Part shown: piece after piece, positions 1 through 64,000 of the stretch
Position numbering within the stretch: the first letter of the stretch is position 1
Layout: each line of letters opens with the position of its first letter
Virus record (IMG/VR): IMGVR_UViG_3300018080_000117
Span: 1 to 64,000 of that record
From: a virus
Strand: one strand, 5' to 3'
Length of the DNA: 64,000 nucleotides
The notes under the pieces: model-generated
Told to the model about the DNA's origin: nothing
The model's input: only the letters and a program-made list of their open reading frames with translations
Databases searched by the model: none
Program-made: the position numbers and the translations under genes

Positions 1-403
1 AGCCTGTGCTTTTTTCGAGAGATTCTGCTTCGTCCGCTCTGGTTTTGGCAGTATCTATGGAAGAAAACTGAATGTCAGTCATCGATCTGCCGTAATTTCT
101 TGCAGTATTAGCCACTCTTTCTAATTGAGTACGTGTGTGTTTTAAAAGGCCTGTGCTTTTTTTGAGAGATTCTGCTTCGTCCGCTCTGCTTTTGGCAGTA
201 TCTCTGGCATTTTTTGCAACTTCTCTTGATGATTTAGCGGCATCTCCAAACAAACTACTCGCAGAGAAATTTTGAAGGTCCCCCAGTGACCTTGCTAAAC
301 CGGTTAGCTGAGTTTTTACCGCCCCGGCTCGTGTGCTCATCTCGTTTAAGGCTTTTGTTGCAGCCGTAATAGACGAAGGGTCAACACTAAATTCGTCAGC
401 CAT
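1..403 (-). CDS. Probable tape measure protein, N-terminal part (runs off the window)
   Basis: Not in the ORF track. ATG at 403 overlaps the TAA of the upstream ORF (TAATG). The frame MADEFSVDPSSITAATKALNEM... is open to position 1 and is Ala/Lys/Ser-rich. It lies directly after the tail chaperone pair. Confidence 0.75.
   Translation of the reverse strand, partial: MADEFSVDPSSITAATKALNEMSTRAGAVKTQLTGLARSLGDLQNFSASSLFGDAAKSSREVAKNARDTAKSRADEAESLKKSTGLLKHTRTQLERVANTARNYGRSMTDIQFSSIDTAKTRADEAESLEKSTG
2..203. repeat. Approximately 55-bp imperfect direct repeat inside the tape measure gene
   Basis: Copies at about 2-56 and 149-203 encode DTAKSRADEAESLKKSTG and DTAKTRADEAESLEKSTG. Confidence 0.9.
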
Positions 404-846
404 TAGCCCAGTTCTCCGTCGTCAATTTTTTCCCAGTGTCTCTGCAGTTCCTCAACAGTCATGTTTTGCAGTCTAGCCTGGTTTTCTAATCTTAGTTTTT
501 GGTACGCATCCATTTGGGATTGAGGGATCGTCAATTTGCCTGTGGCGTTGCCTTCGGCAGAATGCTTAGCAAAGTCTTGGTTGACGCGATCGAACGGAGC
601 TTCTTTCGTTGAGACTGGCTTTTTTTCACTTGGGGGGCTTAGATTATTAACAATTCCCCCCAAAGCACCTAGCCCTCCAGCACCAGACATCGCAATTTCT
701 TCCTTGCGCCAATCGAGCACGTATTCAGCAAGCAAAAGTTTGTGAAAGCCCGTCAGGTTTCGGTAGCGGTCGTCGGTTGGTAGGATTTGAAAGTAACGTA
801 GTATTTCTAAGTCAAGCCGAATTAGAACGTTGTCTTTGACTTTTTT
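403..846 (-). CDS. Tail assembly chaperone, -1 frameshift extension (gpT-like part)
   Basis: The frame of ORF 403..735 stays open upstream to the A-AAA-AAG slippery site (VKDNVLIRLDLEILRYFQILPTDDRYRNLTGFHKLLLAEY...). Confidence 0.8.
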   Translation of the reverse strand, partial: KKVKDNVLIRLDLEILRYFQILPTDDRYRNLTGFHKLLLAEYVLDWRKEEIAMSGAGGLGALGGIVNNLSPPSEKKPVSTKEAPFDRVNQDFAKHSAEGNATGKLTIPQSQMDAYQKLRLENQARLQNMTVEELQRHWEKIDDGELG

Positions 847-1307
847 TTTAGATCGTTCATTTTTTCGTCAATGCTTCCCGCAAAGTCTTGGTAAGCATCA
901 AACAGAGCGTCTAGGATTGGCGTGGAGCGTAGCTTTTGGGTTAAGATGTACTTTGCCTGGTCTAGCGAGTCTACGGGCTTAGAACCGAACACAGCCGTTT
1001 TAGAGGCGGTGTCCAAAACTAAGGGAGTGTCGTTGACAAGCACAATGGATCGAGCTAAGGTTTCAATCTGCTCTACGATAAACTTACCTGCTGGACTTGA
1101 GTACCTTTCCGACACCTCTGCAATATCCCGAATTTCGTAAGGCAGTAGGGTGCGAAACTGCACGGTAAGTTTATTTTTCTCGCCGTCGTCAAAAATAACA
1201 ATTCTATCCGACTTAGCGTAGCCCAGCATGAACATGTCTTCGTAAAGAGCAACCTGTTCTGGCGTAATGCCGTCAACGCTATCGGGTTTGGTAGGTTCTG
1301 CGGTCAT
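822..1307 (-). CDS. Tail assembly chaperone (gpG-like)
   Basis: 161 aa, between tail tube and tape measure genes. Ends in CTA AAA AAA AAG, a slippery run. Confidence 0.8.
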   Translation of the reverse strand: MTAEPTKPDSVDGITPEQVALYEDMFMLGYAKSDRIVIFDDGEKNKLTVQFRTLLPYEIRDIAEVSERYSSPAGKFIVEQIETLARSIVLVNDTPLVLDTASKTAVFGSKPVDSLDQAKYILTQKLRSTPILDALFDAYQDFAGSIDEKMNDLKKKSKTTF

Positions 1308-1349
1308 AGGCGGGCCTCGTTTCGTGGGTGCTACTAAGGTTTTGTTGAA

Positions 1350-1820
1350 CTAGTCTTCGTCTTCCTCGTCGAACCCTTCCTCTTTTTTCTGCCAGAGGTC
1401 GTAAACTTTTTCGCGGAGGTCTTGTTCCATCAAATAGAACGTGGTGATGGTAGCGATTTCGGAAAAGGTTTTTCCCGAATAGATGTCGGTACCCATCTCT
1501 GAGGTCACGTCGTCAGCGTCGCCCTTAGCCGCCTCGATTACAGGAATGTTGTAGGCATTGTAGATGATCCATTGGTGGCCATCCACAACTTCCCAAACAC
1601 GCTCCATCGCTTCTTCTTCAGACTCCGCCTCGTCTACGATGTCTTCAGCTAACGCATCGAGTTCTTTTTCATATTCGCTAGTTGTAATTTCTGCAGCCTT
1701 ACGGCGGATACTCGCACGTCTGGGCACCGGTCGGCGTGTAGCTTTGCGAATATTTTGACGAGCTTTTCTACGCAGAGCAGCACGACGGGCTTTGATTCTC
1801 AAAGAATTTGTTTTGCGCAT
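1350..1820 (-). CDS. Basic leader plus acidic Ocr-like DNA-mimic domain
   Basis: Likely start MRKTNS at 1820 after a (GA)n tract. The Arg/Lys leader ends RRKAA and is followed by a very acidic domain with EVVDGHQWIIY and an EEDED tail reminiscent of T7 Ocr. Confidence 0.55.
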   Translation of the reverse strand: MRKTNSLRIKARRAALRRKARQNIRKATRRPVPRRASIRRKAAEITTSEYEKELDALAEDIVDEAESEEEAMERVWEVVDGHQWIIYNAYNIPVIEAAKGDADDVTSEMGTDIYSGKTFSEIATITTFYLMEQDLREKVYDLWQKKEEGFDEEDED

Positions 1821-1842
1821 TAGCTTCTCTCTCTCTTGTTGG

Positions 1843-2394
1843 TTAGCCTTCTTCAACTTCTATTTCGTCGGTCAGTTCTTCTTTACCGGGAGGTCCTGAC
1901 ACATACACAAACGAACCGTCTTGCTCAATGTTGCTACCTTCGACGCTTTGGTAGTAATGTTTGACTGCCTTGGCACAAGCATCTGTCGGACAGTACATGT
2001 GATAAGTCCACCAACCGGGTTCCACACCTTCAGGATACATATCTTTGTCGGAATCCTCCGACCACTCGGCAGTCCAAACAAAAGCCGTATCATCGAAGTC
2101 CAGCAGAGCATACCAAGCATCGTACTCCGTATCGTACAGCCCAAGAAGAGTTCGGTCCATGTAGCCCGGAGCGCTAAACTCTGCGAAAAACCCTTTTTGC
2201 AATTCTAAGTCTTCGCCGTACCCTTCTTCAATCACGTCATCTTTTGAAAACATACTGGCCGGGAACCAGTCTCCCTCGCCATATTTGTTTTCCCCGTACC
2301 AGTATTCTCCCTCTGTAACCATGGGCTGCATAAACCCGGCACGACGGAAGATCGGTTGTCCTTGGGTTGCCTTTCGTTTATTTGTTTTGCGCAT
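1843..2394 (-). CDS. Basic leader plus acidic/aromatic domain protein
   Basis: Starts MRKTNKRKA...FRRAG, then a Glu/Asp/Trp/Tyr-rich body. Same start context as the neighbouring gene. Confidence 0.7.
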   Translation of the reverse strand: MRKTNKRKATQGQPIFRRAGFMQPMVTEGEYWYGENKYGEGDWFPASMFSKDDVIEEGYGEDLELQKGFFAEFSAPGYMDRTLLGLYDTEYDAWYALLDFDDTAFVWTAEWSEDSDKDMYPEGVEPGWWTYHMYCPTDACAKAVKHYYQSVEGSNIEQDGSFVYVSGPPGKEELTDEIEVEEG

Positions 2395-2414
2395 GGCTCT
2401 CTCTCTCTCTTAAA

Positions 2415-2906
2415 TTATTCGATTGAACCTGTTACGGTACGTACCATAACACTCATGGTCTCAACAACCCGAGCAGTACCAGTGTCTAACGTTTTGCCCC
2501 AAGACGTGGGAACACAGTCATGATAAACAAGCGTTCTGATTTTAGCGGGTTCTTCGGGGTCGGGCATTGGACGAGCACCGGGGGATACGGGAACACGCAT
2601 TTGCTCCTGGATATCGAAGCTGGTGTTCAAATCCTCGATCGAATAAACGTCGTAGCCCAAAGCTTCGTACAACGATTGTGTGTACAGCTCGGTGTAATTT
2701 AGGTCTAGGGTGGTGTCAGTACCACTCCACACAATCTCGTTAATCTCGGCACCCGCAGAAAACAACACCTCACGAATCGATTCGGCATTGCGCTGCGAAC
2801 GAGAACTAATCGAATTCAAAGATCCTACGGGACTGCCGTTAATAAAAATCGTGTACGAGTAGAAAACACTGTGTGCAGTGTTTGGAATCGTAGTTTTGTA
2901 AGGCAT
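2415..2906 (-). CDS. Tail tube protein
   Basis: 163 aa, directly after the sheath. Beta-rich, with the FDIQE...YHDCVPTSW...VVETMSV pattern of contractile tube proteins. Confidence 0.85.
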   Translation of the reverse strand: MPYKTTIPNTAHSVFYSYTIFINGSPVGSLNSISSRSQRNAESIREVLFSAGAEINEIVWSGTDTTLDLNYTELYTQSLYEALGYDVYSIEDLNTSFDIQEQMRVPVSPGARPMPDPEEPAKIRTLVYHDCVPTSWGKTLDTGTARVVETMSVMVRTVTGSIE

Positions 2907-2919
2907 GGTCTACTCCTCC

Positions 2920-4287
2920 TTATCCGAAGGTCAGGACGAAGGTAAATGTTACGTCCATGTAAGCCAGGCCGAACGCGGGTTGAACTTCTCCAGCGACATT
3001 CAACTGGCGCGGTTCTGTACCGTCTTGCAGGACAGTCACGTTTCGGTAATCTGCAATCGTCTCTTCCTGCTGCAAGTACGCCAAAATACCTTCCGAACTT
3101 TGCTTAACGGCATTCGGCAAGGTGTTTGTTATTGGCTTGTTGCGGTACACTTGCCAGAGCTTTTCCCGCCAGTACTTCTTGACGTAGTCTTTGACATCCT
3201 GCACGCCTAAGTCTTCCGTCAATGCCGATGTGGTATCGGTTGAAATCGCCATAATGTTTCTAACGATTCCGGAAGCACTCTTCGCAGGGCTTACTCCATT
3301 TTGCACCATGTAGTTTTGTTGACTTCGACTGAAGTTGTCGGTGAAGGTCAAGCCAGCAATGATCTCGTCGTAAATCGTCGCGCCGATTGGACCTGCGCAA
3401 AGCTTACCCGCAAGACCCGCGCAGTAGTAACGAGAATCTTTTGTACCTGTAAAGCCCGTTACCTGTAGCGTGCTGGGGATTGCTGGTACGATCATGCGCT
3501 CGTTTGCGTACGCTTGGGCACGAGTAGCGTAAGCAGTGTAGGCTGTGTTTTTAGGCATCGGATGCAGCACAGACCGTTCTTGCTTTTGCTCTGGCTGGCT
3601 TGCCAAAACGGCGTGGTTGAACAAAATGTTTGCCGCCGTTGTAGTGTTCAATGTCCCAGAACTCATCGGAACAAGCCAAAGCTTAGAATCAAAAATTTCT
3701 TCGAGTACGTCTACGGCATTCTCAAAAGCCGTTTCTAACTCGCTGTTTGAGGGATTATCGGGATCAGAAAATTCGCGATCGTCTAACTGAACTACGTACA
3801 CACCATTAGCACCGTTTTGAAAAGCTAGGTTAGCTCCTACAGATATGTCGTTGAGACTGCCGTCGGTACGTGTTTTGTTGCCGTGGTCGGTATAAACTAA
3901 GTTTTCGTTGAAGTACAAAGTCGCCTGGTATGCACTTGCAGCCCGCGTCTCTGTGTACGTGATGTAGTACTGATTTCCCTCTGTCGGTTGCGACCCGGCA
4001 GGACTCCAACTAATTCGATTCGAGCTGTCCCCGATAAGGTAGTAATCAGTGCCTTCGGTGTAGCTAGCACTCCCAGGCAAGGCACCCACCGAGACAATTT
4101 CGTTCACAGTTGAAATTGACGGGATATCATCCACCGACCCCACGCTACGGACGATCGCAGTGTTCTCTACGAGACGGTACGGATCGCCAAGGCCAACAAT
4201 GCAAGGGTAGCGTTGAAAGGCGGGTGGAGCGACAGTACCGGTGGAGTTAACCACTCGAACGATAATTCCGGGAATTCTTTCGGCCAT
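2920..4287 (-). CDS. Tail sheath protein
   Basis: 455 aa. N-terminal IPGIIVRV, C-terminal sheath pattern (LQQEETIADY...EPRQLNV...QPAFGLAYMDVTF). Confidence 0.9.
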   Translation of the reverse strand: MAERIPGIIVRVVNSTGTVAPPAFQRYPCIVGLGDPYRLVENTAIVRSVGSVDDIPSISTVNEIVSVGALPGSASYTEGTDYYLIGDSSNRISWSPAGSQPTEGNQYYITYTETRAASAYQATLYFNENLVYTDHGNKTRTDGSLNDISVGANLAFQNGANGVYVVQLDDREFSDPDNPSNSELETAFENAVDVLEEIFDSKLWLVPMSSGTLNTTTAANILFNHAVLASQPEQKQERSVLHPMPKNTAYTAYATRAQAYANERMIVPAIPSTLQVTGFTGTKDSRYYCAGLAGKLCAGPIGATIYDEIIAGLTFTDNFSRSQQNYMVQNGVSPAKSASGIVRNIMAISTDTTSALTEDLGVQDVKDYVKKYWREKLWQVYRNKPITNTLPNAVKQSSEGILAYLQQEETIADYRNVTVLQDGTEPRQLNVAGEVQPAFGLAYMDVTFTFVLTFG

Positions 4288-4344
4288 GGTTTTCGCTCCA
4301 TTATTTGATTTGTGTTGATCTTAGCTTTTTAAGCTTAGTCAATG

Positions 4345-4983
4345 TTAACTCTCGTCTAAATCCAAGCTCGCAGAAATATCCACAATGATATTTGCAAGAG
4401 TGTCCTCAGTATCGTTCCACTGTTCCCAACTCGCTGCTAACTCCCAGCTTAGGTTACTTGTGTAAACAGGGTAGTCCACAGCAGGCTCAAACACTTTGCC
4501 TTCACCAGACATCGCAGGAGGACTAACAATTTTGATGTCCTGGTCGAGAAAGTAATCTTTTGCTTCAGGACGAGATAAAAAAATCGAGACGATGTCCGAA
4601 AGATTATCTCTTTCGTGTGTGGTACGCGACAGACACATCAACGAAGCACTAATGTCAATGTCACCGCCCTCAAAATTGTAACCTGCAACCACCTCTCCGG
4701 GGGACACCAAAAGATTTTTCGTTATCGTCCTCTCTTGGAAGGTTGCATTCATCGAACCGATCAGCACTGCTGGAAGCTCGGGTCTCGATACCCAACTGTC
4801 TTCGGACGTAACGTAAGGAGTGTTGCTAAAAACTATTTTTTTGGTGCCGTCTGTAAAAAGGATAGCTTCTTTTTCGTAGGCCAAAAAGACGCTTCGTAAA
4901 AACTTAGTAATGTAGTCTTTTACGAAGCGCACTCCTCGATAATGCATCGTAATCGCCACGGGTTTAGCTCCCCACCACAGCAA
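4345..4983 (-). CDS. Tail completion/terminator-like protein
   Basis: Lies before the sheath, has an LPAVLIG motif and a fitting size. The true start may be a few codons downstream. Confidence 0.55.
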   Translation of the reverse strand: MLWWGAKPVAITMHYRGVRFVKDYITKFLRSVFLAYEKEAILFTDGTKKIVFSNTPYVTSEDSWVSRPELPAVLIGSMNATFQERTITKNLLVSPGEVVAGYNFEGGDIDISASLMCLSRTTHERDNLSDIVSIFLSRPEAKDYFLDQDIKIVSPPAMSGEGKVFEPAVDYPVYTSNLSWELAASWEQWNDTEDTLANIIVDISASLDLDES

Positions 4984-5875
4984 CGTTGTAGATACTACTT
5001 TTTGGATCGAGCAAACTCATCTCAAATTGCTGACTCACCAAAATGTTTTCTACGTAGATAGGCGTTGCGTTTGTGATCTGGTAGCGCTGACTAGTAGATA
5101 AACGAATAACAACGTCGTGCTCTACAAGATCGGGGGAATACGGCGGCGGGCTTGTCCAATAATTGTTGACGCTTGTTTGCAAAAACCCACCTGCAACAAC
5201 TTCGAAGTTTGTTAGGATGCCGGGAAAAGCAACTAAGAATTGATTAGGCGTCGGCTGTTTTCTAATTCTTGCGTTGGCATCTTCCCACTGCTCAAAAGAG
5301 AACAAGCTTGCCTGGTAAACGGGTTGGTTGTCCCGGATCGGTTGCATCCGGTATTGGTTGTTCAACGGGTTTATCGGCCCGTACTGGAAACTAACGTGCT
5401 TGCCTGTGGTAAATGGTGGAGTGTTGAAAACAACGTAGACAGCATCGATGATCGAATTGCCATCGGAGTCTAAATCGTCTTGGTAGACATCGAAGGCGTA
5501 TTCGTTGCGTCCGGAAATAAACGAGTGCTTGTCAACCGCGTCTTCCCACACCTCGGTCGCACCGCCGCCGCTGGCGGATACCGTAGTGGTTAGCGTACCG
5601 ATGTCCGGGTACGTCTCAACGGAATCTGTGTCGGCCCCCCAAAGCTTGTATCGCAGGTACCCCGTATCTGGGTCTAAGGTGTAGCTTGTGGCTTCTTTAG
5701 TCAGCCAATCCGCTCGACGACTAGCAAAAGCTTGTATTTCGTTAGCCCGACGAAGACGCTTGAGCAAATAGCAAGCTTCCCCGCCTGTCTCAAGTAAGGT
5801 GTGGTTCTGCCGTACTGCATAACTTAGCAGGCGTGTAGATCGTCGAGTCTTGTATGGTGCAACCCAGTGAGGCAT
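4964..5875 (-). CDS. Head-tail joining/neck protein
   Basis: GGEACYLLKR near the N-terminus and WT.P.P.L.EHDVVIR...RYQI at the C-terminus, typical of head closure proteins. Position agrees. Confidence 0.6.
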   Translation of the reverse strand: MPHWVAPYKTRRSTRLLSYAVRQNHTLLETGGEACYLLKRLRRANEIQAFASRRADWLTKEATSYTLDPDTGYLRYKLWGADTDSVETYPDIGTLTTTVSASGGGATEVWEDAVDKHSFISGRNEYAFDVYQDDLDSDGNSIIDAVYVVFNTPPFTTGKHVSFQYGPINPLNNQYRMQPIRDNQPVYQASLFSFEQWEDANARIRKQPTPNQFLVAFPGILTNFEVVAGGFLQTSVNNYWTSPPPYSPDLVEHDVVIRLSTSQRYQITNATPIYVENILVSQQFEMSLLDPKSSIYNVAVVGS

Positions 5876-5878
5876 TAC

Positions 5879-6292
5879 TTACTCCAACTGATCCCAAACC
5901 CTGTCGGCTTTTTCAAACATCTCCTCGACAGGCATAGATAAGAATTTTTTTCTTTTTCTAAGTTCAAGAGACTCGATCACATCGATCATTTTTTCGGCGG
6001 AAATGGGATCAATTAACAAGCCGTTAATCTCGCCTGGACTTTTTTTAGTCCAAATTTGCTTCAACGCATCAAACACGTCTTCACCCTGCACGTCCTTAAA
6101 CTCCATTTGGGCTAAACGTCTGAGGGTTCGGGACATAGGGATGTCCGCTGTTTTACGGAGGTGCTTAGCAAGCTTTTGGCACGCTTGCCGATAAGTAAGC
6201 CCCTCAGAAATAAACTTCAGAAGTAGCCGGTGGCTTGTCATAGGCGAGATCCTACCCTCGTGATTAGCTTTCGTCTTCAGGTGCGTATTCAA
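5879..6292 (-). CDS. Hypothetical virion-associated protein with basic leader
   Basis: Basic N-terminal half with LRKTA and RRLAQ motifs, helical C-terminal domain. Confidence 0.6.
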   Translation of the reverse strand: MNTHLKTKANHEGRISPMTSHRLLLKFISEGLTYRQACQKLAKHLRKTADIPMSRTLRRLAQMEFKDVQGEDVFDALKQIWTKKSPGEINGLLIDPISAEKMIDVIESLELRKRKKFLSMPVEEMFEKADRVWDQLE

Positions 6293-6560
6293 CTAATTCT
6301 TCTTCTGTCGAATCTTCCTGCATTAGTTCTTCCATCGAAGCCAGGTACTCGTAATACTTTGGGTGTTCTTCTAAATGAGCCCAAGCAATCTTTGCGGTTA
6401 GCTCTTCGTCGTCGTCTGTCACATTTGCAGCGGGAAAACGGGAACCATGCTCAAGCTCAATTTCCATACCTCGTGCGAGATCGATCGGCTCAAATGCCAC
6501 CAAGCCCCAATCGATTCCAATCCGTTCACCGATTTCTTTAGCTGTGTCCGCCGTCCACAT
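6264..6560 (-). CDS. DUF5661-family protein
   Basis: Motif GMEIELEH...NVTDDD...TAKIAWAHLEEHPKYY. ATG at 6560 has GAGG upstream, a better start than 6638. Confidence 0.75.
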   Translation of the reverse strand: MWTADTAKEIGERIGIDWGLVAFEPIDLARGMEIELEHGSRFPAANVTDDDEELTAKIAWAHLEEHPKYYEYLASMEELMQEDSTEEELVEYAPEDES

Positions 6561-6562
6561 AA

Positions 6563-8476
6563 CTAACCTCGTTCCTTGTTGATCATGTCCCACAAAACCG
6601 GCGCTTCGAGAATTGCAGCATAAGGAGAAAGCGCCCACAGGTTACCGTTTTCATCGTCTACTACGGTAAACTCCGCGTCCTCTTCGACTAAGTTATTCAG
6701 AAAAAGTTCGTGTTTGATTATGCTGCTTGCGCGGGTGTCGCCGTTGGGGCGCATAAGCAGTTCAGGCTCTTCAATTTGGTAGTGGTTGTTTAGCCAATTC
6801 GTAGTCACCTGTTTTAGCTTTTCGGGCCTGCCGGTCATATACACAACTCGATCAAAAAGCGACAGAAGGTCTCCTAGACACTTTTGGGCTTGCGGGATCG
6901 GCTCGTCTTTTTCCACCAGACGTTCTTCAAAAAATCCGTCGTAGTCCCCCTCTTGTGCTAGGTGCTGTCGGTGGCTAGCGTCAGCTAAGGTGCCGTCAAT
7001 GTCTAAGATTAGTACCTGTGGGAGGTTCTGAGCCTGTCTAAGAAGCTCGGCTGCCTTCTGCAGCTCCATGCCCCTATCTTCGGCTTCCTCAGCCTCCTGG
7101 GGGCTTAGATCAAGAATAATGGATTGCTTAGGGCCTTGGTTGAAAAAGTCGATTAGGTTCTTGTTTACGCTAAGTCCAAATTGGTCCAGGTACTGGTGGT
7201 ACCATTTCCATCCACCTTCGGGGCGGGGACCAATTGTGTGGAAATACTTATCGGCGTACTTTTTTAGTTTTTGTGATGCCTCTTCTTCAAACAACTTATC
7301 TTCAGGAACCGCAGGCTCTACGTCACTTTGTTTCAAGTAGTCTTGGTACAGCGTACGTACGTCGTAACTTGACTTCTCCAACGCACCGAGGATTTTTTCT
7401 TGTCCTGCTCGTTGCAACAATTCAGAAGCATGTTGCTTAAAGTCTTCGTCAAAATCGTCCCAGAAGTCTTCAAACTCATCCATCTGTTGCAGCTTAGCTC
7501 GATCTGATTGAGCGTAGGCAGGGAGTTTGTAAGAAGGAGAAGCTTTTGAAGCTTCAAGCAAGGCATCGTAGACAACATCGTACATTCCCAACAACAAGTC
7601 ATCGAGAAGGCCAAGTTCGATAATTACTTCGTTGTTGTATGGACGGTCTTCGATCCACAGCACAAAGCTAATCAAGTCGTCTAAATTAGCAGGTTCAAGT
7701 TGAGCCTTTTTTAGTTTTTGTGCAATCTGATCAACTAGCTCGTGTTCAAGTATTTCGTGAAAACCCAATCCAGTCTGTTCAAACTTGTCCATAACCATTT
7801 GCCGGAAGAACCGTGGATCGTCCTCCAGTTCCTCCAAGTACTCTTGTTTGTACTCGGCCATTTCGTTGACGATGTCGTCTATTCTAGTTTGCAACTGTTC
7901 ATCGGACAGAAACGGAACAAGCTCAAACGAGGCTATTTCGTCTTCAGTCAGAGGACGATCATACACCACAACCCCGTGCCGAAACTTTGGGTGCTGCTCA
8001 ACACCAATGTACCCTTTTGGAACGGTCGCAAATCCAATCGGTCTCAAAGGCACGCCATACCAATATTCAAGAGCGCTCACTTTGTACCTTCCAAGTTCGG
8101 TTTCTTGCTTAGATAAACCGTATTCCCTCTCCAAAAACTTAACTATGTTTGGGTTAACGACGTCTAAGTTCAAAACAGCGTCTGGTTCTACGTTTTTGTA
8201 CATCTCAAAGTTGCCCATCGCGATTTCAATAAGCTCTTTACCAAGGCCTTGCTTTTGGTAACGATGGTCAACAGCAACGTCGAAAGAGTATTCTCCGTTG
8301 CCGTAACCTTCCACAAGCGCAGACACGATAATTCCTTCGTCAGTGTCCACGTGCCCTGCTACAAATTCTTTGTCAGATAGAAAATTGATACCTTCCCTTT
8401 GTGCTAAAGCCCAAGGATCGTTGTTCACGAGGTCTGCGTCAAAAAGATCGTCTCCAAACAACAATTCGATTTTCAT
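6563..8476 (-). CDS. Polyvalent protein: GNAT + DarA_C-like + acidic domains + HAD (PNKP-like) phosphatase
   Basis: GNAT motif A (VAVDHRYQKQGLGKEL). YGVPLRP..ATVPKG...YDRPLT..E...FEL is DarA C-terminal-like. LDIDGTLA, TGRPE, LLMRP and VVDD are HAD motifs. Confidence 0.75.
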   Translation of the reverse strand: MKIELLFGDDLFDADLVNNDPWALAQREGINFLSDKEFVAGHVDTDEGIIVSALVEGYGNGEYSFDVAVDHRYQKQGLGKELIEIAMGNFEMYKNVEPDAVLNLDVVNPNIVKFLEREYGLSKQETELGRYKVSALEYWYGVPLRPIGFATVPKGYIGVEQHPKFRHGVVVYDRPLTEDEIASFELVPFLSDEQLQTRIDDIVNEMAEYKQEYLEELEDDPRFFRQMVMDKFEQTGLGFHEILEHELVDQIAQKLKKAQLEPANLDDLISFVLWIEDRPYNNEVIIELGLLDDLLLGMYDVVYDALLEASKASPSYKLPAYAQSDRAKLQQMDEFEDFWDDFDEDFKQHASELLQRAGQEKILGALEKSSYDVRTLYQDYLKQSDVEPAVPEDKLFEEEASQKLKKYADKYFHTIGPRPEGGWKWYHQYLDQFGLSVNKNLIDFFNQGPKQSIILDLSPQEAEEAEDRGMELQKAAELLRQAQNLPQVLILDIDGTLADASHRQHLAQEGDYDGFFEERLVEKDEPIPQAQKCLGDLLSLFDRVVYMTGRPEKLKQVTTNWLNNHYQIEEPELLMRPNGDTRASSIIKHELFLNNLVEEDAEFTVVDDENGNLWALSPYAAILEAPVLWDMINKERG

Positions 8477-10360
8477 TTAGTACACCCCTAACCTTTTTGT
8501 GATTGCGTACTGTCCTTGGGGGCTAGCTATTGCTAACTTATCTCCTGCGTCCATTTCACAAACCATGTATTCCGCGCTTTCAAAACTGGTATCTGTCGCA
8601 ACACTACCAATGGCAGTACCATCTACGTAAACATAAAAGTCACCCGGATTGTTACGGGTAACTTTAATGTGGTGCCAAGTATTAGCAGAGACAGGAGTTG
8701 CATCACTATTACGCAGGGTTGTAGCACTTCCCGCAGTCAGTTTTCTTAGTTGCAAAGACCCGTCTGTATTGAATTGCAAGAAATAGCCATTTTGGCTTCC
8801 GCTGTTCCAAACTAATTTTTCTTGGGCAGCAAACATTATTTGAGATGCTGTGCTTTGAGCATGAGAAAACCAAAATTCCCAAGTTCCGTATGCAGCATCA
8901 TTAGAAGACATAACACCTGTCCAAGGCAAAACAACTTCGTGCCCATTCCCGCCACCTTTGTCTAATACTTTGCAAAGCTGACCTTGAATCGTGTCGGAAG
9001 TTAATTGCCAATCATTGCCATTCAAAACCTCGAATGGGCCAACAAAGTCACCAGCAGTAGAACTTGATTTCTCCCGGTATCCCCACTCGGTCTTGAATTG
9101 AATTGCTTGTGCGCCTTCTTGATACTCGGCAAGTACTTCGTCAGCAGTAAGTGCTTGGTTATAAATACGAGCACGGGTAGATTGGCCTTGAAGTGTAGAC
9201 ACATAGCCAGCATCAAAACCATATCTCATTGTAGCAACGGCTGGCCAATTTGTGGTGTAAGAATCGGTTACCCCATCGGGCACACCATCACGATACATAG
9301 TAATTGTCCCATCACTTTCGTGAGTAACGCAAAGGTGAGTCCAAACGCCTTCAACCATATCATCCTGAAAATAAACAATTTTATTATTGGCATTAAGTCG
9401 GTAGCTCATCCCAAGACCTGCTTGATAAACAAATCGATATCCTGCAAACGTATTTCCCCAAATGATTTGATTGCTAGAGTCATCATCCATCCTGACCCAA
9501 CAAGACATGGTCAAAGGTCTGCCAGTTAGATTAGCTTTTGTTGTTGTATACTCGGCCATTTTAACACTTGTGCCAAGTAAACACTTTTCAGTAACGTTCG
9601 GCTCTCCACCCGTATCATTAGAAAACTCGGCAATAACACTAGGCTCTGCTCTGTTGACCAAGCCGCTTTGCGCCCACTGTCCGTCAATTGCAGCCACACA
9701 ACTACTGGGCAAAGGAGAAAGATTGGCTGGTACTTGGCTGTATTGTTTGGTTGGCCACTTGACGTTCTTGAGTTCTTGGTATACCGCTGCATGTTCTTCG
9801 GCAGTTAGTTGACGATTGAAAAATACCGCAGCATCCAACACATAATTTCGACTGCCGTAAACACTGTGCCCACAAGCAACGTTGCCAGCACCGTCTGTAA
9901 TGTTATTTAGAGTATTAGCACCTTGGTCAACAAAAGCACCATCTAAGTAAAAAGATGCTTTGGACCCATTGCCGAAAGAAGCTCCTGCACATTCAAAGTT
10001 TTTGTATTCGCCGAAGGAATAAGTAGAAAAAGTAGTTCCATCGTACACATTAAGGTCGTCGTCATAAGAGTAAAAATACCACTCATTAGCTCCTTTTACT
10101 GCAAATGCAAGACCGGATGAATCTTGTTGTTGAAACTTACCAAAAACAACCACAGATCCACCATTGCGAAAGTCAAAGTCATCGCTGTCTGCAATAGACA
10201 TGTATTGACGTTGAAAAAAGGAAGCATCTGTTGCAGATGCATTATTGCCATTTTCAGACCAATCTCTGGTTAGCCCAGACCGATAATCGATATAACAAAT
10301 ACATGTCCCGTCTGCAATTAAACTTTGCAAGTTGTTCATGAGTTCACTTCCTTGAGCCAA
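8477..10360 (-). CDS. LamG/concanavalin-like multi-domain virion protein
   Basis: Repeated WTHLCVT...YRDG, RIYNQALTADEV and WHHIKVTR LamG patterns. Confidence 0.8.
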   Translation of the reverse strand: MAQGSELMNNLQSLIADGTCICYIDYRSGLTRDWSENGNNASATDASFFQRQYMSIADSDDFDFRNGGSVVVFGKFQQQDSSGLAFAVKGANEWYFYSYDDDLNVYDGTTFSTYSFGEYKNFECAGASFGNGSKASFYLDGAFVDQGANTLNNITDGAGNVACGHSVYGSRNYVLDAAVFFNRQLTAEEHAAVYQELKNVKWPTKQYSQVPANLSPLPSSCVAAIDGQWAQSGLVNRAEPSVIAEFSNDTGGEPNVTEKCLLGTSVKMAEYTTTKANLTGRPLTMSCWVRMDDDSSNQIIWGNTFAGYRFVYQAGLGMSYRLNANNKIVYFQDDMVEGVWTHLCVTHESDGTITMYRDGVPDGVTDSYTTNWPAVATMRYGFDAGYVSTLQGQSTRARIYNQALTADEVLAEYQEGAQAIQFKTEWGYREKSSSTAGDFVGPFEVLNGNDWQLTSDTIQGQLCKVLDKGGGNGHEVVLPWTGVMSSNDAAYGTWEFWFSHAQSTASQIMFAAQEKLVWNSGSQNGYFLQFNTDGSLQLRKLTAGSATTLRNSDATPVSANTWHHIKVTRNNPGDFYVYVDGTAIGSVATDTSFESAEYMVCEMDAGDKLAIASPQGQYAITKRLGVY

Positions 10361-13300
10361 TGGGCCGCCAAAGATCTAAGCTGTAGTTCGCTTAGCGGAT
10401 CTAGCCACACCGCTGCTTTGTAGACGTACCCTAATAAATCCGAATCCCCGTCATTCAACTCGGGGTTTCTCCCAATATGGAATCCTAATTGAGGATCTGT
10501 GTAATAGGAATTATTTGCGGTACTGTAGACGGAACCGTATAAACTTGAGGTAAAATTTTCATAAACACTAAATCCCGCAAACCTAGTATCTGCCATTCCA
10601 TAAAGAAGTTTGGAATAAGCGATTCCCGAAGTCGTTCCTCCGGAATTGTAAGATGCAAATTGCAAAGCATTAGAACTGGTGGCACGCATAAAAACGCCTT
10701 GAATATTAGCTCCTGTCCAATCGGCGTTGCCCATAACATGGGCATACTGTTCTTGAGAACCAGGATCGTATTTCACTAAGCAGGCTAGTGTAAACGGTTT
10801 ACAAGGCAACAGATTGTTATTATTTACGGTTAGGTAACTCGATCCGTCCCCAGGAAAGTAATATCCAGACCCGGCCAACTTTTCGAGATTGCCGTTGATA
10901 GTAAAATGAAATCCATTACCAGACACATCCAAAGACTGATCACTAACTAACCGCACATCTAAATCATCCACTTCCAAGTATTGACCCGCGCCTGACGACG
11001 CTGATCTCACGTACAAGGCAGTTCCGGCTGTATGGCTAACAGTCCTTGTGAAATACGTCCAAGAGGTGGTTGCAGGAAGGGTTAGGTTGATCGATCCGTC
11101 TTGAGAAATTATCACTCCGTTGCTGGCACCATCTGTTCTGTACCACCCCGAGATCTGATAAGTTTCACCGTTGGTAAGAACATTTTGAAATACTCCAGGA
11201 TTGGCAGTACCCTGGTAAGCAATTTTTCCGTATCGAGTTCCTTTGCCACCTGTTCTAGCACCACTTTCTTTAGTCAACAATGGATTGTTTTGGTTAACCC
11301 AAACATCCCCAAATGTGCTTAGTTCCATATTCGCATCGCGAAATAAATTCGGACTTCCCGCCACACTGTCTGTGTCATGCGTGTCTGCGGTCATTGGCCA
11401 GTAGGCGTGTGCCCTATTCAACAAAGATACTGCATCGTCTTCGTGACTAACCTTAGTCAGGTAGTTAGACCCCGTATTTGTAAATTCATAAACACCAGAG
11501 CCTCGCTGTTCTTCGTAGCCAAAAACAGGACATCCACCAACAGCAAATTTGTAAGCGGTAGCATCTTGCGTCGTGAGGTTACCGCTATTAGGGTCTGACC
11601 TAAAATCAGCCCACATCATAACGTCGCCTAAGTCGTCCTCAGTCAACGTTCCCGCACGCCACAAGGCCATAAGGTTTTCAGCTTCGGCTTCGGACAACGC
11701 AGTGCCATCCCAGAAGGCAATAAACTCGATGTCACCGGGGAATTGATAATTTTGGGACTGCCAGTGGTTGCCGATAGAAGCTCCCAACGTAGAGCTTTCT
11801 ACAGGCCCTGTAGCGCCTGCGGTAGTTGTCGTAGGAAGGTCGTCTACGTACAGGTTCAATTCACTTGTACCGTCCCCGACGTATTCGTAGGTACCAACAA
11901 CACAACTAAGCTTTTTATCGACAACTGCTCCTGCAGCTTGGCAACTAGAGCTACCTGTCGTAGAGCGTACGAAAAGACCGTAATCGGTCCCTCCAGAAAC
12001 TCTAAGGTCCCAACCTGAATTGAACACATCGCCAGCAGTCATGATCATGTGGGTTCCGGAAGCTCCATTAGAACGAACACACGCCATAACTGTAAAAGAC
12101 CCCGAAGGGAAAAAGTCGGATCCTCCGTCCGCATTACGAGTCAAAAGCTCGTCTTGAACCCCATCAAAAGTCCATTTTGGGTACTTTTTACCGTCTAAGC
12201 TTTGGGTGTACACAGGTGACTTTTCAGGGTCTACCGAGAAATCCTGAATAAACACGGCATCGGTCAAATCGATGCTATCTCTGTTGTCGTTAAAATCAGA
12301 GATCAAAGCTAGCGCTTCAGCTTCTGTGAACTTTTTATTGAAGTATCCAACAAAACTAAGACTGCCATCTAAAGTATTAGCGCCGTCTAGAAAAATTCCT
12401 AAGCCGAATGTGTTGGTATCGAAGTTAGGCGGACCTACGGCATTGCTTACTTCAGATTTGTTTGTGCTGTCGATAAACAGGCCCATCTCGCTGGTGCCGT
12501 CAGCGACGTACTTGTACGTTGCTACGTAGGTCAGAGTCTTTGATACTTGTGCAACCGAGGCAAGAGCTAATGCTGTCGAGCTGCCTGCGCCAATCCCCCC
12601 ATCTTTGCTAACGAAGTAGCTTAGACCGTCGTTGAAGGTATACGTGGCCCAACCGTACTTAGCTGCAGCACCGGAGTTGCTGACATGCCAATGGCTACCG
12701 GAGACAGTGTTAGGGATTACAGACACCAACACCGAGAACTCGTTCAAGTCGAGTTCAGTGCCCTTAGTTGCTGCACGAGACAAGTAGTCACTAGAACCAT
12801 CTAATGTCCAATAGTGACGGTTGTTGTAGCGACTTATCTTTTCCGCAACCTCTGTACCGAAAGTCGCATTGAAAATTTTTATTCCATGAACCGTACCTTT
12901 GAATGGAACCGTTCCGCCTACATTAGCGTTGTGCGCTCCTACGGTAAGCCTCGTGTGCGTTCCGACACTCCAAGCGGTAGCGTCTGCTATTGTTAGTCCC
13001 ACACCATTTAGAAAAACGTCTGTGTTGCCAGAAGTAGAAGCAACCACTAAGCGGTTGCATTGATTTGTTTTCCACGAAGTTTCTACTTCGTTTTCGTTGA
13101 TTGAATCAATCGCTGTGCTATTGAAGCTTAGTAAATAATAATTTGCATTGCTGTCGTGCAAAAACCTATGTCTATTGGAACCAGAACCATTTTCGATATC
13201 CCAAAAGTAACGCACTACACCTTCGTCGTGCTCAAACTCAGGAGTAAATTCAAAAACAACGCTGCACGAATTCACATTTAGAAGGGTAGGCAAACGGAAC

Positions 13301-13470
13301 TGTAAGTAGTCGGCAGTTCCGTCCAACGTTACCCCTTCAGGCCCAAAAGAGGGGTCTCCAAGAATAATCCCTCCAGCACCTAAAACAGCTTCAGCAGAAT
13401 CAAATCGGTGCGCCCACACACAACCCATCTGTCGATCTGCTACAGTGCAGTATGTGTCAATGAAACTCAT
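10336..13470 (-). CDS. Large LamG-repeat/carbohydrate-binding fibre protein
   Basis: 1044 aa with several LamG modules, including two paralogous ones (YKYVADGTSEM and YEYVGDGTSEL), and a CBM-like segment (GETYQISGWYRT...LEVDDL). Confidence 0.8.
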   Translation of the reverse strand: MSFIDTYCTVADRQMGCVWAHRFDSAEAVLGAGGIILGDPSFGPEGVTLDGTADYLQFRLPTLLNVNSCSVVFEFTPEFEHDEGVVRYFWDIENGSGSNRHRFLHDSNANYYLLSFNSTAIDSINENEVETSWKTNQCNRLVVASTSGNTDVFLNGVGLTIADATAWSVGTHTRLTVGAHNANVGGTVPFKGTVHGIKIFNATFGTEVAEKISRYNNRHYWTLDGSSDYLSRAATKGTELDLNEFSVLVSVIPNTVSGSHWHVSNSGAAAKYGWATYTFNDGLSYFVSKDGGIGAGSSTALALASVAQVSKTLTYVATYKYVADGTSEMGLFIDSTNKSEVSNAVGPPNFDTNTFGLGIFLDGANTLDGSLSFVGYFNKKFTEAEALALISDFNDNRDSIDLTDAVFIQDFSVDPEKSPVYTQSLDGKKYPKWTFDGVQDELLTRNADGGSDFFPSGSFTVMACVRSNGASGTHMIMTAGDVFNSGWDLRVSGGTDYGLFVRSTTGSSSCQAAGAVVDKKLSCVVGTYEYVGDGTSELNLYVDDLPTTTTAGATGPVESSTLGASIGNHWQSQNYQFPGDIEFIAFWDGTALSEAEAENLMALWRAGTLTEDDLGDVMMWADFRSDPNSGNLTTQDATAYKFAVGGCPVFGYEEQRGSGVYEFTNTGSNYLTKVSHEDDAVSLLNRAHAYWPMTADTHDTDSVAGSPNLFRDANMELSTFGDVWVNQNNPLLTKESGARTGGKGTRYGKIAYQGTANPGVFQNVLTNGETYQISGWYRTDGASNGVIISQDGSINLTLPATTSWTYFTRTVSHTAGTALYVRSASSGAGQYLEVDDLDVRLVSDQSLDVSGNGFHFTINGNLEKLAGSGYYFPGDGSSYLTVNNNNLLPCKPFTLACLVKYDPGSQEQYAHVMGNADWTGANIQGVFMRATSSNALQFASYNSGGTTSGIAYSKLLYGMADTRFAGFSVYENFTSSLYGSVYSTANNSYYTDPQLGFHIGRNPELNDGDSDLLGYVYKAAVWLDPLSELQLRSLAAHWLKEVNS

Positions 13471-13479
13471 AAGCTAACC

Positions 13480-14064
13480 TCACAAAGTAGTTTCAGCTTG
13501 GGTGCCGGGTTTATCTATCTCATAGTGGAAATCTAATTCAAGAAGAGCCGGTCTATTTCCAGCGGTGTTTGTGGACCAAGAGTCTCCAGCGAGCCTGTAC
13601 ACTCTGCCAACGATCATATGAGAAAAACTTAATCCGGTACCACTCATCGAGGCTGTTGCTTCTTGGTACTGGTGCTTATCGTTGGTTCCATCACACGTAG
13701 CAGTGCAGTCAAACGTTGTAGTTGCGGGGAATGTGTCGTCTATGGTAGCAGCAGTGAGTTCCACACGCCAATTGACGGTATTTCCATTTTCTGCAACTCC
13801 TCTTGAATGAGGGGTCCAGTGAATGTGTACGTTCAAATCGCTTCCTGGTTTATAATAATGAGGCATTTGAGTTGCAAAATAAAGAACATCTCCCTCATCA
13901 AAGCACACAAGCTGTAAGTTAGTTTTCCAAGTTATTATTTCTGGGTCAGTTCCTGCACCAGTGGGTTTATAAATAGTTTGGGCAGCTACTCTCAAATCTG
14001 TCCAATGGGTATCACGGTACTCTATTCGATCAACACCACTCTTCGTCGATGCTACCAAAGACAT
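13480..14064 (-). CDS. Putative virion structural protein
   Basis: 194 aa beta-rich ORF (QMPHYYKPGSDL.VHIHW), coupled to its neighbours. Confidence 0.6.
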   Translation of the reverse strand: MSLVASTKSGVDRIEYRDTHWTDLRVAAQTIYKPTGAGTDPEIITWKTNLQLVCFDEGDVLYFATQMPHYYKPGSDLNVHIHWTPHSRGVAENGNTVNWRVELTAATIDDTFPATTTFDCTATCDGTNDKHQYQEATASMSGTGLSFSHMIVGRVYRLAGDSWSTNTAGNRPALLELDFHYEIDKPGTQAETTL

Positions 14065-14484
14065 TAGTCTATCCTCCTGGCAAACGTTAGATAGGTTGTA
14101 TCTGTGTTGATATCACCGTCGCTTTGGAAATCTCCTGAAGTAGCAAAATCTCCGTAGCTTAATGTTCCGGTACCTTCATCAATCGTAATGTTGCCGGAGT
14201 CTCCTGTTAGACCAGTGTCACTAGTTATAAACAAGTGAGATCCATTTCTAATCGCACTGACGGCTTACTAACAAGGCACCCGTAAAGTTGCCAGAGCCCA
14301 CGTTGATCACAACGCTGTGGTTGATTAGAAAAGGCAATCGATCAAAAGCTTCTTGTAACGTTGCTAAAGGAGCTGCTGCAGTACCGGGAGCGTCATCGTC
14401 ACCCGTGATTTCGACATAAAACGTAATGTTTTGCGTAGTCTGTTCAACACGATCAAAAGGAGTGCTAGATAGCTTAATTGCCAT
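14064..14484 (-). pseudogene. Internally deleted, frameshifted paralog of the 487-aa beta-helix protein
   Basis: The first ~72 codons match the N-terminus of 14485..15948. Another frame (IRNGSHLFITSDTGLTGDSGNITIDEG...TYLTFARRID*) matches its C-terminus. About 350 codons are missing. Confidence 0.85.
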
Positions 14485-15948
14485 TTAGTCCTTCCTGCGA
14501 ATGTACGTAGCAAATCCCGAGTCAAAGCGTTTGTCATCGTCGCTAGCAAAATCAGTGCCCCAAACTAACGTATTGGCACCCTCATCAATGGTCGCATCGC
14601 CTGTTGTTCCAGTGACGTCTGTATCGCCTGTAATAATGGCCCTGGAGCCGTTTGTTAGCTCCAACCCGTACCCTGTATTGCCTGTTCCAGTGACGTCGTC
14701 TAGGGACACGCAGGATCCGAACTGGGCGCAAATACCAGAAGCTCCGTTATCTGAAATTGTTGCAGCAGCAATATCGATTGACGAACTACCTGTGCGATTA
14801 CCTACTCCCGCTGCAACTTCGTCAATTAGAATTCCGTAAGATCCGTTATCACTAATGGTGCCTCCATCAATATTCACAGATAGGACAGACTTGATGTAGA
14901 GACCAGAATTTGTGGCGTTGGTAATTGACAGCTCATCGTCAAAATCCAAGTAGTTGCAAGCAATGGCTCTTACACCGCAATCTGTGCAACTATCAGATCT
15001 AAACTTAGGAAAACTTACTAAACTACAATAAAGAACACGCAAACCGATCGCACAAGCGTCTGCTACAAAGCCCGTTCCTTGGCCAATAACATTTGCTGAA
15101 TAAACAGTAATTCCTTCTGAACTACAATTGTACGCCATTGCTCCTGAACCGTCTCGAACACGACCCCCGGACTCACCTAAAAAGTAAATTCCATAAACAG
15201 TGCTTTCCGCGTAAATATTTTCATATTCAACTTCGCCATACCACACCTGCCAAATAAACCCAACTACTCCACCTGTTGTGTTACAATTTTTATAATAAAG
15301 CGGAACAGAACGTGAGCAGCCAAAACCAAAAGAGACTCCACTCGTTTTCATATTCTCGACAGTGATGGCGTTCCTAGGAACGTCTGAATTTTTTATAGCT
15401 AATCCAGAAGCACCTTCAACAGGGTCTGCGGAGTTAATAATCGTTTTTTGCTCTACAATCGAATAAGCTTTGCCGTTAGAAGCACCTGACAGGTCATCTA
15501 CTAACTCCATACTTGTTGCGTCATTACTTCTAATGTGCCGATACTCACCGTCAACCAAAACCAACATCCCACGAAGTTCGTTGACAGTCCACGCTTGCCC
15601 AGAGTCGCCAACCGTGTCTGTATCGCCGCTGTCGGCAGTACCGGAAGCAGTTCCACCAGTCAAAGTAGGAGCACCGAGTTCTCCGGTAATAGTAAGCGAG
15701 CCGCTTGAATCAAACGTAACGCCATCGATCAAAGCGCCTTGAAAATTACCATCGCCTACGTTGATCTGATACGTGTTGCTGTTGTACTTAGGAATCCTAT
15801 TAATCGCTTCTTGAATTGTGGCTAACGGTGTGGCTGCAGTAATTCCGTTGGCGTCGTCGTCCCCGGTAGTTTCCACGTAGTACGTAATATCCTGCGTAGA
15901 TCTCTGCAACCTATCAAAAGGCGTTGAAGACAACTGAGCCATTAGCAT
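14485..15948 (-). CDS. Right-handed beta-helix (pectin lyase-like) fibre/spike protein
   Basis: YYVETTGDD..G..AATPLATIQEAI cap followed by N/G-rich beta-helix repeats (ISDNGSYGI, ISDNGASGI). Confidence 0.75.
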   Translation of the reverse strand: MLMAQLSSTPFDRLQRSTQDITYYVETTGDDDANGITAATPLATIQEAINRIPKYNSNTYQINVGDGNFQGALIDGVTFDSSGSLTITGELGAPTLTGGTASGTADSGDTDTVGDSGQAWTVNELRGMLVLVDGEYRHIRSNDATSMELVDDLSGASNGKAYSIVEQKTIINSADPVEGASGLAIKNSDVPRNAITVENMKTSGVSFGFGCSRSVPLYYKNCNTTGGVVGFIWQVWYGEVEYENIYAESTVYGIYFLGESGGRVRDGSGAMAYNCSSEGITVYSANVIGQGTGFVADACAIGLRVLYCSLVSFPKFRSDSCTDCGVRAIACNYLDFDDELSITNATNSGLYIKSVLSVNIDGGTISDNGSYGILIDEVAAGVGNRTGSSSIDIAAATISDNGASGICAQFGSCVSLDDVTGTGNTGYGLELTNGSRAIITGDTDVTGTTGDATIDEGANTLVWGTDFASDDDKRFDSGFATYIRRKD

Positions 15949-15954
15949 CCCCTT

Positions 15955-16350
15955 TTACGGTCCGGCGTCTACGTCAGGCGGGTTCAATTCTTGGTGGCGC
16001 TCTCGAAGGGCTGTGTGGATGGCTCTGATTTGCTCTAGCGTAAGGCTTTTTCCATTACGATCCTTACACGTCGGATGGCGTTTGACGTCGTGATAGCTGT
16101 CCCCCAACAAAAGCCTAGCCACAACAGCGTCTACCAAGTCTGCTGTAACCCTAATGTCGTTCGACCCTTGATTTACAGGGCGATCAAACACAGTTCCTTC
16201 GAACGCCGCAGCGTTGAGCCTACTGACCCGATTTTCTATGGTCTGTGCGTCTTGCTCGGACAATTCGGTAATTCCCGGCTTTTTTCTTATTCTTGAAGGT
16301 GGTTCCATTTCTTTCTCCCAATTGTGTATATTGACATCTAGACCTCTCAA
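15955..16350 (-). CDS. Hypothetical protein
   Basis: 131-aa ORF tightly packed in the operon. Confidence 0.6.
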   Translation of the reverse strand: MRGLDVNIHNWEKEMEPPSRIRKKPGITELSEQDAQTIENRVSRLNAAAFEGTVFDRPVNQGSNDIRVTADLVDAVVARLLLGDSYHDVKRHPTCKDRNGKSLTLEQIRAIHTALRERHQELNPPDVDAGP

Positions 16351-16931
16351 ACCGGTACGATACTTCCGCCATCTAGTTCTAGGTAGGTAAAAAACACATC
16401 CATGGTAAAGTCCACGGGGTTGTCCGTTGTGGTGTAATTAAATCTTATGTAAGTAGTTGCTCCGCTTTTGGCAGTTACAATAAACGGTTGGCCTACTTTT
16501 TTGTTAGAGGCCTCCATCACCCTGCACTGATTTGCCAAGTTAACCAAATAGGGTTCTGTGCTAGCATCCATTTTACTAAACAAAGTTCCCACCGAGGCGT
16601 TACTCAAAGTAGCTCCAGGGGAGTTGTCAGTCAGCAAAACCGAATTGGTTCCATCCCAAAGGTCCGCATAAACAGCAGTCATGTTAGTTAGGGTTGTGAC
16701 ACTTTTAATGATCGCCCACTGCTCCATAATCAGAACGCTACCCGTCAGAACAAAAACGTTAACATTCACAGACCCTGTACCGGTGATTGCAACGTCTTCA
16801 ACAACTAACAGTCTTCCTGCGGATCTTTCTGAGTAACAAGCTACTGAATTGTGTAAATACCCACCGTCGCTATGGGGGGTAACAACCTTATACAAATCAC
16901 ATGAGCTAAGTTTTGCCATTTCCCGCCCCAA
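16347..16931 (-). CDS. Putative virion structural protein
   Basis: Beta-rich 194-aa ORF in the structural module. Confidence 0.6.
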   Translation of the reverse strand: MGREMAKLSSCDLYKVVTPHSDGGYLHNSVACYSERSAGRLLVVEDVAITGTGSVNVNVFVLTGSVLIMEQWAIIKSVTTLTNMTAVYADLWDGTNSVLLTDNSPGATLSNASVGTLFSKMDASTEPYLVNLANQCRVMEASNKKVGQPFIVTAKSGATTYIRFNYTTTDNPVDFTMDVFFTYLELDGGSIVPV

Positions 16932-16937
16932 ACCTAT

Positions 16938-17654
16938 TTAGTAAAGCTTCTTACAGTAGATCGTCCAGTCACCTGTGTTGCCTCCGGTTGCGGCAACTAT
17001 TTTAACTCGAACGTATTTCATCAAACTCAACGATTCGGCATTGTCCAACAACATGTCGGAAGTAGAACCAGCAGCGGCCACGACAGAAGCTACGCCAAAC
17101 ACATCGTTTGTAATGTCTTGGTACGTACAGCTTCCAGGTGCGGTCCCGTCGTCTTGAATGGTACCTTCTACGGTTACCGTTACCGTACCTGCTGCACAAT
17201 CTAACTCCAACTGGTAAGCAATTTTGCGGAACCCGTTCATGTCGACGTAGTAATAGTACGTATCGTCGGTTCCGTTGGTCACGTCCGCCAACGTAATTGT
17301 TTGGTAGTGCTGGCTAACGGGATCCGATTCTGCGGTTGCTAAGTTATTAGCAGCCCACGAATAACCCGCTAACACTAATTGACCGTACAAGTCAGCGGTC
17401 AAAAACACCGCGTCGTTTTGCGCAACGCCAGCGGCTTGAGAGCTTCTTGCACGAGCACCTGCCAAAGCTACTTTTTGAGCGGCTATTGCAGTGTCGTGAT
17501 CGATCTCAAACTCGGTTTGCACCAAAAAGTCTGCGTCGGTTGGAGGAGCGACACGAACACCGTTTGCGGCCAACCCCGTACCAAGACGGTTTTTAGTATC
17601 GGGGTTACTACCGTCAACGATACGAACGCTATCTGGCTGCGGTCCCTTGCCCAT
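16938..17654 (-). CDS. Putative virion structural protein
   Basis: 238 aa, Ala/Thr/Gly-rich, with GGAG upstream. Confidence 0.65.
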   Translation of the reverse strand: MGKGPQPDSVRIVDGSNPDTKNRLGTGLAANGVRVAPPTDADFLVQTEFEIDHDTAIAAQKVALAGARARSSQAAGVAQNDAVFLTADLYGQLVLAGYSWAANNLATAESDPVSQHYQTITLADVTNGTDDTYYYYVDMNGFRKIAYQLELDCAAGTVTVTVEGTIQDDGTAPGSCTYQDITNDVFGVASVVAAAGSTSDMLLDNAESLSLMKYVRVKIVAATGGNTGDWTIYCKKLY

Positions 17655-17668
17655 AATCTACGCTCCTC

Positions 17669-18004
17669 TTAGCTATCCAACACAGCAATAACTTTGTACG
17701 TCACGTTTGCTACAGTCGAACGCAACGTAATGGAGTCAACCTGTGTTTTGATGTGCAAGTCTCGTAAAGAATAAATTTCGAGGTACGTCGCACCTCCGTC
17801 AAAACTTACTTCAAAATTGTCGGCGTCGTCTGTATTGAAAACGTAGACATCGGTAGTGCTGTTACTAAAAGAAATATTAGTTACGCCGACCCCTAACGAT
17901 CCCGAAAACACCTCAGGCGGGCCGGACGTAGTTGCGTAACCGGTTCCCTCACCACCGCCACCGCCACCACCTCTTTGACCCCATACAAAATAATTGACTG
18001 GCAT
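17669..18004 (-). CDS. Small structural protein with poly-Gly linker
   Basis: 111 aa, GGAGG RBS, seven-Gly run near the N-terminus. Confidence 0.65.
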   Translation of the reverse strand: MPVNYFVWGQRGGGGGGGEGTGYATTSGPPEVFSGSLGVGVTNISFSNSTTDVYVFNTDDADNFEVSFDGGATYLEIYSLRDLHIKTQVDSITLRSTVANVTYKVIAVLDS

Positions 18005-18018
18005 CGTCTCCTCCAGAT

Positions 18019-18879
18019 TTATGTCGTGAACCCGCTCAACAAGCGTGACCAGAATCCTGAGGGCAAGGAGCTTAGATAACGCATCTCTCTAACCCCGCCT
18101 GGTGTGAATTGGTACAGCACAGCTCCCTTTGTCAAATAGAGCTTTTTCAACGCGCTTACTTGCTCCGAAAATCTCCCAAGCAAACTCGCAAGCATCGAAC
18201 TAATGTTTCCAAAGTGGCTTACTGAGAAGCTGTTGCCACCTAAGCTGTAATCGTAATCTGTATCGATCGCGAAAATTCCCTGCGCTTCTAATGCTGCAAT
18301 CGTCGCAGCGTCGATCATTAGCCCACCAAACTGGCTAAACGGGAAAGTATCGACAGTTAGGGCGGTGTAAGGAGGAAACAAGTTTATATACTGCACACCT
18401 CGTTCGAGGTAAAAAATTAGGTGCTTATCGTCGTACCCGTAAAAGAACCTTATCGGATCTTCGTCGTTGCGGTCCATGTTTTCAATGTAATCAACAACGC
18501 TCTTTCGAGCCTTGTCTACTTGGCTACGAAGTATCGCGGCGTACTTGAAGTATTTAGCGGGAACGCTTCGGGCGTAAACGTTGTTGTTCAACACGTCGTT
18601 GGTGAGAATGCACCGAAAGTTAGCTAAGTACTCGTTGCCGTATGTCGACGTGTTGAGGTTGTAATGGTAGACACCCGAAGCACTGTGGGTAATTGTAGAA
18701 TTCCCTTCGGGCGGAAAACTTACATTTACGACGGCTGAATCGTTGGTCAAGTCAATCAGCTTGAACGTACTATCGGTAACTACGTCGGTCAAAATGCCTG
18801 TCCGAGGATCCCGAACAAAGATCGTTAGTTTTTCAGAAGTGTTCTCCAGGAACACGTCAAAATCTGTAACTGTCTGCAT
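18019..18879 (-). CDS. Head-tail adaptor (neck) protein
   Basis: N-terminal Ig-like part (GVYHYN) plus helical adaptor part (INLFPPYT, DYDYSLGGNS). Lies after the capsid genes. Confidence 0.65.
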   Translation of the reverse strand: MQTVTDFDVFLENTSEKLTIFVRDPRTGILTDVVTDSTFKLIDLTNDSAVVNVSFPPEGNSTITHSASGVYHYNLNTSTYGNEYLANFRCILTNDVLNNNVYARSVPAKYFKYAAILRSQVDKARKSVVDYIENMDRNDEDPIRFFYGYDDKHLIFYLERGVQYINLFPPYTALTVDTFPFSQFGGLMIDAATIAALEAQGIFAIDTDYDYSLGGNSFSVSHFGNISSMLASLLGRFSEQVSALKKLYLTKGAVLYQFTPGGVREMRYLSSLPSGFWSRLLSGFTT

Positions 18880-18881
18880 TG

Positions 18882-19121
18882 CTACTCCTCGCTGAAGAGG
18901 ATTTTTTTGATCTTGCGTACTGCGTCATCAAATCGAGCACATTCAGAATTCACATAAGCAAATCGCAGACGTTCGATCTCAGGGGAGTAATTAAAGACAA
19001 ACTGGTAGGACTTGCCGAATTTTTTAGCTCGGGAAAGGTCGTAACCTTTCATAAGCAGATAAGCGGCAAAACTAAGGTCATTCGTCACAAAAGGCTTACT
19101 TTGGCTAACCGCGTCTTGCAA
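18882..19121 (-). CDS. DUF5659-like small protein
   Basis: FVTNDLSFAAYL...FVF...YVNS pattern. Confidence 0.55.
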   Translation of the reverse strand: MQDAVSQSKPFVTNDLSFAAYLLMKGYDLSRAKKFGKSYQFVFNYSPEIERLRFAYVNSECARFDDAVRKIKKILFSEE

Positions 19122-19815
19122 TGTTCCACACGTCCTCGATCACACTGATCCCACCGTGTTTGTTAGCCGCCACTATGTGGCCGTCTACCTTCTTCAAAAA
19201 AGACAGTCTGTCACCTGTCAAAGTGTATTCCAACTCATCGCCAGCTTCGTAATGCTGCGAGACATCGTTACCCGCTTCAATTTCGAAAGCAGCGCGGTTT
19301 AGTTCTGACGCCAGTGCTTTCATTTGATCCTTGTAGCCTGCTTGAGCTAACAAAAACTCGGCGTAAAGCTTATCTCCCGATCTGGGCATCTCCGAATTGA
19401 GGACCAAAATACTTTCCTCGACGTTCTTTTGGATTGCGGCGCGTTCTAAAGCCCTTAGATAGCCTTTGAGGGTACACCCTTGGTCGAGGTAGAAGAACTT
19501 GTCCTGAGGCTTCTCGGCATGCATTCTGGCCGTTGAGAGCAGCCATTCAGAAAACTTACCTGGCAACGCAGCGCACTTCTTCAACGGATCGTAGTGGTGC
19601 TGGAACAAAAAGCGGTGAAGCCCGTCAAAAAAATTATTCGGATGGGACATACCCGCGTCCTCAGCCCACTTGATAATGCTGTCGCGGTTGCCACCATTCT
19701 CGTTCCACAAATGCTCCCAACCTGCTCGGTGTTCCTCGAAGAACTCCAAACGTGTCGCCAAGGGTTGGTCGTCCCACCGCGAAGTTGCGTTTTTTAGCAT
19801 CGGCATCTTGATCAC
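19105..19815 (-). CDS. Hypothetical protein
   Basis: 236-aa ORF overlapping its neighbours. Confidence 0.65.
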   Translation of the reverse strand: MIKMPMLKNATSRWDDQPLATRLEFFEEHRAGWEHLWNENGGNRDSIIKWAEDAGMSHPNNFFDGLHRFLFQHHYDPLKKCAALPGKFSEWLLSTARMHAEKPQDKFFYLDQGCTLKGYLRALERAAIQKNVEESILVLNSEMPRSGDKLYAEFLLAQAGYKDQMKALASELNRAAFEIEAGNDVSQHYEAGDELEYTLTGDRLSFLKKVDGHIVAANKHGGISVIEDVWNIARRG

Positions 19816-20225
19816 CTCTTGATAATCTGGGACCCGACTAAGGCCTCGAACGAAGTTTGCACTGTGAAGGTTCGAGAGGTTGGCTCGTTGTTGGTGATTT
19901 TTAGTTGAAAGCCCAAAAAGCCTGGATCGAACCCAAGCTTAGGACGTGTTTTTAGCCCAATGTTTGGAGGGAAGTTGAAATCGTAGTAAGAAAAATATGA
20001 GGAGTCTCTACGATTGGCTGTCGTGTAATTCTGGGTCTTAGAAACAAGACCGTCCAGGTACACAACAATTTGATGTCGGAAATTGGTGTGGATGTCCGCT
20101 ACAGGCGTCACGGTAATCGAGACGTTTTTGTACACCTCGTTACTAAGCAACGGTTGGATCGTTTGCGAACCACTAGCTGTAAGCGTAACAGTAATTACCT
20201 GGCTGTGTCCCTGGACGTCTTGCAT
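19812..20225 (-). CDS. Putative head-associated protein
   Basis: 137 aa, beta-rich, GGGG RBS-like run upstream. Confidence 0.6.
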   Translation of the reverse strand: MQDVQGHSQVITVTLTASGSQTIQPLLSNEVYKNVSITVTPVADIHTNFRHQIVVYLDGLVSKTQNYTTANRRDSSYFSYYDFNFPPNIGLKTRPKLGFDPGFLGFQLKITNNEPTSRTFTVQTSFEALVGSQIIKR

Positions 20226-20236
20226 GTACTTTCCCC

Positions 20237-20857
20237 TTAGCTCTCTTCAGCCCTACGCTCTTTCAAAACCCCGGCGAGGTATTCCTTGAACGAAGGGTCT
20301 TTGACATTGTTGTAGAGATAAGTTAGGTCCTCGTACTTAGCAGTGTGGCGAATTATCTCCACCTTTTCCACAGCCTCTTTCACAGCAATCGTCTCACCAT
20401 TGATTTGCAAAGCGAGATTGAGCACGGTACCGTCTACCTGAGGTTTGCGGGCGTCGTCTTCTTGTTTGCCCTTAGGCGAATCTGCGATGTTTCTCTCAAT
20501 GCGACTAATCTTGTCTTGCACAACCCGCTGACGTTCTTTGTTCTTGCGGTAGTAGTCACGTGCGTGCTTCGGGTCCATTAAAGTAAGAAACCCGTTGTCC
20601 GTTAGCAAAAACAAGTCAGTGCAGTTTTGCAAGAGACGGTGTGGTGCTTTGTCCGTAAGGCAAACAGGATCAGGACCAACCGGAACGATGAGCGCCCGTC
20701 GTCCTTCCCCTTCACCGATCTGCATCGTTACAGGACCCGGCTTGTTGTACCGGTATCCTTGAGAGGCTTCGGCGGAATTGTTTTTTACCCAGATCTCTGT
20801 TCGAGACTTAAGTAAGTTTTGCAGCGTCAACCGCGAGGATGTTTGTTTTTCGGGCAT
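20237..20857 (-). CDS. Hypothetical protein following the major capsid gene
   Basis: 206 aa, AAGGAG RBS. Confidence 0.7.
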   Translation of the reverse strand: MPEKQTSSRLTLQNLLKSRTEIWVKNNSAEASQGYRYNKPGPVTMQIGEGEGRRALIVPVGPDPVCLTDKAPHRLLQNCTDLFLLTDNGFLTLMDPKHARDYYRKNKERQRVVQDKISRIERNIADSPKGKQEDDARKPQVDGTVLNLALQINGETIAVKEAVEKVEIIRHTAKYEDLTYLYNNVKDPSFKEYLAGVLKERRAEES

Positions 20858-20979
20858 TAGTTTCTCTCCTTACGTTTCGTGGGTACAACTAGAGTTATGG
20901 AGATTATTCTAGAGGGCAAGCTTAGGGATTAGTTAATAGGCGATAGAAGGCGGGGAGTACTAAAAAACCGCTAAAAAGA

Positions 20980-22131
20980 TTAGCTGGTCTTCTGACCCAA
21001 CGCGACACCAGCCGAGTGGCCTAGTCCCAAAAAGCACAGTTCGTAGTAGTACCAACCACGCCGGGGCTTGCCCTCGTTGAACTGGGTCACGGGCTCGGAG
21101 ATCAACTCCTGCCGCACACCGAAGCCGCCCAAGTACTCAGGCTGCGTCACGCCGATCACTTCACCCGGATTCAGCAACTGGAAGCGGTTGTTGGTACCGG
21201 CTGTGGTGATTACCATCGCATTCAAGATGATCCCGACGAATCCGCCCATGATCAACTCGCGCTGCGTCACGGGATCCACCTGCTGGCTGATCGTGGTGAC
21301 GAAGTCAGAAATTTCCTGACGGTGCACGATGAACTTGTCGAGGATCAACCGGTGGCGCTCCACCTGGTAACGAATGCTTTCCAACGCCGAAATGTTGCAG
21401 GTGGCGAAGTAAGTGATGTCGTTTTCGGTGGTGCCTGCGTTCTGCAGCAGGGTCAAACCAGCCAAGTCCTCTTGGTACTCGATCGCCTGGCGGGCACGAT
21501 CCTGGGTACGTTCGAGGATATTGAACTGCGCTCGAGAGATGTCCTTCAGCTCCAACAGCGGGAACGTGGAGACCTCAAACTCAGGCGGGTAAATGTACTT
21601 ACCTTCGACCTGGGATTCCGGGGTCTGGCCGTCTTCGGCAATCTGCCAGCCAACCACGTATGGGTCTTTGTCGTAACGCACAACCTCACCGGGCTTTACG
21701 TCACGCGGGTACCAAACCTTCCGGGTCATGCCCTCGAAGTCGATGACTTCCTTGATCGGATTGAGCAGAGCCTGCCCACACCGGGCAAAGCCTTCACTGG
21801 TGGGGTCGGACATCGCCATCTGCACCAACGCATCCTTATCGGCTGCGTCGACTTTGAGCGAGGCATGCTTGGAGTGCACAGCAACCTGCTGCACGTCGAA
21901 GGTTCCATCGCTGGCACCGTCGAGCAGGCCCTTGATCTTGTCAAGGACTTCAGCGTTGTCACTGGCGTTGATTTCGCCTTTGTTGTCGAACATACGCTCG
22001 TTAGAGCTAACCTTACGATTGCCGCTGCGGCCCTGTCGACCGAAGGACATTGGGTTAAACTCTTCGCCCGCGTTGCTGTCGACGGTGCGCAGTTTGCTGG
22101 CCGCCTTCAAGTAGGGATTCATTTTCGCCAT
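20980..22131 (-). CDS. Major capsid protein (HK97 fold)
   Basis: 383 aa after protease, scaffold and decoration genes. Contains PEFEVSTFP...FNILERTQDRARQAIEYQED and shows strong codon bias. Confidence 0.9.
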   Translation of the reverse strand: MAKMNPYLKAASKLRTVDSNAGEEFNPMSFGRQGRSGNRKVSSNERMFDNKGEINASDNAEVLDKIKGLLDGASDGTFDVQQVAVHSKHASLKVDAADKDALVQMAMSDPTSEGFARCGQALLNPIKEVIDFEGMTRKVWYPRDVKPGEVVRYDKDPYVVGWQIAEDGQTPESQVEGKYIYPPEFEVSTFPLLELKDISRAQFNILERTQDRARQAIEYQEDLAGLTLLQNAGTTENDITYFATCNISALESIRYQVERHRLILDKFIVHRQEISDFVTTISQQVDPVTQRELIMGGFVGIILNAMVITTAGTNNRFQLLNPGEVIGVTQPEYLGGFGVRQELISEPVTQFNEGKPRRGWYYYELCFLGLGHSAGVALGQKTS

Positions 22132-22176
22132 TTGGGTATCCTCCAGATTACCTTGTTCGTATTTACCCAGTCGCTG

Positions 22177-22875
22177 TTAAACGCTTGCAACCGCAATCTG
22201 GGCGACACCCAGCCACGGATCGGAGACGGTTGGAACGGAGATCACACGACCGCAAACGGGGTAAGAATTGGTTGCAGAAGTCCACTTGCTGTTGGCGTCG
22301 GGGCGCAACGCAGCAGACAGGGTGTAAGTTTGGGTGACGTCGTACTGGTCCGTCCAAATGTGCGCGAAGCCTTCGACGATCGCGCAGCGATTTGAACCGG
22401 TGGTGTCATCGGCACTTTGGGTGTAGTTGGTGCCGCCGCTGTAACCAATCTCATCGGCGGGAATCGTGTACTCGTACCAAATGATCACAGACTCAGAAGC
22501 CGAGATGCTTCCACCGCCCACGCGACCAACAATACCGTTGTTGGTGTTCAACGTGTAATCGGTGCCGTGGGTGTACTCGGTGCCCGAACTATCGGTCACC
22601 TTAATGTAGCTGGTGCCGCGCACATTGGCGTGCTTGAGCTGAATTTGGTCGTTGCTATCGAAGGTGCCGCTTTCGACGGTGGAACGACGGTAGGTCAGCT
22701 CGTGGTCTTTCCAGAAGGTGCCGATGGGCACTGTTCCGGAGGCTGCGGTCGTTACAACGTTTTCTCCACCGGAACGCACCAGAAATGCAACCTGGCCCGC
22801 GCTCCACTGGACGTTGGTATCGACCTTGTAGAACGGACGATTGAAGGGGTAGCCTTTGGTTTTGTTCAGCGCCAT
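22177..22875 (-). CDS. Capsid decoration/minor head protein
   Basis: Directly upstream of the MCP with the same biased codon usage. Contains TDQYD...Y...L and GRVISVPT..DPWLGV. Confidence 0.7.
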   Translation of the reverse strand: MALNKTKGYPFNRPFYKVDTNVQWSAGQVAFLVRSGGENVVTTAASGTVPIGTFWKDHELTYRRSTVESGTFDSNDQIQLKHANVRGTSYIKVTDSSGTEYTHGTDYTLNTNNGIVGRVGGGSISASESVIIWYEYTIPADEIGYSGGTNYTQSADDTTGSNRCAIVEGFAHIWTDQYDVTQTYTLSAALRPDANSKWTSATNSYPVCGRVISVPTVSDPWLGVAQIAVASV

Positions 22876-22887
22876 TTGATACTCTCC

Positions 22888-24348
22888 TTATTTATTACTC
22901 TGGAACACGTTTAGCTGCGCCAGTTTTGGACGTGGAGCCGCAGCCTGAATACGTGCCCACTCGTCAACTTCTGGTTCAGACTCGCTTGTGGTCGAAAAAG
23001 GCATCGAGGACTGAGCAGCACGTTGCCGCAACTGTCGAGCCTCGTCACTAGTTTGCTTATGCGCCGAAGGCACAGCAACAGACGAGTCGAGGATCATACT
23101 TTCCGCTTCAACGAAAGCCTCGTCGCTCATGTCCATGTACCGCTGGGTATGCTGCAACGCTGTTTCGAAGTGCTCGTCGGCGGCTTGCGCAAAAGCCGAC
23201 TCGATGATAGGGGCGGGGTCATCGATCCCCATTTCGCCCATCAGCTCAAACAAAGCACCCTTCAGCGGGTTGTCGCCCACTAGGTTCTTGTTCATAGCAG
23301 TCAGAGCAAGCTTCAACGCACGGCGGAAGCGACGACCATAGTCCGCCGCGTCGTGCTTACTGGCCACCGAAGCACTTGCCTCGATCGGGATGTTGAGCTT
23401 TTTCGCATCGGATTTGGTCGAAAGCTCTCGACCAAACACAGCCTTCTTAGGCGTAGCAGCCTTTTTGCTAAGCTTGCGAGCCTTGAACTTACGTAGCGCG
23501 GCCTTCAGACCCAACTTGTTCATCGTCTTGATCACGAGATGGGCAAACTTCGGGCTCTTGTACTCATCCGCACTGAACTCGCCTCGAGGGATGGTGCAGA
23601 AAGCACGTTCGTTTGCATCGAGCACCTGCCAGGAACCCTTTTTGTATTCCATGGTCAGGTTAGCCACCGCAAACAGATCCGGGGTCTTGTCATTGACGGG
23701 CTTGCCCATCGTCGGTTTTTGTTCCATGGGCTTGAAGGACTTGTCCTTCATCTTTTTGACCATCCACTGATCACGCAGATACTCTTCACCCTTGGCTTTC
23801 TTCATGGCAGCGCGGCGGGCCATAAGCTTACGCCGCAGCCGGGCTTTGATTTGAGCCCTTGCCAGTTTTGGGTTTCGGGGCGTTTGACGGCGGTTACCGG
23901 AACTCTTCCGCAGGTTGCGTTTGCTACGCAACTCAGAACGGATCTTGCGGTAACGCGCAAGATTAGTTTTGTTCATTCTTGCTTCCTCCTCTAGTCCGAA
24001 CTCATCTTCGGTTACCTCTTCCTCGTCTTCTTCGTCTTTCTCTTCCAGAAACTCTTCAAAGCCGTCAGATCCGGAATCGCTATCTTCGTCTAACAGCAAC
24101 TCTTCGATTACTTCTTTATGTTGCTCCAAACCATCAACAACGATGTCCATCGTCTCTTCGAGCTTTTCGACGCGGTCTTCTACTTCACCTTCGTCCGCTT
24201 CTTCCACCGCTGCTTCCTCGTCAGGGTCGCCTAACGAGTCCATAGGAAAATCGGGAGCGGGCCCCTCTTCGGCAGGAGCCTCTTCTTCCTGCGCCTTTTT
24301 CAAAAAGGCATTCACCTTATCTAATGTCGCTTTTCGTAGCATTAGCAC
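22888..24348 (-). CDS. Scaffold/prohead core protein
   Basis: Between protease and capsid genes, with extreme acidic then basic blocks and many K/R-x-A motifs. Possible internal start MNKTN at 23976 with GGAGG. Confidence 0.7.
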   Translation of the reverse strand: MLMLRKATLDKVNAFLKKAQEEEAPAEEGPAPDFPMDSLGDPDEEAAVEEADEGEVEDRVEKLEETMDIVVDGLEQHKEVIEELLLDEDSDSGSDGFEEFLEEKDEEDEEEVTEDEFGLEEEARMNKTNLARYRKIRSELRSKRNLRKSSGNRRQTPRNPKLARAQIKARLRRKLMARRAAMKKAKGEEYLRDQWMVKKMKDKSFKPMEQKPTMGKPVNDKTPDLFAVANLTMEYKKGSWQVLDANERAFCTIPRGEFSADEYKSPKFAHLVIKTMNKLGLKAALRKFKARKLSKKAATPKKAVFGRELSTKSDAKKLNIPIEASASVASKHDAADYGRRFRRALKLALTAMNKNLVGDNPLKGALFELMGEMGIDDPAPIIESAFAQAADEHFETALQHTQRYMDMSDEAFVEAESMILDSSVAVPSAHKQTSDEARQLRQRAAQSSMPFSTTSESEPEVDEWARIQAAAPRPKLAQLNVFQSNK

Positions 24349-24351
24349 ACC

Positions 24352-25236
24352 TCAAAACAGTTTTTGGGCCAGGTTGATCATGCTTTGTGGAAGGCTGTTA
24401 ATGTTAGTTTCAAAGTAGCGCCCAACCTCCACAGCATCGTTACGATCAAGCAATCGGGACACAAGCGGCGGTAGGGAACTGTTGTTTTGTTTTAGAGACG
24501 CTGCCTTGCTTTGCATAAGGTACTGACGAACCGCTTTCGGGTCGGCGGGAATTTCAACGCCGCTTAGCTCAACAAAACATACCTCCAAGCAGTCTTCGCA
24601 AATTACCTCACCGCCCACTACCTGCAGCATTTGATTTTTCAAGTGCGAGCACTTTTCGTTCTCGGTGCGGGCTATCTTTCTACATGCGCTGTGGCTACAC
24701 TGAACGGCACCACACCAGCACCCCATTGAGAACTTATCGTTTCTGCCGCTAACAAGACCTTCGGCATAGGCTGCGTCTTTTGTGGTATCAACCGCAACAA
24801 CACAGGTTACGTACTTATCTTCGGGACCGGTCACATAGGCAGCGTCGGGCAAAAAGCCTCGTGCGGTACGAGGGTCGTCTGCCATGTGCTCAATATGCAG
24901 TGGCACGTTACGGAAGGTCTCATAAACTAAGCAACGGCAATCTGCGTCGTACCTTAGTAACTCTTGCTCGGTGAACCGGTCACCGTTACCATTGGCTTCA
25001 TTGGCTGTCACCGCACGAGCTACAGCGAACACGTAGTCATCAATGTTCGAACTAAGCTCATAATTCTGGGCGATGCTTTTTAGGCCCGGTCCTTCCGACA
25101 CCAGCTCGATCGCCTTTTTTGTGTGGGCAGCAACCCGAGGGTGCATCCGTTGAAATTGAGCGGTGATTCGAAAATTGTTATTTTGACTGGCTTGGAAAAC
25201 TCCAAGTACCGGCAGACTCGCTGTTTTGAAAAACAA
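24352..25236 (-). CDS. Capsid maturation (prohead) protease
   Basis: NGNGD.F...EL, HIEH, ARG, FSMGC and ELS.V..PAD motifs of herpes/HK97-type phage proteases, with a Cys-rich insert. Confidence 0.85.
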   Translation of the reverse strand: MFFKTASLPVLGVFQASQNNNFRITAQFQRMHPRVAAHTKKAIELVSEGPGLKSIAQNYELSSNIDDYVFAVARAVTANEANGNGDRFTEQELLRYDADCRCLVYETFRNVPLHIEHMADDPRTARGFLPDAAYVTGPEDKYVTCVVAVDTTKDAAYAEGLVSGRNDKFSMGCWCGAVQCSHSACRKIARTENEKCSHLKNQMLQVVGGEVICEDCLEVCFVELSGVEIPADPKAVRQYLMQSKAASLKQNNSSLPPLVSRLLDRNDAVEVGRYFETNINSLPQSMINLAQKLF

Positions 25237-25332
25237 TATCGTATCCCCTATCGCTTAGATTCTTCGGCCAGTATGAGATTAGTTTCCTCGGGTGAGTTAA
25301 CTTGCGTTTAGGCGCTAACCTAAAAACTAATG

Positions 25333-25360
25333 TTGACTATTTGCGAAAACGCGGTATGAT
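25333..25360 (+). promoter_or_regulatory. Sigma70-type promoter of the tRNA operon
   Basis: TTGACT-N16-TATGAT. Confidence 0.75.
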
Positions 25361-25398
25361 TTTCTTGTTACTGGACGAGTGACTCGGAGAATGTGTCT

Positions 25399-25470
25399 AT
25401 GTTACCGCTAGTTGGCTACCTCTATTATTTACCTTTGGTTCTCGAACCCCGAGGGCGAATGCTAGATTAG
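25399..25470 (+). CDS. Putative attenuator leader peptide MLPLVGYLYYLPLVLEPRGRMLD
   Basis: GGAG at 25386-25389, ATG at 25399, TAG at 25468-25470. 7 Leu (TTA x2, CTA x2, CTC x2, TTG) and 3 Tyr in 23 codons. Confidence 0.7.
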   Translation: MLPLVGYLYYLPLVLEPRGRMLD

Positions 25471-25492
25471 CGTTCAGCGGTGATAAAGACAC

Positions 25493-25525
25493 AAAGCCCT
25501 CGGGAGAAATTCCGAGGGCTTTTTT
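25493..25525 (+). terminator. Intrinsic terminator (attenuator) upstream of the tRNAs
   Basis: AAAGCCCTCGG-loop-CCGAGGGCTTT followed by a T run. Its 5' arm is also complementary to 25448-25456. Confidence 0.85.
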
Positions 25526-25548
25526 GTTGGTGACGAAAGTGGAGACAA

Positions 25549-25631
25549 CGGCAGGTGCTTGAGCGGTCAAAAAGGGCGGGCTGTACGAAGCCCTAGGGCA
25601 GCGGGTTTGTGTTCGAATCACACCCTGCCGA
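25549..25631 (+). pseudogene. tRNA-Tyr(GTA) disrupted by an internal inversion
   Basis: Acceptor stem CGGCAGG/CCTGCCG, D arm and T loop are intact. Reverse-complementing 25585-25608 restores the anticodon arm, variable arm and T stem. Confidence 0.85.
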
Positions 25632-25635
25632 TTTT

Positions 25636-25709
25636 GCCTGTGTAGCCCAATTGGAAGAGGCGCTAGACTTAGGATCTAGAGGTTGGAGGTTCGACCCCTC
25701 TCGCAGGCA
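25636..25709 (+). tRNA. tRNA-Leu(TAG), short variable loop
   Basis: Acceptor GCCTGTG/CGCAGGC, anticodon arm CTAGA-CTTAGGA-TCTAG, T arm GGAGG-TTCGACC-CCTCT, discriminator A, no encoded CCA. Confidence 0.9.
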
Positions 25710-25715
25710 TTAGAC

Positions 25716-25789
25716 GCGCGGATGGTCCAACTGGTAGAGGCATTCGACTTAAAATCGAATTGTTGCGGGTTCGAATCCCGCTCCGCGCA
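25716..25789 (+). tRNA. tRNA-Leu(TAA), short variable loop
   Basis: Acceptor GCGCGGA/TCCGCGC, anticodon arm TTCGA-CTTAAAA-TCGAA, T arm GCGGG-TTCGAAT-CCCGC, discriminator A. Confidence 0.92.
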
Positions 25790-25989
25790 TATCCGTCTTT
25801 TGGCAAGCTTTTCAACTCTCTTGGTTTGACCGCTGCTTGCGAGCCCACCGAACAACATTTCGCGGAAGGTGCGCTTCGTCCATCGGCTCCCCTAATTCGT
25901 GGAGCCTTAGTAAGTAACGTGCAAGCTCTTGGACAGGGTAGTCCCCTCCAATGGTCCTAAGCAACGTGTCCATAGATTGTCTGTCTTCG

Positions 25990-26481
25990 TCACGAGGTTT
26001 CACAACCAGTTCCTTGCGACGGTTCCAAAACAATGCGAGGATCAATCTTTACTAATTCTTTTTCCACCTGCACCAATGTCTTAAGATTTAGCTTACGCAC
26101 AGGGCGTGTCTGCGAATACCAAGTACTGATATCCTGCTTTCCGTACGCCTTATCCGCCCCCAACCAGTCACAAAGCATTTCCAGCCTGTACTTACTGGGC
26201 ATCTCCTGGATCTTAGTTTTTCCAGAGTCTTCCTGCAACACCCAATATTGCCAATGGTGCTTATTTCGGTGCTGGTGTTTGAGCCAAGCTGCTTCGAACG
26301 CTTTATTAGTTTTTTCTGTCCTGTCCCCGTAGAAATAATTTGCGTACGGAAAAAACTCGCTGGGCCGGAATTTGGAAATGTCGTGCATAAGCCCGCGCCA
26401 GATCAAACCGCGTTTGGCGCACTCGACAAACACAAACCATTTATGTCTTAGTACTGCCTTTGCGTATTTCACATATTTCAT
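25990..26481 (-). CDS. DUF5662-like HD-domain protein
   Basis: RHKWFV, HDISKF.P.EF, AWLKHQHRNKHHWQYW and EMLCDW motifs. Likely start MKYVKY at 26481. Confidence 0.75.
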   Translation of the reverse strand: MKYVKYAKAVLRHKWFVFVECAKRGLIWRGLMHDISKFRPSEFFPYANYFYGDRTEKTNKAFEAAWLKHQHRNKHHWQYWVLQEDSGKTKIQEMPSKYRLEMLCDWLGADKAYGKQDISTWYSQTRPVRKLNLKTLVQVEKELVKIDPRIVLEPSQGTGCETS

Positions 26482-26774
26482 TCTGCTACCCCTACATTTG
26501 GCCAGGTGGTTTTTGCAAGATCGGGCAGTATCCAATCAGCCGGGTCTTCCACGTCCCGCCACGCACCACAAACCGAACACCATTCGATAGCACCGCCTGG
26601 ATACTCTTTTTGCGCGATCGTCTCGATCTTATCTTCCGGATGCTTGCATTTCATTTTGCCCTCGGTTTGGGATAAAATTCTAAGGTGGGTTGGCCTTTGC
26701 AACTAATTTACAAAACCCCTAACGCATTTTGGAAATTGTACTGGGAGAACGCAGGAAAGTAAACAATAAAAAAC

Positions 26775-27242
26775 TTAACTTCTAGAGATGGCCTTCATAA
26801 GCCACATTGCGGATTCTTCGAGCTTCGTAATTGCCAAAGCCCGACTTCGGCTGTTTTCAACCTCGTCCTCGATGCAACTTAGCAAATCGCCATAAGCCGC
26901 TCTAAAGCCATCTGCCACCAGATGCTTAGCCTCATTCATCTCCACGTGATCAAACGGTCCTAGCGGCTCTGTGTCCGTCTCAGCGGTATTCTGAAAGTTG
27001 CCCTCGACCACGTTATCGTTTTCGTCGCTCATCTCTTCTTCCTCCTCTATTGGGACGACCACGTGAAAGTCGTGATCACCGCAATCACAAGGTTCTAAAA
27101 ACCCAGCTTGGCAATCGTCTTTTATCGAACCGCAAGGGGCCAAGTCTTGAGTCTCACAGGCACACCCGTCTTCTTCGTTGTACAACCCTCCATACCCGTA
27201 CTCGTCGAGGCACTCTTTGACGAAGTCTTTTACGGTAGGCAT
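26775..27242 (-). CDS. Cys-rich domain fused to an Acb2/Tad1-like hairpin domain
   Basis: C-terminal SRSRALAITKLEESAMWLMKAI. An internal ATG at 27032 has GGAGG upstream. Confidence 0.6.
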   Translation of the reverse strand: MPTVKDFVKECLDEYGYGGLYNEEDGCACETQDLAPCGSIKDDCQAGFLEPCDCGDHDFHVVVPIEEEEEMSDENDNVVEGNFQNTAETDTEPLGPFDHVEMNEAKHLVADGFRAAYGDLLSCIEDEVENSRSRALAITKLEESAMWLMKAISRS

Positions 27243-27276
27243 CCACGTCTCCTGGTTTCTTTCGTAGTCAAGCTAC

Positions 27277-27350
27277 GCATCGAATCACCGAGTTAGGTCA
27301 ACCACGGTATAAAGCTCGCACACGTGCTGCACTCGGGTGGTGTAGTTCAT
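27277..27350 (+). mobile_element. Miniature IS200/IS605-like end relic
   Basis: Follows CTAC and ends GGTGGTGTAGTTCAT, identical to the right end of the full IS at 36906. Internal inverted repeat CCGAGT/ACTCGG. Confidence 0.5.
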
Positions 27351-27354
27351 TCCT

Positions 27355-29835
27355 CTAAAGGTCAACAGCGCGAATTCTAACTAAGTGCACGGTAAACGGG
27401 TTCATCGTCAAAGACAAGCTCATGCTTCCCGATCTTACCGTCTTGATTTCCTTTGTGGCGGGTTGTACAGCACCATAACTTTTTATGATCCGCACCCCCT
27501 CTAGCAAATCCCAAGACAATCCGGAAAAACTTACTCCAGAAGCGCCTAAGGAAATATCGGTGTTGTCAACGTCGTAGTACCAAACCGCGTACGTACCCTT
27601 AGCCAGTCCAGTCAAGTCTAAAGACGTGGTACGGGTTAGGATGTCAAAGTTTACGCTTAGAACCGAAATATCTCGTCCGGAAAGGCTAGAAGTAACAATC
27701 GTATCTAAATGCTCTGCCGTTGTCGCGCTTGCTACAACCGTCGGGTGCAAAAACGAATAGAACTGAAATACTTGGTGCAGCGGAGTAAACTCCGTCAACG
27801 TGTAATCGGTGAAGTTGTTGTCTGGACAAGTAACGTCGGCAGTAGAAGTAAAGTTAACCAAGGCATTCGTTGCAGAGGCAAATCCTGCAGCATTCCAAAA
27901 AAAGAACATATCAACGCCTTCGGCCAAAAGCTTATTCACTACTGTGGCAACGTAAGCGGCTTGCCATTGATCTCCGGGGTCGTTGTCAATGTCGTTGCTA
28001 GGACACGCCTCAAGTGCACCTGTTGTTCCTCGACCAAACTCCTCGATAACTACTTCGGCACTTGTGTACCCTGCGTCATCTAAGTAAGTTCGTGTGTTCT
28101 CGTACGTCCTAAACACTTCACGAGGATCACAACTGTAGCGGTGCACACTCATAAAATCCATTGGGCTATTTGCAGGAAGCTGTGAAAGAAAAGCAGGTAT
28201 CCACGTGGCTGAAGGAAACGCATCGTTGCAGGACAAATAGCACGGATCGCCATACCCACCTATCTTTGTGTCAGCTCGTACTTTAGGAGCGAGCGCTTCG
28301 GCAGACTCATTGTAGAAGGTGTAGAAGCTAGATGCGTCTGTAGGATCCCAAAAATACCCTAAGGGCTCGTTCGGCTCATTACCAATACTCCACCACTCGA
28401 TTTGGTGGAAGTGTCGAATCATGTAATTTAGTACGCTAGCCCATTGGGTATAGTTCGCAGGAGGAGAAATATTCCAACGGATATTAGTTGCCGCCGCAGC
28501 ATAAGCCGGGGAAAAGTCACCTTGGTCAGAAGCTAAGCACAATTCTGGAGTGGGCCCGCCTTGCCTACAATCAGAAGTAGGTTGTCGAGGAACTGTCTCT
28601 ACAGTCATGTACGCATCAACTTTCATCGTAAAAACAGTGTCCATAAAATCATCCAAACCTAACCCAGCGTCGTAGGTTTCCCCTGCCAAGGTATCGGTTG
28701 CAGCAATTAAGTTATTACCTGGACAGGTGTACATCGCCACGGGGTAGAGCCCTTGTGAAAAATCGATCGTCTCCAAAGCCCGGTCGTATTTTAGTCGGTC
28801 CATGGGAAATGTCATTCGGATCATCGGTCGCTGGCTTTGATGGGGGTTAGTCGCAGCAAACGCCGCTAAGCTAGCAAAGTCATCTCCCGAATAAAGATCT
28901 CCGGATCGTTTTACCCCCACCGAGCCTGGAGTAAAGATGTTCAAGCCGATCATAGGTACGTGGTTTAGGGTTTGCGCAACCGTAGAAGTATCGATTGCGA
29001 TTGTCGGGCTTTGCGTTTTGCAGTACCCGTCAGTGTCAGCGGAGTAGATGTTAGAAATTGCAGCAGCGCTTAGCGCGTCATTGTGGATCAAAACCTCGTC
29101 GACGTATCCAATAAAGTACCCAAAGCTACCGCCTCCAATACCACCAGTGTCGCCAAAAAAGTAACCGCCAACTATTCCTGGATGCAAGGTAACGCCATCT
29201 GCATTTGATCGAGTTCTCGTATCTACGCTGCTACCATTGACGTAAAGCTCGTATTCTGTATTAGCTCCCTGATCGTCTACCGTAACAGCGACATGGGTGT
29301 AGTTTGCGTCACTAATCGCAGCTTCATAAACAAGCATTGCAGGCATCCAGTTGCCTGCGTGTTCGTAAACAGAAATTCCATTAGTTCCAACCGAAACACC
29401 TACCGTAGCCTCGAACGGACCTACTAAACAATTTCCCGAGTACAGACAATCGCCCTGCGGGGGCCACAGAGCATAATTTTGTCCTTCCGTACCCGCAACA
29501 TCGGAGCTTCCTGGATCTCCGTATTCAATATCGATGTCGTGTGTCGTAGTGGGCTTGACCCACATTTCCAGCGTAAAACTTGTTCCGACCGCACTTACTT
29601 CGTCGCAATTGACGTACAGGCTCGTCGAGCCGGTAAAGTCAAAACCCTTGCCTACCTTAGCAGCGGGAAATGCGATCGAACCCGTGCCCTCAATTTTCCC
29701 GTCGTTAGCTCCTGCACTATCTAAGTAGGTGTCGTTTCCTGACCACCAATTAGTCGCAGTTGACGGAAGGGTTAGGCAAGCAGCAAAAACAACTCGGGAA
29801 ATTAGAAGTGCAGTGAAAAAGGCTAGAGTCTTCAT
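27355..29835 (-). CDS. Secreted LamG + GH39-like (clan GH-A) glycoside hydrolase
   Basis: Signal-peptide-like MKTLAFFTALLISRVVFAA, a LamG domain, WSIGNEPN (acid/base), DFMSVHRY and IEEFG (nucleophile). Confidence 0.75.
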   Translation of the reverse strand: MKTLAFFTALLISRVVFAACLTLPSTATNWWSGNDTYLDSAGANDGKIEGTGSIAFPAAKVGKGFDFTGSTSLYVNCDEVSAVGTSFTLEMWVKPTTTHDIDIEYGDPGSSDVAGTEGQNYALWPPQGDCLYSGNCLVGPFEATVGVSVGTNGISVYEHAGNWMPAMLVYEAAISDANYTHVAVTVDDQGANTEYELYVNGSSVDTRTRSNADGVTLHPGIVGGYFFGDTGGIGGGSFGYFIGYVDEVLIHNDALSAAAISNIYSADTDGYCKTQSPTIAIDTSTVAQTLNHVPMIGLNIFTPGSVGVKRSGDLYSGDDFASLAAFAATNPHQSQRPMIRMTFPMDRLKYDRALETIDFSQGLYPVAMYTCPGNNLIAATDTLAGETYDAGLGLDDFMDTVFTMKVDAYMTVETVPRQPTSDCRQGGPTPELCLASDQGDFSPAYAAAATNIRWNISPPANYTQWASVLNYMIRHFHQIEWWSIGNEPNEPLGYFWDPTDASSFYTFYNESAEALAPKVRADTKIGGYGDPCYLSCNDAFPSATWIPAFLSQLPANSPMDFMSVHRYSCDPREVFRTYENTRTYLDDAGYTSAEVVIEEFGRGTTGALEACPSNDIDNDPGDQWQAAYVATVVNKLLAEGVDMFFFWNAAGFASATNALVNFTSTADVTCPDNNFTDYTLTEFTPLHQVFQFYSFLHPTVVASATTAEHLDTIVTSSLSGRDISVLSVNFDILTRTTSLDLTGLAKGTYAVWYYDVDNTDISLGASGVSFSGLSWDLLEGVRIIKSYGAVQPATKEIKTVRSGSMSLSLTMNPFTVHLVRIRAVDL

Positions 29836-29931
29836 GCATCCCTCTCTTTTGTTTTTCTGAGAGGGTACCACAAAGATCGATTAACTTATTTCTGGCTTTC
29901 TTTCAACACGTACGTAATTTTTTTCAATTCT

Positions 29932-30139
29932 TCAAGGTCCTAGATCCTCGTGGGAAGATACGTTTAACTTAGAATCCAGTTTTTTGTATGGGAACTGGTA
30001 AAGTTTGAAGAATTTGTTTAGGTACGTACCCTTACTTGTAGCTTCCAAAAAGTCTTGGTAAACTTCCTCTGGAACATCGCTGTATTCATAACAGTAACTC
30101 GTCAAACTCCTGATCTGTCATCTTTGAATAATCCGTCAT
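29932..30139 (-). pseudogene. Deletion fusion: unrelated N-terminus joined out of frame to the C-terminal half of a KTSC domain
   Basis: MTDYSKMTDQEFDELLL* from 30139. Another frame gives YEYSDVPEEVYQDFLEATSKGTYLNK, the KTSC pattern, lacking its N-terminal half. Confidence 0.65.
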
Positions 30140-30627
30140 TTCAAACCCTCTCTTTTCTCTAATTCACACCACCAAATTGGTTTCGATCTTCCTTTTTCCC
30201 ATCGGGCAAAATGTTTCTTCTCACTCCAATAATAACATCGATAAGCATAAACCGGATTGATGTTTCGATATTGATCCGGCATCGCCTGTGCCGGTACACT
30301 AAATATATCCGAATCCACCATCCCATCGGGAATCACAACCAAGTAGCCTTGCAACACTCTTCGGCAAGCATGAGGTTTCCCGTAACGAAAATAAAATTCA
30401 TCTGCCAAAGCCATCGCGTATTTGTACAACCACAAATAATTCTGCCGACACTTGCGCGCCCACAGACTACATGGATGATTGTAGTGCGTGCGTCGATAGG
30501 GCACGTTCTCTTGCGGATGGCAATTGCAAAGCAACTGAGTTGCTTCGATCAGCATTTTGTTAACGTGCTTATCGCAAAGCATTTGAGCAGCGGCAACTGG
30601 GGCTGCGTCGAGAAAAAAAATATTCAC
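30136..30627 (-). CDS. Pyrimidine-dimer DNA glycosylase/endonuclease V-like protein
   Basis: (M)NIFFLD..P...A...CDKHVNKM..E..QLL, THYNHPC and QAMPDQY motifs. GTG start at 30627. Confidence 0.8.
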   Translation of the reverse strand: MNIFFLDAAPVAAAQMLCDKHVNKMLIEATQLLCNCHPQENVPYRRTHYNHPCSLWARKCRQNYLWLYKYAMALADEFYFRYGKPHACRRVLQGYLVVIPDGMVDSDIFSVPAQAMPDQYRNINPVYAYRCYYWSEKKHFARWEKGRSKPIWWCELEKREGLK

Positions 30628-30718
30628 GATCCGTCCCCTTTGAAGCGACCTGCTTTGTATCACACCCCCATCCAACACGTAGCGCCAACAATCCGCCTGC
30701 GTTTTTAGATTTGTCATT

Positions 30719-31384
30719 CTAGGAGTCTTCTTTTAACAAGTCTTCTGCCGCACGACTGCCTAGCTTCGTAACCGTGTACCGATAAGCCTCGTCAAACTCA
30801 ACAAGAAACTTAGTTTTTAGCCTTCCTAAAAGATGCCTGGCCCATTCTCTACACCGAATAGATGCGTTCGGTCCCACCGGATTATGACCAGTGACGGTAC
30901 TGTACAAATTCTTTCCTAACTCAGCGGCAGTAACAGGGCTTTGCAAGTCGTAGAGATAGGTCAACACTTTTGCTTCCGAAGGGCCTATGTAAAACCCCAC
31001 CGAAGGCAGCCAGATACGGTTAGAAACCTTTACGGCTCTTGGTTTTCGATGGCGTTTGATGCTTTGCGCAACCCTACGCAAAGCCTTCTTCAGAGCCTCG
31101 TACTTTCGATCTGCGGGCCGCTCTGTAATTTTAGGGGTGGTGGGTAGTAACCTTATGGGAGGAGGAGCCTGGCACCCCTCAGGAACAAGATAGTGACCTA
31201 AGGTATTTTCGTACCTACCTCCTTTGAGCCACCAGACGGACCCATCTGCTAAAGTAAGCTTCGACCCATCGTTGTGGGCAATCATCGCCTTACTTTTTAG
31301 AGTTTGGTGCTTACGTGTCCGGATCTCGACAAACGCCTTGTCCTCATAACCTTTTGGCCTGTCGGCGGAATTGCTATTGCTCAT
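30719..31384 (-). CDS. Hypothetical protein with C-terminal winged-helix-like region
   Basis: EAKVLTYL...VTAAELG...L.RLKTKFLV...YTVTKLG. Start is uncertain. Confidence 0.5.
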   Translation of the reverse strand: MSNSNSADRPKGYEDKAFVEIRTRKHQTLKSKAMIAHNDGSKLTLADGSVWWLKGGRYENTLGHYLVPEGCQAPPPIRLLPTTPKITERPADRKYEALKKALRRVAQSIKRHRKPRAVKVSNRIWLPSVGFYIGPSEAKVLTYLYDLQSPVTAAELGKNLYSTVTGHNPVGPNASIRCREWARHLLGRLKTKFLVEFDEAYRYTVTKLGSRAAEDLLKEDS

Positions 31385-31665
31385 TGGTCTTCTCTTCTGC
31401 AATTCGGCACAAGGCGTAGCCTGCGATGTCTTTCCAAGGGTCCTCGCCAAACGCTTGTTTGTGGTGGGAGATCCTAGATATTTTTTCTAGGACACGAGCG
31501 ATCATTACAAAGTCTAAGTACTGGTTTGGTTCCACTTTTTCGGCGTACAGATCTCTTAAGATCTTGTTCACAAAACCGTATGCGCTACCGTAGGACTCAT
31601 TTTTTTGGCTGATAAACTTGCCTATTTGTTCTGCAACCTCGACAATAGCCTTAGAGCGATTCATG
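31374..31665 (-). CDS. Nucleotide-modification-associated (DUF1599/MazG-like) protein
   Basis: KNESYG.A...KISRI...EDPWKDIAGYA motif. Confidence 0.6.
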
Positions 31666-31893
31666 ATCATTTTCCTCAACACGCCGTTCAACGTAGACAC
31701 CTTCTTCGAGTTTCATTTGGGTAACAACCTTGCCGTTGACGCAAAGGTACACGACTTCTCCCTTATCTAACGCCTCCTGGGCTTTTTCGTAGAGCTTCTG
31801 GTCAAGGCACCGAACATTGGCCTCCTTGTCTCTTTCCAGGAGCAGACCGTTTGACCAATCGATAAAATTTCTTCTATTTAGTTTGTAGGGCAT
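31651..31893 (-). CDS. Hypothetical protein
   Basis: 80 aa, GAGG RBS. Confidence 0.6.
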   Translation of the reverse strand: MPYKLNRRNFIDWSNGLLLERDKEANVRCLDQKLYEKAQEALDKGEVVYLCVNGKVVTQMKLEEGVYVERRVEENDHESL

Positions 31894-31951
31894 TGCTTGT
31901 CCTCATAATCTAAATAATTTTACCGGGTTTCGGTTTAGGAGTGGGGGTAGA

Positions 31952-32236
31952 CTAGCCAATGGCTTTTAGGACTTGGATCAGATCCTCGATTCGGCTGAAT
32001 TCGACACGATGGCCTGCCGGTGTGTGAAGAACTAAGGGGCCTTTTGATTTTGTCAACGGGACAGGTTCAGCGTTTTCCTGCTGCTGCTTTTCCCACGTCC
32101 TCAATGTGATGTAGGGCAGACCTAACTTTGCCGCTGCCTGCTGCGCTGCTACACCGTCTGCCTTGAGTTTTCGGTAGCGTTTTACGAGTTCCGCTTTTTG
32201 TTCTGGTGTTTTGTTGTTTCTTTTTTTCACTTTCAT
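31952..32236 (-). CDS. Small HTH protein
   Basis: TPEQKAELV...AAAKLGLPYITLRTW HTH pattern, GGAGG RBS. Confidence 0.65.
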   Translation of the reverse strand: MKVKKRNNKTPEQKAELVKRYRKLKADGVAAQQAAAKLGLPYITLRTWEKQQQENAEPVPLTKSKGPLVLHTPAGHRVEFSRIEDLIQVLKAIG

Positions 32237-32247
32237 AAGGGTACCTC

Positions 32248-32433
32248 CTAACGTTTTACCACGTCCAACAAACGAGAAAACCGATAAACAACATCTAATA
32301 TTTCTTTTGCAGATTCATCCCCATTCTTTGCTTGTTTTTCTACTTGCTCTAAAAAAGCGCGAAGTTGAACAAAGCAGTCACCCCCATCGGCACCAGAAAA
32401 AACATCAGTAATTTTTTGCAGAGAAGTTTTCAT
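32248..32433 (-). CDS. Hypothetical protein
   Basis: 61 aa, GGAGG RBS. Confidence 0.55.
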   Translation of the reverse strand: MKTSLQKITDVFSGADGGDCFVQLRAFLEQVEKQAKNGDESAKEILDVVYRFSRLLDVVKR

Positions 32434-32531
32434 TAGGCTTACCTCCTACCTATGATCGTAGTAAATCGCATCGATTCAAAACAGCAAAGTCAACATCCAA
32501 CCATCTGGCTTGGCAACAGGTTCGAAGCGAA

Positions 32532-33605
32532 TCATCCCTCGCCCCCGTCAGCCGCTTCATGCTTGACGACCCATCGTGGCCAGAACGAATCGTGGCCAGC
32601 CAAAGTTCGAATGAGTTCTCGCAATGTAACGCTGTTGTCCTGCAAATCGAGCAGGAACACCCCGTCACGTTCCTCTTCGAAGATCAGCTCAATTGAGGCA
32701 AGAACCAGCGGCGAGTGTGTAGCGGTAATAAGTTGCGTCTTGGCGTTGTGCTCTCCAGTCAGGGCTTCCATCACTTCGAGCAAGGCCGGGACTACGCGTC
32801 GCTGCCATTCTGGATGCAGATGGGCTTCTACCTCGTCGATGAGGAAGATAATCTCTGAGACAGGTGTCTCGCCACGAAGCTTGCACGCCTCCAAATGCTC
32901 TTGCCAAGTCCAGACCAAAAGATAGGCCAGGGCCACTACTCGGCGCATACCAGCCGAGGCGTGGATGAGGGCGACGTCCTCGCCATAGGGCATCTTCAGG
33001 GTTGGGTACCTTTTCGGATCATCCAGAGAAACCTTGCGAAGATCCCCGGGGATGAGCTGTGATGGTGAGAGCGACTTCAGAACGCTCTTGAGCTGTTGAA
33101 AAGCCTCTCCGTCTTCTCTTTGCCAAGATGCCCAATCACGAATGAGGCCTTCGCAGAGGTCGTTGCCTTCCCAGACCTGGTCGGAAGTGAAAAGATAGGA
33201 CTTAGGACGATCTGAATCATCTTTTTTCCAATAGTTGCGAGCGGGATCCCAGACCGAGAACCCGCCGTCGACCTGGGCGTAGATCACCATACTCGGAATA
33301 GGCGGGCGGCCTCGCTTGACGCTCCACTCTTCGCTTTCACGATCAAACGTGCTTGTGTAGTCGTACGTCCCACCGGCCTTCGCTTTGTAACGATAACTAA
33401 TGCTCGGTCTTGCAAGTGGAGGATGAGGCACCATGGGAAGGCGCGCCCAGGTGCAAGTGAGCGCCCACCATGCGACATCAAGAAGAAAAGTCTTGCCGAG
33501 CCCATTGTCCCCAGCGAGAAAGTTCAAACGCTCTTTGAAGTCGATCTTGAGCGATGGCGCTGGGCCGACGTTTTGAAACTTCAGTGATTCAAGCTGTTTG
33601 CTCAT
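32532..33605 (-). CDS. AAA_21/ABC-type ATPase (defence-associated type), probably C-terminally shortened
   Basis: Walker A GDNGLGKT, signature SAGMRR, Walker B LIDEVEAHLHP.WQR and H-loop ATHSP. Start MSKQ at 33605. GC is higher than the flanks. Confidence 0.85.
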   Translation of the reverse strand: MSKQLESLKFQNVGPAPSLKIDFKERLNFLAGDNGLGKTFLLDVAWWALTCTWARLPMVPHPPLARPSISYRYKAKAGGTYDYTSTFDRESEEWSVKRGRPPIPSMVIYAQVDGGFSVWDPARNYWKKDDSDRPKSYLFTSDQVWEGNDLCEGLIRDWASWQREDGEAFQQLKSVLKSLSPSQLIPGDLRKVSLDDPKRYPTLKMPYGEDVALIHASAGMRRVVALAYLLVWTWQEHLEACKLRGETPVSEIIFLIDEVEAHLHPEWQRRVVPALLEVMEALTGEHNAKTQLITATHSPLVLASIELIFEEERDGVFLLDLQDNSVTLRELIRTLAGHDSFWPRWVVKHEAADGGEG

Positions 33606-33906
33606 TCCTTGCCCTCCACAATGCGCTGTGCGTCGCCCCATTCTTTGCCATATTTCCAATCCAAATCTTGGCAGCAATCCCGCAAATCTCTGATCAGCCA
33701 AATGGCCACAGCCAGGCGGGCCCTGAGGTCGTCATCTTCACCAAAACAACGACCGCACATGATGTTGGCCGCAGGCTCCCTGCCGCAACGGTGGCATCTA
33801 GCAAATACCTTTTTGTCAACGTCAACACAATGGTTCATGCCGTACAGCCTCTCGCAGATTTGCCTCACGCAAATCAGTCCAACACAGATCAGCCTCTCGC
33901 AGATGA

Positions 33907-34425
33907 TCATATTCTCACCCCACATTCTTTGGCTATCATCTCCCACAGCTCCCAAAGGGGTTTGGCTGGCCCAGGCGACCATAGCCTTTTTTTCTCTTTG
34001 AAAAGCACAACACGATCCTTCCCGCCCATGCGCAGTGGGCAGGACCCGCCATTCGTCCAATCGTTCATCAACGCCTCTCCGTTCGGCAACGCAGACGCGT
34101 CAAGCCTCATCAACTCAACAGTCAGATCGTCTGATAATTCTCCCCAACTTGCCATCATTATCTGCACCACAGAATACCCAGCCCCACGCAGGTCGGCATC
34201 ATGCATATAGGCTCCACGCAGATCAGCACCGATAAAAGAAGAATCACGCAAATCAGCCCGACACAGATTGACTCTACGCAGATCAGCCTCTCGCAGATCA
34301 GCCTCTCGCAGATCAACCTCTCGCAGATCAACCTTTCGCAAATCAGCCCAACACAGATTGACTCCACGCAAGACAGCCTTTCGCAGGTTGGCTCCTGGCT
34401 TGATTTCATATCCGTTGATGATCAT
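33907..34425 (-). CDS. Pentapeptide repeat protein
   Basis: Tandem A(D/N)LR(E/K/G) repeats with a visible 15-bp periodicity. Confidence 0.9.
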   Translation of the reverse strand: MIINGYEIKPGANLRKAVLRGVNLCWADLRKVDLREVDLREADLREADLRRVNLCRADLRDSSFIGADLRGAYMHDADLRGAGYSVVQIMMASWGELSDDLTVELMRLDASALPNGEALMNDWTNGGSCPLRMGGKDRVVLFKEKKRLWSPGPAKPLWELWEMIAKECGVRI

Positions 34426-34429
34426 ATTC

Positions 34430-34816
34430 TCACCTCAACGTAGCAAACACCTTGCCGTCACCCTCTACACCAAAATAACCTTCTCCCGAATGAAAATCCT
34501 CAGTGGGGCCAAAAGCGGCTAGCCACCACTTCACGGCTTCCAAAGAGGTTTCCGCAGAAACGGTTTGTTCAATTTGCAGCCCAACCAACTTGCCCTCCAC
34601 AAAGGTGAAGGTGTTTTCTTCCCCGGCAACGTCGGTTGTTAGGTCTTGACCTTTCTGATCTTCGATAAGGCACACGTACCGCCCATTGACGGGATCTTGC
34701 CGGTTACACAGTTTTGAAAACGTGTACATCCTCTTGACTTGTTTTGGGCTTTGACCCCAGGAGACACCCTGGTGAAAAGGTGCTGCTACCAACGCTACCA
34801 AAATAAGTGCTTGCAT
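34430..34816 (-). CDS. Putative exported protein
   Basis: Hydrophobic N-terminus MQALILVALVAA, GGAGG RBS. Confidence 0.65.
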   Translation of the reverse strand: MQALILVALVAAPFHQGVSWGQSPKQVKRMYTFSKLCNRQDPVNGRYVCLIEDQKGQDLTTDVAGEENTFTFVEGKLVGLQIEQTVSAETSLEAVKWWLAAFGPTEDFHSGEGYFGVEGDGKVFATLR

Positions 34817-34835
34817 TTTTCCCTCCTAGTAAACC

Positions 34836-34916
34836 TTAGTAAAGTTTACTAAAGAAGGTCACTAGTAGTAAAGTATTTTTTGTGGCTAGATTACAAGTCC
34901 GGATTATTGTTGTAAA
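34836..34916 (-). promoter_or_regulatory. Sigma70-like promoter with downstream palindromic operator
   Basis: TTTACA-N17-TAATCT (34916 to 34888) and a perfect palindrome TTAGTAAA-G-TTTACTAA at 34836-34852. Confidence 0.5.
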
Positions 34917-35051
34917 AAATAGTGCCCGAAAAAGCGGCTTTGCTTGTGTGTGCCCAAGTGACTTTTGCAGTTAATCAAAAAAAACACGAAGCGGCTTTTA
35001 TCGAGCACTTTCTGAAAAATAACTTGTCGGCAAAAGACCGTCAAATTAAAA

Positions 35052-35261
35052 TTACAGTTTGGAGCCTTTTTCTTCTAGTATTTTTGCGGTCCCTGCCTTT
35101 ATTTCCTGAAGAGTTTGACGGGGGAGCATATTTCCTACGTAGATTTTAGAGCCCGCTGAGAACTTGACCAGATAAAAAGTCAATCCTCTGTCCCTAGCGT
35201 AGGTTTCAGCCTTTCGGCGCTGTCGTTTGTTGTCTGCAGGAAACCAGCGAGAAGCGGGCAT
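35052..35261 (-). CDS. Hypothetical protein
   Basis: 69 aa, AAGGA RBS. Confidence 0.55.
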   Translation of the reverse strand: MPASRWFPADNKRQRRKAETYARDRGLTFYLVKFSAGSKIYVGNMLPRQTLQEIKAGTAKILEEKGSKL

Positions 35262-35270
35262 TCATAATCC

Positions 35271-35783
35271 TTACGTAAAAAGCGCCATTAGAAAATTGAA
35301 AAACTGTTGCTTGGGCACCTCAAGGGTCATTTTTACCATTGCGTTATTGGTGCTTTCAACCTGCAACGTCAAGGTCTCTTCAATGTTGCGTGGCTTACTT
35401 GGACTAATATTCGCGGGGGGAGTAACCTTTTTGCGTGCGCCTTTTTCAACTTGCTTCTCAGCTTCCGCTTTGACGTTAGAGTCAATAACCGGGGTTCTCT
35501 TCGGTGCCCCGGTTTTACCCTGACCCACCGTATCTGGGATTCCCAACGTTTTACGAAGAGCAGCATCGATTTGTTTTTGAGTGCGTTTAGATTTGACCTT
35601 TACCGGCAAAGGCCGATCCAAACGCACCAACCGTGCTAAGTGGTGCCCCGGAGGAAGATCCACGTTATGCCTTTCTCGCAACAAAGACACAATTTTCCCC
35701 CACCGAGTTCCTTCTTTTTGAAGCACTAGTGCCTCGTTTTTGATTGTTGCCCACATGTCATAAGTAAGTTCCTTGTAGTGCAT
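35271..35783 (-). CDS. Basic hypothetical protein
   Basis: Likely start MHYKEL after GGAGG. Lys-rich. Confidence 0.6.
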   Translation of the reverse strand: MHYKELTYDMWATIKNEALVLQKEGTRWGKIVSLLRERHNVDLPPGHHLARLVRLDRPLPVKVKSKRTQKQIDAALRKTLGIPDTVGQGKTGAPKRTPVIDSNVKAEAEKQVEKGARKKVTPPANISPSKPRNIEETLTLQVESTNNAMVKMTLEVPKQQFFNFLMALFT

Positions 35784-36025
35784 TCTTCTACCTCCAAAAA
35801 GTCCCTGCGTGCTTGCTGTAAGATGTTCCAAAAATGTTCGTAAGGTACGCCTAAGCTTTTACAGATCGAACTTGTTGCAGCAACAATGCCTGCAGCAAGA
35901 GGGTATAGGTACTTAGCCTCGATGTAGGTCTCGGCAGTAAGAATTCCAACAGCCACACTTTTAGCGTAGCTCTCAAACTCTTTTTTCGTTGCATCTCGAT
36001 CTTTCAAAAGAAGCTCCCTGCACAA
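35726..36025 (-). CDS. Hypothetical protein
   Basis: 99-aa ORF overlapping its neighbours. Start is uncertain. Confidence 0.45.
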   Translation of the reverse strand: MCRELLLKDRDATKKEFESYAKSVAVGILTAETYIEAKYLYPLAAGIVAATSSICKSLGVPYEHFWNILQQARRDFLEVEECTTRNLLMTCGQQSKTRH

Positions 36026-36380
36026 CCGCCGCGTGACCGCAAGAGGTTTGGCTGTTCACATACTCAACCATATTAGGATTTCTGTTTATTACACAATCAA
36101 CGAACTTCTTGATATCGCTCTTCACAAATTTATAAGCGAGGTAAACTTGTTCCCCGCGAATATTCATGTCATCGAGGTGAAAAAGCACCTCGATCATTTC
36201 CACCAAATCCGCTTGTAACTGCGTAAGGACAGATAGGGCCCCAGGATTGCCTTCGCTCATCAAAAGCAACAAGTCTTTGACGGACATATCGGGAGTTATG
36301 GATTCCCGCGCTGCTACCAAACCTTCATTTTTTTCGGAGCCCATTAAACAAATTCCTTCTCTTGAAGTTTTCAATCGCAT
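35973..36380 (-). CDS. Conserved phage hypothetical protein
   Basis: MSEGNPGALSVL...LDDMNIRG motif seen in phage proteins (from recall). Confidence 0.6.
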   Translation of the reverse strand: MRLKTSREGICLMGSEKNEGLVAARESITPDMSVKDLLLLMSEGNPGALSVLTQLQADLVEMIEVLFHLDDMNIRGEQVYLAYKFVKSDIKKFVDCVINRNPNMVEYVNSQTSCGHAAVVQGASFERSRCNEKRV

Positions 36381-36457
36381 ACCGCAGTGCCCGAAAACTA
36401 ACTTAGTTTTATCTAGTAGTCAATTGGAAAACACCAGGGCCCTGGCGTCCCGTACTT

Positions 36458-36513
36458 TGCATCTTAGTGCATTATTGCCTGCTCTGAACAGCAAGAATCT
36501 GCACTAAGATGCA
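36458..36513. repeat. Perfect 14-bp inverted repeat hairpin
   Basis: TGCATCTTAGTGCA (36458-36471) and TGCACTAAGATGCA (36500-36513). Confidence 0.9.
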
Positions 36514-36525
36514 TCATCTCCGCGA

Positions 36526-36849
36526 TTAAACCCGTTGCTTAGCACGGGCATGCAGGTGCAAGTGGCTCGTCGCTTCCTTCTGACTGTAGTCTACCCACCA
36601 ATTATTCGTCCCGTACCAATCATCGGCTACCGGCTTCAAAGCTCGATCCATCCGTAAAAGTAATCCAGGGCTAAAGTTTCTGGTGTGCTGTTTGAGCGTG
36701 GCGACGAAGTCTAAACAAATAGGACAACGAAAAACTAAAAACTCCTCAGTCTCTTTTATTATCTTTTGCGGTAGTTTGCACAAGGCACACCGCACCCGTG
36801 ATCGCAAATTCCAATCGATAACCGTTTCTAGATTTTCGAATTCGTTCAA
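36526..36849 (-). CDS. Zn-binding/HIT-like hypothetical protein
   Basis: CALC, CPIC and a C-terminal HLHLH. Confidence 0.5.
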   Translation of the reverse strand: MNEFENLETVIDWNLRSRVRCALCKLPQKIIKETEEFLVFRCPICLDFVATLKQHTRNFSPGLLLRMDRALKPVADDWYGTNNWWVDYSQKEATSHLHLHARAKQRV

Positions 36850-36910
36850 CTCACTCCTCTATCTAAATCCAAATCGTACTCCTGGATGACCGTATGTATT
36901 TGTGCATGAA

Positions 36911-38176
36911 CTACACCACCTGAGCAAAAGGCGCTTCAGGTGGAGTTTCGTGCTTCAACGGCGGGTCCAACGACCCACCTCCACACCACGCCGGTTCCCG
37001 ACGTGAAAGCTTCTTCAAAGCCCAAGCAAGCATCACTCTGGCTGCGTTTTCATCTCGTCCGCAGATGACCCCGCATTTGCACTCATGCATGCGATCAGAC
37101 AGAGACTTGCGTCTCTGCTTTCCGCATACATGACAAGTCTGCGACGGCTTGACATGACGAGTTGGAATCTCCACCCACTCGACACCAGCTTCTTCCGCTT
37201 TGTATCTGAGGAGTTGGAGGAACGCAGACGGAGATGTGTCTAAGATAGACCGATTCAATCCGGCCTTTTGCCTCACGTTTTTGCCGGGGTCTTCTTTGGT
37301 CCCACGAGCTGAACTGGTCATCGCCTTGACGTTGAGCTTCTCGGTGGCAATCAGTGCCAACATCCCAATCAACTGAGCCGATAGCTTGTGCAAAAAATCC
37401 CTGCGCTTGTTGGCCACCTGGGCATGCAGTCTGGCTACTTGGCCACGAGCCTTGGTGCGATTCTTGGAGCCTCGTTTCTTGCGGGACAAATTGCGTTGGG
37501 CTTTTCTAAGCTTGCCCATGGCTTGGTTGATGTGTCTGGGGTTCTCAATCTCCTTGGTGCAACCGTCTTCGAAGGCCAATGTGCTGAACTTTGCCGTTCC
37601 CCAATCTAGGCCTGCTGCCAATCTTCCTTTTTGCCTCTTGGGTTCACAATTCAGCGTCACAGATGCGTACCATTTGCCCTGCCTGTGCTGAATCTCCATC
37701 GTCTTTGGAGTCCCAGGCGTTCTTGCTCGGCCACGTATCGTGATCAACCCAACCCCGGACACTCTCAGCTTGCCGTTGCGCTGGCCCTCCCCAGCCAGCA
37801 GGCGCCATCCATCGCCGTGGGTTTTGTATCCCCAGCCTGAAAAGCGACGAAGAGACTTGAACCTGGGAAATCCTGCCTTGCCCTTACGGGTCCGCACTCG
37901 ACGAAAGAAGTGCTGAAAAGCCAGGTCTAGGCGCTTCAAAGTCACCTGGCATGATTGAGCATTGAGCTTCTGGTAATCAGGATCATCTCTGCGGAGCTGG
38001 GTCAACTCACGGCATTGCTGGGAAAAACGAACCGTCTCTTGGCGAGACCGATAAGCCCAGATTCGATGTTCAAGCGCTGCATTGTACAGCCTTTGGTGGG
38101 CTTGCAATTGTCCTTGAAGCTGCTCCTGTTGCTTCTTTGTTGGATACAGTTGATATGTGACCTTGCGTTGTTCCAC
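36911..38176 (-). CDS. tnpB: RNA-guided endonuclease TnpB
   Basis: N-terminal YQLYPT HTH, RuvC residues GLDWG, ATEKL and RDENAA, Zn ribbon SQTCHVCG...CKCG. Confidence 0.95.
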   Translation of the reverse strand: MEQRKVTYQLYPTKKQQEQLQGQLQAHQRLYNAALEHRIWAYRSRQETVRFSQQCRELTQLRRDDPDYQKLNAQSCQVTLKRLDLAFQHFFRRVRTRKGKAGFPRFKSLRRFSGWGYKTHGDGWRLLAGEGQRNGKLRVSGVGLITIRGRARTPGTPKTMEIQHRQGKWYASVTLNCEPKRQKGRLAAGLDWGTAKFSTLAFEDGCTKEIENPRHINQAMGKLRKAQRNLSRKKRGSKNRTKARGQVARLHAQVANKRRDFLHKLSAQLIGMLALIATEKLNVKAMTSSARGTKEDPGKNVRQKAGLNRSILDTSPSAFLQLLRYKAEEAGVEWVEIPTRHVKPSQTCHVCGKQRRKSLSDRMHECKCGVICGRDENAARVMLAWALKKLSRREPAWCGGGSLDPPLKHETPPEAPFAQVV

Positions 38177-38243
38177 GTCTAAGTCTCACCCCAAGCTCAA
38201 ACTCTTTGACTTTATCACCCATCTCTGACACAAACTCTTAGTT

Positions 38244-38660
38244 ATGGCAAGCAAAATTGAACTAGAAACCCTTTCTCACTGCTCATATTCAATGCATGTG
38301 CATTTAGTTCTAGTCACAAAGTACCGCCGCAAGTGTATTGATCGCCAAGTCCTAAACCGCCTAAGAGAGATCTTCGAAGCCACAACCGCGAAATGGAACT
38401 GTCGGCTCTTGGAGTTCAACGGAGAACGGGACCATGTTCACTTGCTCATGGCCATCAACCCGACCATCCAACCATCTAAGCTCATCAACAACCTCAAGAC
38501 AGTCTCATCCAGACTGATTCGCAAAGAATTTCAGAAGCGGCTTGAGAAAGTGTACAGAAAACCGGTGTTCTGGAGCCGCACCTACTGCCTCATAAACTGC
38601 GGAGGCGCTCCCCTGAGCATCATCAAGCAGTACATCGAAAACCAAGATGACCTCGATTAA
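38244..38660 (+). CDS. tnpA: IS200-family HUH (Y1) transposase
   Basis: HLVLVTKYRR, DHVHLL, FWSRTY and KQYIENQ. Confidence 0.95.
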   Translation: MASKIELETLSHCSYSMHVHLVLVTKYRRKCIDRQVLNRLREIFEATTAKWNCRLLEFNGERDHVHLLMAINPTIQPSKLINNLKTVSSRLIRKEFQKRLEKVYRKPVFWSRTYCLINCGGAPLSIIKQYIENQDDLD

Positions 38661-38725
38661 CACCGCCGCGCTTCACCACCAGCCAACGAAAACCCTGTTT
38701 GGCTGGAGCACTGCGCGGCATTTGG

Positions 38726-38959
38726 GTAGGCCCATTCAATCGCGTCTTGCGGAGTTTTGAACTTTTCGTCTGCTGTTGTGTACTTCCGTACACTCCTAAT
38801 CTCCGATTGATTGACCAGGTGGTACAACGCAAAAAACGCTTCTTGGGCATGCAGAACTGCATAAGCTTGTTCTTTAGGGACAACCAAAATAACTGTTTGG
38901 TTGTCAGGACTGGGTTGAATCGTGACCGCTGGTTTTTCTTGGCAACAATATTTTTTCAT
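38726..38959 (-). pseudogene. 5' part of a 97-aa gene interrupted by the IS (3' part at 36846..36905)
   Basis: 78 codons ending ...DAIEWAY join in frame to AQIHTVIQEYDLDLDRGVS*. Confidence 0.85.
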
Positions 38960-39350
38960 TCACTGCCCCTAGATCTATTACTTTTTCTTGATCTGGTTCA
39001 ATCCCAAACTTACTAAACGCTACCGTGTACCACTCATTATTCACAGCTTCTTGCGCTTGCTCTTTGGTGATTTTCTTGCCTGCCAACGCCATCCCGATTT
39101 CACACAAATAAAGGTTGCAAACCTTAGGACGACGAGACCTCTTCAATTTGCAACCTCGACGAGGTCTTTGATAGGGGCAAGAAAGATTAGCAGAGCGTCT
39201 CGGAAAGCGATCGGTGATTTCTGGAACGTCTACCCAAAACTTACAACAGTTACCGCAACTGACTGGACACGGGATGTTTTCTAAGGGATTGCCGTCATCG
39301 TCGGCCAGGTACCGAATTACTTTTGTGGTGTCTTCGAATTTTGCCAACAT
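38904..39350 (-). CDS. CxxxCxxCC (YkgJ-like) Cys-cluster protein
   Basis: CPVSCGNCC...CPY...GCKL...RPKVCNLYLC. Confidence 0.6.
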   Translation of the reverse strand: MLAKFEDTTKVIRYLADDDGNPLENIPCPVSCGNCCKFWVDVPEITDRFPRRSANLSCPYQRPRRGCKLKRSRRPKVCNLYLCEIGMALAGKKITKEQAQEAVNNEWYTVAFSKFGIEPDQEKVIDLGAVNEKILLPRKTSGHDSTQS

Positions 39351-40105
39351 TATTTTGTGTACCTACTGTTTTGATCTTTGAAGCAATGCTCTCGGTAGGA
39401 ACAATACCCGCACCACTTGAATTTTAAGTTGCGAAAAAACCAATCCTCGTTCGTTCGCATCGCTTTCCTTACTTCAGCGGCCATTTCCCAAAACTTAGCA
39501 ACCGTTTGCTTTATCTGATCCTCAGACACAGAAACAGAAATTACTTTTCCAGGCTCCAAAAAAACATACTCCCCTTTAGCCGGGATGCGAAACTTTTTTC
39601 TGGCCCAATTAACGTAAGTAGGAATTTGGGGGCTGTTTAGTATTTCTTTCTTCGTCAGAGCCTTTTTGTTAGTTTTGTAGTCAACCACAACCAGTTCATT
39701 GTTCCTACTATCTACTCGATCGGCTTTTCCTACCACCACCACGTCGTTGCCGATCGGGAGCTTGAACAACTGCTCTACGCTAACGATGTCTTGAGGATTT
39801 GGCTTAGGAGCGGTTTTGAGGTACCACAGAAGCATTCGTTTGATACGTTGCTTGTCAGGAGTAGTCAAGCCCTTCGATTGTCTCACAGCGGCTCTGAAGG
39901 ATTCGGACATCAACTTAGAAAGGTTTTCGTCGCTGTCTTGCTGGTGCTTGTGAAAAAGCTCTAACGCAAGGTGCGCCGTATTACCAATCTCCAACGCAGT
40001 ACTAGGAGGCTCGGGCCTTTTCTGAACGTACTTATAAAGGTAAAGCCTACGACAATTGTGATAAGTTTCTAACTTAGATACCGAGGTGTAGAACTTGTAA
40101 GCCAT
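39350..40105 (-). CDS. PD-(D/E)XK RecB/Cas4-like exonuclease
   Basis: S.SKLETY..C, G...H..LE, GKADRVD, VVDYKT, Q...Y and C-terminal CGYCSY...C. Confidence 0.9.
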   Translation of the reverse strand: MAYKFYTSVSKLETYHNCRRLYLYKYVQKRPEPPSTALEIGNTAHLALELFHKHQQDSDENLSKLMSESFRAAVRQSKGLTTPDKQRIKRMLLWYLKTAPKPNPQDIVSVEQLFKLPIGNDVVVVGKADRVDSRNNELVVVDYKTNKKALTKKEILNSPQIPTYVNWARKKFRIPAKGEYVFLEPGKVISVSVSEDQIKQTVAKFWEMAAEVRKAMRTNEDWFFRNLKFKWCGYCSYREHCFKDQNSRYTK

Positions 40106-40137
40106 GCGCCTTCCTTTTTGCAGAAGGCGTACCGGCT

Positions 40138-41754
40138 TTAGGCAGAAAGAAGGAAGTTATCTTTTTTGGAAGGTCTTTTAGACGTCTTCAAAACAGACTC
40201 AACGTTTGCCTGCAACTCGGCTTGCTTTCGTTGAGTGATGTAAGGATTTACCTTAGACGCTTTTTTCGACGTTGTTTTGGTGTAGAAGTCGGGCTCTGGG
40301 TTAGCCTGGGCTTCAGCGTAAGCTTCCTCTTCCTTTTTGTTCCTTCTTTCGGTCTCAAGATCCACACCAGCACCAACCGCGTACGTGCGATCGCTAAGAA
40401 TCCCTCTTTCTTTTAGATCTCGCCAAACACCTAGCAGAGCAGTGTCCTGCGTCGATTCAAGATTCTTAGCCCAACGAATTTTAGGAACGATTAGCTTACG
40501 CTCTTCGGGCTTATCGATCCTAATCCGATGCTCCAGTTGAGACTGCGGGCGTTCGTAAAAGTCATGCATTTCCGCAATCGGCTTACAAATCTTCTCGATA
40601 AGCCAACCGTACTCCCACGCCTCACGAAAAGAGTTGAGCCGATCAATAAGCGTTTGAAGACCTGCAACCGCCGCTGCAAAACTTGTCTCACCAACTAAGA
40701 AACTTTTCGCCATACCCATAGCTAGCAACTTCACACGTTCGATAAATTCCCACTCCCGAGAAATTAGCATCGCTTTGTCCGCAACACCGATGTAATCGAT
40801 CGAGACAAACGGGTGCGTCACGATCGCAGCAAGCGGATCTACTTCCGCCATACTAAGCTGTTCCATGAACGCATCGACGTCTTCGTCCGTTGGCATCCAC
40901 CCGTTAGGGCTGGGGTCTCCTAGTTTGATTAAACGCACAGGAGCAGCGTTGCGTTGACTTACAGCCAGGCTTGCGTTGACCGTAAAATCTTCGTACATCG
41001 TTGAGCGGAACAACCGGGTGTAAAAGCTCTCTCCACGAACTTTGTCGCTGGTGCTTTGCCGTGGGAAATAACCTGTATTTAGGTTATCGAGCAGAATTTT
41101 TTGTCCGCTTCGAAAAGCGTTTACTAAGCTCGAAGGCAACGCACGTACGAACCGCTGCACTCGCGGGTCAGGGGAATTTATTAAATTTAGAATTTCTGGG
41201 GTCGGATGCATCCACAACAAAGGCTGGTCCGCTACCAATCCCAATCCCTGCACCTCAATGTAGTCAGGGTTGTGAGAGATTACTCTTTCCCAATAACCTT
41301 TGTTGCTGTTGAAAATGTTGTGCGGGATAAATTCCCCGGTAACCAAGAAGTCTCGGGTAAACGTAGGAAACTTAGGAACGAGGTTGAGATCGGTAAACAT
41401 GTCCTCGTACAGGTTTCTAACAGTGGTATCTTCAATGCCATCGATTTCAAAATTGCTCCAAGGCAATTCTGCGTAAACGTCAGTTCCGATCGCAATCGTG
41501 GGGTCCCTGCGATACATGTCTCTAAAAACAGAATTTGCAATAGCTCGTTCTTTGGGGAAGTAAAACTTATCAGGTGTAGAGTAACGATAGTCGTAGAATA
41601 AGGGACTTTGAGAAATAGAGTTTGTCGCGCCACTGCCTGAAGTAGCTCCACCAGGCAAAACCGAAGCGGTTTTTGGGAACGCTTTGGGAAGCTTCTTCCC
41701 TCCCGTTCTTAGGATTCTTGGCGCTGGAGGAGTGTACTTTTTCTTCTTAGCCAT
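40138..41754 (-). CDS. Portal protein
   Basis: 538 aa between terminase and protease. DFLVTGEF, HNPDYIEV, RGES, GETSFA..VAGL and PKIRW patterns. Confidence 0.85.
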   Translation of the reverse strand: MAKKKKYTPPAPRILRTGGKKLPKAFPKTASVLPGGATSGSGATNSISQSPLFYDYRYSTPDKFYFPKERAIANSVFRDMYRRDPTIAIGTDVYAELPWSNFEIDGIEDTTVRNLYEDMFTDLNLVPKFPTFTRDFLVTGEFIPHNIFNSNKGYWERVISHNPDYIEVQGLGLVADQPLLWMHPTPEILNLINSPDPRVQRFVRALPSSLVNAFRSGQKILLDNLNTGYFPRQSTSDKVRGESFYTRLFRSTMYEDFTVNASLAVSQRNAAPVRLIKLGDPSPNGWMPTDEDVDAFMEQLSMAEVDPLAAIVTHPFVSIDYIGVADKAMLISREWEFIERVKLLAMGMAKSFLVGETSFAAAVAGLQTLIDRLNSFREAWEYGWLIEKICKPIAEMHDFYERPQSQLEHRIRIDKPEERKLIVPKIRWAKNLESTQDTALLGVWRDLKERGILSDRTYAVGAGVDLETERRNKKEEEAYAEAQANPEPDFYTKTTSKKASKVNPYITQRKQAELQANVESVLKTSKRPSKKDNFLLSA

Positions 41755-41772
41755 ACTTGGCTACCTTTCGGG

Positions 41773-41982
41773 TTACTGAGTTCGACAGATCAAACCTAAG
41801 TCGATGCTCAACCCTCTACCAAAAAATGCTTGTACAACCGCTTCACGGGCGTGCTTCGATCTCATACCCATAGCTTCAAGAGTTGCACGAGCGTTTGCCA
41901 AAGGACCTAAAAACTGAACCCCTTGATCACTTACGTAGGTGTAGGATCGTGACGCTGTGTCATAAACCAAACGTCCTTGCAT
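41773..41982 (-). CDS. Hypothetical protein
   Basis: 69 aa, GGAGG RBS. Confidence 0.6.
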   Translation of the reverse strand: MQGRLVYDTASRSYTYVSDQGVQFLGPLANARATLEAMGMRSKHAREAVVQAFFGRGLSIDLGLICRTQ

Positions 41983-41991
41983 TGTCGCCTC

Positions 41992-43155
41992 CTACCACAC
42001 CAGCTTAGCAGACAGTTGGTTGATATGGGCTGTCTTCAACAAAGCTTCCGCTTGGTCAAGGGCAGCAATCGACTCTGCTACCTTAGGATAAGTCTCGCCG
42101 CTAAGCTTGTTGCCAATTGCTTTGATCTTTTCCCAAAGGCCCTTGAAGAAATTTTTCACCTTAGTGAAAAGTTGGCTTTGCTTACGCGGATTCGGATTTT
42201 CTCTGAACGGGAAAACCGAAAGAACATTTTCCGCAGACCGGTTCGTTTCCTGAACGGTCTCTTTCCATTGTTCAAGCGCTTCGTAAACAGCCCCAACAAT
42301 CTTAGGGTGATTTTCGTTCACCTGTTCAAGAATATTTCTAAGCGCGTTCAACTCATCTGCGGGCGTTGGGGGCTTACCTTCCTCATCGAGGGTACGTCGA
42401 AAAGCAGCGATCTTTCCTTTGTACTGCGTAAACACAACTTGATCTAACTCTTCTAAGTCTTGTTGAATCGTATCCATACTTAGAAAAGCGTTTTTTAGTT
42501 CGTCTTGCTGATCTTTCTTTAAGGTACTAAGTTGAGCAGCCAAAGGCTTCAATTGCTCGTCTTTTATTTTCTTTATCTGCGCAGTCAGTTCTTGCTCCAT
42601 CTCTCGGAGCCCTTCAAGGTTATTGAGCATCTGAGACAATTGCTCATCGGCTTCTTCCACGTCGCCTACATCCGGGGCTACGTCTCCTAACCCCTTCGGG
42701 GCACGCGTAAGCTCTTTGTACCGGTAGCCCTCGGGGTACTCTTCGGGGACAACCTTAATTGGTTCGTTCTCAGGGGGATCGTACTTTTGGCCCAGCAAAG
42801 ACATAGCTGCTTGCCGCATGTGATGTGCGTAAGCTAAGCTTTCTGTGGCGTCTTGGCTAAACTGGTTCTCACGAACCGTCAGCGAACCAAACAGTGGGTC
42901 CTCGACATCGACTTCGTCTTTGTTGATTGCCGCCACACGCACTAGGGAGCCCGTAGACAGTTGCGCCCACTGGCCCGGTGTGACGAAAGGACCCTTCGTC
43001 TCAAGGGCATGTACGGCTTCTTGTGCCTTCTCGACGGCATTCTCAGCCTTACGTTCTGTTATCTCGTACTGTTCCACCAAGAGGTCTTCAACCTCAGGCC
43101 AAGACCAACCTAGCAACCAATACGCTTGGGCGATCTGTTCAACAGGCGTGTCCAT
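41992..43155 (-). CDS. Coiled-coil head-associated protein
   Basis: 387 aa, long heptad-rich region, MRQAA, RKQSQ and LKTA motifs. Confidence 0.65.
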   Translation of the reverse strand: MDTPVEQIAQAYWLLGWSWPEVEDLLVEQYEITERKAENAVEKAQEAVHALETKGPFVTPGQWAQLSTGSLVRVAAINKDEVDVEDPLFGSLTVRENQFSQDATESLAYAHHMRQAAMSLLGQKYDPPENEPIKVVPEEYPEGYRYKELTRAPKGLGDVAPDVGDVEEADEQLSQMLNNLEGLREMEQELTAQIKKIKDEQLKPLAAQLSTLKKDQQDELKNAFLSMDTIQQDLEELDQVVFTQYKGKIAAFRRTLDEEGKPPTPADELNALRNILEQVNENHPKIVGAVYEALEQWKETVQETNRSAENVLSVFPFRENPNPRKQSQLFTKVKNFFKGLWEKIKAIGNKLSGETYPKVAESIAALDQAEALLKTAHINQLSAKLVW

Positions 43156-43171
43156 TAGAAGCTCCTGCTAC

Positions 43172-44032
43172 TTAGATTTCTTTTATGTCTTTGACACCGC
43201 GCTCCATCAAAACGTCTACGATTGCGTTAGACCACGCGGCTTCCCAGGCATCAACAGCTTTCTGAATTCCGCGATCACCGTTCAGCATTTCGTAAATGTG
43301 CTTCTGGTCTTCTGGGGTAATCAAATGATCCCAGTCACCATCCATAAAAGTTATACCATGACCAAGAGCAGTCATCCACAAAAGATAGTTGGCGTCGGGC
43401 AGTTCAGCATTTTCATCGTTCATAAAACCCATTACGTGCTTATCGATAAAAGCGTCTAGCGCAGTATCAGCCTTATCAGAAGCTGCTTGCAATTCAGGGT
43501 TGTTTGCCAAGTCCTCTAGAAAATCAAAATCGTCCATCCAATCTTCGGCGTTGGTGCCATGCAACTGACTTTCGGCTTCTATTCGAGCGTAGTCATACAA
43601 AAACTCAGGGTCGCTGATATCGCCTTCCATCGCTTTCTTTTTTAGTGACGCCTTTCGCATTTCAGCTTCCTCCACAAAACACGGTTGATTGTTTTCAATT
43701 CCTAACGATTCACACGTACCGCCCACCAATTCCAACACCAAGTCAGCGTAGCATGACCAGCGTTCCTTAGTTCCTGGCTGCGCGTTGTGGACAACCTTAG
43801 CAACCCGATACTCATTTTGTTCTTTCCTAAGAAAGACAATGTCAATCGGAAAACTAACGCTACCCATGTGAAACGTTGTTTGGTGCGGGGTGTTGAAAAC
43901 AAAAAGTAAGCCTTCGTTAGAAGGCAAAGAGGCAACACCCTGCAAGCCCGTTGTCAGTTCTTGCTGTGTTTGCGCCAACGCAACGTTGAACGTTGCTGAC
44001 CCAAAACTTACTTTTGTTTGCAGGGTGGCCAT
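43172..44032 (-). CDS. DUF192 domain fused to a basic linker and an acidic domain
   Basis: GLQG...L...EGLLFVF...FHM..V.FPIDIVF...VLEL.GG (DUF192), then MRKASLKKKA with an internal GGAGG-ATG at 43660. Confidence 0.75.
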   Translation of the reverse strand: MATLQTKVSFGSATFNVALAQTQQELTTGLQGVASLPSNEGLLFVFNTPHQTTFHMGSVSFPIDIVFLRKEQNEYRVAKVVHNAQPGTKERWSCYADLVLELVGGTCESLGIENNQPCFVEEAEMRKASLKKKAMEGDISDPEFLYDYARIEAESQLHGTNAEDWMDDFDFLEDLANNPELQAASDKADTALDAFIDKHVMGFMNDENAELPDANYLLWMTALGHGITFMDGDWDHLITPEDQKHIYEMLNGDRGIQKAVDAWEAAWSNAIVDVLMERGVKDIKEI

Positions 44033-44041
44033 TGTCTATTC

Positions 44042-47000
44042 CTAAATTTTTTCCCAGAAGTCGTAAGCCTGCTCCGGGGTGATATCCCCGTTGCTGACCG
44101 CGTAGCCAATCGTCATTCCACGCTTCCATATCGTTGCTGCGTCTTGCGCGTCGAGCCCCCAGTCTTCTAAAGCCTTTGCTGCGGAAGGCTCAAACACACC
44201 TACACGCATCCACTCTTCGGCGTCTTCTACATCAGGATATTCGTCCATCCAATCTTGAGCAGTTTGTTCAATATCGTTACCATGAAATCTTTTACCCATG
44301 GACTGCAGAAGATTCACAAATTCGTCAAGTTCATCATCTTCATCATCGTCCATGGGATCACGGACAAACTCTTCAAAATCGTCGGCAACCTCGTCCCAGT
44401 CAACTTCGTCGAGATCAATATCAACACCCTCAATTCCGCCCATTGCGTGAACGTAATCATCGATCGCATCTGCAAGCTTTCTCAGCGACTCTGCTTCTTT
44501 AGCCAAAGAAACAACGTCGTGGTACATACCTTGATCATTCAACAGCCAACGAGACACCTCATCGGTGTCCCAACCCGCACGACGACGAATCTCGCTGCTG
44601 CGTTTTCGAACTGGTATTTTTCGGCCAACGCGGCGGGAAGGCTTACGGGTGCGAGAAGACAACTTGTTTGTTCGGCGTCTGATCATTTTTTTAGCCTTTC
44701 TTTTTTTTGAGCTTTCTTTTTCTTCGGGGGGAGGCCAACCACCGTAAAGTTCTTTCCACGAATCTAACTCTTCTTGAATATGTTCCTTGCCCCGCTTGCT
44801 AGCAAGCATCGCATCTACAAACTCGCGTGCTGTCATCGTATAAGAACGTCCGTCTACATTTTCCGTTAATACGTCATACGCTTCATCGCCCCACTCTTCC
44901 TCCAACTCCTTGACGTAATCCTTATCTTCCATCAATAAATTTGTTGTGATTTCGTAAGCACCTTCAAGAGCATCTTGGTCAGAGCCGGTCCAATCTGCCA
45001 CTAGTGCCCCGGCGTAACTAAGATAGCCTTCTTGACTCCACGTAATCCCAACAAAAACAGGGTCTGAAGGGTCTTCAGGCAATCCGATCTCGGACTCCTT
45101 CAACATCACAGCCCCCAACACCCGCTCAAAATCTTCTTTAGCTCCCGCTTTCCGTCTAATCATTTTGTCTCCCTTAAACTTTGCAAGCTTTCGCTTAGCT
45201 GCTGTAGCGGGGAGCTTCTTGATTGTCTCAGCCAAAAGCTCACCCTGGTACAACAAGTTTTGAATTTCCTTACTTGCAGCTTGAGTCACGTCAACACGTT
45301 CGAGCATGTTCAAAAAGTCTTGAGCCACTTTCTGGGCCTGTCCTACGTCAACTTGCGCTTTTCGTTGATGTGCCAAAGCCAGGCGAATCTTTGTTTTCAC
45401 CTTAGCGACACGGCGAGAGGCTAATTTGTTAGATCGTCTGCGTTGCAACACACTCTTCATTTTCTTTGTCTTCTTTCTTTTGTCACAAGACTTCGCCAAC
45501 CGCCGGCGCTTAGCCCGCAACCTCGCCAACTCCAACGCGGGACCACCCATGTCCTCAAACTCAACAAATTCGCGATACTGCTCTGTGGGCCGCTCTTCCA
45601 TATTGGTGTCTTCCTTGCCGTGCCAGAGGTCGTCCCAAATTGACTTTACCTCTGCCCATGTGTCGCTCTCTTTGACACGTTGGAGCCACTGTTTGATATT
45701 GGGCAACGACGGAACCCAATCGCGAATGGCTTCAGCCAATTCCTTCTTCTCGGTCTCTAATGCTTGGGCAAAAGCTAACTTACGCGCAGCCTCTTTTGCG
45801 TCGTTCTTTTTCTCAAACACTTCTGTGGACGCAACGGTAACCGACTTGTCGAGAACGTTTGCCTTGTAGCCACCTTCGACCTTATAGATCTTGGCCTGGT
45901 AACTTTTGGGTTCGCGCATCATCGTATTTTCCTTATCTTGGTTAGCAGGTCTTGAACGCACAGACAGATTCGGATTGCGCAAACTAGCAGCGGTTTCATC
46001 GCTGTCCTCTTCGCTAGTGTTTTCATTTTCCTCGGTGTCGGAATCATTTTCGTCATCCTCCCACCAAGAGTCTTGTGCAGCGGTAATTTCGTCTTCGTGT
46101 TCTTCCTCAACCCTTTTAGCAGCTATGCTTTCTAAGTCGTACACAACAATCCCATCTTCTGTCAGCACAATAGGATGATTATAAGTTTCCGCAAACCAAT
46201 AGGACAACTCCGGGTTATCGTGCGCCTCTGCATGATTAACAATGTCCGAAGGGTTAAATTCCGCAGCTAACAACTCAAACGCCTCGGAAAGTTCGTCAGG
46301 GCTTGGATCGTCTACAGCATAACCTAACTCATTAAGGGAGTGTTCTACATATTCAGTAGTCACTCCTCCTTTGAGGTAGTCTTTCTCAATAGTTTTCGCA
46401 AGCTCGTTTTGGGCAGCTTCCGTACGCATATCGATCGGGTCTACAATAGGAGTGAACACCCAAACTGACCCGTCATCACCTGCGTACTGCTCTGCTACAG
46501 CCCAATCAACAGTACCGTAAATGTGCATACCAGTTTCTAAATCTTGCCTACTCGCCCTACCGTGGACGTACCAGCCCTCAGGAAGCTCATCCCAAATTTT
46601 TAGGTTTTTCACCTGCTCTAGAACAGGATGATCTGCACTAGACTTTTTAGGCATTTCGTTTTTGACGTTTGGGTTTTTCACCTTACGCTTTACTTCCTTC
46701 TGGTATTCGGAAGTCTCATTGCGAGAAGGCATCTTTTGTTTTGGAAGTGCCTGCAAAGCCGTTTTGCTTTCACCCAAAGGCAACCCGTGTAGCAAGATCC
46801 AATTGTTGATTTGCGCGGCAATAGAGGCGGACTTACTTTTCAGCAAGTCGTCATAGAAGCTTTCGTCAAGACTACCGTGCTCGTTGACGTAGCTTACCAA
46901 CTCCAAGATCGCTTCGTCTGTTTCTGTCTGCGAGCTGTTCAAATTGTCTTGAACTCTGATCTCAGCCGACGCAAGACCCATCGTAAAAGCGTCTTGTTCT

Positions 47001-47179
47001 GTCTCCCCCAACTTAGTAAGAATGGTTTCGTACCACTCTGAATCAAGACGCTTGTCAACACTCTTTGCCAAAGCTAACGTAAGAGCATCGTCTATCGTCA
47101 TATCCAAGACAGAATCTAAGTCACTAGGCGTGGCAACAGAAATCGAATCGCCGAAAACGTCTTGCGCCGAGATTTTCAT
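44042..47179 (-). CDS. Large polyvalent/polyprotein-like protein of alternating basic linkers and acidic domains
   Basis: 1045 aa. ART-like YVHG...VAEQYAG segment, WLLNDQGMY...VDWDEVA domain, linkers ending RKAQ, RKAG and RRAG. Confidence 0.75.
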   Translation of the reverse strand: MKISAQDVFGDSISVATPSDLDSVLDMTIDDALTLALAKSVDKRLDSEWYETILTKLGETEQDAFTMGLASAEIRVQDNLNSSQTETDEAILELVSYVNEHGSLDESFYDDLLKSKSASIAAQINNWILLHGLPLGESKTALQALPKQKMPSRNETSEYQKEVKRKVKNPNVKNEMPKKSSADHPVLEQVKNLKIWDELPEGWYVHGRASRQDLETGMHIYGTVDWAVAEQYAGDDGSVWVFTPIVDPIDMRTEAAQNELAKTIEKDYLKGGVTTEYVEHSLNELGYAVDDPSPDELSEAFELLAAEFNPSDIVNHAEAHDNPELSYWFAETYNHPIVLTEDGIVVYDLESIAAKRVEEEHEDEITAAQDSWWEDDENDSDTEENENTSEEDSDETAASLRNPNLSVRSRPANQDKENTMMREPKSYQAKIYKVEGGYKANVLDKSVTVASTEVFEKKNDAKEAARKLAFAQALETEKKELAEAIRDWVPSLPNIKQWLQRVKESDTWAEVKSIWDDLWHGKEDTNMEERPTEQYREFVEFEDMGGPALELARLRAKRRRLAKSCDKRKKTKKMKSVLQRRRSNKLASRRVAKVKTKIRLALAHQRKAQVDVGQAQKVAQDFLNMLERVDVTQAASKEIQNLLYQGELLAETIKKLPATAAKRKLAKFKGDKMIRRKAGAKEDFERVLGAVMLKESEIGLPEDPSDPVFVGITWSQEGYLSYAGALVADWTGSDQDALEGAYEITTNLLMEDKDYVKELEEEWGDEAYDVLTENVDGRSYTMTAREFVDAMLASKRGKEHIQEELDSWKELYGGWPPPEEKESSKKRKAKKMIRRRTNKLSSRTRKPSRRVGRKIPVRKRSSEIRRRAGWDTDEVSRWLLNDQGMYHDVVSLAKEAESLRKLADAIDDYVHAMGGIEGVDIDLDEVDWDEVADDFEEFVRDPMDDDEDDELDEFVNLLQSMGKRFHGNDIEQTAQDWMDEYPDVEDAEEWMRVGVFEPSAAKALEDWGLDAQDAATIWKRGMTIGYAVSNGDITPEQAYDFWEKI

Positions 47180-47754
47180 TACTCCAATCCTCTCTCCTCG
47201 TACTCATTGAGTACGTCGTCCAAAATTTCGGACTTCAGCCGGTAGTGGGTAGCAATCCCCAAACGCCCGGCTAGTTCCTTCAGATCGTTCAGAAGTAATT
47301 TTTCTACTTCTTCGATTTTGGGAAATTCCGACTTAGCAGCGATGGCCGATTCAATCGGATCCTCCACAACGGGCAAATCGAACTTAGTTTTCGCTACAAG
47401 CTCCTCGACCTTTTTAGGGGCCTCCTGAGCCTTCTCAACAACGGGGACAGGCTCGGGGTTCAATTCCACCACCAACGGCTTCTCAGCGGCAGGAGGGATT
47501 CGAGGAGCCAAGTTTCTGGGCGGTACCTTCTTGGGTTTGGCCTTCAAGTTCTTTTTGGGAAGCTTGGCCTCAGAATCAAAGACCAAAACCAATGCTCCCC
47601 CTCGAAGCAATCTTTGAATTTCGTCTGAGGACTTAAGAAATTCCCTAGAGCAGAATTTATCGAGATCCAGGGTTCCGCTTCGTCCGATCGTCGTGGATCC
47701 GTTTTCGACGCCAAACGACAAGGATCCGGGCATGGTGTTTTTTACTTTGAACAT
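47179..47754 (-). CDS. Hypothetical protein with C-terminal Rho-N/HeH-like motif
   Basis: LNDLKELAGRLGI....LKSEIL after a Pro/Lys-rich linker. Confidence 0.6.
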   Translation of the reverse strand: MFKVKNTMPGSLSFGVENGSTTIGRSGTLDLDKFCSREFLKSSDEIQRLLRGGALVLVFDSEAKLPKKNLKAKPKKVPPRNLAPRIPPAAEKPLVVELNPEPVPVVEKAQEAPKKVEELVAKTKFDLPVVEDPIESAIAAKSEFPKIEEVEKLLLNDLKELAGRLGIATHYRLKSEILDDVLNEYEERGLE

Positions 47755-47810
47755 TTTTTGGGGCCTCCCGTTGAAACTTAGTATCTAGCAAAACTCAACT
47801 ACGCTGTAAA

Positions 47811-49709
47811 CTAACGTCGCATGCGATGACTTCTTGGTCTCATAGGTCTAGCACGCCTAACGTTTTTGCGGTTAGACAGCGTGCCTAAGTTTTTAGTAAG
47901 CATCCGGTGAACCCCCACGTAGCACTGGATCATATCGTTCGATCCGTTCTTGGGGTGGTCAACTTTAGTTCCTGTGTCTTCTAAGGTAGCTAACTCCCAC
48001 AACGCTTTTGCACACGGCATACACCGCGACTCCGCAGGATCTGCGGTGGCGTGCTCTCTTGTCGGAAGTAAGCAACTTCGGTTTCTGACGTCCGCCAAAA
48101 AGTCAACGTGCTCGTCTCTGGTAAGGTTTGCCTTGAAAGCGTGCACGTTGCTATCGAGCAAGCGCTGAATCTGCTCGGTGCTATTCCACCGGTCATATCC
48201 GACTGCCCCTAAACTTAGCGTATCGTTGAGCATCAAAATGATCTCGGTTACGGCGGGAAAATAAACCGTATGCGGTGGTAGTCCCATTTTGTTATCAGCC
48301 CTGATCGGCCTAATCTCCAACGCACCGTCAATGCGTTTTATGCTCTCCTCATTGTGACCGATAGCTAAACAAAAGCTATCTCCTGCCTCACCGGGGTCGC
48401 AATGAACGTAGTAGGTGTAGAGATGGTTAAAATCGATTCTGGAGACAAGCAAACGAACATAGTGGTAAGTCTTCTCAATAAGCTTAGTGCTAATGTGTTT
48501 TTTGAAAAACTCTTCGCGGTAGGTGAACATATTTTGCTTAGTCGGATCGATCGCCGCCTCGATAATGTCTGGGTCTTCTACGAAAGGGCTTTCAGCCCCC
48601 GGTGGGTTAGCACCGTAATCTCGTTCGGCTCCCAAAGGATCTTTGGCGTACTCCTCGTTTAGCTCTTCTCTGGTAATCGTTGGGTTAAACTCCCACGTCG
48701 CTTTGTGAAAGGTGAACATTCTTTTTACAACCTTTGCCTGCTTCAACAAGTTCATGCTTTTGTCGGTAGAGAACAGCGGCGAGCTAATGCTAACCATAAA
48801 ACCCGCAAGCAAGTCGTGTCGGTTTTCGTTTTTTCTTATTTTATCGATCGCAGAACGCACCGTCCTCAAAGAGCGCTCCATTACTCGATACACCTCGGTA
48901 GCGGATTGCTTAGCGTTGCCCGCGTCCATACGACTAAGCTCATCGACAATCGCAAACAACCGCGTTCTACCAGCCTGGGTTGCCGAGTTAGCAGGAATGG
49001 ATTCAGCCTTGATCTGTGCGTCTTTCCAATAAACGACACGTGTGCTTTCTTGGTAGAGGTCACCACGCCTAAGGTTTGGCTCTGCTAACTCCACACGCAT
49101 CAACTCTTGCTTGTACTGCTGGAACCAAGGGCTTTCGCTATACATGCTTCTAAATTGCCCATACACGGTCTCTTGAGCCTGTTCCCCGGCTGCAGCAGCG
49201 AAGCTTGCGTCTAAACGCTGCGCACGAAAAATTCCAAGCTCCTGGGACATACGTTCGTAGGTTAGTGCGTAGTGAAGCAACGCAGCGGCTACAGACGCTG
49301 CCCATGCGCTCTTTCCGGCACGCATCCCCACCACACCGTTGACCGTATCGAAGAAGCGAAACGTACCCTCCTTAAAGTCTGCTTTCGTTTGTTTGCAAAC
49401 CGGACAACGCCCCCACTCAAACAAAATTTGCTCGTCCCTTGGAATATCATCCTGGGTGTGGATCCTAACCAAGTCGTTGCACTTAGGGCAGAGCAGTTCA
49501 AACACGTCGCGAGTCATTTTGTACTGCTCGGGGAAGAGAGGGTTGGGACCAGATAAAAAGTCAGGGCTTTCGATAAACACGATTGGATTAGGCGCAACTG
49601 GCAACCTAACACGCCCTTGTGTGACGTGCTTGTTCTCGCCTTTGGTGCCTTCGATAAACGTGTCTAGGCTGGAGAAAATATCAGAAGGTTCGTGTTCTGC
49701 AGTAAGCAT
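47811..49709 (-). CDS. terL: Terminase large subunit
   Basis: Walker A GMRAGKS, Walker B AIVDE, ISSP coupling motif, nuclease HCDPG, YDRWNS and KVDHP..GSND. N-terminal CxxC...CxxC insert. Confidence 0.92.
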   Translation of the reverse strand: MLTAEHEPSDIFSSLDTFIEGTKGENKHVTQGRVRLPVAPNPIVFIESPDFLSGPNPLFPEQYKMTRDVFELLCPKCNDLVRIHTQDDIPRDEQILFEWGRCPVCKQTKADFKEGTFRFFDTVNGVVGMRAGKSAWAASVAAALLHYALTYERMSQELGIFRAQRLDASFAAAAGEQAQETVYGQFRSMYSESPWFQQYKQELMRVELAEPNLRRGDLYQESTRVVYWKDAQIKAESIPANSATQAGRTRLFAIVDELSRMDAGNAKQSATEVYRVMERSLRTVRSAIDKIRKNENRHDLLAGFMVSISSPLFSTDKSMNLLKQAKVVKRMFTFHKATWEFNPTITREELNEEYAKDPLGAERDYGANPPGAESPFVEDPDIIEAAIDPTKQNMFTYREEFFKKHISTKLIEKTYHYVRLLVSRIDFNHLYTYYVHCDPGEAGDSFCLAIGHNEESIKRIDGALEIRPIRADNKMGLPPHTVYFPAVTEIILMLNDTLSLGAVGYDRWNSTEQIQRLLDSNVHAFKANLTRDEHVDFLADVRNRSCLLPTREHATADPAESRCMPCAKALWELATLEDTGTKVDHPKNGSNDMIQCYVGVHRMLTKNLGTLSNRKNVRRARPMRPRSHRMRR

Positions 49710-49710
49710 G

Positions 49711-49920
49711 TTACTCCTTCTTCTTGGCTCCTCCCTTTGCGATTATCGCAATATCCGTCGCAGTGTGGCCAAGAATCATCGCAGAGGTTAGGAAAATAAG
49801 GACTGTCTCCCAAATGTCTTGATCTACCTTTCCCAAAATGAGCAGCACGGTTGACAAGATAAGACACAACAAAGCCCAACTAAACTTTTTACCACCCAGC
49901 ATTTCAAGTATGGTATTCAC
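49711..49920 (-). CDS. Small two-TM membrane protein (holin-like)
   Basis: GGAGG then GTG at 49920, two hydrophobic segments, basic C-terminus. Confidence 0.55.
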   Translation of the reverse strand: MNTILEMLGGKKFSWALLCLILSTVLLILGKVDQDIWETVLIFLTSAMILGHTATDIAIIAKGGAKKKE

Positions 49921-49966
49921 TGAATCCTCCTTTTTGTTTACCTCTATTTTAGACATAGGAGATCTT

Positions 49967-50800
49967 ATGTACTTAATCACCGGCGCGGAAGGACAACTTG
50001 GAAGAGCCTTTGTTAGCTTATTTTGTCGCAAGGAGATTAGTTTCAAAGCTTTTGGGCACAGAGCCTGGGACATCACAAACGAGCCTCAGACCGCTGAGAT
50101 TATGGCCCCCTACCCCGGATGCACCGTCATCAACTGCGCCGCTTACAACTTCGTCGACGGCGCTGAAGAGAATCAAGAGTTAGCAAAAAACATTAATTCT
50201 GAAGCTCCCGCAACCCTTGCGGCCCTGTGCAAACGGCGCGGTGGAAAGCTAATCCATTTCTCGTCGGACTTTGTCTTTTCAAGTAACGACCCTACAGCCA
50301 CATTTAGTTGTGATGCCCCTGTCAACCCTATCAACTTCTACGGACTAACAAAAGCGTGGGGCGAGGAAAGGGTAAGGAGCAACCTAAAAAATCATCTTAT
50401 TGTTCGCACGTCCTTTGTTTTTGGGCATGCTCGCACACCCAACATTGTGCACAAGCTAAAAGATCTTTTGGAGCACGAACACAATCGAGGCGGAAAACCA
50501 ATAATCGCCACCCGCCCCATAAGCAAAATGACTTACGCACCGGACTTAGTCAAAGAGACATGGAAGCTGATACAGAAAAACGAGCAAGGGACTTTTCACA
50601 TTACCAACAGTGAAACATTTTGCCCGTTTGAATTGGCGTCCTTTCTAGGGGATAAATTAGGTGTCTCGTGCGCAATACCGGGGGAGTATCAAACACGGGC
50701 TCCTCGTCCAATTTGCAGCACGCTAGATGACTGTCCTGATCTTCCTAACTGGATGTCGCGGGTTGCTCTTTTTCTAAAGGAGTCACCCAGGGGGATTTAG
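49967..50800 (+). CDS. rmlD: dTDP-4-dehydrorhamnose reductase family protein
   Basis: ITGAEGQLG, INCAAY, HFSSDFVF and YGLTKAWGE (YxxxK). AGGAG RBS before ATG 49967. Confidence 0.88.
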   Translation: MYLITGAEGQLGRAFVSLFCRKEISFKAFGHRAWDITNEPQTAEIMAPYPGCTVINCAAYNFVDGAEENQELAKNINSEAPATLAALCKRRGGKLIHFSSDFVFSSNDPTATFSCDAPVNPINFYGLTKAWGEERVRSNLKNHLIVRTSFVFGHARTPNIVHKLKDLLEHEHNRGGKPIIATRPISKMTYAPDLVKETWKLIQKNEQGTFHITNSETFCPFELASFLGDKLGVSCAIPGEYQTRAPRPICSTLDDCPDLPNWMSRVALFLKESPRGI

Positions 50801-51184
50801 TTTTACAACTTCAAACTTTTCGATCTCCCCTTTTTTTACAGGAGATCCGCAAACAGGGCATACGTTGTCATAGACCTCTGTGAAGTCACAATTGCTGGGG
50901 CACGTAACACGCCGATGGGCCACAATGATTTTTCCCTCGGAATAAAAAATTCCATTAAGAACACCCAACACACCTACAAACCCTTTTCCTGAAGACCAGT
51001 GGGGAACCTTGCATTGAATTGTAGGGTGGTTTACGATCCCTTCGTTACACCACACTTCTTTTTCAAAAAGCTTACTAATCCCTCCTTGGTCCAATTGCAG
51101 GGCTTCATTTAGCAGCGCTGTCGTGTCTTCAATCGTTGGCATTAGGAAAGGCTCCGTTTGATAGCTTTTACCTTCACAATTCAC
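50783..51184 (-). CDS. Hypothetical protein with Zn ribbon
   Basis: HPTIQ...VGVLGVLNG, CPSNC and CPVCG. Confidence 0.6.
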   Translation of the reverse strand: MNCEGKSYQTEPFLMPTIEDTTALLNEALQLDQGGISKLFEKEVWCNEGIVNHPTIQCKVPHWSSGKGFVGVLGVLNGIFYSEGKIIVAHRRVTCPSNCDFTEVYDNVCPVCGSPVKKGEIEKFEVVKLNPPG

Positions 51185-51896
51185 CCCATTTTCTTTGCGC
51201 GTTTACGATTGGACCTTTGTTATCTCGCTTGCCTAAAAAACGTGCCTTGTTTTTTAGGATCAGATCATTTCGAAAGTATCCTGGGTTTCTTGCGTGCGGA
51301 AGATGGATCATACTTGTATCATCCATGTGCATCATCTTCCACGCGGCTAATTTGGCTCTCAGGTTTAGATCTTTGTCTTCGTATCCCCAACCTCGATAAG
51401 TCTCGTCAAACCCTTTGACGTAGTGCAACCAACTGGTTTTGACTCCCTGACAATTTCCTACGCCGTGCGGTTTCTTCGTAGCCGTTGCTAGTACGGTGTT
51501 GCGGTACTGTCGATACTTCTTCCAATTAAACTGGTGGGGATCAAACTTCGGAGGTGAATCCGCAAAGTCCGTCAAGCACCTTACGAACCCATGTTCAATG
51601 TTCTGCATTACTTTATGAAAAAAGTTAGGTTGGAAAATTTGGTCTACGTCTGTGATCAAAGTGTAAGGGGTCTGCACTGCCTTAATCCCAATATTCAACG
51701 CGCGTGCTTTGTGGAACAAAGCCGTGTCACGCACCACACGAATTACTTTTCCTTCTGTCTGCAACCTAACTGGCTTTGCAGATCCAAAGTCGACAACAAT
51801 TAGCCGGGGCTTAGGATCGCAATAAGCAATCGAGTGTTCGCAGTAAGCTAAGTTTTCGGTGCGGTCTTTTACCGCTATAACAACAGTTAGGTCCAT
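51174..51896 (-). CDS. GT-A glycosyltransferase (GT2/GT7-like)
   Basis: VVDFGS, FHKARALN.G, DxD (TDVD) and GFDE.Y.GWGYED. Confidence 0.88.
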   Translation of the reverse strand: MDLTVVIAVKDRTENLAYCEHSIAYCDPKPRLIVVDFGSAKPVRLQTEGKVIRVVRDTALFHKARALNIGIKAVQTPYTLITDVDQIFQPNFFHKVMQNIEHGFVRCLTDFADSPPKFDPHQFNWKKYRQYRNTVLATATKKPHGVGNCQGVKTSWLHYVKGFDETYRGWGYEDKDLNLRAKLAAWKMMHMDDTSMIHLPHARNPGYFRNDLILKNKARFLGKRDNKGPIVNAQRKWGEL

Positions 51897-52513
51897 GTGT
51901 ACCCAAACCTTTTAAAGTCGTCTGAGAACATTCCTGCGACCAAGCTTACTGAACGAGGGGTGTAGTAGGACCGGTAATCTCGATGGGAGGTTTTGTTGGT
52001 GTGCGGTAGAAAAGAGTTTACCTGAACCTTTACTGAGATCGATTTCCACGCACTTCCGATTTCTTCGAGCTTGTAATACTTACTTACGATTTGATTTCCG
52101 GCACGGTCCGACAAATACCACCATTGACCGTTGCGAATCGGGTGCCGGTAGGGATTTGATTTTTCGAACCACTCTACAAATTCAGGAAAGCCTAGCTTGT
52201 TAGCAATTTGATGTCTTGGATCGTGGGTGTCTTTTCGGATGTAAAAATAAGCAGAGACCATCCAATCAAATGGGTTCCTCACTATCCCAAAGCTAAACAT
52301 CTCTGCCCAGGAGGCATACCCCATGTGTTGCCTAAGGTCTCTGGCGGGGGCGTGCTTCCACAGTCTAGGATTTGCTTGCTTAGCTACCCCCGGTGGCGGA
52401 TTGTGTTGGTAGACCCCGACGGTTGCGTGCTTGCCCAAAACCTTTTTGATACTGGTCCCACCAGTTTTCGGGATGTGGACAAAAACAAATTTTTTGGTGT
52501 TGGAAATGATCAT
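51887..52513 (-). CDS. Sulfotransferase (family 2)
   Basis: FVHIPKTGGTSI (5'-PSB), VRNPFD..VSAY (3'-PB) and DFKRFGY. Confidence 0.9.
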   Translation of the reverse strand: MIISNTKKFVFVHIPKTGGTSIKKVLGKHATVGVYQHNPPPGVAKQANPRLWKHAPARDLRQHMGYASWAEMFSFGIVRNPFDWMVSAYFYIRKDTHDPRHQIANKLGFPEFVEWFEKSNPYRHPIRNGQWWYLSDRAGNQIVSKYYKLEEIGSAWKSISVKVQVNSFLPHTNKTSHRDYRSYYTPRSVSLVAGMFSDDFKRFGYTWT

Positions 52514-53190
52514 TTTTTCCAGTGGACCAGTTTAGGGTCAATCCACGTCTCAACCTGTCGTTTATTGAGCGTTGGTTTTTCCTCGATGAACTTACAAATC
52601 TGCTTGTAGGTCTTCCACGGCTTAGTGAACAATTTCTTGAACTCCAAGTCCATGTACTTAGCAAAGCCGTAGTGAGCCCTCACACGCTTCTCGTGCTCTG
52701 CCCATGCTCTGATATGGGTTTTGATAGTTGGAAGGCTTGCATCGCGCTCCACGGGGTTCCTAGAGCCTTTCCACATTCTCTGCGTGCTCTTGGCTTGCGC
52801 ATCGATGTCGCGCTGCATACACAACACGTACACTTCAACGTCAGGCACGCCTGCGAGAAAAGCTAAGTGAAGGTATCGCTGGGCCTTGAACGCAACTAAG
52901 TTTTTCGCAAATTCCTTTTCGAGTATTTTTTTGAATTCGTCGGTATGTCTCTTCGCCACCGTTCTCAAGTTACTTATCTCAGGAACGTACTGCAGGTTGT
53001 CTCCGTAGAACATTCCCCAAACGTTGCGCTGGAATTCTCGAAAAGACCTTAGCTCAAAGTAGCCTTTTGGGTTCATCGGACTTTTACCCGTAAGACTTTT
53101 TCCAACGTCGCAGCCGTGGATCTTAAGCAACCCCATCGTTGCACTAGTGCCCATCCTCCCCAAACGACTTCCCACCAGAACGATTTTCAT
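52510..53190 (-). CDS. Sulfotransferase-like protein
   Basis: GRMGTS and NPKGYFE motifs. Confidence 0.75.
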   Translation of the reverse strand: MKIVLVGSRLGRMGTSATMGLLKIHGCDVGKSLTGKSPMNPKGYFELRSFREFQRNVWGMFYGDNLQYVPEISNLRTVAKRHTDEFKKILEKEFAKNLVAFKAQRYLHLAFLAGVPDVEVYVLCMQRDIDAQAKSTQRMWKGSRNPVERDASLPTIKTHIRAWAEHEKRVRAHYGFAKYMDLEFKKLFTKPWKTYKQICKFIEEKPTLNKRQVETWIDPKLVHWKK

Positions 53191-53912
53191 TTTTTACTAA
53201 GCTCCTGGAGCTTGTTGTACAACGGTAAGAGGTTTTCAGGATAGCGCATTGGCTTAGACCGTTTTAGTTTTACGTCAGGAAATTTTCGATCAACATCGGC
53301 AATAACGGCATCAACCACTTTTTCGATTCCCGCCTTCGTCAGTATCTCGTCAAAGGAGATAAACTTCCAAGGGCGTGTACTGTCGGCATAGTGGTTTAAG
53401 ATGTTTAGGTACATGTCTTCCCACACACCAAACAAGTAAGAGGCGTCGTGTTTGTAGTTTGCTAGGTACTTAGCTTTTCTTATCTCCTGCCGCATACTAG
53501 AAACCGTAATTCCAGGGTTTCGAAAGACGACCAAAACAACGGTGTTGGAGGGAAGATAGGCGTCCCAGGTAGGAAATGTGTACGAAAGCCGGGGGTCCTT
53601 CAAACAAAACGGTTTGGGTCTTGGTTGCAGGTACTTTCTAATCAGCACCCGCTGTTGATAAGTCGAGTACAGCGGCGTACCTGGAGCTAATCTTTTTAAC
53701 CACCAATGCCCCCTCGGTACCTGTCTTTGCGTTGTTTGCTTCAGTATCCCCTCATTGATCTCGTGGTTGACCGTAGAATCCTCGAAGAAGCCTTTCGGAT
53801 TAGCAGGGCTCGGCGGAATAAGATTGTCGCCGTGCCAATGCGTTTTGTTCATAAGCCCCGCCAGTAGGCTGCTTCCACTTCTACCGGACCCGAGAACCAC
53901 GACGTTTTTCAT
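53187..53912 (-). CDS. Sulfotransferase-like protein
   Basis: VLGSGRSGSS, NPKGFFED, KDPR and RNP...V.S motifs. Confidence 0.85.
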   Translation of the reverse strand: MKNVVVLGSGRSGSSLLAGLMNKTHWHGDNLIPPSPANPKGFFEDSTVNHEINEGILKQTTQRQVPRGHWWLKRLAPGTPLYSTYQQRVLIRKYLQPRPKPFCLKDPRLSYTFPTWDAYLPSNTVVLVVFRNPGITVSSMRQEIRKAKYLANYKHDASYLFGVWEDMYLNILNHYADSTRPWKFISFDEILTKAGIEKVVDAVIADVDRKFPDVKLKRSKPMRYPENLLPLYNKLQELSKK

Positions 53913-54811
53913 TTTGAGAAAACCTTTTTGAAGCTAGAAATTATTGTTTGCGGGTGCGTCCACCGCGTATGTTGGTTGTTGGGCAACCACGGTTGTGCAA
54001 GCATTTTCAAATAAGCCTCGTCGTTGCTGTCCAAAAAAGCTACCTGATCTAGCAGTGCCCTCAGTACTGACGAGTATCCGCTAATGCCCTTGTGGTAGGG
54101 GTGAACAAAACTATCTCCGTTGAAGTCTCTGCACACCTCAGGATTACCCCAATAAATAGGAATCGCATTAGCTAGCATCGCATGGTAGATCTTCTCGGTT
54201 GTGTAACCGGGGTAAGCACTGTTCTCAAAGGAGATGACAAACTTGTACGGTTTGAGGTAGTCTATTTTTTCCTGAAAAAAGTTTGGACTGCTGTGCCTGC
54301 TGCTGTGCGGGTCTTTGTACCCACCGATCGGTTTTGCATTGTTCCTGCAGTTACCCGGCGAATCGACTCGCTTGTACTTGTTCAAAACATCGAACATTTG
54401 ATTTCGAATTGTAATGTTGTGGGCGTAGACGAATGCACAAAACTTAGTTTTGCTAGCTAGGATTTTTTCGGGGTCGTAATCCTTGGGTTTGATTAGGTCT
54501 TGTCCTGCACCATTCTTGACGTAGTTCGGCACCCGAAAGTAATGCGGCTTTTGAATCTCATCTTCGTAGTCAGTGCCCATGCACCAATCACAATTTTTTG
54601 TGTCCGGCCTTACGTTCTCGTTGTTGAAAAATATCCTGGTGTAATTTGTTCTTCCTTTGATCCCCTGCCCAGACAAGACATGTGTTGGGTTAGCCCGATC
54701 GTGAATAAACTCGAAGTGATCGAAGAGGTATGTCATTTTTCGGAAGAACCTGTTGGCGGTAAGTTGCTTGCTCCACATATTGCGAACGTCGGTGCGGACT
54801 CTTGTTTTCAT
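53909..54811 (-). CDS. GT10 alpha-1,3-fucosyltransferase-like protein
   Basis: KFCAFVY, YKRVDS.G and YKFVISFENS..PGY.TEKI...IPIYWG. Start MKTR at 54811. Confidence 0.88.
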   Translation of the reverse strand: MKTRVRTDVRNMWSKQLTANRFFRKMTYLFDHFEFIHDRANPTHVLSGQGIKGRTNYTRIFFNNENVRPDTKNCDWCMGTDYEDEIQKPHYFRVPNYVKNGAGQDLIKPKDYDPEKILASKTKFCAFVYAHNITIRNQMFDVLNKYKRVDSPGNCRNNAKPIGGYKDPHSSRHSSPNFFQEKIDYLKPYKFVISFENSAYPGYTTEKIYHAMLANAIPIYWGNPEVCRDFNGDSFVHPYHKGISGYSSVLRALLDQVAFLDSNDEAYLKMLAQPWLPNNQHTRWTHPQTIISSFKKVFSK

Positions 54812-55655
54812 GTCTTTTTCTTTCGTACGCACGCTCAACTGGATCGAGTGCTTTTTCGATCGGGTCTTGCGAAATCGCTTGTGAGAACAGACCATGCGAT
54901 CGCAGCCACTCCCGGAACCTGCCCATTTCCAGTGGCTTTGACGCGGTCCATCCGATTGGCCACCCCATCATCCACTCGCGCAAAGCGGGGTAGACGCCAC
55001 CAGTCAGTGACTTCACACCTCCCTTGTTGCTGCCGTAGAGACTTGCTGTTGGTGTTGGCAATTTGTTCAGCACCGTAGCCAAACCATTGCCCGACCTGGA
55101 GGACGCCCCTTTCTTGTTGTAGTCTCCGCATACTGTCAAGGTTGGCAGCATTTCCAATCCACTCACTGGACACGGCAACGATCCACATTCGTCTTCGCTC
55201 ATGGTTCGCACCGATGTCCCCAGCTCCCAATACCCCGACCCGTCCCACATACCCCATGCTGATAAATCTCTCGACGATTGTGGCCAACCCCTTGGTACGT
55301 AGGTGCGGACTGTTTTCCGTGAACACAAACGTAGGCCGCACTTCATCAACAATTCTGAGCATTTCGTAGACAAGCCCAGAACGTGATCCGGTAATTCCAG
55401 CACCTTGACCCGCCGCACTGATATCCTGGCATGGGAATCCTCCGCTAATGACATCAACGTGTCCGCGCCAGGAGCGCCCGTCGAACGTGCGAACGTCGTC
55501 CCATATTGGGAATCGGGGCAAGCACCCATCTCGCTGTCTGCCGAGCAATATCTGCTGGCAGTAGGGATCAAGCTCGACAGCGCAGACGGTGCGCCATCCA
55601 AGCAAGTGTGAGGCCAGCAAGCCGCCTCCTGCCCCTGCAAATAATGCCAGCTCAT
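54690..55655 (-). CDS. Alternate-frame ORF overlapping the cytosine methyltransferase (candidate second subunit)
   Basis: 321 open codons starting 4 nt after the MTase start. LPTP and EWMMGWPIGWT motifs. Confidence 0.5.
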   Translation of the reverse strand: MSWHYLQGQEAACWPHTCLDGAPSALSSLIPTASRYCSADSEMGACPDSQYGTTFARSTGAPGADTLMSLAEDSHARISVRRVKVLELPDHVLGLSTKCSELLMKCGLRLCSRKTVRTYVPRGWPQSSRDLSAWGMWDGSGYWELGTSVRTMSEDECGSLPCPVSGLEMLPTLTVCGDYNKKGASSRSGNGLATVLNKLPTPTASLYGSNKGGVKSLTGGVYPALREWMMGWPIGWTASKPLEMGRFREWLRSHGLFSQAISQDPIEKALDPVERAYERKRHENKSPHRRSQYVEQATYRQQVLPKNDIPLRSLRVYSRSG

Positions 55656-55659
55656 TCAC
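54835..55659 (-). CDS. DNA cytosine-5 methyltransferase
   Basis: LFAGAGG (I), GGFPCQD (IV), ENS (VI), H.RRRMW (VIII) and GNGQVP (X). GTG start at 55659. Confidence 0.92.
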   Translation of the reverse strand: MNELALFAGAGGGLLASHLLGWRTVCAVELDPYCQQILLGRQRDGCLPRFPIWDDVRTFDGRSWRGHVDVISGGFPCQDISAAGQGAGITGSRSGLVYEMLRIVDEVRPTFVFTENSPHLRTKGLATIVERFISMGYVGRVGVLGAGDIGANHERRRMWIVAVSSEWIGNAANLDSMRRLQQERGVLQVGQWFGYGAEQIANTNSKSLRQQQGRCEVTDWWRLPRFARVDDGVANRMDRVKATGNGQVPGVAAIAWSVLTSDFARPDRKSTRSS

Positions 55660-56294
55660 GCCTGTCTCGACCAAGAAGGGAATTTACGAACAAAGGGGCT
55701 TTCGGTTTTATTCAGTTCCAACAGACCCCAGCCCACCAAAGGATGGTAGGGACTGGTCTTTTCTTCGTAACTCGGATAAACAACAGTGTGCGGTACCGTA
55801 CAACAATCTTTGATGTAAGCGTAGGAGCAAACCTGGTTGTTGTACCGGTCGAACTGAAATTGCTTTTTACCAGGCACCTGAAAATCGTCGATGAGGATAA
55901 ACCAAGAACGATCACCAACGTGCTTGCAAATCATTCTTACTTCGTCTCTCAAAGGCCATTGAAAGCCCCTGCCGTGCGCGTCTAACCAAAAGACAGCACT
56001 ATACACGTCCAACTTTGGCAGGAGCTTAGGAAGGAACTGTTGACTTGTGGCATGGTACAACCGAACATTGTTCATCCCAGCACAATTTTGCTTAGCTCTG
56101 GCAAACTGCTTTTCGTCCGCTTCACAACTGTAGCAAAGCAAAGAAGGGTGGTTGCCTGCTACGTAGTGCAAGGTGGCCCCGATATTAGTTCCTGTCTCCA
56201 CAAACACTAGCGTATTCTTGAGCAGGTACGCGGCACCTTGCATTAGGTAGTAATCGCCGTGGAAGCCTACCGGGGGATAAATTTTTCTGTTCAC
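55656..56294 (-). CDS. Class I SAM-dependent methyltransferase-like protein
   Basis: FVETGT..G, FWLDAH and ILIDD motifs. Confidence 0.75.
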   Translation of the reverse strand: MNRKIYPPVGFHGDYYLMQGAAYLLKNTLVFVETGTNIGATLHYVAGNHPSLLCYSCEADEKQFARAKQNCAGMNNVRLYHATSQQFLPKLLPKLDVYSAVFWLDAHGRGFQWPLRDEVRMICKHVGDRSWFILIDDFQVPGKKQFQFDRYNNQVCSYAYIKDCCTVPHTVVYPSYEEKTSPYHPLVGWGLLELNKTESPFVRKFPSWSRQA

Positions 56295-57004
56295 AACTTT
56301 CCTGCCTTCTTGAGATCGTTGCAGGGGTGGTCGGTGTGGATAAGCTGCGCTCGTGGAATATTTGCGGCGTTGTGAACCTTATCGACGAATCGTGCGGGGG
56401 TAAAGAAAAGGTTGTTTGCAAGCTTTCGTGCTCGATGGTAGCCAAAAGTCTTTAGGTAGACCTCCAGCTCGATTTCTTTTTCCCGGTCGATTGCCTCGCA
56501 AACGATAATGCTGGGGGCGTACTTTCTAAGGTCAAACCCCTTCAGCACTCTTAGTTCTGCACCCTCCACGTCGATCGTTACCATATCGACCTTAGGAACT
56601 TGAGCTTCGGTAAGAAGAGTGTTCAAACACCTTGCGGGAACCTTTACTTTCTTGTACCCCCGAAAAGCTTTGGGATAAGCTTTTTTGAAGTACTCGCCCA
56701 TGCTCGGATCGATCGTGCTAAGCGTTCCAAGCTCGTTCAAGTAGAAATCCATCTCTTCTTGATCACACTCACAACACGCGCCTGAAAACACCACTGACTT
56801 AGGCCGATTCTTTTTTACGAGTTCTGCGTAGGCCGGGTGCACCTCGACGCAGAGCCCTTGCCAACCAGCCTGCTCGAAGCTGTAGGAGTTAGAAAAGCGC
56901 TTACCGTCAAGCGCCCCCACATCCACAAAAAACCCCTTGTAGCCAGGATCAAACACCGACCAAAGAATTTTGTCTTCGCCGTTTTGGGAGTAGTATTTAG
57001 GCAC
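56291..57004 (-). CDS. FkbM-family methyltransferase
   Basis: YSQNGED, FVDVGA.DG...SNS, GW.GLCVE and IDVEGAEL.VLKG. Confidence 0.9.
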   Translation of the reverse strand: MPKYYSQNGEDKILWSVFDPGYKGFFVDVGALDGKRFSNSYSFEQAGWQGLCVEVHPAYAELVKKNRPKSVVFSGACCECDQEEMDFYLNELGTLSTIDPSMGEYFKKAYPKAFRGYKKVKVPARCLNTLLTEAQVPKVDMVTIDVEGAELRVLKGFDLRKYAPSIIVCEAIDREKEIELEVYLKTFGYHRARKLANNLFFTPARFVDKVHNAANIPRAQLIHTDHPCNDLKKAGKL

Positions 57005-57072
57005 CTCTAATCTCCTTTGGTGTGATCTCACGCCATTCAGGAAAAAGTTGCAGAAAGCGATCGACTGCTAAA

Positions 57073-57213
57073 TCATCTGCCCGCAGTACCTCGCCAGCTC
57101 CAATTCAGATCTCTTCGGTGCCACAAGCCGTGTTTGCCGCGCTTAACCCAAAACTTGTGCATCTTAGCCGCGTTCTTCCTGGTTTTCCTTAGCCACCTTG
57201 CTGTCTTTTTCAT
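57073..57213 (-). CDS. Small basic ORF, possibly a frameshifted remnant
   Basis: GGAGG RBS, MKKTARWLRK... 46 aa. A different frame continues to the FkbM start. Confidence 0.4.
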   Translation of the reverse strand: MKKTARWLRKTRKNAAKMHKFWVKRGKHGLWHRRDLNWSWRGTAGR

Positions 57214-57235
57214 AGCAACCTCCAACAAATGAAAT

Positions 57236-58072
57236 TTACTTCTGCAAAGCCTTCCTTTTCATCCGCTCTGCTTTGGCATCTACCCAAATATCCTTCAAAG
57301 GAATAAACGTCGGCTCCTTCTGTCTTCCGAGATTAGCTTGCTTCAATCGCTTAGTTACCTCGTAAGGGTGTTTTCTCGTCGTCTCCCAAATACTTCTACG
57401 GTGCCACAACAAAAACTTCGAGTAGCCTTTTGCGTGCCACAGGTGGTAGAGCTTGTGATCAAACTTATGCTCTTTACCTAAAATGTGCTTAGCTCGCCAA
57501 GCGATGTCATTGTCGTTACCGCCCCACCCCAAGTAGTTTTCGTTGTACCCACCGAGGCGATCCCAAAAAAACTTAGCGTTGGCTGCTACGGAATACCCTG
57601 CGAACAAAAGTGTTCCCGACTTCTGACGTTCAGCCTTTTCTAAGTGCTTACGTTCAAGCTTCTTCGTCTGCATTACTTCTGCAGAAGCTTTTGCATCCAT
57701 AGCCAGCATCGTACTCCACGCAATAAAGTAAGGCGCTCTAAAATTTCTTACTGCTTGAAGATACGTCTCCGAACACACCAAATCGATGTCGTAAAACAAG
57801 TAACGTTCGCCGTTGGCAATCTTCGCCCCGACGTTGGCCATCCAGGGTTGGTTGAAGTGGTTTTCTCCAGGGCCTTCGATTTGAATGTACTTGTCGACTG
57901 GAAGATCCTGGTAGTACGGTCCACCTGTTCTTAACCCGCCTAACAAAGCATTGATTTGTTCGACAAGAATAATCTCGTATTCGACGTTTCTGCTTTGCCT
58001 AAGAAAATGGATGCACGTTTGCGCGTGCTCTTGCCTGTTTTTCCCTGTGATGGGAATTATGACCGAGAGCAA
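57236..58072 (-). CDS. GT-A glycosyltransferase (GT2/GT7-like)
   Basis: LSVIIP, IILVEQ, N.GA, YDID and GGYNE.Y.GWGG.D. TTG start with GGAGG. Confidence 0.85.
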   Translation of the reverse strand: MLSVIIPITGKNRQEHAQTCIHFLRQSRNVEYEIILVEQINALLGGLRTGGPYYQDLPVDKYIQIEGPGENHFNQPWMANVGAKIANGERYLFYDIDLVCSETYLQAVRNFRAPYFIAWSTMLAMDAKASAEVMQTKKLERKHLEKAERQKSGTLLFAGYSVAANAKFFWDRLGGYNENYLGWGGNDNDIAWRAKHILGKEHKFDHKLYHLWHAKGYSKFLLWHRRSIWETTRKHPYEVTKRLKQANLGRQKEPTFIPLKDIWVDAKAERMKRKALQK

Positions 58073-58074
58073 GG

Positions 58075-58311
58075 CTACCTCCTCAATAGCTTTGTTTGTA
58101 CGGTTTTCAGACCAGTAATCGAAACCTGCTTGTTGTGCCCCTTGTTCAAACAAGGACCAACACACTCACCTTTTGAGTTCACTAAGGTTAGCCCACAACC
58201 CTCACAAAGGACAGAAGCTAAGTAGCCATGTTCAACCAGCCCCACAAAGTCATTTGGTTGGTCTAAATCCGGATACACGTCTTTCATACATTGTTGGCAG
58301 TACGATCCCAT
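58075..58311 (-). CDS. Small Cys-rich protein
   Basis: CQQC, CEGCG, GGAGG RBS. Confidence 0.6.
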   Translation of the reverse strand: MGSYCQQCMKDVYPDLDQPNDFVGLVEHGYLASVLCEGCGLTLVNSKGECVGPCLNKGHNKQVSITGLKTVQTKLLRR

Positions 58312-58627
58312 TTACGCATCCTCCGTTGGCGGAATGTAACCCAGGCCCACCTTTTTAACAAAAAGCGCTTCCGGAAAATACTCGGCAACCTCTTCCAGAT
58401 TTTTAGCAAGACAGTAAATGTGTCCGTCCTGCACGTCGATGTAGTCGCCATCTACTTCAGCGGTGCTTTTCAATGCGTTCGTTGTTTTGAGTTCTACTAA
58501 GTAGCAATTCATTTTAGGGAACTCCACAAAACATCGTCATCCCGAACAAGAAATTCTGGAACCCAGAAGCACCCTTCCGCAATACTGAATAACTGGACAA
58601 GGCTAATATCCATTTTTGGGTCCCTTT

Positions 58628-59536
58628 CTATTTGGGTTGCAGTAGGATCTTATCAAATTGTTTTCTAATCTTTTCGGGGTCGACCCAATCGGTGTACGTG
58701 TTGTTGGGAAGCCAGGGTTGCCTAAGCTTAGCTAAGTATTTGTTAGGATCCTTGTCAACAGCCTCAACCTTATCCACCAACGCGGCAAAGCTGCCATCGA
58801 AATTAATAAAGCTCTTGGGGTTAAAATCGCGGTGAACTTGAGTGTTGCCCCAATAAATCGGAATGCAGCCAGCGAGCATGGCAAGATAAAGTTTTTCGGA
58901 GGTGTACCTGTTATCTCGTTCGTTCTCGAAGGCAATGACAAACTTGTACTGCCGGTAGAACTCCACCACCTCATCAAACTTACGGTACAGACGGCGTCTA
59001 AGGTGGTGTCTGAGGTTTTGTCGGGTTGCCCCACCCAAAGGAGCCATGTTGTTACAAACCGCCCCAGGGGCGTCTACGCGCTTGTAGCGTGACAACAGTT
59101 CAAAGAACCTCATTCGATTAGGTTCAGGGTTTGAGTAAACAAACGCGCAAAACTTAGTTTTGCTAGCTAGGATTTTTTCGGGGTTGTAGTGGGGAGGTTT
59201 GATCAAATCAGGACCGGCTCCAATCCTGGCATAGTTTGGCAACCGATAATGCCTCGGGTTGTTGTCCACGTCTTCGGGGTAGAAAAACGTAAACGAGTAG
59301 TCAGCCTGCTTGAGATTCGGACCGTGGTTCTCAACAGGAATCCAAACCTTCTTGGCTGTCTTAGGAATGTTCTTAGCCTGGTGGGGCTTAGAATAAAAAA
59401 CAACTCTTGGGTTTGAAGGAACAAAATCGTAGTTGTTAGCCACGCATTTGAGCCTAGCAAACAAAATATTGGCACTTATCTCCGGACGCCACATCCAAGC
59501 TACTGCAGGCACTTCAATCATTTTAGGTTTTCCCAT
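58628..59536 (-). CDS. GT10 alpha-1,3-fucosyltransferase-like protein (paralog 2)
   Basis: KFCAFVYSN and YKFVIAFEN....Y.SEKL...IPIYWG. Shares PEKILASKTKFCAFVY with paralog 1. Confidence 0.88.
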   Translation of the reverse strand: MGKPKMIEVPAVAWMWRPEISANILFARLKCVANNYDFVPSNPRVVFYSKPHQAKNIPKTAKKVWIPVENHGPNLKQADYSFTFFYPEDVDNNPRHYRLPNYARIGAGPDLIKPPHYNPEKILASKTKFCAFVYSNPEPNRMRFFELLSRYKRVDAPGAVCNNMAPLGGATRQNLRHHLRRRLYRKFDEVVEFYRQYKFVIAFENERDNRYTSEKLYLAMLAGCIPIYWGNTQVHRDFNPKSFINFDGSFAALVDKVEAVDKDPNKYLAKLRQPWLPNNTYTDWVDPEKIRKQFDKILLQPK

Positions 59537-59710
59537 AGCCTTGGTTCTCCTTCCTCGCAACCGTAGCCTAAGGGACACCAACAACCCACCATCCCTAATA
59601 GGTGGGTACAGCAACCCTGCCCCTCTTCTATTCCAGTTGGGCGACAGAACTCTTTGTGCTCACAATCCTTGCAGAGTTTTATGTAGACGCACTCAGCACA
59701 AAGAATTCGC

Positions 59711-60061
59711 TTAGCCATTTTTGCGACTCGTGTTTAGTATTGCTTGCTGGTACGAATTTGAGATTGCTTGATAGTGGGCAAGCTTTTCGATCTGTTTTTT
59801 TAGGCTCGCTGAGAGAACCCGCACCCCCCGCTCGTCGTAAAGACGATCAACCAGTTCTCGCAACACTTCTCTTTCCGTATTTCTAATTTCTAACATTTCT
59901 TTGTCTTTCCGCTCTCTAATCTCGGACCTAGACTGAATAAGCTCAATTTCTTTGCGAGACAACCGTGCTTCTAACTTGATTACTTTTTTTCGTAACTTAC
60001 TGTTTTCTTCCTTAGTGCACTTCCACTCAGAAAACAAAGGACACTCTTGAGGGCAAGGCAT
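59711..60061 (-). CDS. Coiled-coil hypothetical protein
   Basis: 116 aa, charged and helical. Confidence 0.6.
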   Translation of the reverse strand: MPCPQECPLFSEWKCTKEENSKLRKKVIKLEARLSRKEIELIQSRSEIRERKDKEMLEIRNTEREVLRELVDRLYDERGVRVLSASLKKQIEKLAHYQAISNSYQQAILNTSRKNG

Positions 60062-60070
60062 AGGGATCTC

Positions 60071-60280
60071 CTAACAACAGCTTTTGAGAAGTTCTGATTG
60101 CAGTTCAACGTAAGAAAGATCTTTGAACCGAATAGGTGCACCTACCGACTTGAGAATAACAACCACGGCGTCAGGCTCTTCCCAAAAAGCCACGATGTCA
60201 TTGATTCGAAAAGCGTGCTCCCCCCGATCTCCCACAAACACAAAGTCAGATGCTTTCACGTTACGCTCCGTATCCTGCAT
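60071..60280 (-). CDS. Hypothetical protein
   Basis: 69-aa ORF overlapping the upstream gene. Confidence 0.45.
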   Translation of the reverse strand: MQDTERNVKASDFVFVGDRGEHAFRINDIVAFWEEPDAVVVILKSVGAPIRFKDLSYVELQSELLKSCC

Positions 60281-60956
60281 AGGGGTAAAACTTAGGTCGG
60301 GCTTTTAGTACTTGTTTACAGGGTTTTCCCACCCAAAGCACATAGACAAAGGATCGGTAAATCGGAGGGCACAGAGGCTTACGAGGCTTGGCTCCTTCTT
60401 TTATGTACAGATCGCACATAGAGTTCAATGCCTCGCAATAGGAGTTCGAGGCAGCATCCAAGGGTATGATGTCCTGTGAGTCGGTACTGTTTAGCAGGGG
60501 CTTTTCGATAAGCAAAGAGTACGGCAGTTTTAGGCTTGCGGCGCAAGCTTGCAAAAAGCTTGTGGTGACCCTTGTTTTGTGACCGCATCCATCTCTCCAA
60601 TAAAACTTAGTTCCCTTCTGCTCCAAGTAGTCGTCGAAGTCGAAACTAGGTCCTTCGACGTAAACAAATTCCCGGCTCTTCTTGCAAGCCGTTTTTAGAG
60701 CCGTGTAAACGTCTTCGTAGCTAGGAAGGTGTTCTAAGACGTGGCAAGCCATCGAAAAGCGCACAGTGCCCTGTAGCTTGTCTAGTTGCTGAATAGGAAG
60801 GCACGCTGCAACGTAACCTGCATCTTTTAGCAATTTGACACGTTCAGGATTCTTGTCGATGCACAAACCAACCTTGCCCCCAAACTTGTGCTTCGCGATT
60901 TTGTAACTACCCCCGTGACCAGCACCGAGATCAAGAAAATCAACTTGAACTTTCAC
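60261..60956 (-). CDS. Class I SAM-dependent methyltransferase
   Basis: FLDLGAGHG and HVLEHL. Confidence 0.8.
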   Translation of the reverse strand: MKVQVDFLDLGAGHGGSYKIAKHKFGGKVGLCIDKNPERVKLLKDAGYVAACLPIQQLDKLQGTVRFSMACHVLEHLPSYEDVYTALKTACKKSREFVYVEGPSFDFDDYLEQKGTKFYWRDGCGHKTRVTTSFLQACAASLKLPYSLLIEKPLLNSTDSQDIIPLDAASNSYCEALNSMCDLYIKEGAKPRKPLCPPIYRSFVYVLWVGKPCKQVLKARPKFYPYAGYGA

Positions 60957-61287
60957 ACGACCCCCTAATTACAGAACGTGACTCGAAATAAGTCGGTTTG
61001 TACAACAAAATTAGTTTAGCCAAAATAACCTCGGGATTTTCAAACCCGTAGATATCAAGGCACGCCGCTTTGTTCTCAGGCCACGTGTGGATCGTAATGT
61101 GCTTGTGGTCGTCTAGTAAGATGGCGGACATTCCTTGAGGCTCAAATTTGCGTACCAGCAATTCTGCGTCTAAAAGGTTTAGTTCTTTCAAAATGCATTC
61201 ATCGTCAAGATCATGTTCTGAGATTAGGTTCACGATACAATGGGCCTTTTCCATAAGCTCCTCGGGGATTGAATAGCATTTACCCAA
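60940..61287 (-). CDS. S-adenosylmethionine decarboxylase-like protein lacking the pyruvoyl serine
   Basis: KFEPQGMS...HITIHTWPE...CLDIY. The canonical ESH is replaced by DHKH. Confidence 0.7.
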   Translation of the reverse strand: MGKCYSIPEELMEKAHCIVNLISEHDLDDECILKELNLLDAELLVRKFEPQGMSAILLDDHKHITIHTWPENKAACLDIYGFENPEVILAKLILLYKPTYFESRSVIRGSCESSS

Positions 61288-61371
61288 AAACCTTAGTTTT
61301 AGCTAGGAGGCTAGGTATTAACTAAGGATACGAAAAAAGACGTACGTTAGGGTAAGCCACAGGAGACGCAG

Positions 61372-61571
61372 ATGCGAATTCGAGCAATTGATGTCCTGGC
61401 GGTTATGACGTTGCCCTTACCGAGGTTGCAAAAAGGTTCATCGAGGAACATCCCGAATATTACCTCGAAGAAGCGAAAAAGGCTCTGAACGAATTTATCG
61501 AACGCGAGGCCAAAAAATTAGTCTCTCTAGCGGTTTCGAGTGACCGAAAAACTCGCTATTCAGGTATGTAG
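61372..61571 (+). pseudogene. Frameshifted small gene
   Basis: AGGAG RBS and MRIRAIDV start. The protein-like helical remainder (YDVALTEVAKRFIEEHPEYYLEEAKK...) is in a different frame. Confidence 0.5.
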
Positions 61572-61751
61572 CGCTGCAGAGCTATGTACTCGTTGACAAG
61601 GTGGACTGGAGGATTGCTTGCAATCCGTAGAAGGTATGAAGCCAAGTCTTCGAATATACTAAAAATGAATATGTTAGCCAAACCTAGAGAGACTATTTTT
61701 TTTTGCGTGGTGCCGATTTGCGTGAACTTGGATCGGGTGTCTTGGGAATTC

Positions 61752-62159
61752 CTAGCAGACCACGTTGTTGATTCTTCTACGTTCATGTAAGACCTTCCTG
61801 TAAGTCTTCCTCAACAACTTTTTCCAAGCCTTAGTTAGCCTTTTGTAATCGATCGAAGACTGGTTGACGTACTTTGTACTTGTATCCTCGGTGCTCTCAG
61901 AAGGTTCTACCTGCAACACACTAAGCATTTGGTTGGTTGTTTTGACTAATCTTTTCTGAAAGTCGTACCACCCTTGAACTAGTTTTTCGTTATTCGACAT
62001 CGATCGGTTGCTTTTCTCGAACGTCTTCTGTTTCAACATCAAAGCCGTCTTCCATTTGATGTCATTAGGCGCTATTAGAACTTGTGCAGGGTAACATCCA
62101 CGAGGTATTTCATTCGTTCCCCTTATCCACCAACCAAGCCTCAACATTAATTTCCTCAA
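61752..62159 (-). CDS. Hypothetical protein
   Basis: 135-aa ORF in a co-oriented run. Confidence 0.55.
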   Translation of the reverse strand: MRKLMLRLGWWIRGTNEIPRGCYPAQVLIAPNDIKWKTALMLKQKTFEKSNRSMSNNEKLVQGWYDFQKRLVKTTNQMLSVLQVEPSESTEDTSTKYVNQSSIDYKRLTKAWKKLLRKTYRKVLHERRRINNVVC

Positions 62160-62463
62160 CCTCTACAGGCTTTGCGTAAAAAGGTAGCCACTCATACTTT
62201 AGGGTATCGGCTAACTTAGCTGCGTAGTCCTTCGTGTCGTTAGACAGCGTAACATCCTCTTCGCACACGCGGTAGCGTTTATCTAAGCTGTCTAGGATAC
62301 GAAAAATAATATCTGATTCAGGGTCTACTTCGAAGTCGTCGGTTTGGTATTTTTCCAAGGTAATTACCTCTGGTTCGTATCCTTGCGTTTCTCGCAGTAC
62401 CTGAAAGATTAGTGAATCCTTATCCACGCTTCTTTCGGTCTTATTGTAAAACCACAGGTACAT
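62110..62463 (-). CDS. Acidic hypothetical protein
   Basis: 117 aa, GGGAG RBS. Confidence 0.65.
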   Translation of the reverse strand: MYLWFYNKTERSVDKDSLIFQVLRETQGYEPEVITLEKYQTDDFEVDPESDIIFRILDSLDKRYRVCEEDVTLSNDTKDYAAKLADTLKYEWLPFYAKPVEVEEINVEAWLVDKGNE

Positions 62464-62716
62464 TTTTTCTCCCTTAGGTGGGTTGTACCGGGATTAGTTT
62501 GCGGGGGAGTTTAGCAGAAAGGAAAAAACTTGGCCTGTAAAATCGCCCAAATACAGAGGCGGTTGATCAAACCACGTGTCTTTGGGTCTGGCACAGACAA
62601 GCCTACTTAAACAGCAGGAGGAGCCGCGCACTACCCTCCGGCGTGCCAACCTTCGGTAGATATTGAGGCCCAATTGCTGCTTCGGCAAGGATTCCACAGA
62701 CCAAATCTAAGATAAA

Positions 62717-62769
62717 ATTTTACTGTTTTTCAAAAACGCTGTCAAGGCTAATTTACTGTTTTTCAAAAA
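62717..62769 (-). promoter_or_regulatory. Consensus sigma70 promoter with overlapping 18-bp direct repeat
   Basis: TTGACA-N17-TAAAAT (62745 to 62717). TTTACTGTTTTTCAAAAA occurs at 62719-62736 and 62752-62769. Confidence 0.8.
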
Positions 62770-62783
62770 GCCCTTTTGCCCTA

Positions 62784-63478
62784 TCAAGTAAGTTTTTCAA
62801 ACCTCAAATTTGGGAATTCTTTTTTCAACCGCGCTACCGCTATTTTGAGGTAGCTTTTTTCTAGGTCAACTCCGATAACTCTGTGACCATTTTTCAAAGC
62901 CGCTAGTGCTGTTGTCCCGGAACCCAAAAACGGATCAAATACAATTGCGTTAGGAGGAGACACCAACCGAACTAAATAATCAACCAGTGCTAGAGGCTTG
63001 ACTGTCGGGTGGGTGTTTATTTCTCCACGTTCTTTTTTCGACGCTTTCGCTGCATAAAAAAACCTGGCAGCAGACCCTATCGAGGTATCTGTTTTTGAGG
63101 TTTCGTAATTAGTCGGATCGCCATTGTTGTTGAAATGCCGTGCACCTTGGGTTCTGTTCCACGTCCCGCCCTTCGCGTCCGGGAATAATTCTTTTACCTC
63201 TTTGCTACCGTCGTGCAAAAAGTTAGCTGGCCAACGACCGTCTTTTTTGTATTCCATCGTACTGTTCTGCTCGTGGGCTTTTTTTCTTGGCTAGCGCTTT
63301 AGACACGTTCAAGGACTTAGGAAAACCCGAGGAGTACACCCATTGCATTTGATCACGTATTTCCCACGTATGGAGGATCCGTCACAATTGCGTCTACTGA
63401 ATTTTCTTTTAGGGCTCTTGCTACTCTCAGACTGTCTGCGACAAACAGATTTATTTTTTTAGCGTGTATTTTGAGCAT
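62784..63478 (-). pseudogene. N6A/N4C DNA methyltransferase broken by two deletion frameshifts
   Basis: Three pieces: MLKIHAKK...SVDAIVTDPPY, then WEIRDQMQWVYSSGFPKS...EQYDG, then GRWPAN...HPTVKP...DPFLGSGTT, each out of frame with the previous. Confidence 0.85.
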
Positions 63479-63666
63479 CGTTTCGGATAACCTTCATGGA
63501 ATCTCGGAAAAACATCCGCCGACCTTTTGATCAGAAAGTATTCGTACCCATCGATGCAATAAACCTCTAATTCATACGGAAACTCACTAAGGGGTTTTGT
63601 TCTTCTTTCTTCCGGGCTCTCGGAACAGCAAAAAAAGAAAATGCACAGCAACAAAAAAGCTTTCAT
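63451..63666 (-). CDS. Small putative lipoprotein/exported protein
   Basis: Hydrophobic N-terminus ending in Cys, CIDGYEY motif. Confidence 0.55.
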   Translation of the reverse strand: MKAFLLLCIFFFCCSESPEERRTKPLSEFPYELEVYCIDGYEYFLIKRSADVFPRFHEGYPKRCSKYTLKK

Positions 63667-63669
63667 AGG

Positions 63670-64000
63670 CTACTCCAAAAACTTAGTAAGTGATTGCTCG
63701 AACCGATCCACAACGTTCTGCCACTTGAATTTAGGGTGCTGCGCTGTTTTGAGCCCATGCGCTTTTAGAGCCCGTCTAAGCGACTTGTCTGCCAAAAGCT
63801 TAGCAACCCCTTTCCAAATCCCTTGAGGGCTTCTGGGGACAACTACGGCGTTGCGGTTGTTCCTTACAAAGTCTCGGCTTCCCCCGTCGTCAGTACACAC
63901 CACCGGGCACCCACAACTCATCGCTTCGAGGATCGGAAAATTAAATCCCTCTACCTGGCATGCCGACACAAAAAGCGTGCTTCTGTTGTACAGATGCCAC
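63670..64000 (-). CDS. GT-B (GT4-like) glycosyltransferase, C-terminal part
   Basis: EGFNFPILEAMSCGCPVV.T..GG motif. The frame is open to the window edge. Confidence 0.88.
   Translation of the reverse strand, partial: WHLYNRSTLFVSACQVEGFNFPILEAMSCGCPVVCTDDGGSRDFVRNNRNAVVVPRSPQGIWKGVAKLLADKSLRRALKAHGLKTAQHPKFKWQNVVDRFEQSLTKFLE

What the first reader, a model, noticed from the sequence alone, without database searches (positions are those of the whole stretch)
25333..25789. Leader-peptide attenuator controlling a phage tRNA operon, sensing the same tRNAs it encodes
Seen in sequence: promoter TTGACT-N16-TATGAT, then GGAG and a 23-codon ORF (25399-25470, MLPLVGYLYYLPLVLEPRGRMLD). Ten codons are Leu or Tyr, and eight of these (TTA x2, TTG, CTA x2, TAC, TAT x2) are read by the three downstream tRNAs: Leu-UAA, Leu-UAG and Tyr-GUA. 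A strong intrinsic terminator (25493-25525) lies between the ORF and the tRNAs. Its 5' arm GCCCTCGGG (25496-25504) is perfectly complementary to CCCGAGGGC (25448-25456), an antiterminator. That segment is otherwise held by GTTCTCG (25438-25444) inside a long protector hairpin (TGTGTCT/AGACACA, GTTACCGCT/AGCGGTGAT). Established: this is the geometry of trp/leu/his/pheST attenuation. Inference: a ribosome stalled on the TAC-CTC-TAT-TAT-TTA block would melt the protector, free the antiterminator and allow tRNA transcription. The phage would then make spare tRNAs only when host Leu/Tyr tRNAs are depleted, for example by anticodon-nuclease defences. I know of no described attenuator whose output is tRNA genes.
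Basis: partly seen in the sequence, partly recalled or inferred. Interest (0 to 1): 0.95.

Follow-up and report, generated by a model that had tools for sequence, protein, structure and literature searches.

The report
Candidate leader-peptide attenuator before phage tRNAs
A small promoter, mini-gene and stop-signal unit sits in front of three phage tRNA genes and has the layout of a trp-operon-style switch that would make Leu/Tyr-reading tRNAs only when ribosomes stall on those codons, but it occurs in this one phage only and is untested.

Summary
It comprises a sigma-70-like promoter (25333-25360), GGAG plus a 23-codon ORF (25399-25470), a long hairpin (25392-25492, -41.7 kcal/mol), a strong terminator (25493-25522, -22.0) and a perfect 9-nt antiterminator complement (25448-25456 to 25496-25504). 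Each part is rarer than chance: complement P=0.0018; codons matching the downstream anticodons P=0.01 by shuffles and 8e-4 by genome codon use. The structure is 15.6 kcal/mol stronger on the + strand. A ribosome-mask simulation gives the three attenuator states on the nascent RNA.

Corrections:
- The "Tyr-GUA" gene is not a canonical tRNA as written. It becomes one only after an in-silico 24-bp inversion.
- Both Leu-anticodon tRNAs lack the long variable arm.
- At equilibrium the terminator always wins, so control would have to be kinetic.

Conservation cannot be tested. None of 28 relatives has tRNAs at this site, and the cassette lies at the edge of a ~14-kb insertion.

My best reading is a ribosome-mediated attenuator of a self-contained tRNA cassette (about 0.5). 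Rivals are an untranslated promoter-terminator unit and a bidirectional terminator.

This scan has noted the same design on other phage DNA. I checked phiCbK and found annotated terminators before its three main tRNA blocks. My literature searches found no published tRNA-gene attenuator.

The parts
25333..25360 (+). Sigma-70-like promoter, -35 TTGACT (25333-25338), 16-nt spacer, -10 TATGAT (25355-25360), with an A-rich stretch just upstream. The start site is inferred near 25367.
   Evidence: 10 of 12 matches, and the only promoter-like site in 24900-26700 on either strand. Sequence read. Similar TTGAC-type sites occur elsewhere in the genome.
25367..25383 (+). Small 5' hairpin of the leader transcript
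   Evidence: Minimum-energy folds
25386..25389 (+). Shine-Dalgarno GGAG, 9 nt before the ATG
   Evidence: GGAG lies upstream of 49 of 155 long ATG-started ORFs in this genome (9.2 expected), mostly 6-9 nt from the start, and 5 of those 49 have a 9-nt spacing.
25399..25470 (+). Leader ORF of 23 codons plus TAG (MLPLVGYLYYLPLVLEPRGRMLD). Leu codons: TTA x2, CTA x2, CTC x2, TTG. Tyr codons: TAC, TAT x2.
   Evidence: codon list. (enrichment statistics); 6 of 7 Leu codons are the phage's three least-used or near-least-used ones (TTA, CTA, CTC), P=0.016.
25392..25492 (+). Long imperfect 'protector' hairpin (segments 1:2). It encloses the start codon at its base and the antiterminator segment near its tip.
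   Evidence: -41.7 kcal/mol, with 6 G-U pairs inside this hairpin that would be mismatches on the minus strand; z=-6.26 for 25365-25530.
25448..25456 (+). Segment 2 (CCCGAGGGC), the 5' half of the antiterminator and a copy of the terminator's 3' arm
   Evidence: the 25448-25504 conformer is -27.6 kcal/mol. P=0.0018.
25496..25504 (+). Segment 3 (GCCCTCGGG), shared by the antiterminator and the terminator
25493..25528 (+). Intrinsic terminator (13-bp stem, GAAA loop, six T). It also folds on the minus strand with 11 pairs and a poorer T tract.
   Evidence: both strands. (-22.0 kcal/mol).
25549..25631 (+). Class-II tRNA-like gene, Tyr-like, with a non-canonical 6-nt anticodon loop as written. It is canonical tRNA-Tyr(GUA) only if about 25585-25608 is inverted.
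   Evidence: ARAGORN '???'. (no Rfam tRNA hit at E<=1); 6 of 196 trial inversions give tRNA-Tyr(gta); a second assembly of the same run is identical.
25636..25709 (+). tRNA with anticodon UAG (reads CUA/CUG; Leu), 74 nt, no long variable arm, discriminator A
   Evidence: (59 bits); member of a phage family of short tRNAs that all carry Leu anticodons.
25716..25789 (+). tRNA with anticodon UAA (reads UUA/UUG; Leu), 74 nt, no long variable arm, discriminator A
   Evidence: (62.1 bits)

Best explanation
This is a self-contained + strand cassette set against the flow of the neighbouring minus-strand phage genes. A host-type promoter starts a roughly 160-nt leader that ends at a strong intrinsic terminator 24 nt before three tRNA genes.

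Inferred mechanism (ribosome-mediated attenuation):
- With no ribosome, or with a ribosome that runs to the TAG, the long 1:2 hairpin or the ribosome itself holds segment 2. The 3:4 terminator then forms and transcription stops.
- If the ribosome stalls on the Leu/Tyr codons in the first 13 codons, the 5' arm of the hairpin is occupied and segment 2 is freed. It pairs with segment 3 before segment 4 is made, and RNA polymerase reads on into the tRNA genes.
- The output tRNAs read the same codons that cause the stall, so this would be a negative-feedback supply loop.

Shown: the sequence parts, their non-randomness, their strand bias and the in-silico alternative folds. Inferred: that the promoter fires, that the ORF is translated, and that stalling changes read-through.
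For: - All parts are at the stated places.
- The antiterminator complement is 9 of 9 nt, P=0.0018 by 50,000 shuffles and 23 of 13,594 genome windows. The antiterminator conformer (-27.6) is stronger than the terminator alone (-22.0).
- Nascent-RNA simulation: segment 2:3 forms with the A site at 11 of 24 codon positions (1-9, 12, 13). It does not form with no ribosome or from codon 14 to the stop.
- 8 of the 12 codons at positions 2-13 are Leu or Tyr. Over the whole ORF, 8 of 22 codons match the downstream anticodons (P=8e-4 by genome frequencies, 0.01 by shuffles). 6 of 7 Leu codons are minor ones (P=0.016).
- The structure is selected on the + strand: -71.7 against -56.1 kcal/mol, with 8 G-U pairs.
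- The GGAG spacing fits this phage's own genes.
- No other promoter-like site lies between the terminator and the tRNAs. All flanking genes are on the minus strand, so the + strand terminator has no other + strand transcript to end.
- The sequence is identical in a second assembly.
- Context: in phiCbK, submitter-annotated terminators lie 11, 22 and 128 nt before its three main tRNA blocks, with short ORFs in front.
Against: - There is no conservation test. 0 of 28 relatives have any tRNA within 6 kb of the protease gene. No match was found in INPHARED, IMG/VR patterns or JGI metagenomes.
- With the full transcript at equilibrium, the terminator conformer is more stable than the antiterminator in all 24 masked states, for example -50.4 against -43.7. 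The switch would therefore have to be kinetic.
The result depends on that assumption.
- The Tyr-like gene is not a canonical tRNA as written.
- Leu and Tyr are scattered rather than in a run. The shuffle P values (0.003-0.01) are modest, and the T-rich hairpin arm favours such codons.
- The start codon lies in the hairpin base.
- The terminator also folds on the minus strand.
- My scan found no strong terminator upstream of 28 other phage tRNA clusters, or in 8 tRNA-rich loci with 85 tRNAs that partly overlap those 28.
Confidence: 0.5

Rival explanations
1. The unit is a promoter plus terminator that does not depend on translation. It could be a roughly 160-nt structured small RNA with tRNAs made only by leak. 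Alternatively, the terminator could be overcome by a trans-acting phage or host factor, in the manner of lambda PR'-6S RNA-tR' with Q. In either case the ORF and its codon content are incidental to a T-rich hairpin arm.
For: - Promoter, strong hairpin and terminator are all present.
- The terminator conformer wins at equilibrium in every state.
- The ORF is short and unconserved. An ATG-started ORF of this size is expected fairly often by chance (my estimate, not computed).
- No relative keeps the element.
Against: - This reading does not explain the exact 9-nt copy of the terminator arm placed inside the ORF (P=0.0018).
- It does not explain the match of codons to downstream anticodons.
- It does not explain a well-spaced GGAG.
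- No Rfam family for processive antitermination RNAs or other leaders reached threshold.
Confidence: 0.25
2. The hairpin and terminator mainly serve the minus strand. They would act as a bidirectional terminator or processing site that closes the ~14-kb accessory island before the head-protease gene. The tRNA block would be a rearranged, decaying remnant without regulated expression.
For: - The terminator scores on the minus strand too (11 pairs).
- The minus-strand fold is still z=-5.56.
- The cassette sits at the edge of an insertion: in the 5 relatives informative (of 6 examined) the ~263-aa gene lies just upstream of the protease, directly adjacent in 11 of the 27 loci, whereas here its homologue is 14 kb away.
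- In other phages, tRNAs near DUF5662 genes are on the same strand as that gene: 31 of 31 tRNAs in 11 of 80 loci. Here they are opposed.
- The Tyr gene carries an internal inversion.
Against: - The + strand fold is 15.6 kcal/mol more stable, with 8 G-U pairs that become mismatches on the minus strand.
- The T tract is better on the + strand.
- The two Leu-anticodon tRNAs are intact, at 59 and 62 bits.
- This reading explains neither the promoter nor the ORF nor the antiterminator copy.
Confidence: 0.15
3. The 23-codon ORF is a real small-peptide gene with its own terminator. It has a hydrophobic N-terminal 15 residues and a charged tail, and could for example be a membrane-active or toxin-like peptide. 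It would be unrelated to tRNA control.
For: The ORF has an SD, an ATG and a structured mRNA that hides the start codon, and a terminator follows directly.
Against: - The hydrophobic stretch is short and has two prolines (sequence).
- No antisense partner or homologue was found.
- This reading does not explain the antiterminator copy or the tRNAs 24 nt behind the terminator.
Confidence: 0.05

Closest known systems
Leader-peptide (ribosome-mediated) transcription attenuators of amino-acid operons and pheST (trpL, hisL, leuL, pheL, thrL, ilvL, pheM; textbook knowledge, recalled)
   Same: A promoter-proximal mini-ORF is enriched in the sensed codons. It has 1:2 protector, 2:3 antiterminator and 3:4 terminator pairings. 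The stop codon is placed so that a finishing ribosome covers segment 2.
   Different: The output is tRNA genes, not biosynthetic or synthetase genes. The regulatory codons are mixed (Leu plus Tyr) and scattered. The element sits in a phage. It is not conserved in any relative available.
Rfam His_leader (RF00514)
   Same: There is a weak match over 25416-25527, mostly from a near-identical terminator stem.
   Different: The score is 24.5 bits against a gathering score of 49, E=0.24. There are no His codons. It is not a member.
Caulobacter phage phiCbK tRNA blocks (JX100813)
   Same: Submitter-annotated rho-independent terminators lie 11, 22 and 128 nt upstream of its three main tRNA blocks. Short ORFs stand in front. 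gp083 has 25 of 44 residues Ser, Leu, Pro or Lys, ahead of Pro, Lys, Leu and Ser tRNAs. A 32-codon ORF holds an 8-nt copy of the next terminator's 3' arm.
   Different: The sequence is unrelated. Those terminators also follow co-oriented genes. The codon match of the 32-codon ORF is weak by eye (12 of 31). The phiCbK genome paper does not discuss this; I read the passages holding 'terminator' or 'tRNA'.
Anabaena sp. PCC 7120 trn operon (PMC8421152, passages read; PMC10272220, abstract read)
   Same: An accessory tRNA array is kept silent and switched on under translational stress.
   Different: Control is by the repressor TrcR acting on direct repeats in the promoter. There is no leader ORF or terminator. 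'Attenuat', 'leader' and 'terminator' each occur 0 times in PMC8421152.
Lambda late promoter PR' / 6S RNA / tR' with Q antitermination (recalled)
   Same: A constitutive promoter makes a short structured RNA that ends at a strong terminator in front of the regulated genes.
   Different: That system needs a protein factor and a binding site at the promoter, and has no role for a leader ORF. No such factor was identified here.

Membership tests
Leader-peptide transcription attenuator | Short ORF with a ribosome-binding site just downstream of a promoter | tested here: met
   Promoter 10 of 12. GGAG lies 9 nt before the ATG and the ORF has 23 codons. The spacing is within this phage's own range. 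This is sequence-level evidence only.
Leader-peptide transcription attenuator | Intrinsic terminator between the ORF and the controlled genes, with no promoter in between | tested here: met
   The terminator is at 25493-25522, -22.0 kcal/mol. The first tRNA starts at 25549. No promoter-like site was found downstream of 25360. That scan covers sigma-70 type sites only.
Leader-peptide transcription attenuator | Mutually exclusive protector, antiterminator and terminator pairings | tested here: met
   1:2 is -41.7, the 2:3 span is -27.6 and 3:4 is -22.0. The 9-nt complement has P=0.0018. Caveat: the terminator state is favoured at equilibrium in all masked states.
Leader-peptide transcription attenuator | Regulatory codons placed so that a stalled ribosome frees the antiterminator and a finishing ribosome blocks it | tested here: inconclusive
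   The simulation gives the expected outcome at codons 1-9, 12 and 13, and from codon 14 to the stop. It does not at codons 10 and 11. The result depends on the assumed footprint.
Leader-peptide transcription attenuator | ORF and alternative structure conserved, and codons co-varying with output, among relatives | tested here: inconclusive
   0 of 28 relatives carry tRNAs or this leader at the site. No homologous leader was found. The nearest protease relative is 51% identical.
Leader-peptide transcription attenuator | Read-through depends on translation of the leader and on supply of the cognate charged tRNA | not testable with these tools
   No RNA run holds the sequence. The host is unknown.
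Rfam His_leader RF00514 | Score at or above the curated gathering threshold | tested here: not met
   24.5 bits against 49
Canonical bacterial-type tRNA-Tyr (first gene) | Cloverleaf with a 7-nt anticodon loop holding GUA | tested here: not met
   ARAGORN gives a 6-nt loop and 'tRNA-???'. There is no Rfam tRNA hit at E<=1. The feature is met only after in-silico inversion.
Bacterial tRNA-Leu (class II) | Long variable arm | tested here: not met
   Both tRNAs are 74 nt with 4-5 nt variable loops. They nevertheless belong to a phage family of short tRNAs in which 6 of 6 pattern hits carry Leu anticodons. Which amino acid is charged is unknown.

The most novel reading that the evidence does not exclude
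This is a working member of an unpublished class: ribosome-stalling attenuators that gate phage tRNA genes. Decoding speed at Leu/Tyr codons directly sets transcription of the tRNAs that read those codons. That would be a tRNA-supply homeostat carried on a mobile cassette. It could also serve as an automatic answer to host defences that deplete tRNAs.
Probability: 0.4. Interest if true: 0.85.

Novelty: new variant of a known kind. Interest (0 to 1): 0.62.

Why it matters
Leader-peptide attenuation is a textbook mechanism known for amino-acid and synthetase genes. Six literature searches here turned up no case where it controls tRNA genes.

If it is real, phages would be measuring translation speed codon by codon and topping up exactly the limiting tRNAs. 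That bears on why phages carry tRNAs and on how they might respond to anticodon nucleases. The roughly 200-nt part could also be cloned and tested directly.

This single, unconserved instance adds one more example rather than proof. Its value lies in the clean geometry and in its isolation: no co-oriented upstream gene confuses the role of the terminator.

Tried and rejected
**Homologues of the locus.** None were found.
- blastn of 25237-25989 against 50,697 phage records gave no match.
- Exact or gapped patterns from the terminator, the antiterminator and the tRNA anticodon arms gave 0 hits in IMG/VR.
- A gapped pattern from the two tRNA anticodon arms gave 0 hits in JGI metagenome contigs.
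- The element is single-copy in its own genome.
- The scan's own index has no look-alike.

**Relatives by the head protease.** The single-protein scan found none. The alignment-based scan found 28, none with tRNAs nearby.

**tRNA clusters elsewhere in relatives.** They exist in 4 of 10 records searched; 2 further records were not held. My scan found no strong upstream terminator: 3 weak hits among 28 clusters, and none upstream of a tRNA in 8 loci. These two sets overlap.

**Expression.** No RNA holder is listed; only one DNA run is listed, probably the source. Laying that run showed an identical contig, which is not independent of the source sample.

**Equilibrium folding with masks.** This did not discriminate the states. 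I replaced it with nascent-transcript folding.

**tRNA identity by similarity to annotated phage tRNAs.** The result was mixed (Arg, Asn, His and Leu hits at 71-83% identity) and not decisive.

**Repeated promoter-stem-loop cassettes in the genome.** Rejected; no second copy exists.

**Type I toxin idea.** Kept only as a minor rival.

**Closed resources.** Supplementary files of the papers were not seen. Supplementary tables of PMC3556154 might list phiCbK terminators or small ORFs in more detail.
Full report
**Where it lies.** The window is the first 64 kb of a 136,432-bp IMG/VR phage record rated 74% complete. It comes from a sediment metagenome. A second assembly of the same run is identical over 24800-26400.

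The region 25237-25989 is an intergenic gap in a long array of minus-strand genes.
- Towards lower coordinates lie the head maturation protease (24352-25236, PHROG 18299) and the major head protein (20980-22131).
- Towards higher coordinates lie a DUF5662 protein (25990-26535), an Acb2/Tad1-hairpin protein (26775-27242) and a LamG/GH39 protein (27355-29871).
- The only three tRNA-like genes in the 136 kb are here, on the + strand.

**Checking the observation.**
- The promoter TTGACT-16-TATGAT is at 25333-25360. It is the only promoter-like site in 24900-26700, but one site is within shuffle expectation.
- GGAG is at 25386-25389, and the 23-codon ORF runs 25399-25470.
- A long imperfect hairpin spans 25392-25492 (-41.7 kcal/mol).
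- The terminator is at 25493-25522 (-22.0) and is followed by six T.
- There is an exact 9-nt complement between 25448-25456 and 25496-25504. The conformer that uses it (25448-25504) reaches -27.6 kcal/mol.
- The whole leader folds at -71.7 kcal/mol, z=-6.26, with 0 of 200 shuffles as stable.

- In the minimum-energy fold, segment 2 pairs with 25432-25438, not with 25438-25444.
- The first tRNA is not a clean Tyr-GUA gene (see the paragraph on the tRNAs).

**Is it more than chance?**
- A complement of 9 nt or more to the terminator's 5' arm appears in 0.18% of 50,000 shuffles of the upstream 126 nt, and in 23 of 13,594 genome windows.
- Against codon frequencies of 135 crude gene calls in this genome, 8 of 22 codons read by anticodons UAA, UAG or GUA has P=8e-4. 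Ten of 22 Leu/Tyr codons has P=1.6e-4. Dinucleotide shuffles of the ORF give 0.01 and 0.003.
- Six of the seven Leu codons are TTA, CTA or CTC, which together make up 39% of Leu codons in the phage (P=0.016).
- GGAG is used by this phage's genes: 49 of 155 long ORFs against 9.2 expected. The 9-nt spacing falls within their range.

**Which strand?** The same stretch folds at -56.1 kcal/mol on the minus strand (z=-5.56), against -71.7 on the + strand. The + strand fold holds 8 G-U pairs that become mismatches on the other strand. The T tract is also better on the + strand. The structure therefore looks selected as + strand RNA. No + strand gene lies upstream, so the only + strand transcript the terminator could end is the one from the 25333 promoter.

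**Does the geometry behave like an attenuator?** I folded the nascent RNA (25367-25506, before segment 4 exists) with a ribosome mask from A-18 to A+12.
- Segment 2:3 formed (9 of 9 pairs) with the A site at codons 1-9, 12 and 13.
- It did not form with no ribosome, at codons 10 and 11, or from codon 14 to the stop.

Eight of the twelve codons 2-13 are Leu or Tyr.

Against this, with the complete transcript at equilibrium the terminator state is more stable in all 24 masked states. Any switch must therefore be kinetic, as is assumed for classical attenuators. The failure at codons 10 and 11 shows that the outcome is sensitive to the footprint I assumed.

**The tRNAs.**
- Rfam scores 25636-25709 (anticodon UAG) at 59 bits and 25716-25789 (UAA) at 62.1 bits. 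Both are 74 nt with short variable loops, unlike bacterial class II tRNA-Leu.
- The UAG tRNA shares its 5' half with a short AAG tRNA of a relative. A degenerate motif from the two found 6 places in IMG/VR. All 6 are 74-79-nt tRNAs with Leu anticodons: tag, caa, caa, aag, cag, aag. These are probably real Leu-codon readers of an unusual shape.
- The first gene (25549-25631) is class II and Tyr-like. ARAGORN gives it a 6-nt anticodon loop and no isotype, and Rfam does not hit it at E<=1.
Six of 196 trial inversions, all nested around 25585-25608, give tRNA-Tyr(gta). So the cassette once held a Tyr tRNA that matched the three Tyr codons. As assembled, it is scrambled.

**Relatives.**
- The protease has 20 homologues at 41-51% identity, and 28 related IMG/VR loci were found. 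None has a tRNA within about 6 kb.
- In 5 of the 6 relatives examined, a ~263-aa gene lies just upstream of the protease; one search shows it directly adjacent, with a 218-279-nt gap, in 11 of 27 loci, while other loci have a short ORF in between. Its homologue here is at 39365-40084. About 14 kb, with the tRNA cassette at its edge, is therefore an insertion.
- Relatives carry tRNAs elsewhere (4 of 10 records), but my scan found no strong upstream terminators there.
- DUF5662 genes often sit beside tRNAs in other phages, in 11 of 80 loci, and always on the same strand. Here the tRNAs are opposed to the DUF5662 gene.
- The 'relatives keep the ORF' test therefore cannot be done. This is neither support nor refutation.

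**Comparison with what is known.**
- The design matches leader-peptide attenuators. The only Rfam leader hit is sub-threshold: His_leader at 24.5 against 49 bits, mostly from the terminator.
- My searches found no paper describing attenuation of tRNA genes.
- The nearest printed case I found is the Anabaena trn array. It is induced by translational stress but controlled by the repressor TrcR at the promoter.
- Earlier notes of this scan report similar leader-ORF plus terminator units before tRNA arrays in several other phages. These are unchecked AI notes.
- I tested the idea on phiCbK. Its GenBank record carries terminators 11, 22 and 128 nt before its three main tRNA blocks, with short ORFs in front. 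One of those ORFs holds an 8-nt copy of the terminator arm. Its genome paper does not discuss this, judging from the passages I read.

**Verdict.** The anatomy is real and non-random. The best reading is a ribosome-mediated attenuator gating a small, mobile tRNA cassette (about 0.5). The rivals are a translation-independent promoter-terminator unit (0.25), a mainly minus-strand terminator beside a decaying tRNA block (0.15) and a small-peptide gene (0.05). The anticodon-nuclease link is unsupported speculation.

Noticed in passing
window 25636-25709; L039/L139, L134-L138: There is a family of short phage tRNAs (74-79 nt, no long variable arm) that share a 5'-half motif. All 6 pattern hits in IMG/VR carry Leu anticodons (tag, caa, caa, aag, cag, aag). 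A class-I-shaped tRNA-Leu would be unusual for bacterial systems. Which amino acid is charged is unknown.
   Followed up: partly
window 25585-25608: The Tyr-like class II tRNA gene is canonical only if a roughly 24-bp internal segment is inverted. Two assemblies of the same run agree on the scrambled form. Whether both orientations exist in the reads was not testable.
   Followed up: partly
L033 about 880-1075 and about 1960-2075 (relative G003): Two places look like tRNA genes in pieces with the 3' part (anticodon arm to acceptor end) upstream of the 5' part (acceptor plus D arm). Both 3' parts are preceded by a shared GATTACATTGC motif. They may be permuted or split tRNA genes. This was seen by eye.
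   Followed up: no
window 25237-39364: About 14 kb between the head protease and the homologue of the gene that precedes it in relatives is specific to this phage. It holds the tRNA cassette, DUF5662, an Acb2/Tad1-hairpin protein (Pfam E=3.7e-9), a LamG/GH39 protein and more.
   Followed up: partly
L052-L131 (80 DUF5662 loci): DUF5662 genes lie within 3 kb of tRNA genes in 11 of 80 phage loci. All 31 tRNAs are on the same strand as the DUF5662 gene, which hints at a tRNA-related role for this unknown family.
   Followed up: no
L133 (phiCbK 47000-53000): GenBank-annotated terminators lie directly before the three main tRNA blocks. gp083 (45 aa) is 25 of 44 Ser, Leu, Pro or Lys, ahead of Pro, Lys, Leu and Ser tRNAs.
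   Followed up: partly
window 25812-26045 (minus strand): A 77-aa ORF overlaps the end of the DUF5662 gene and stops 22 nt from the last tRNA. It has no PHROG hit, and it is unclear whether it is a gene.
   Followed up: partly
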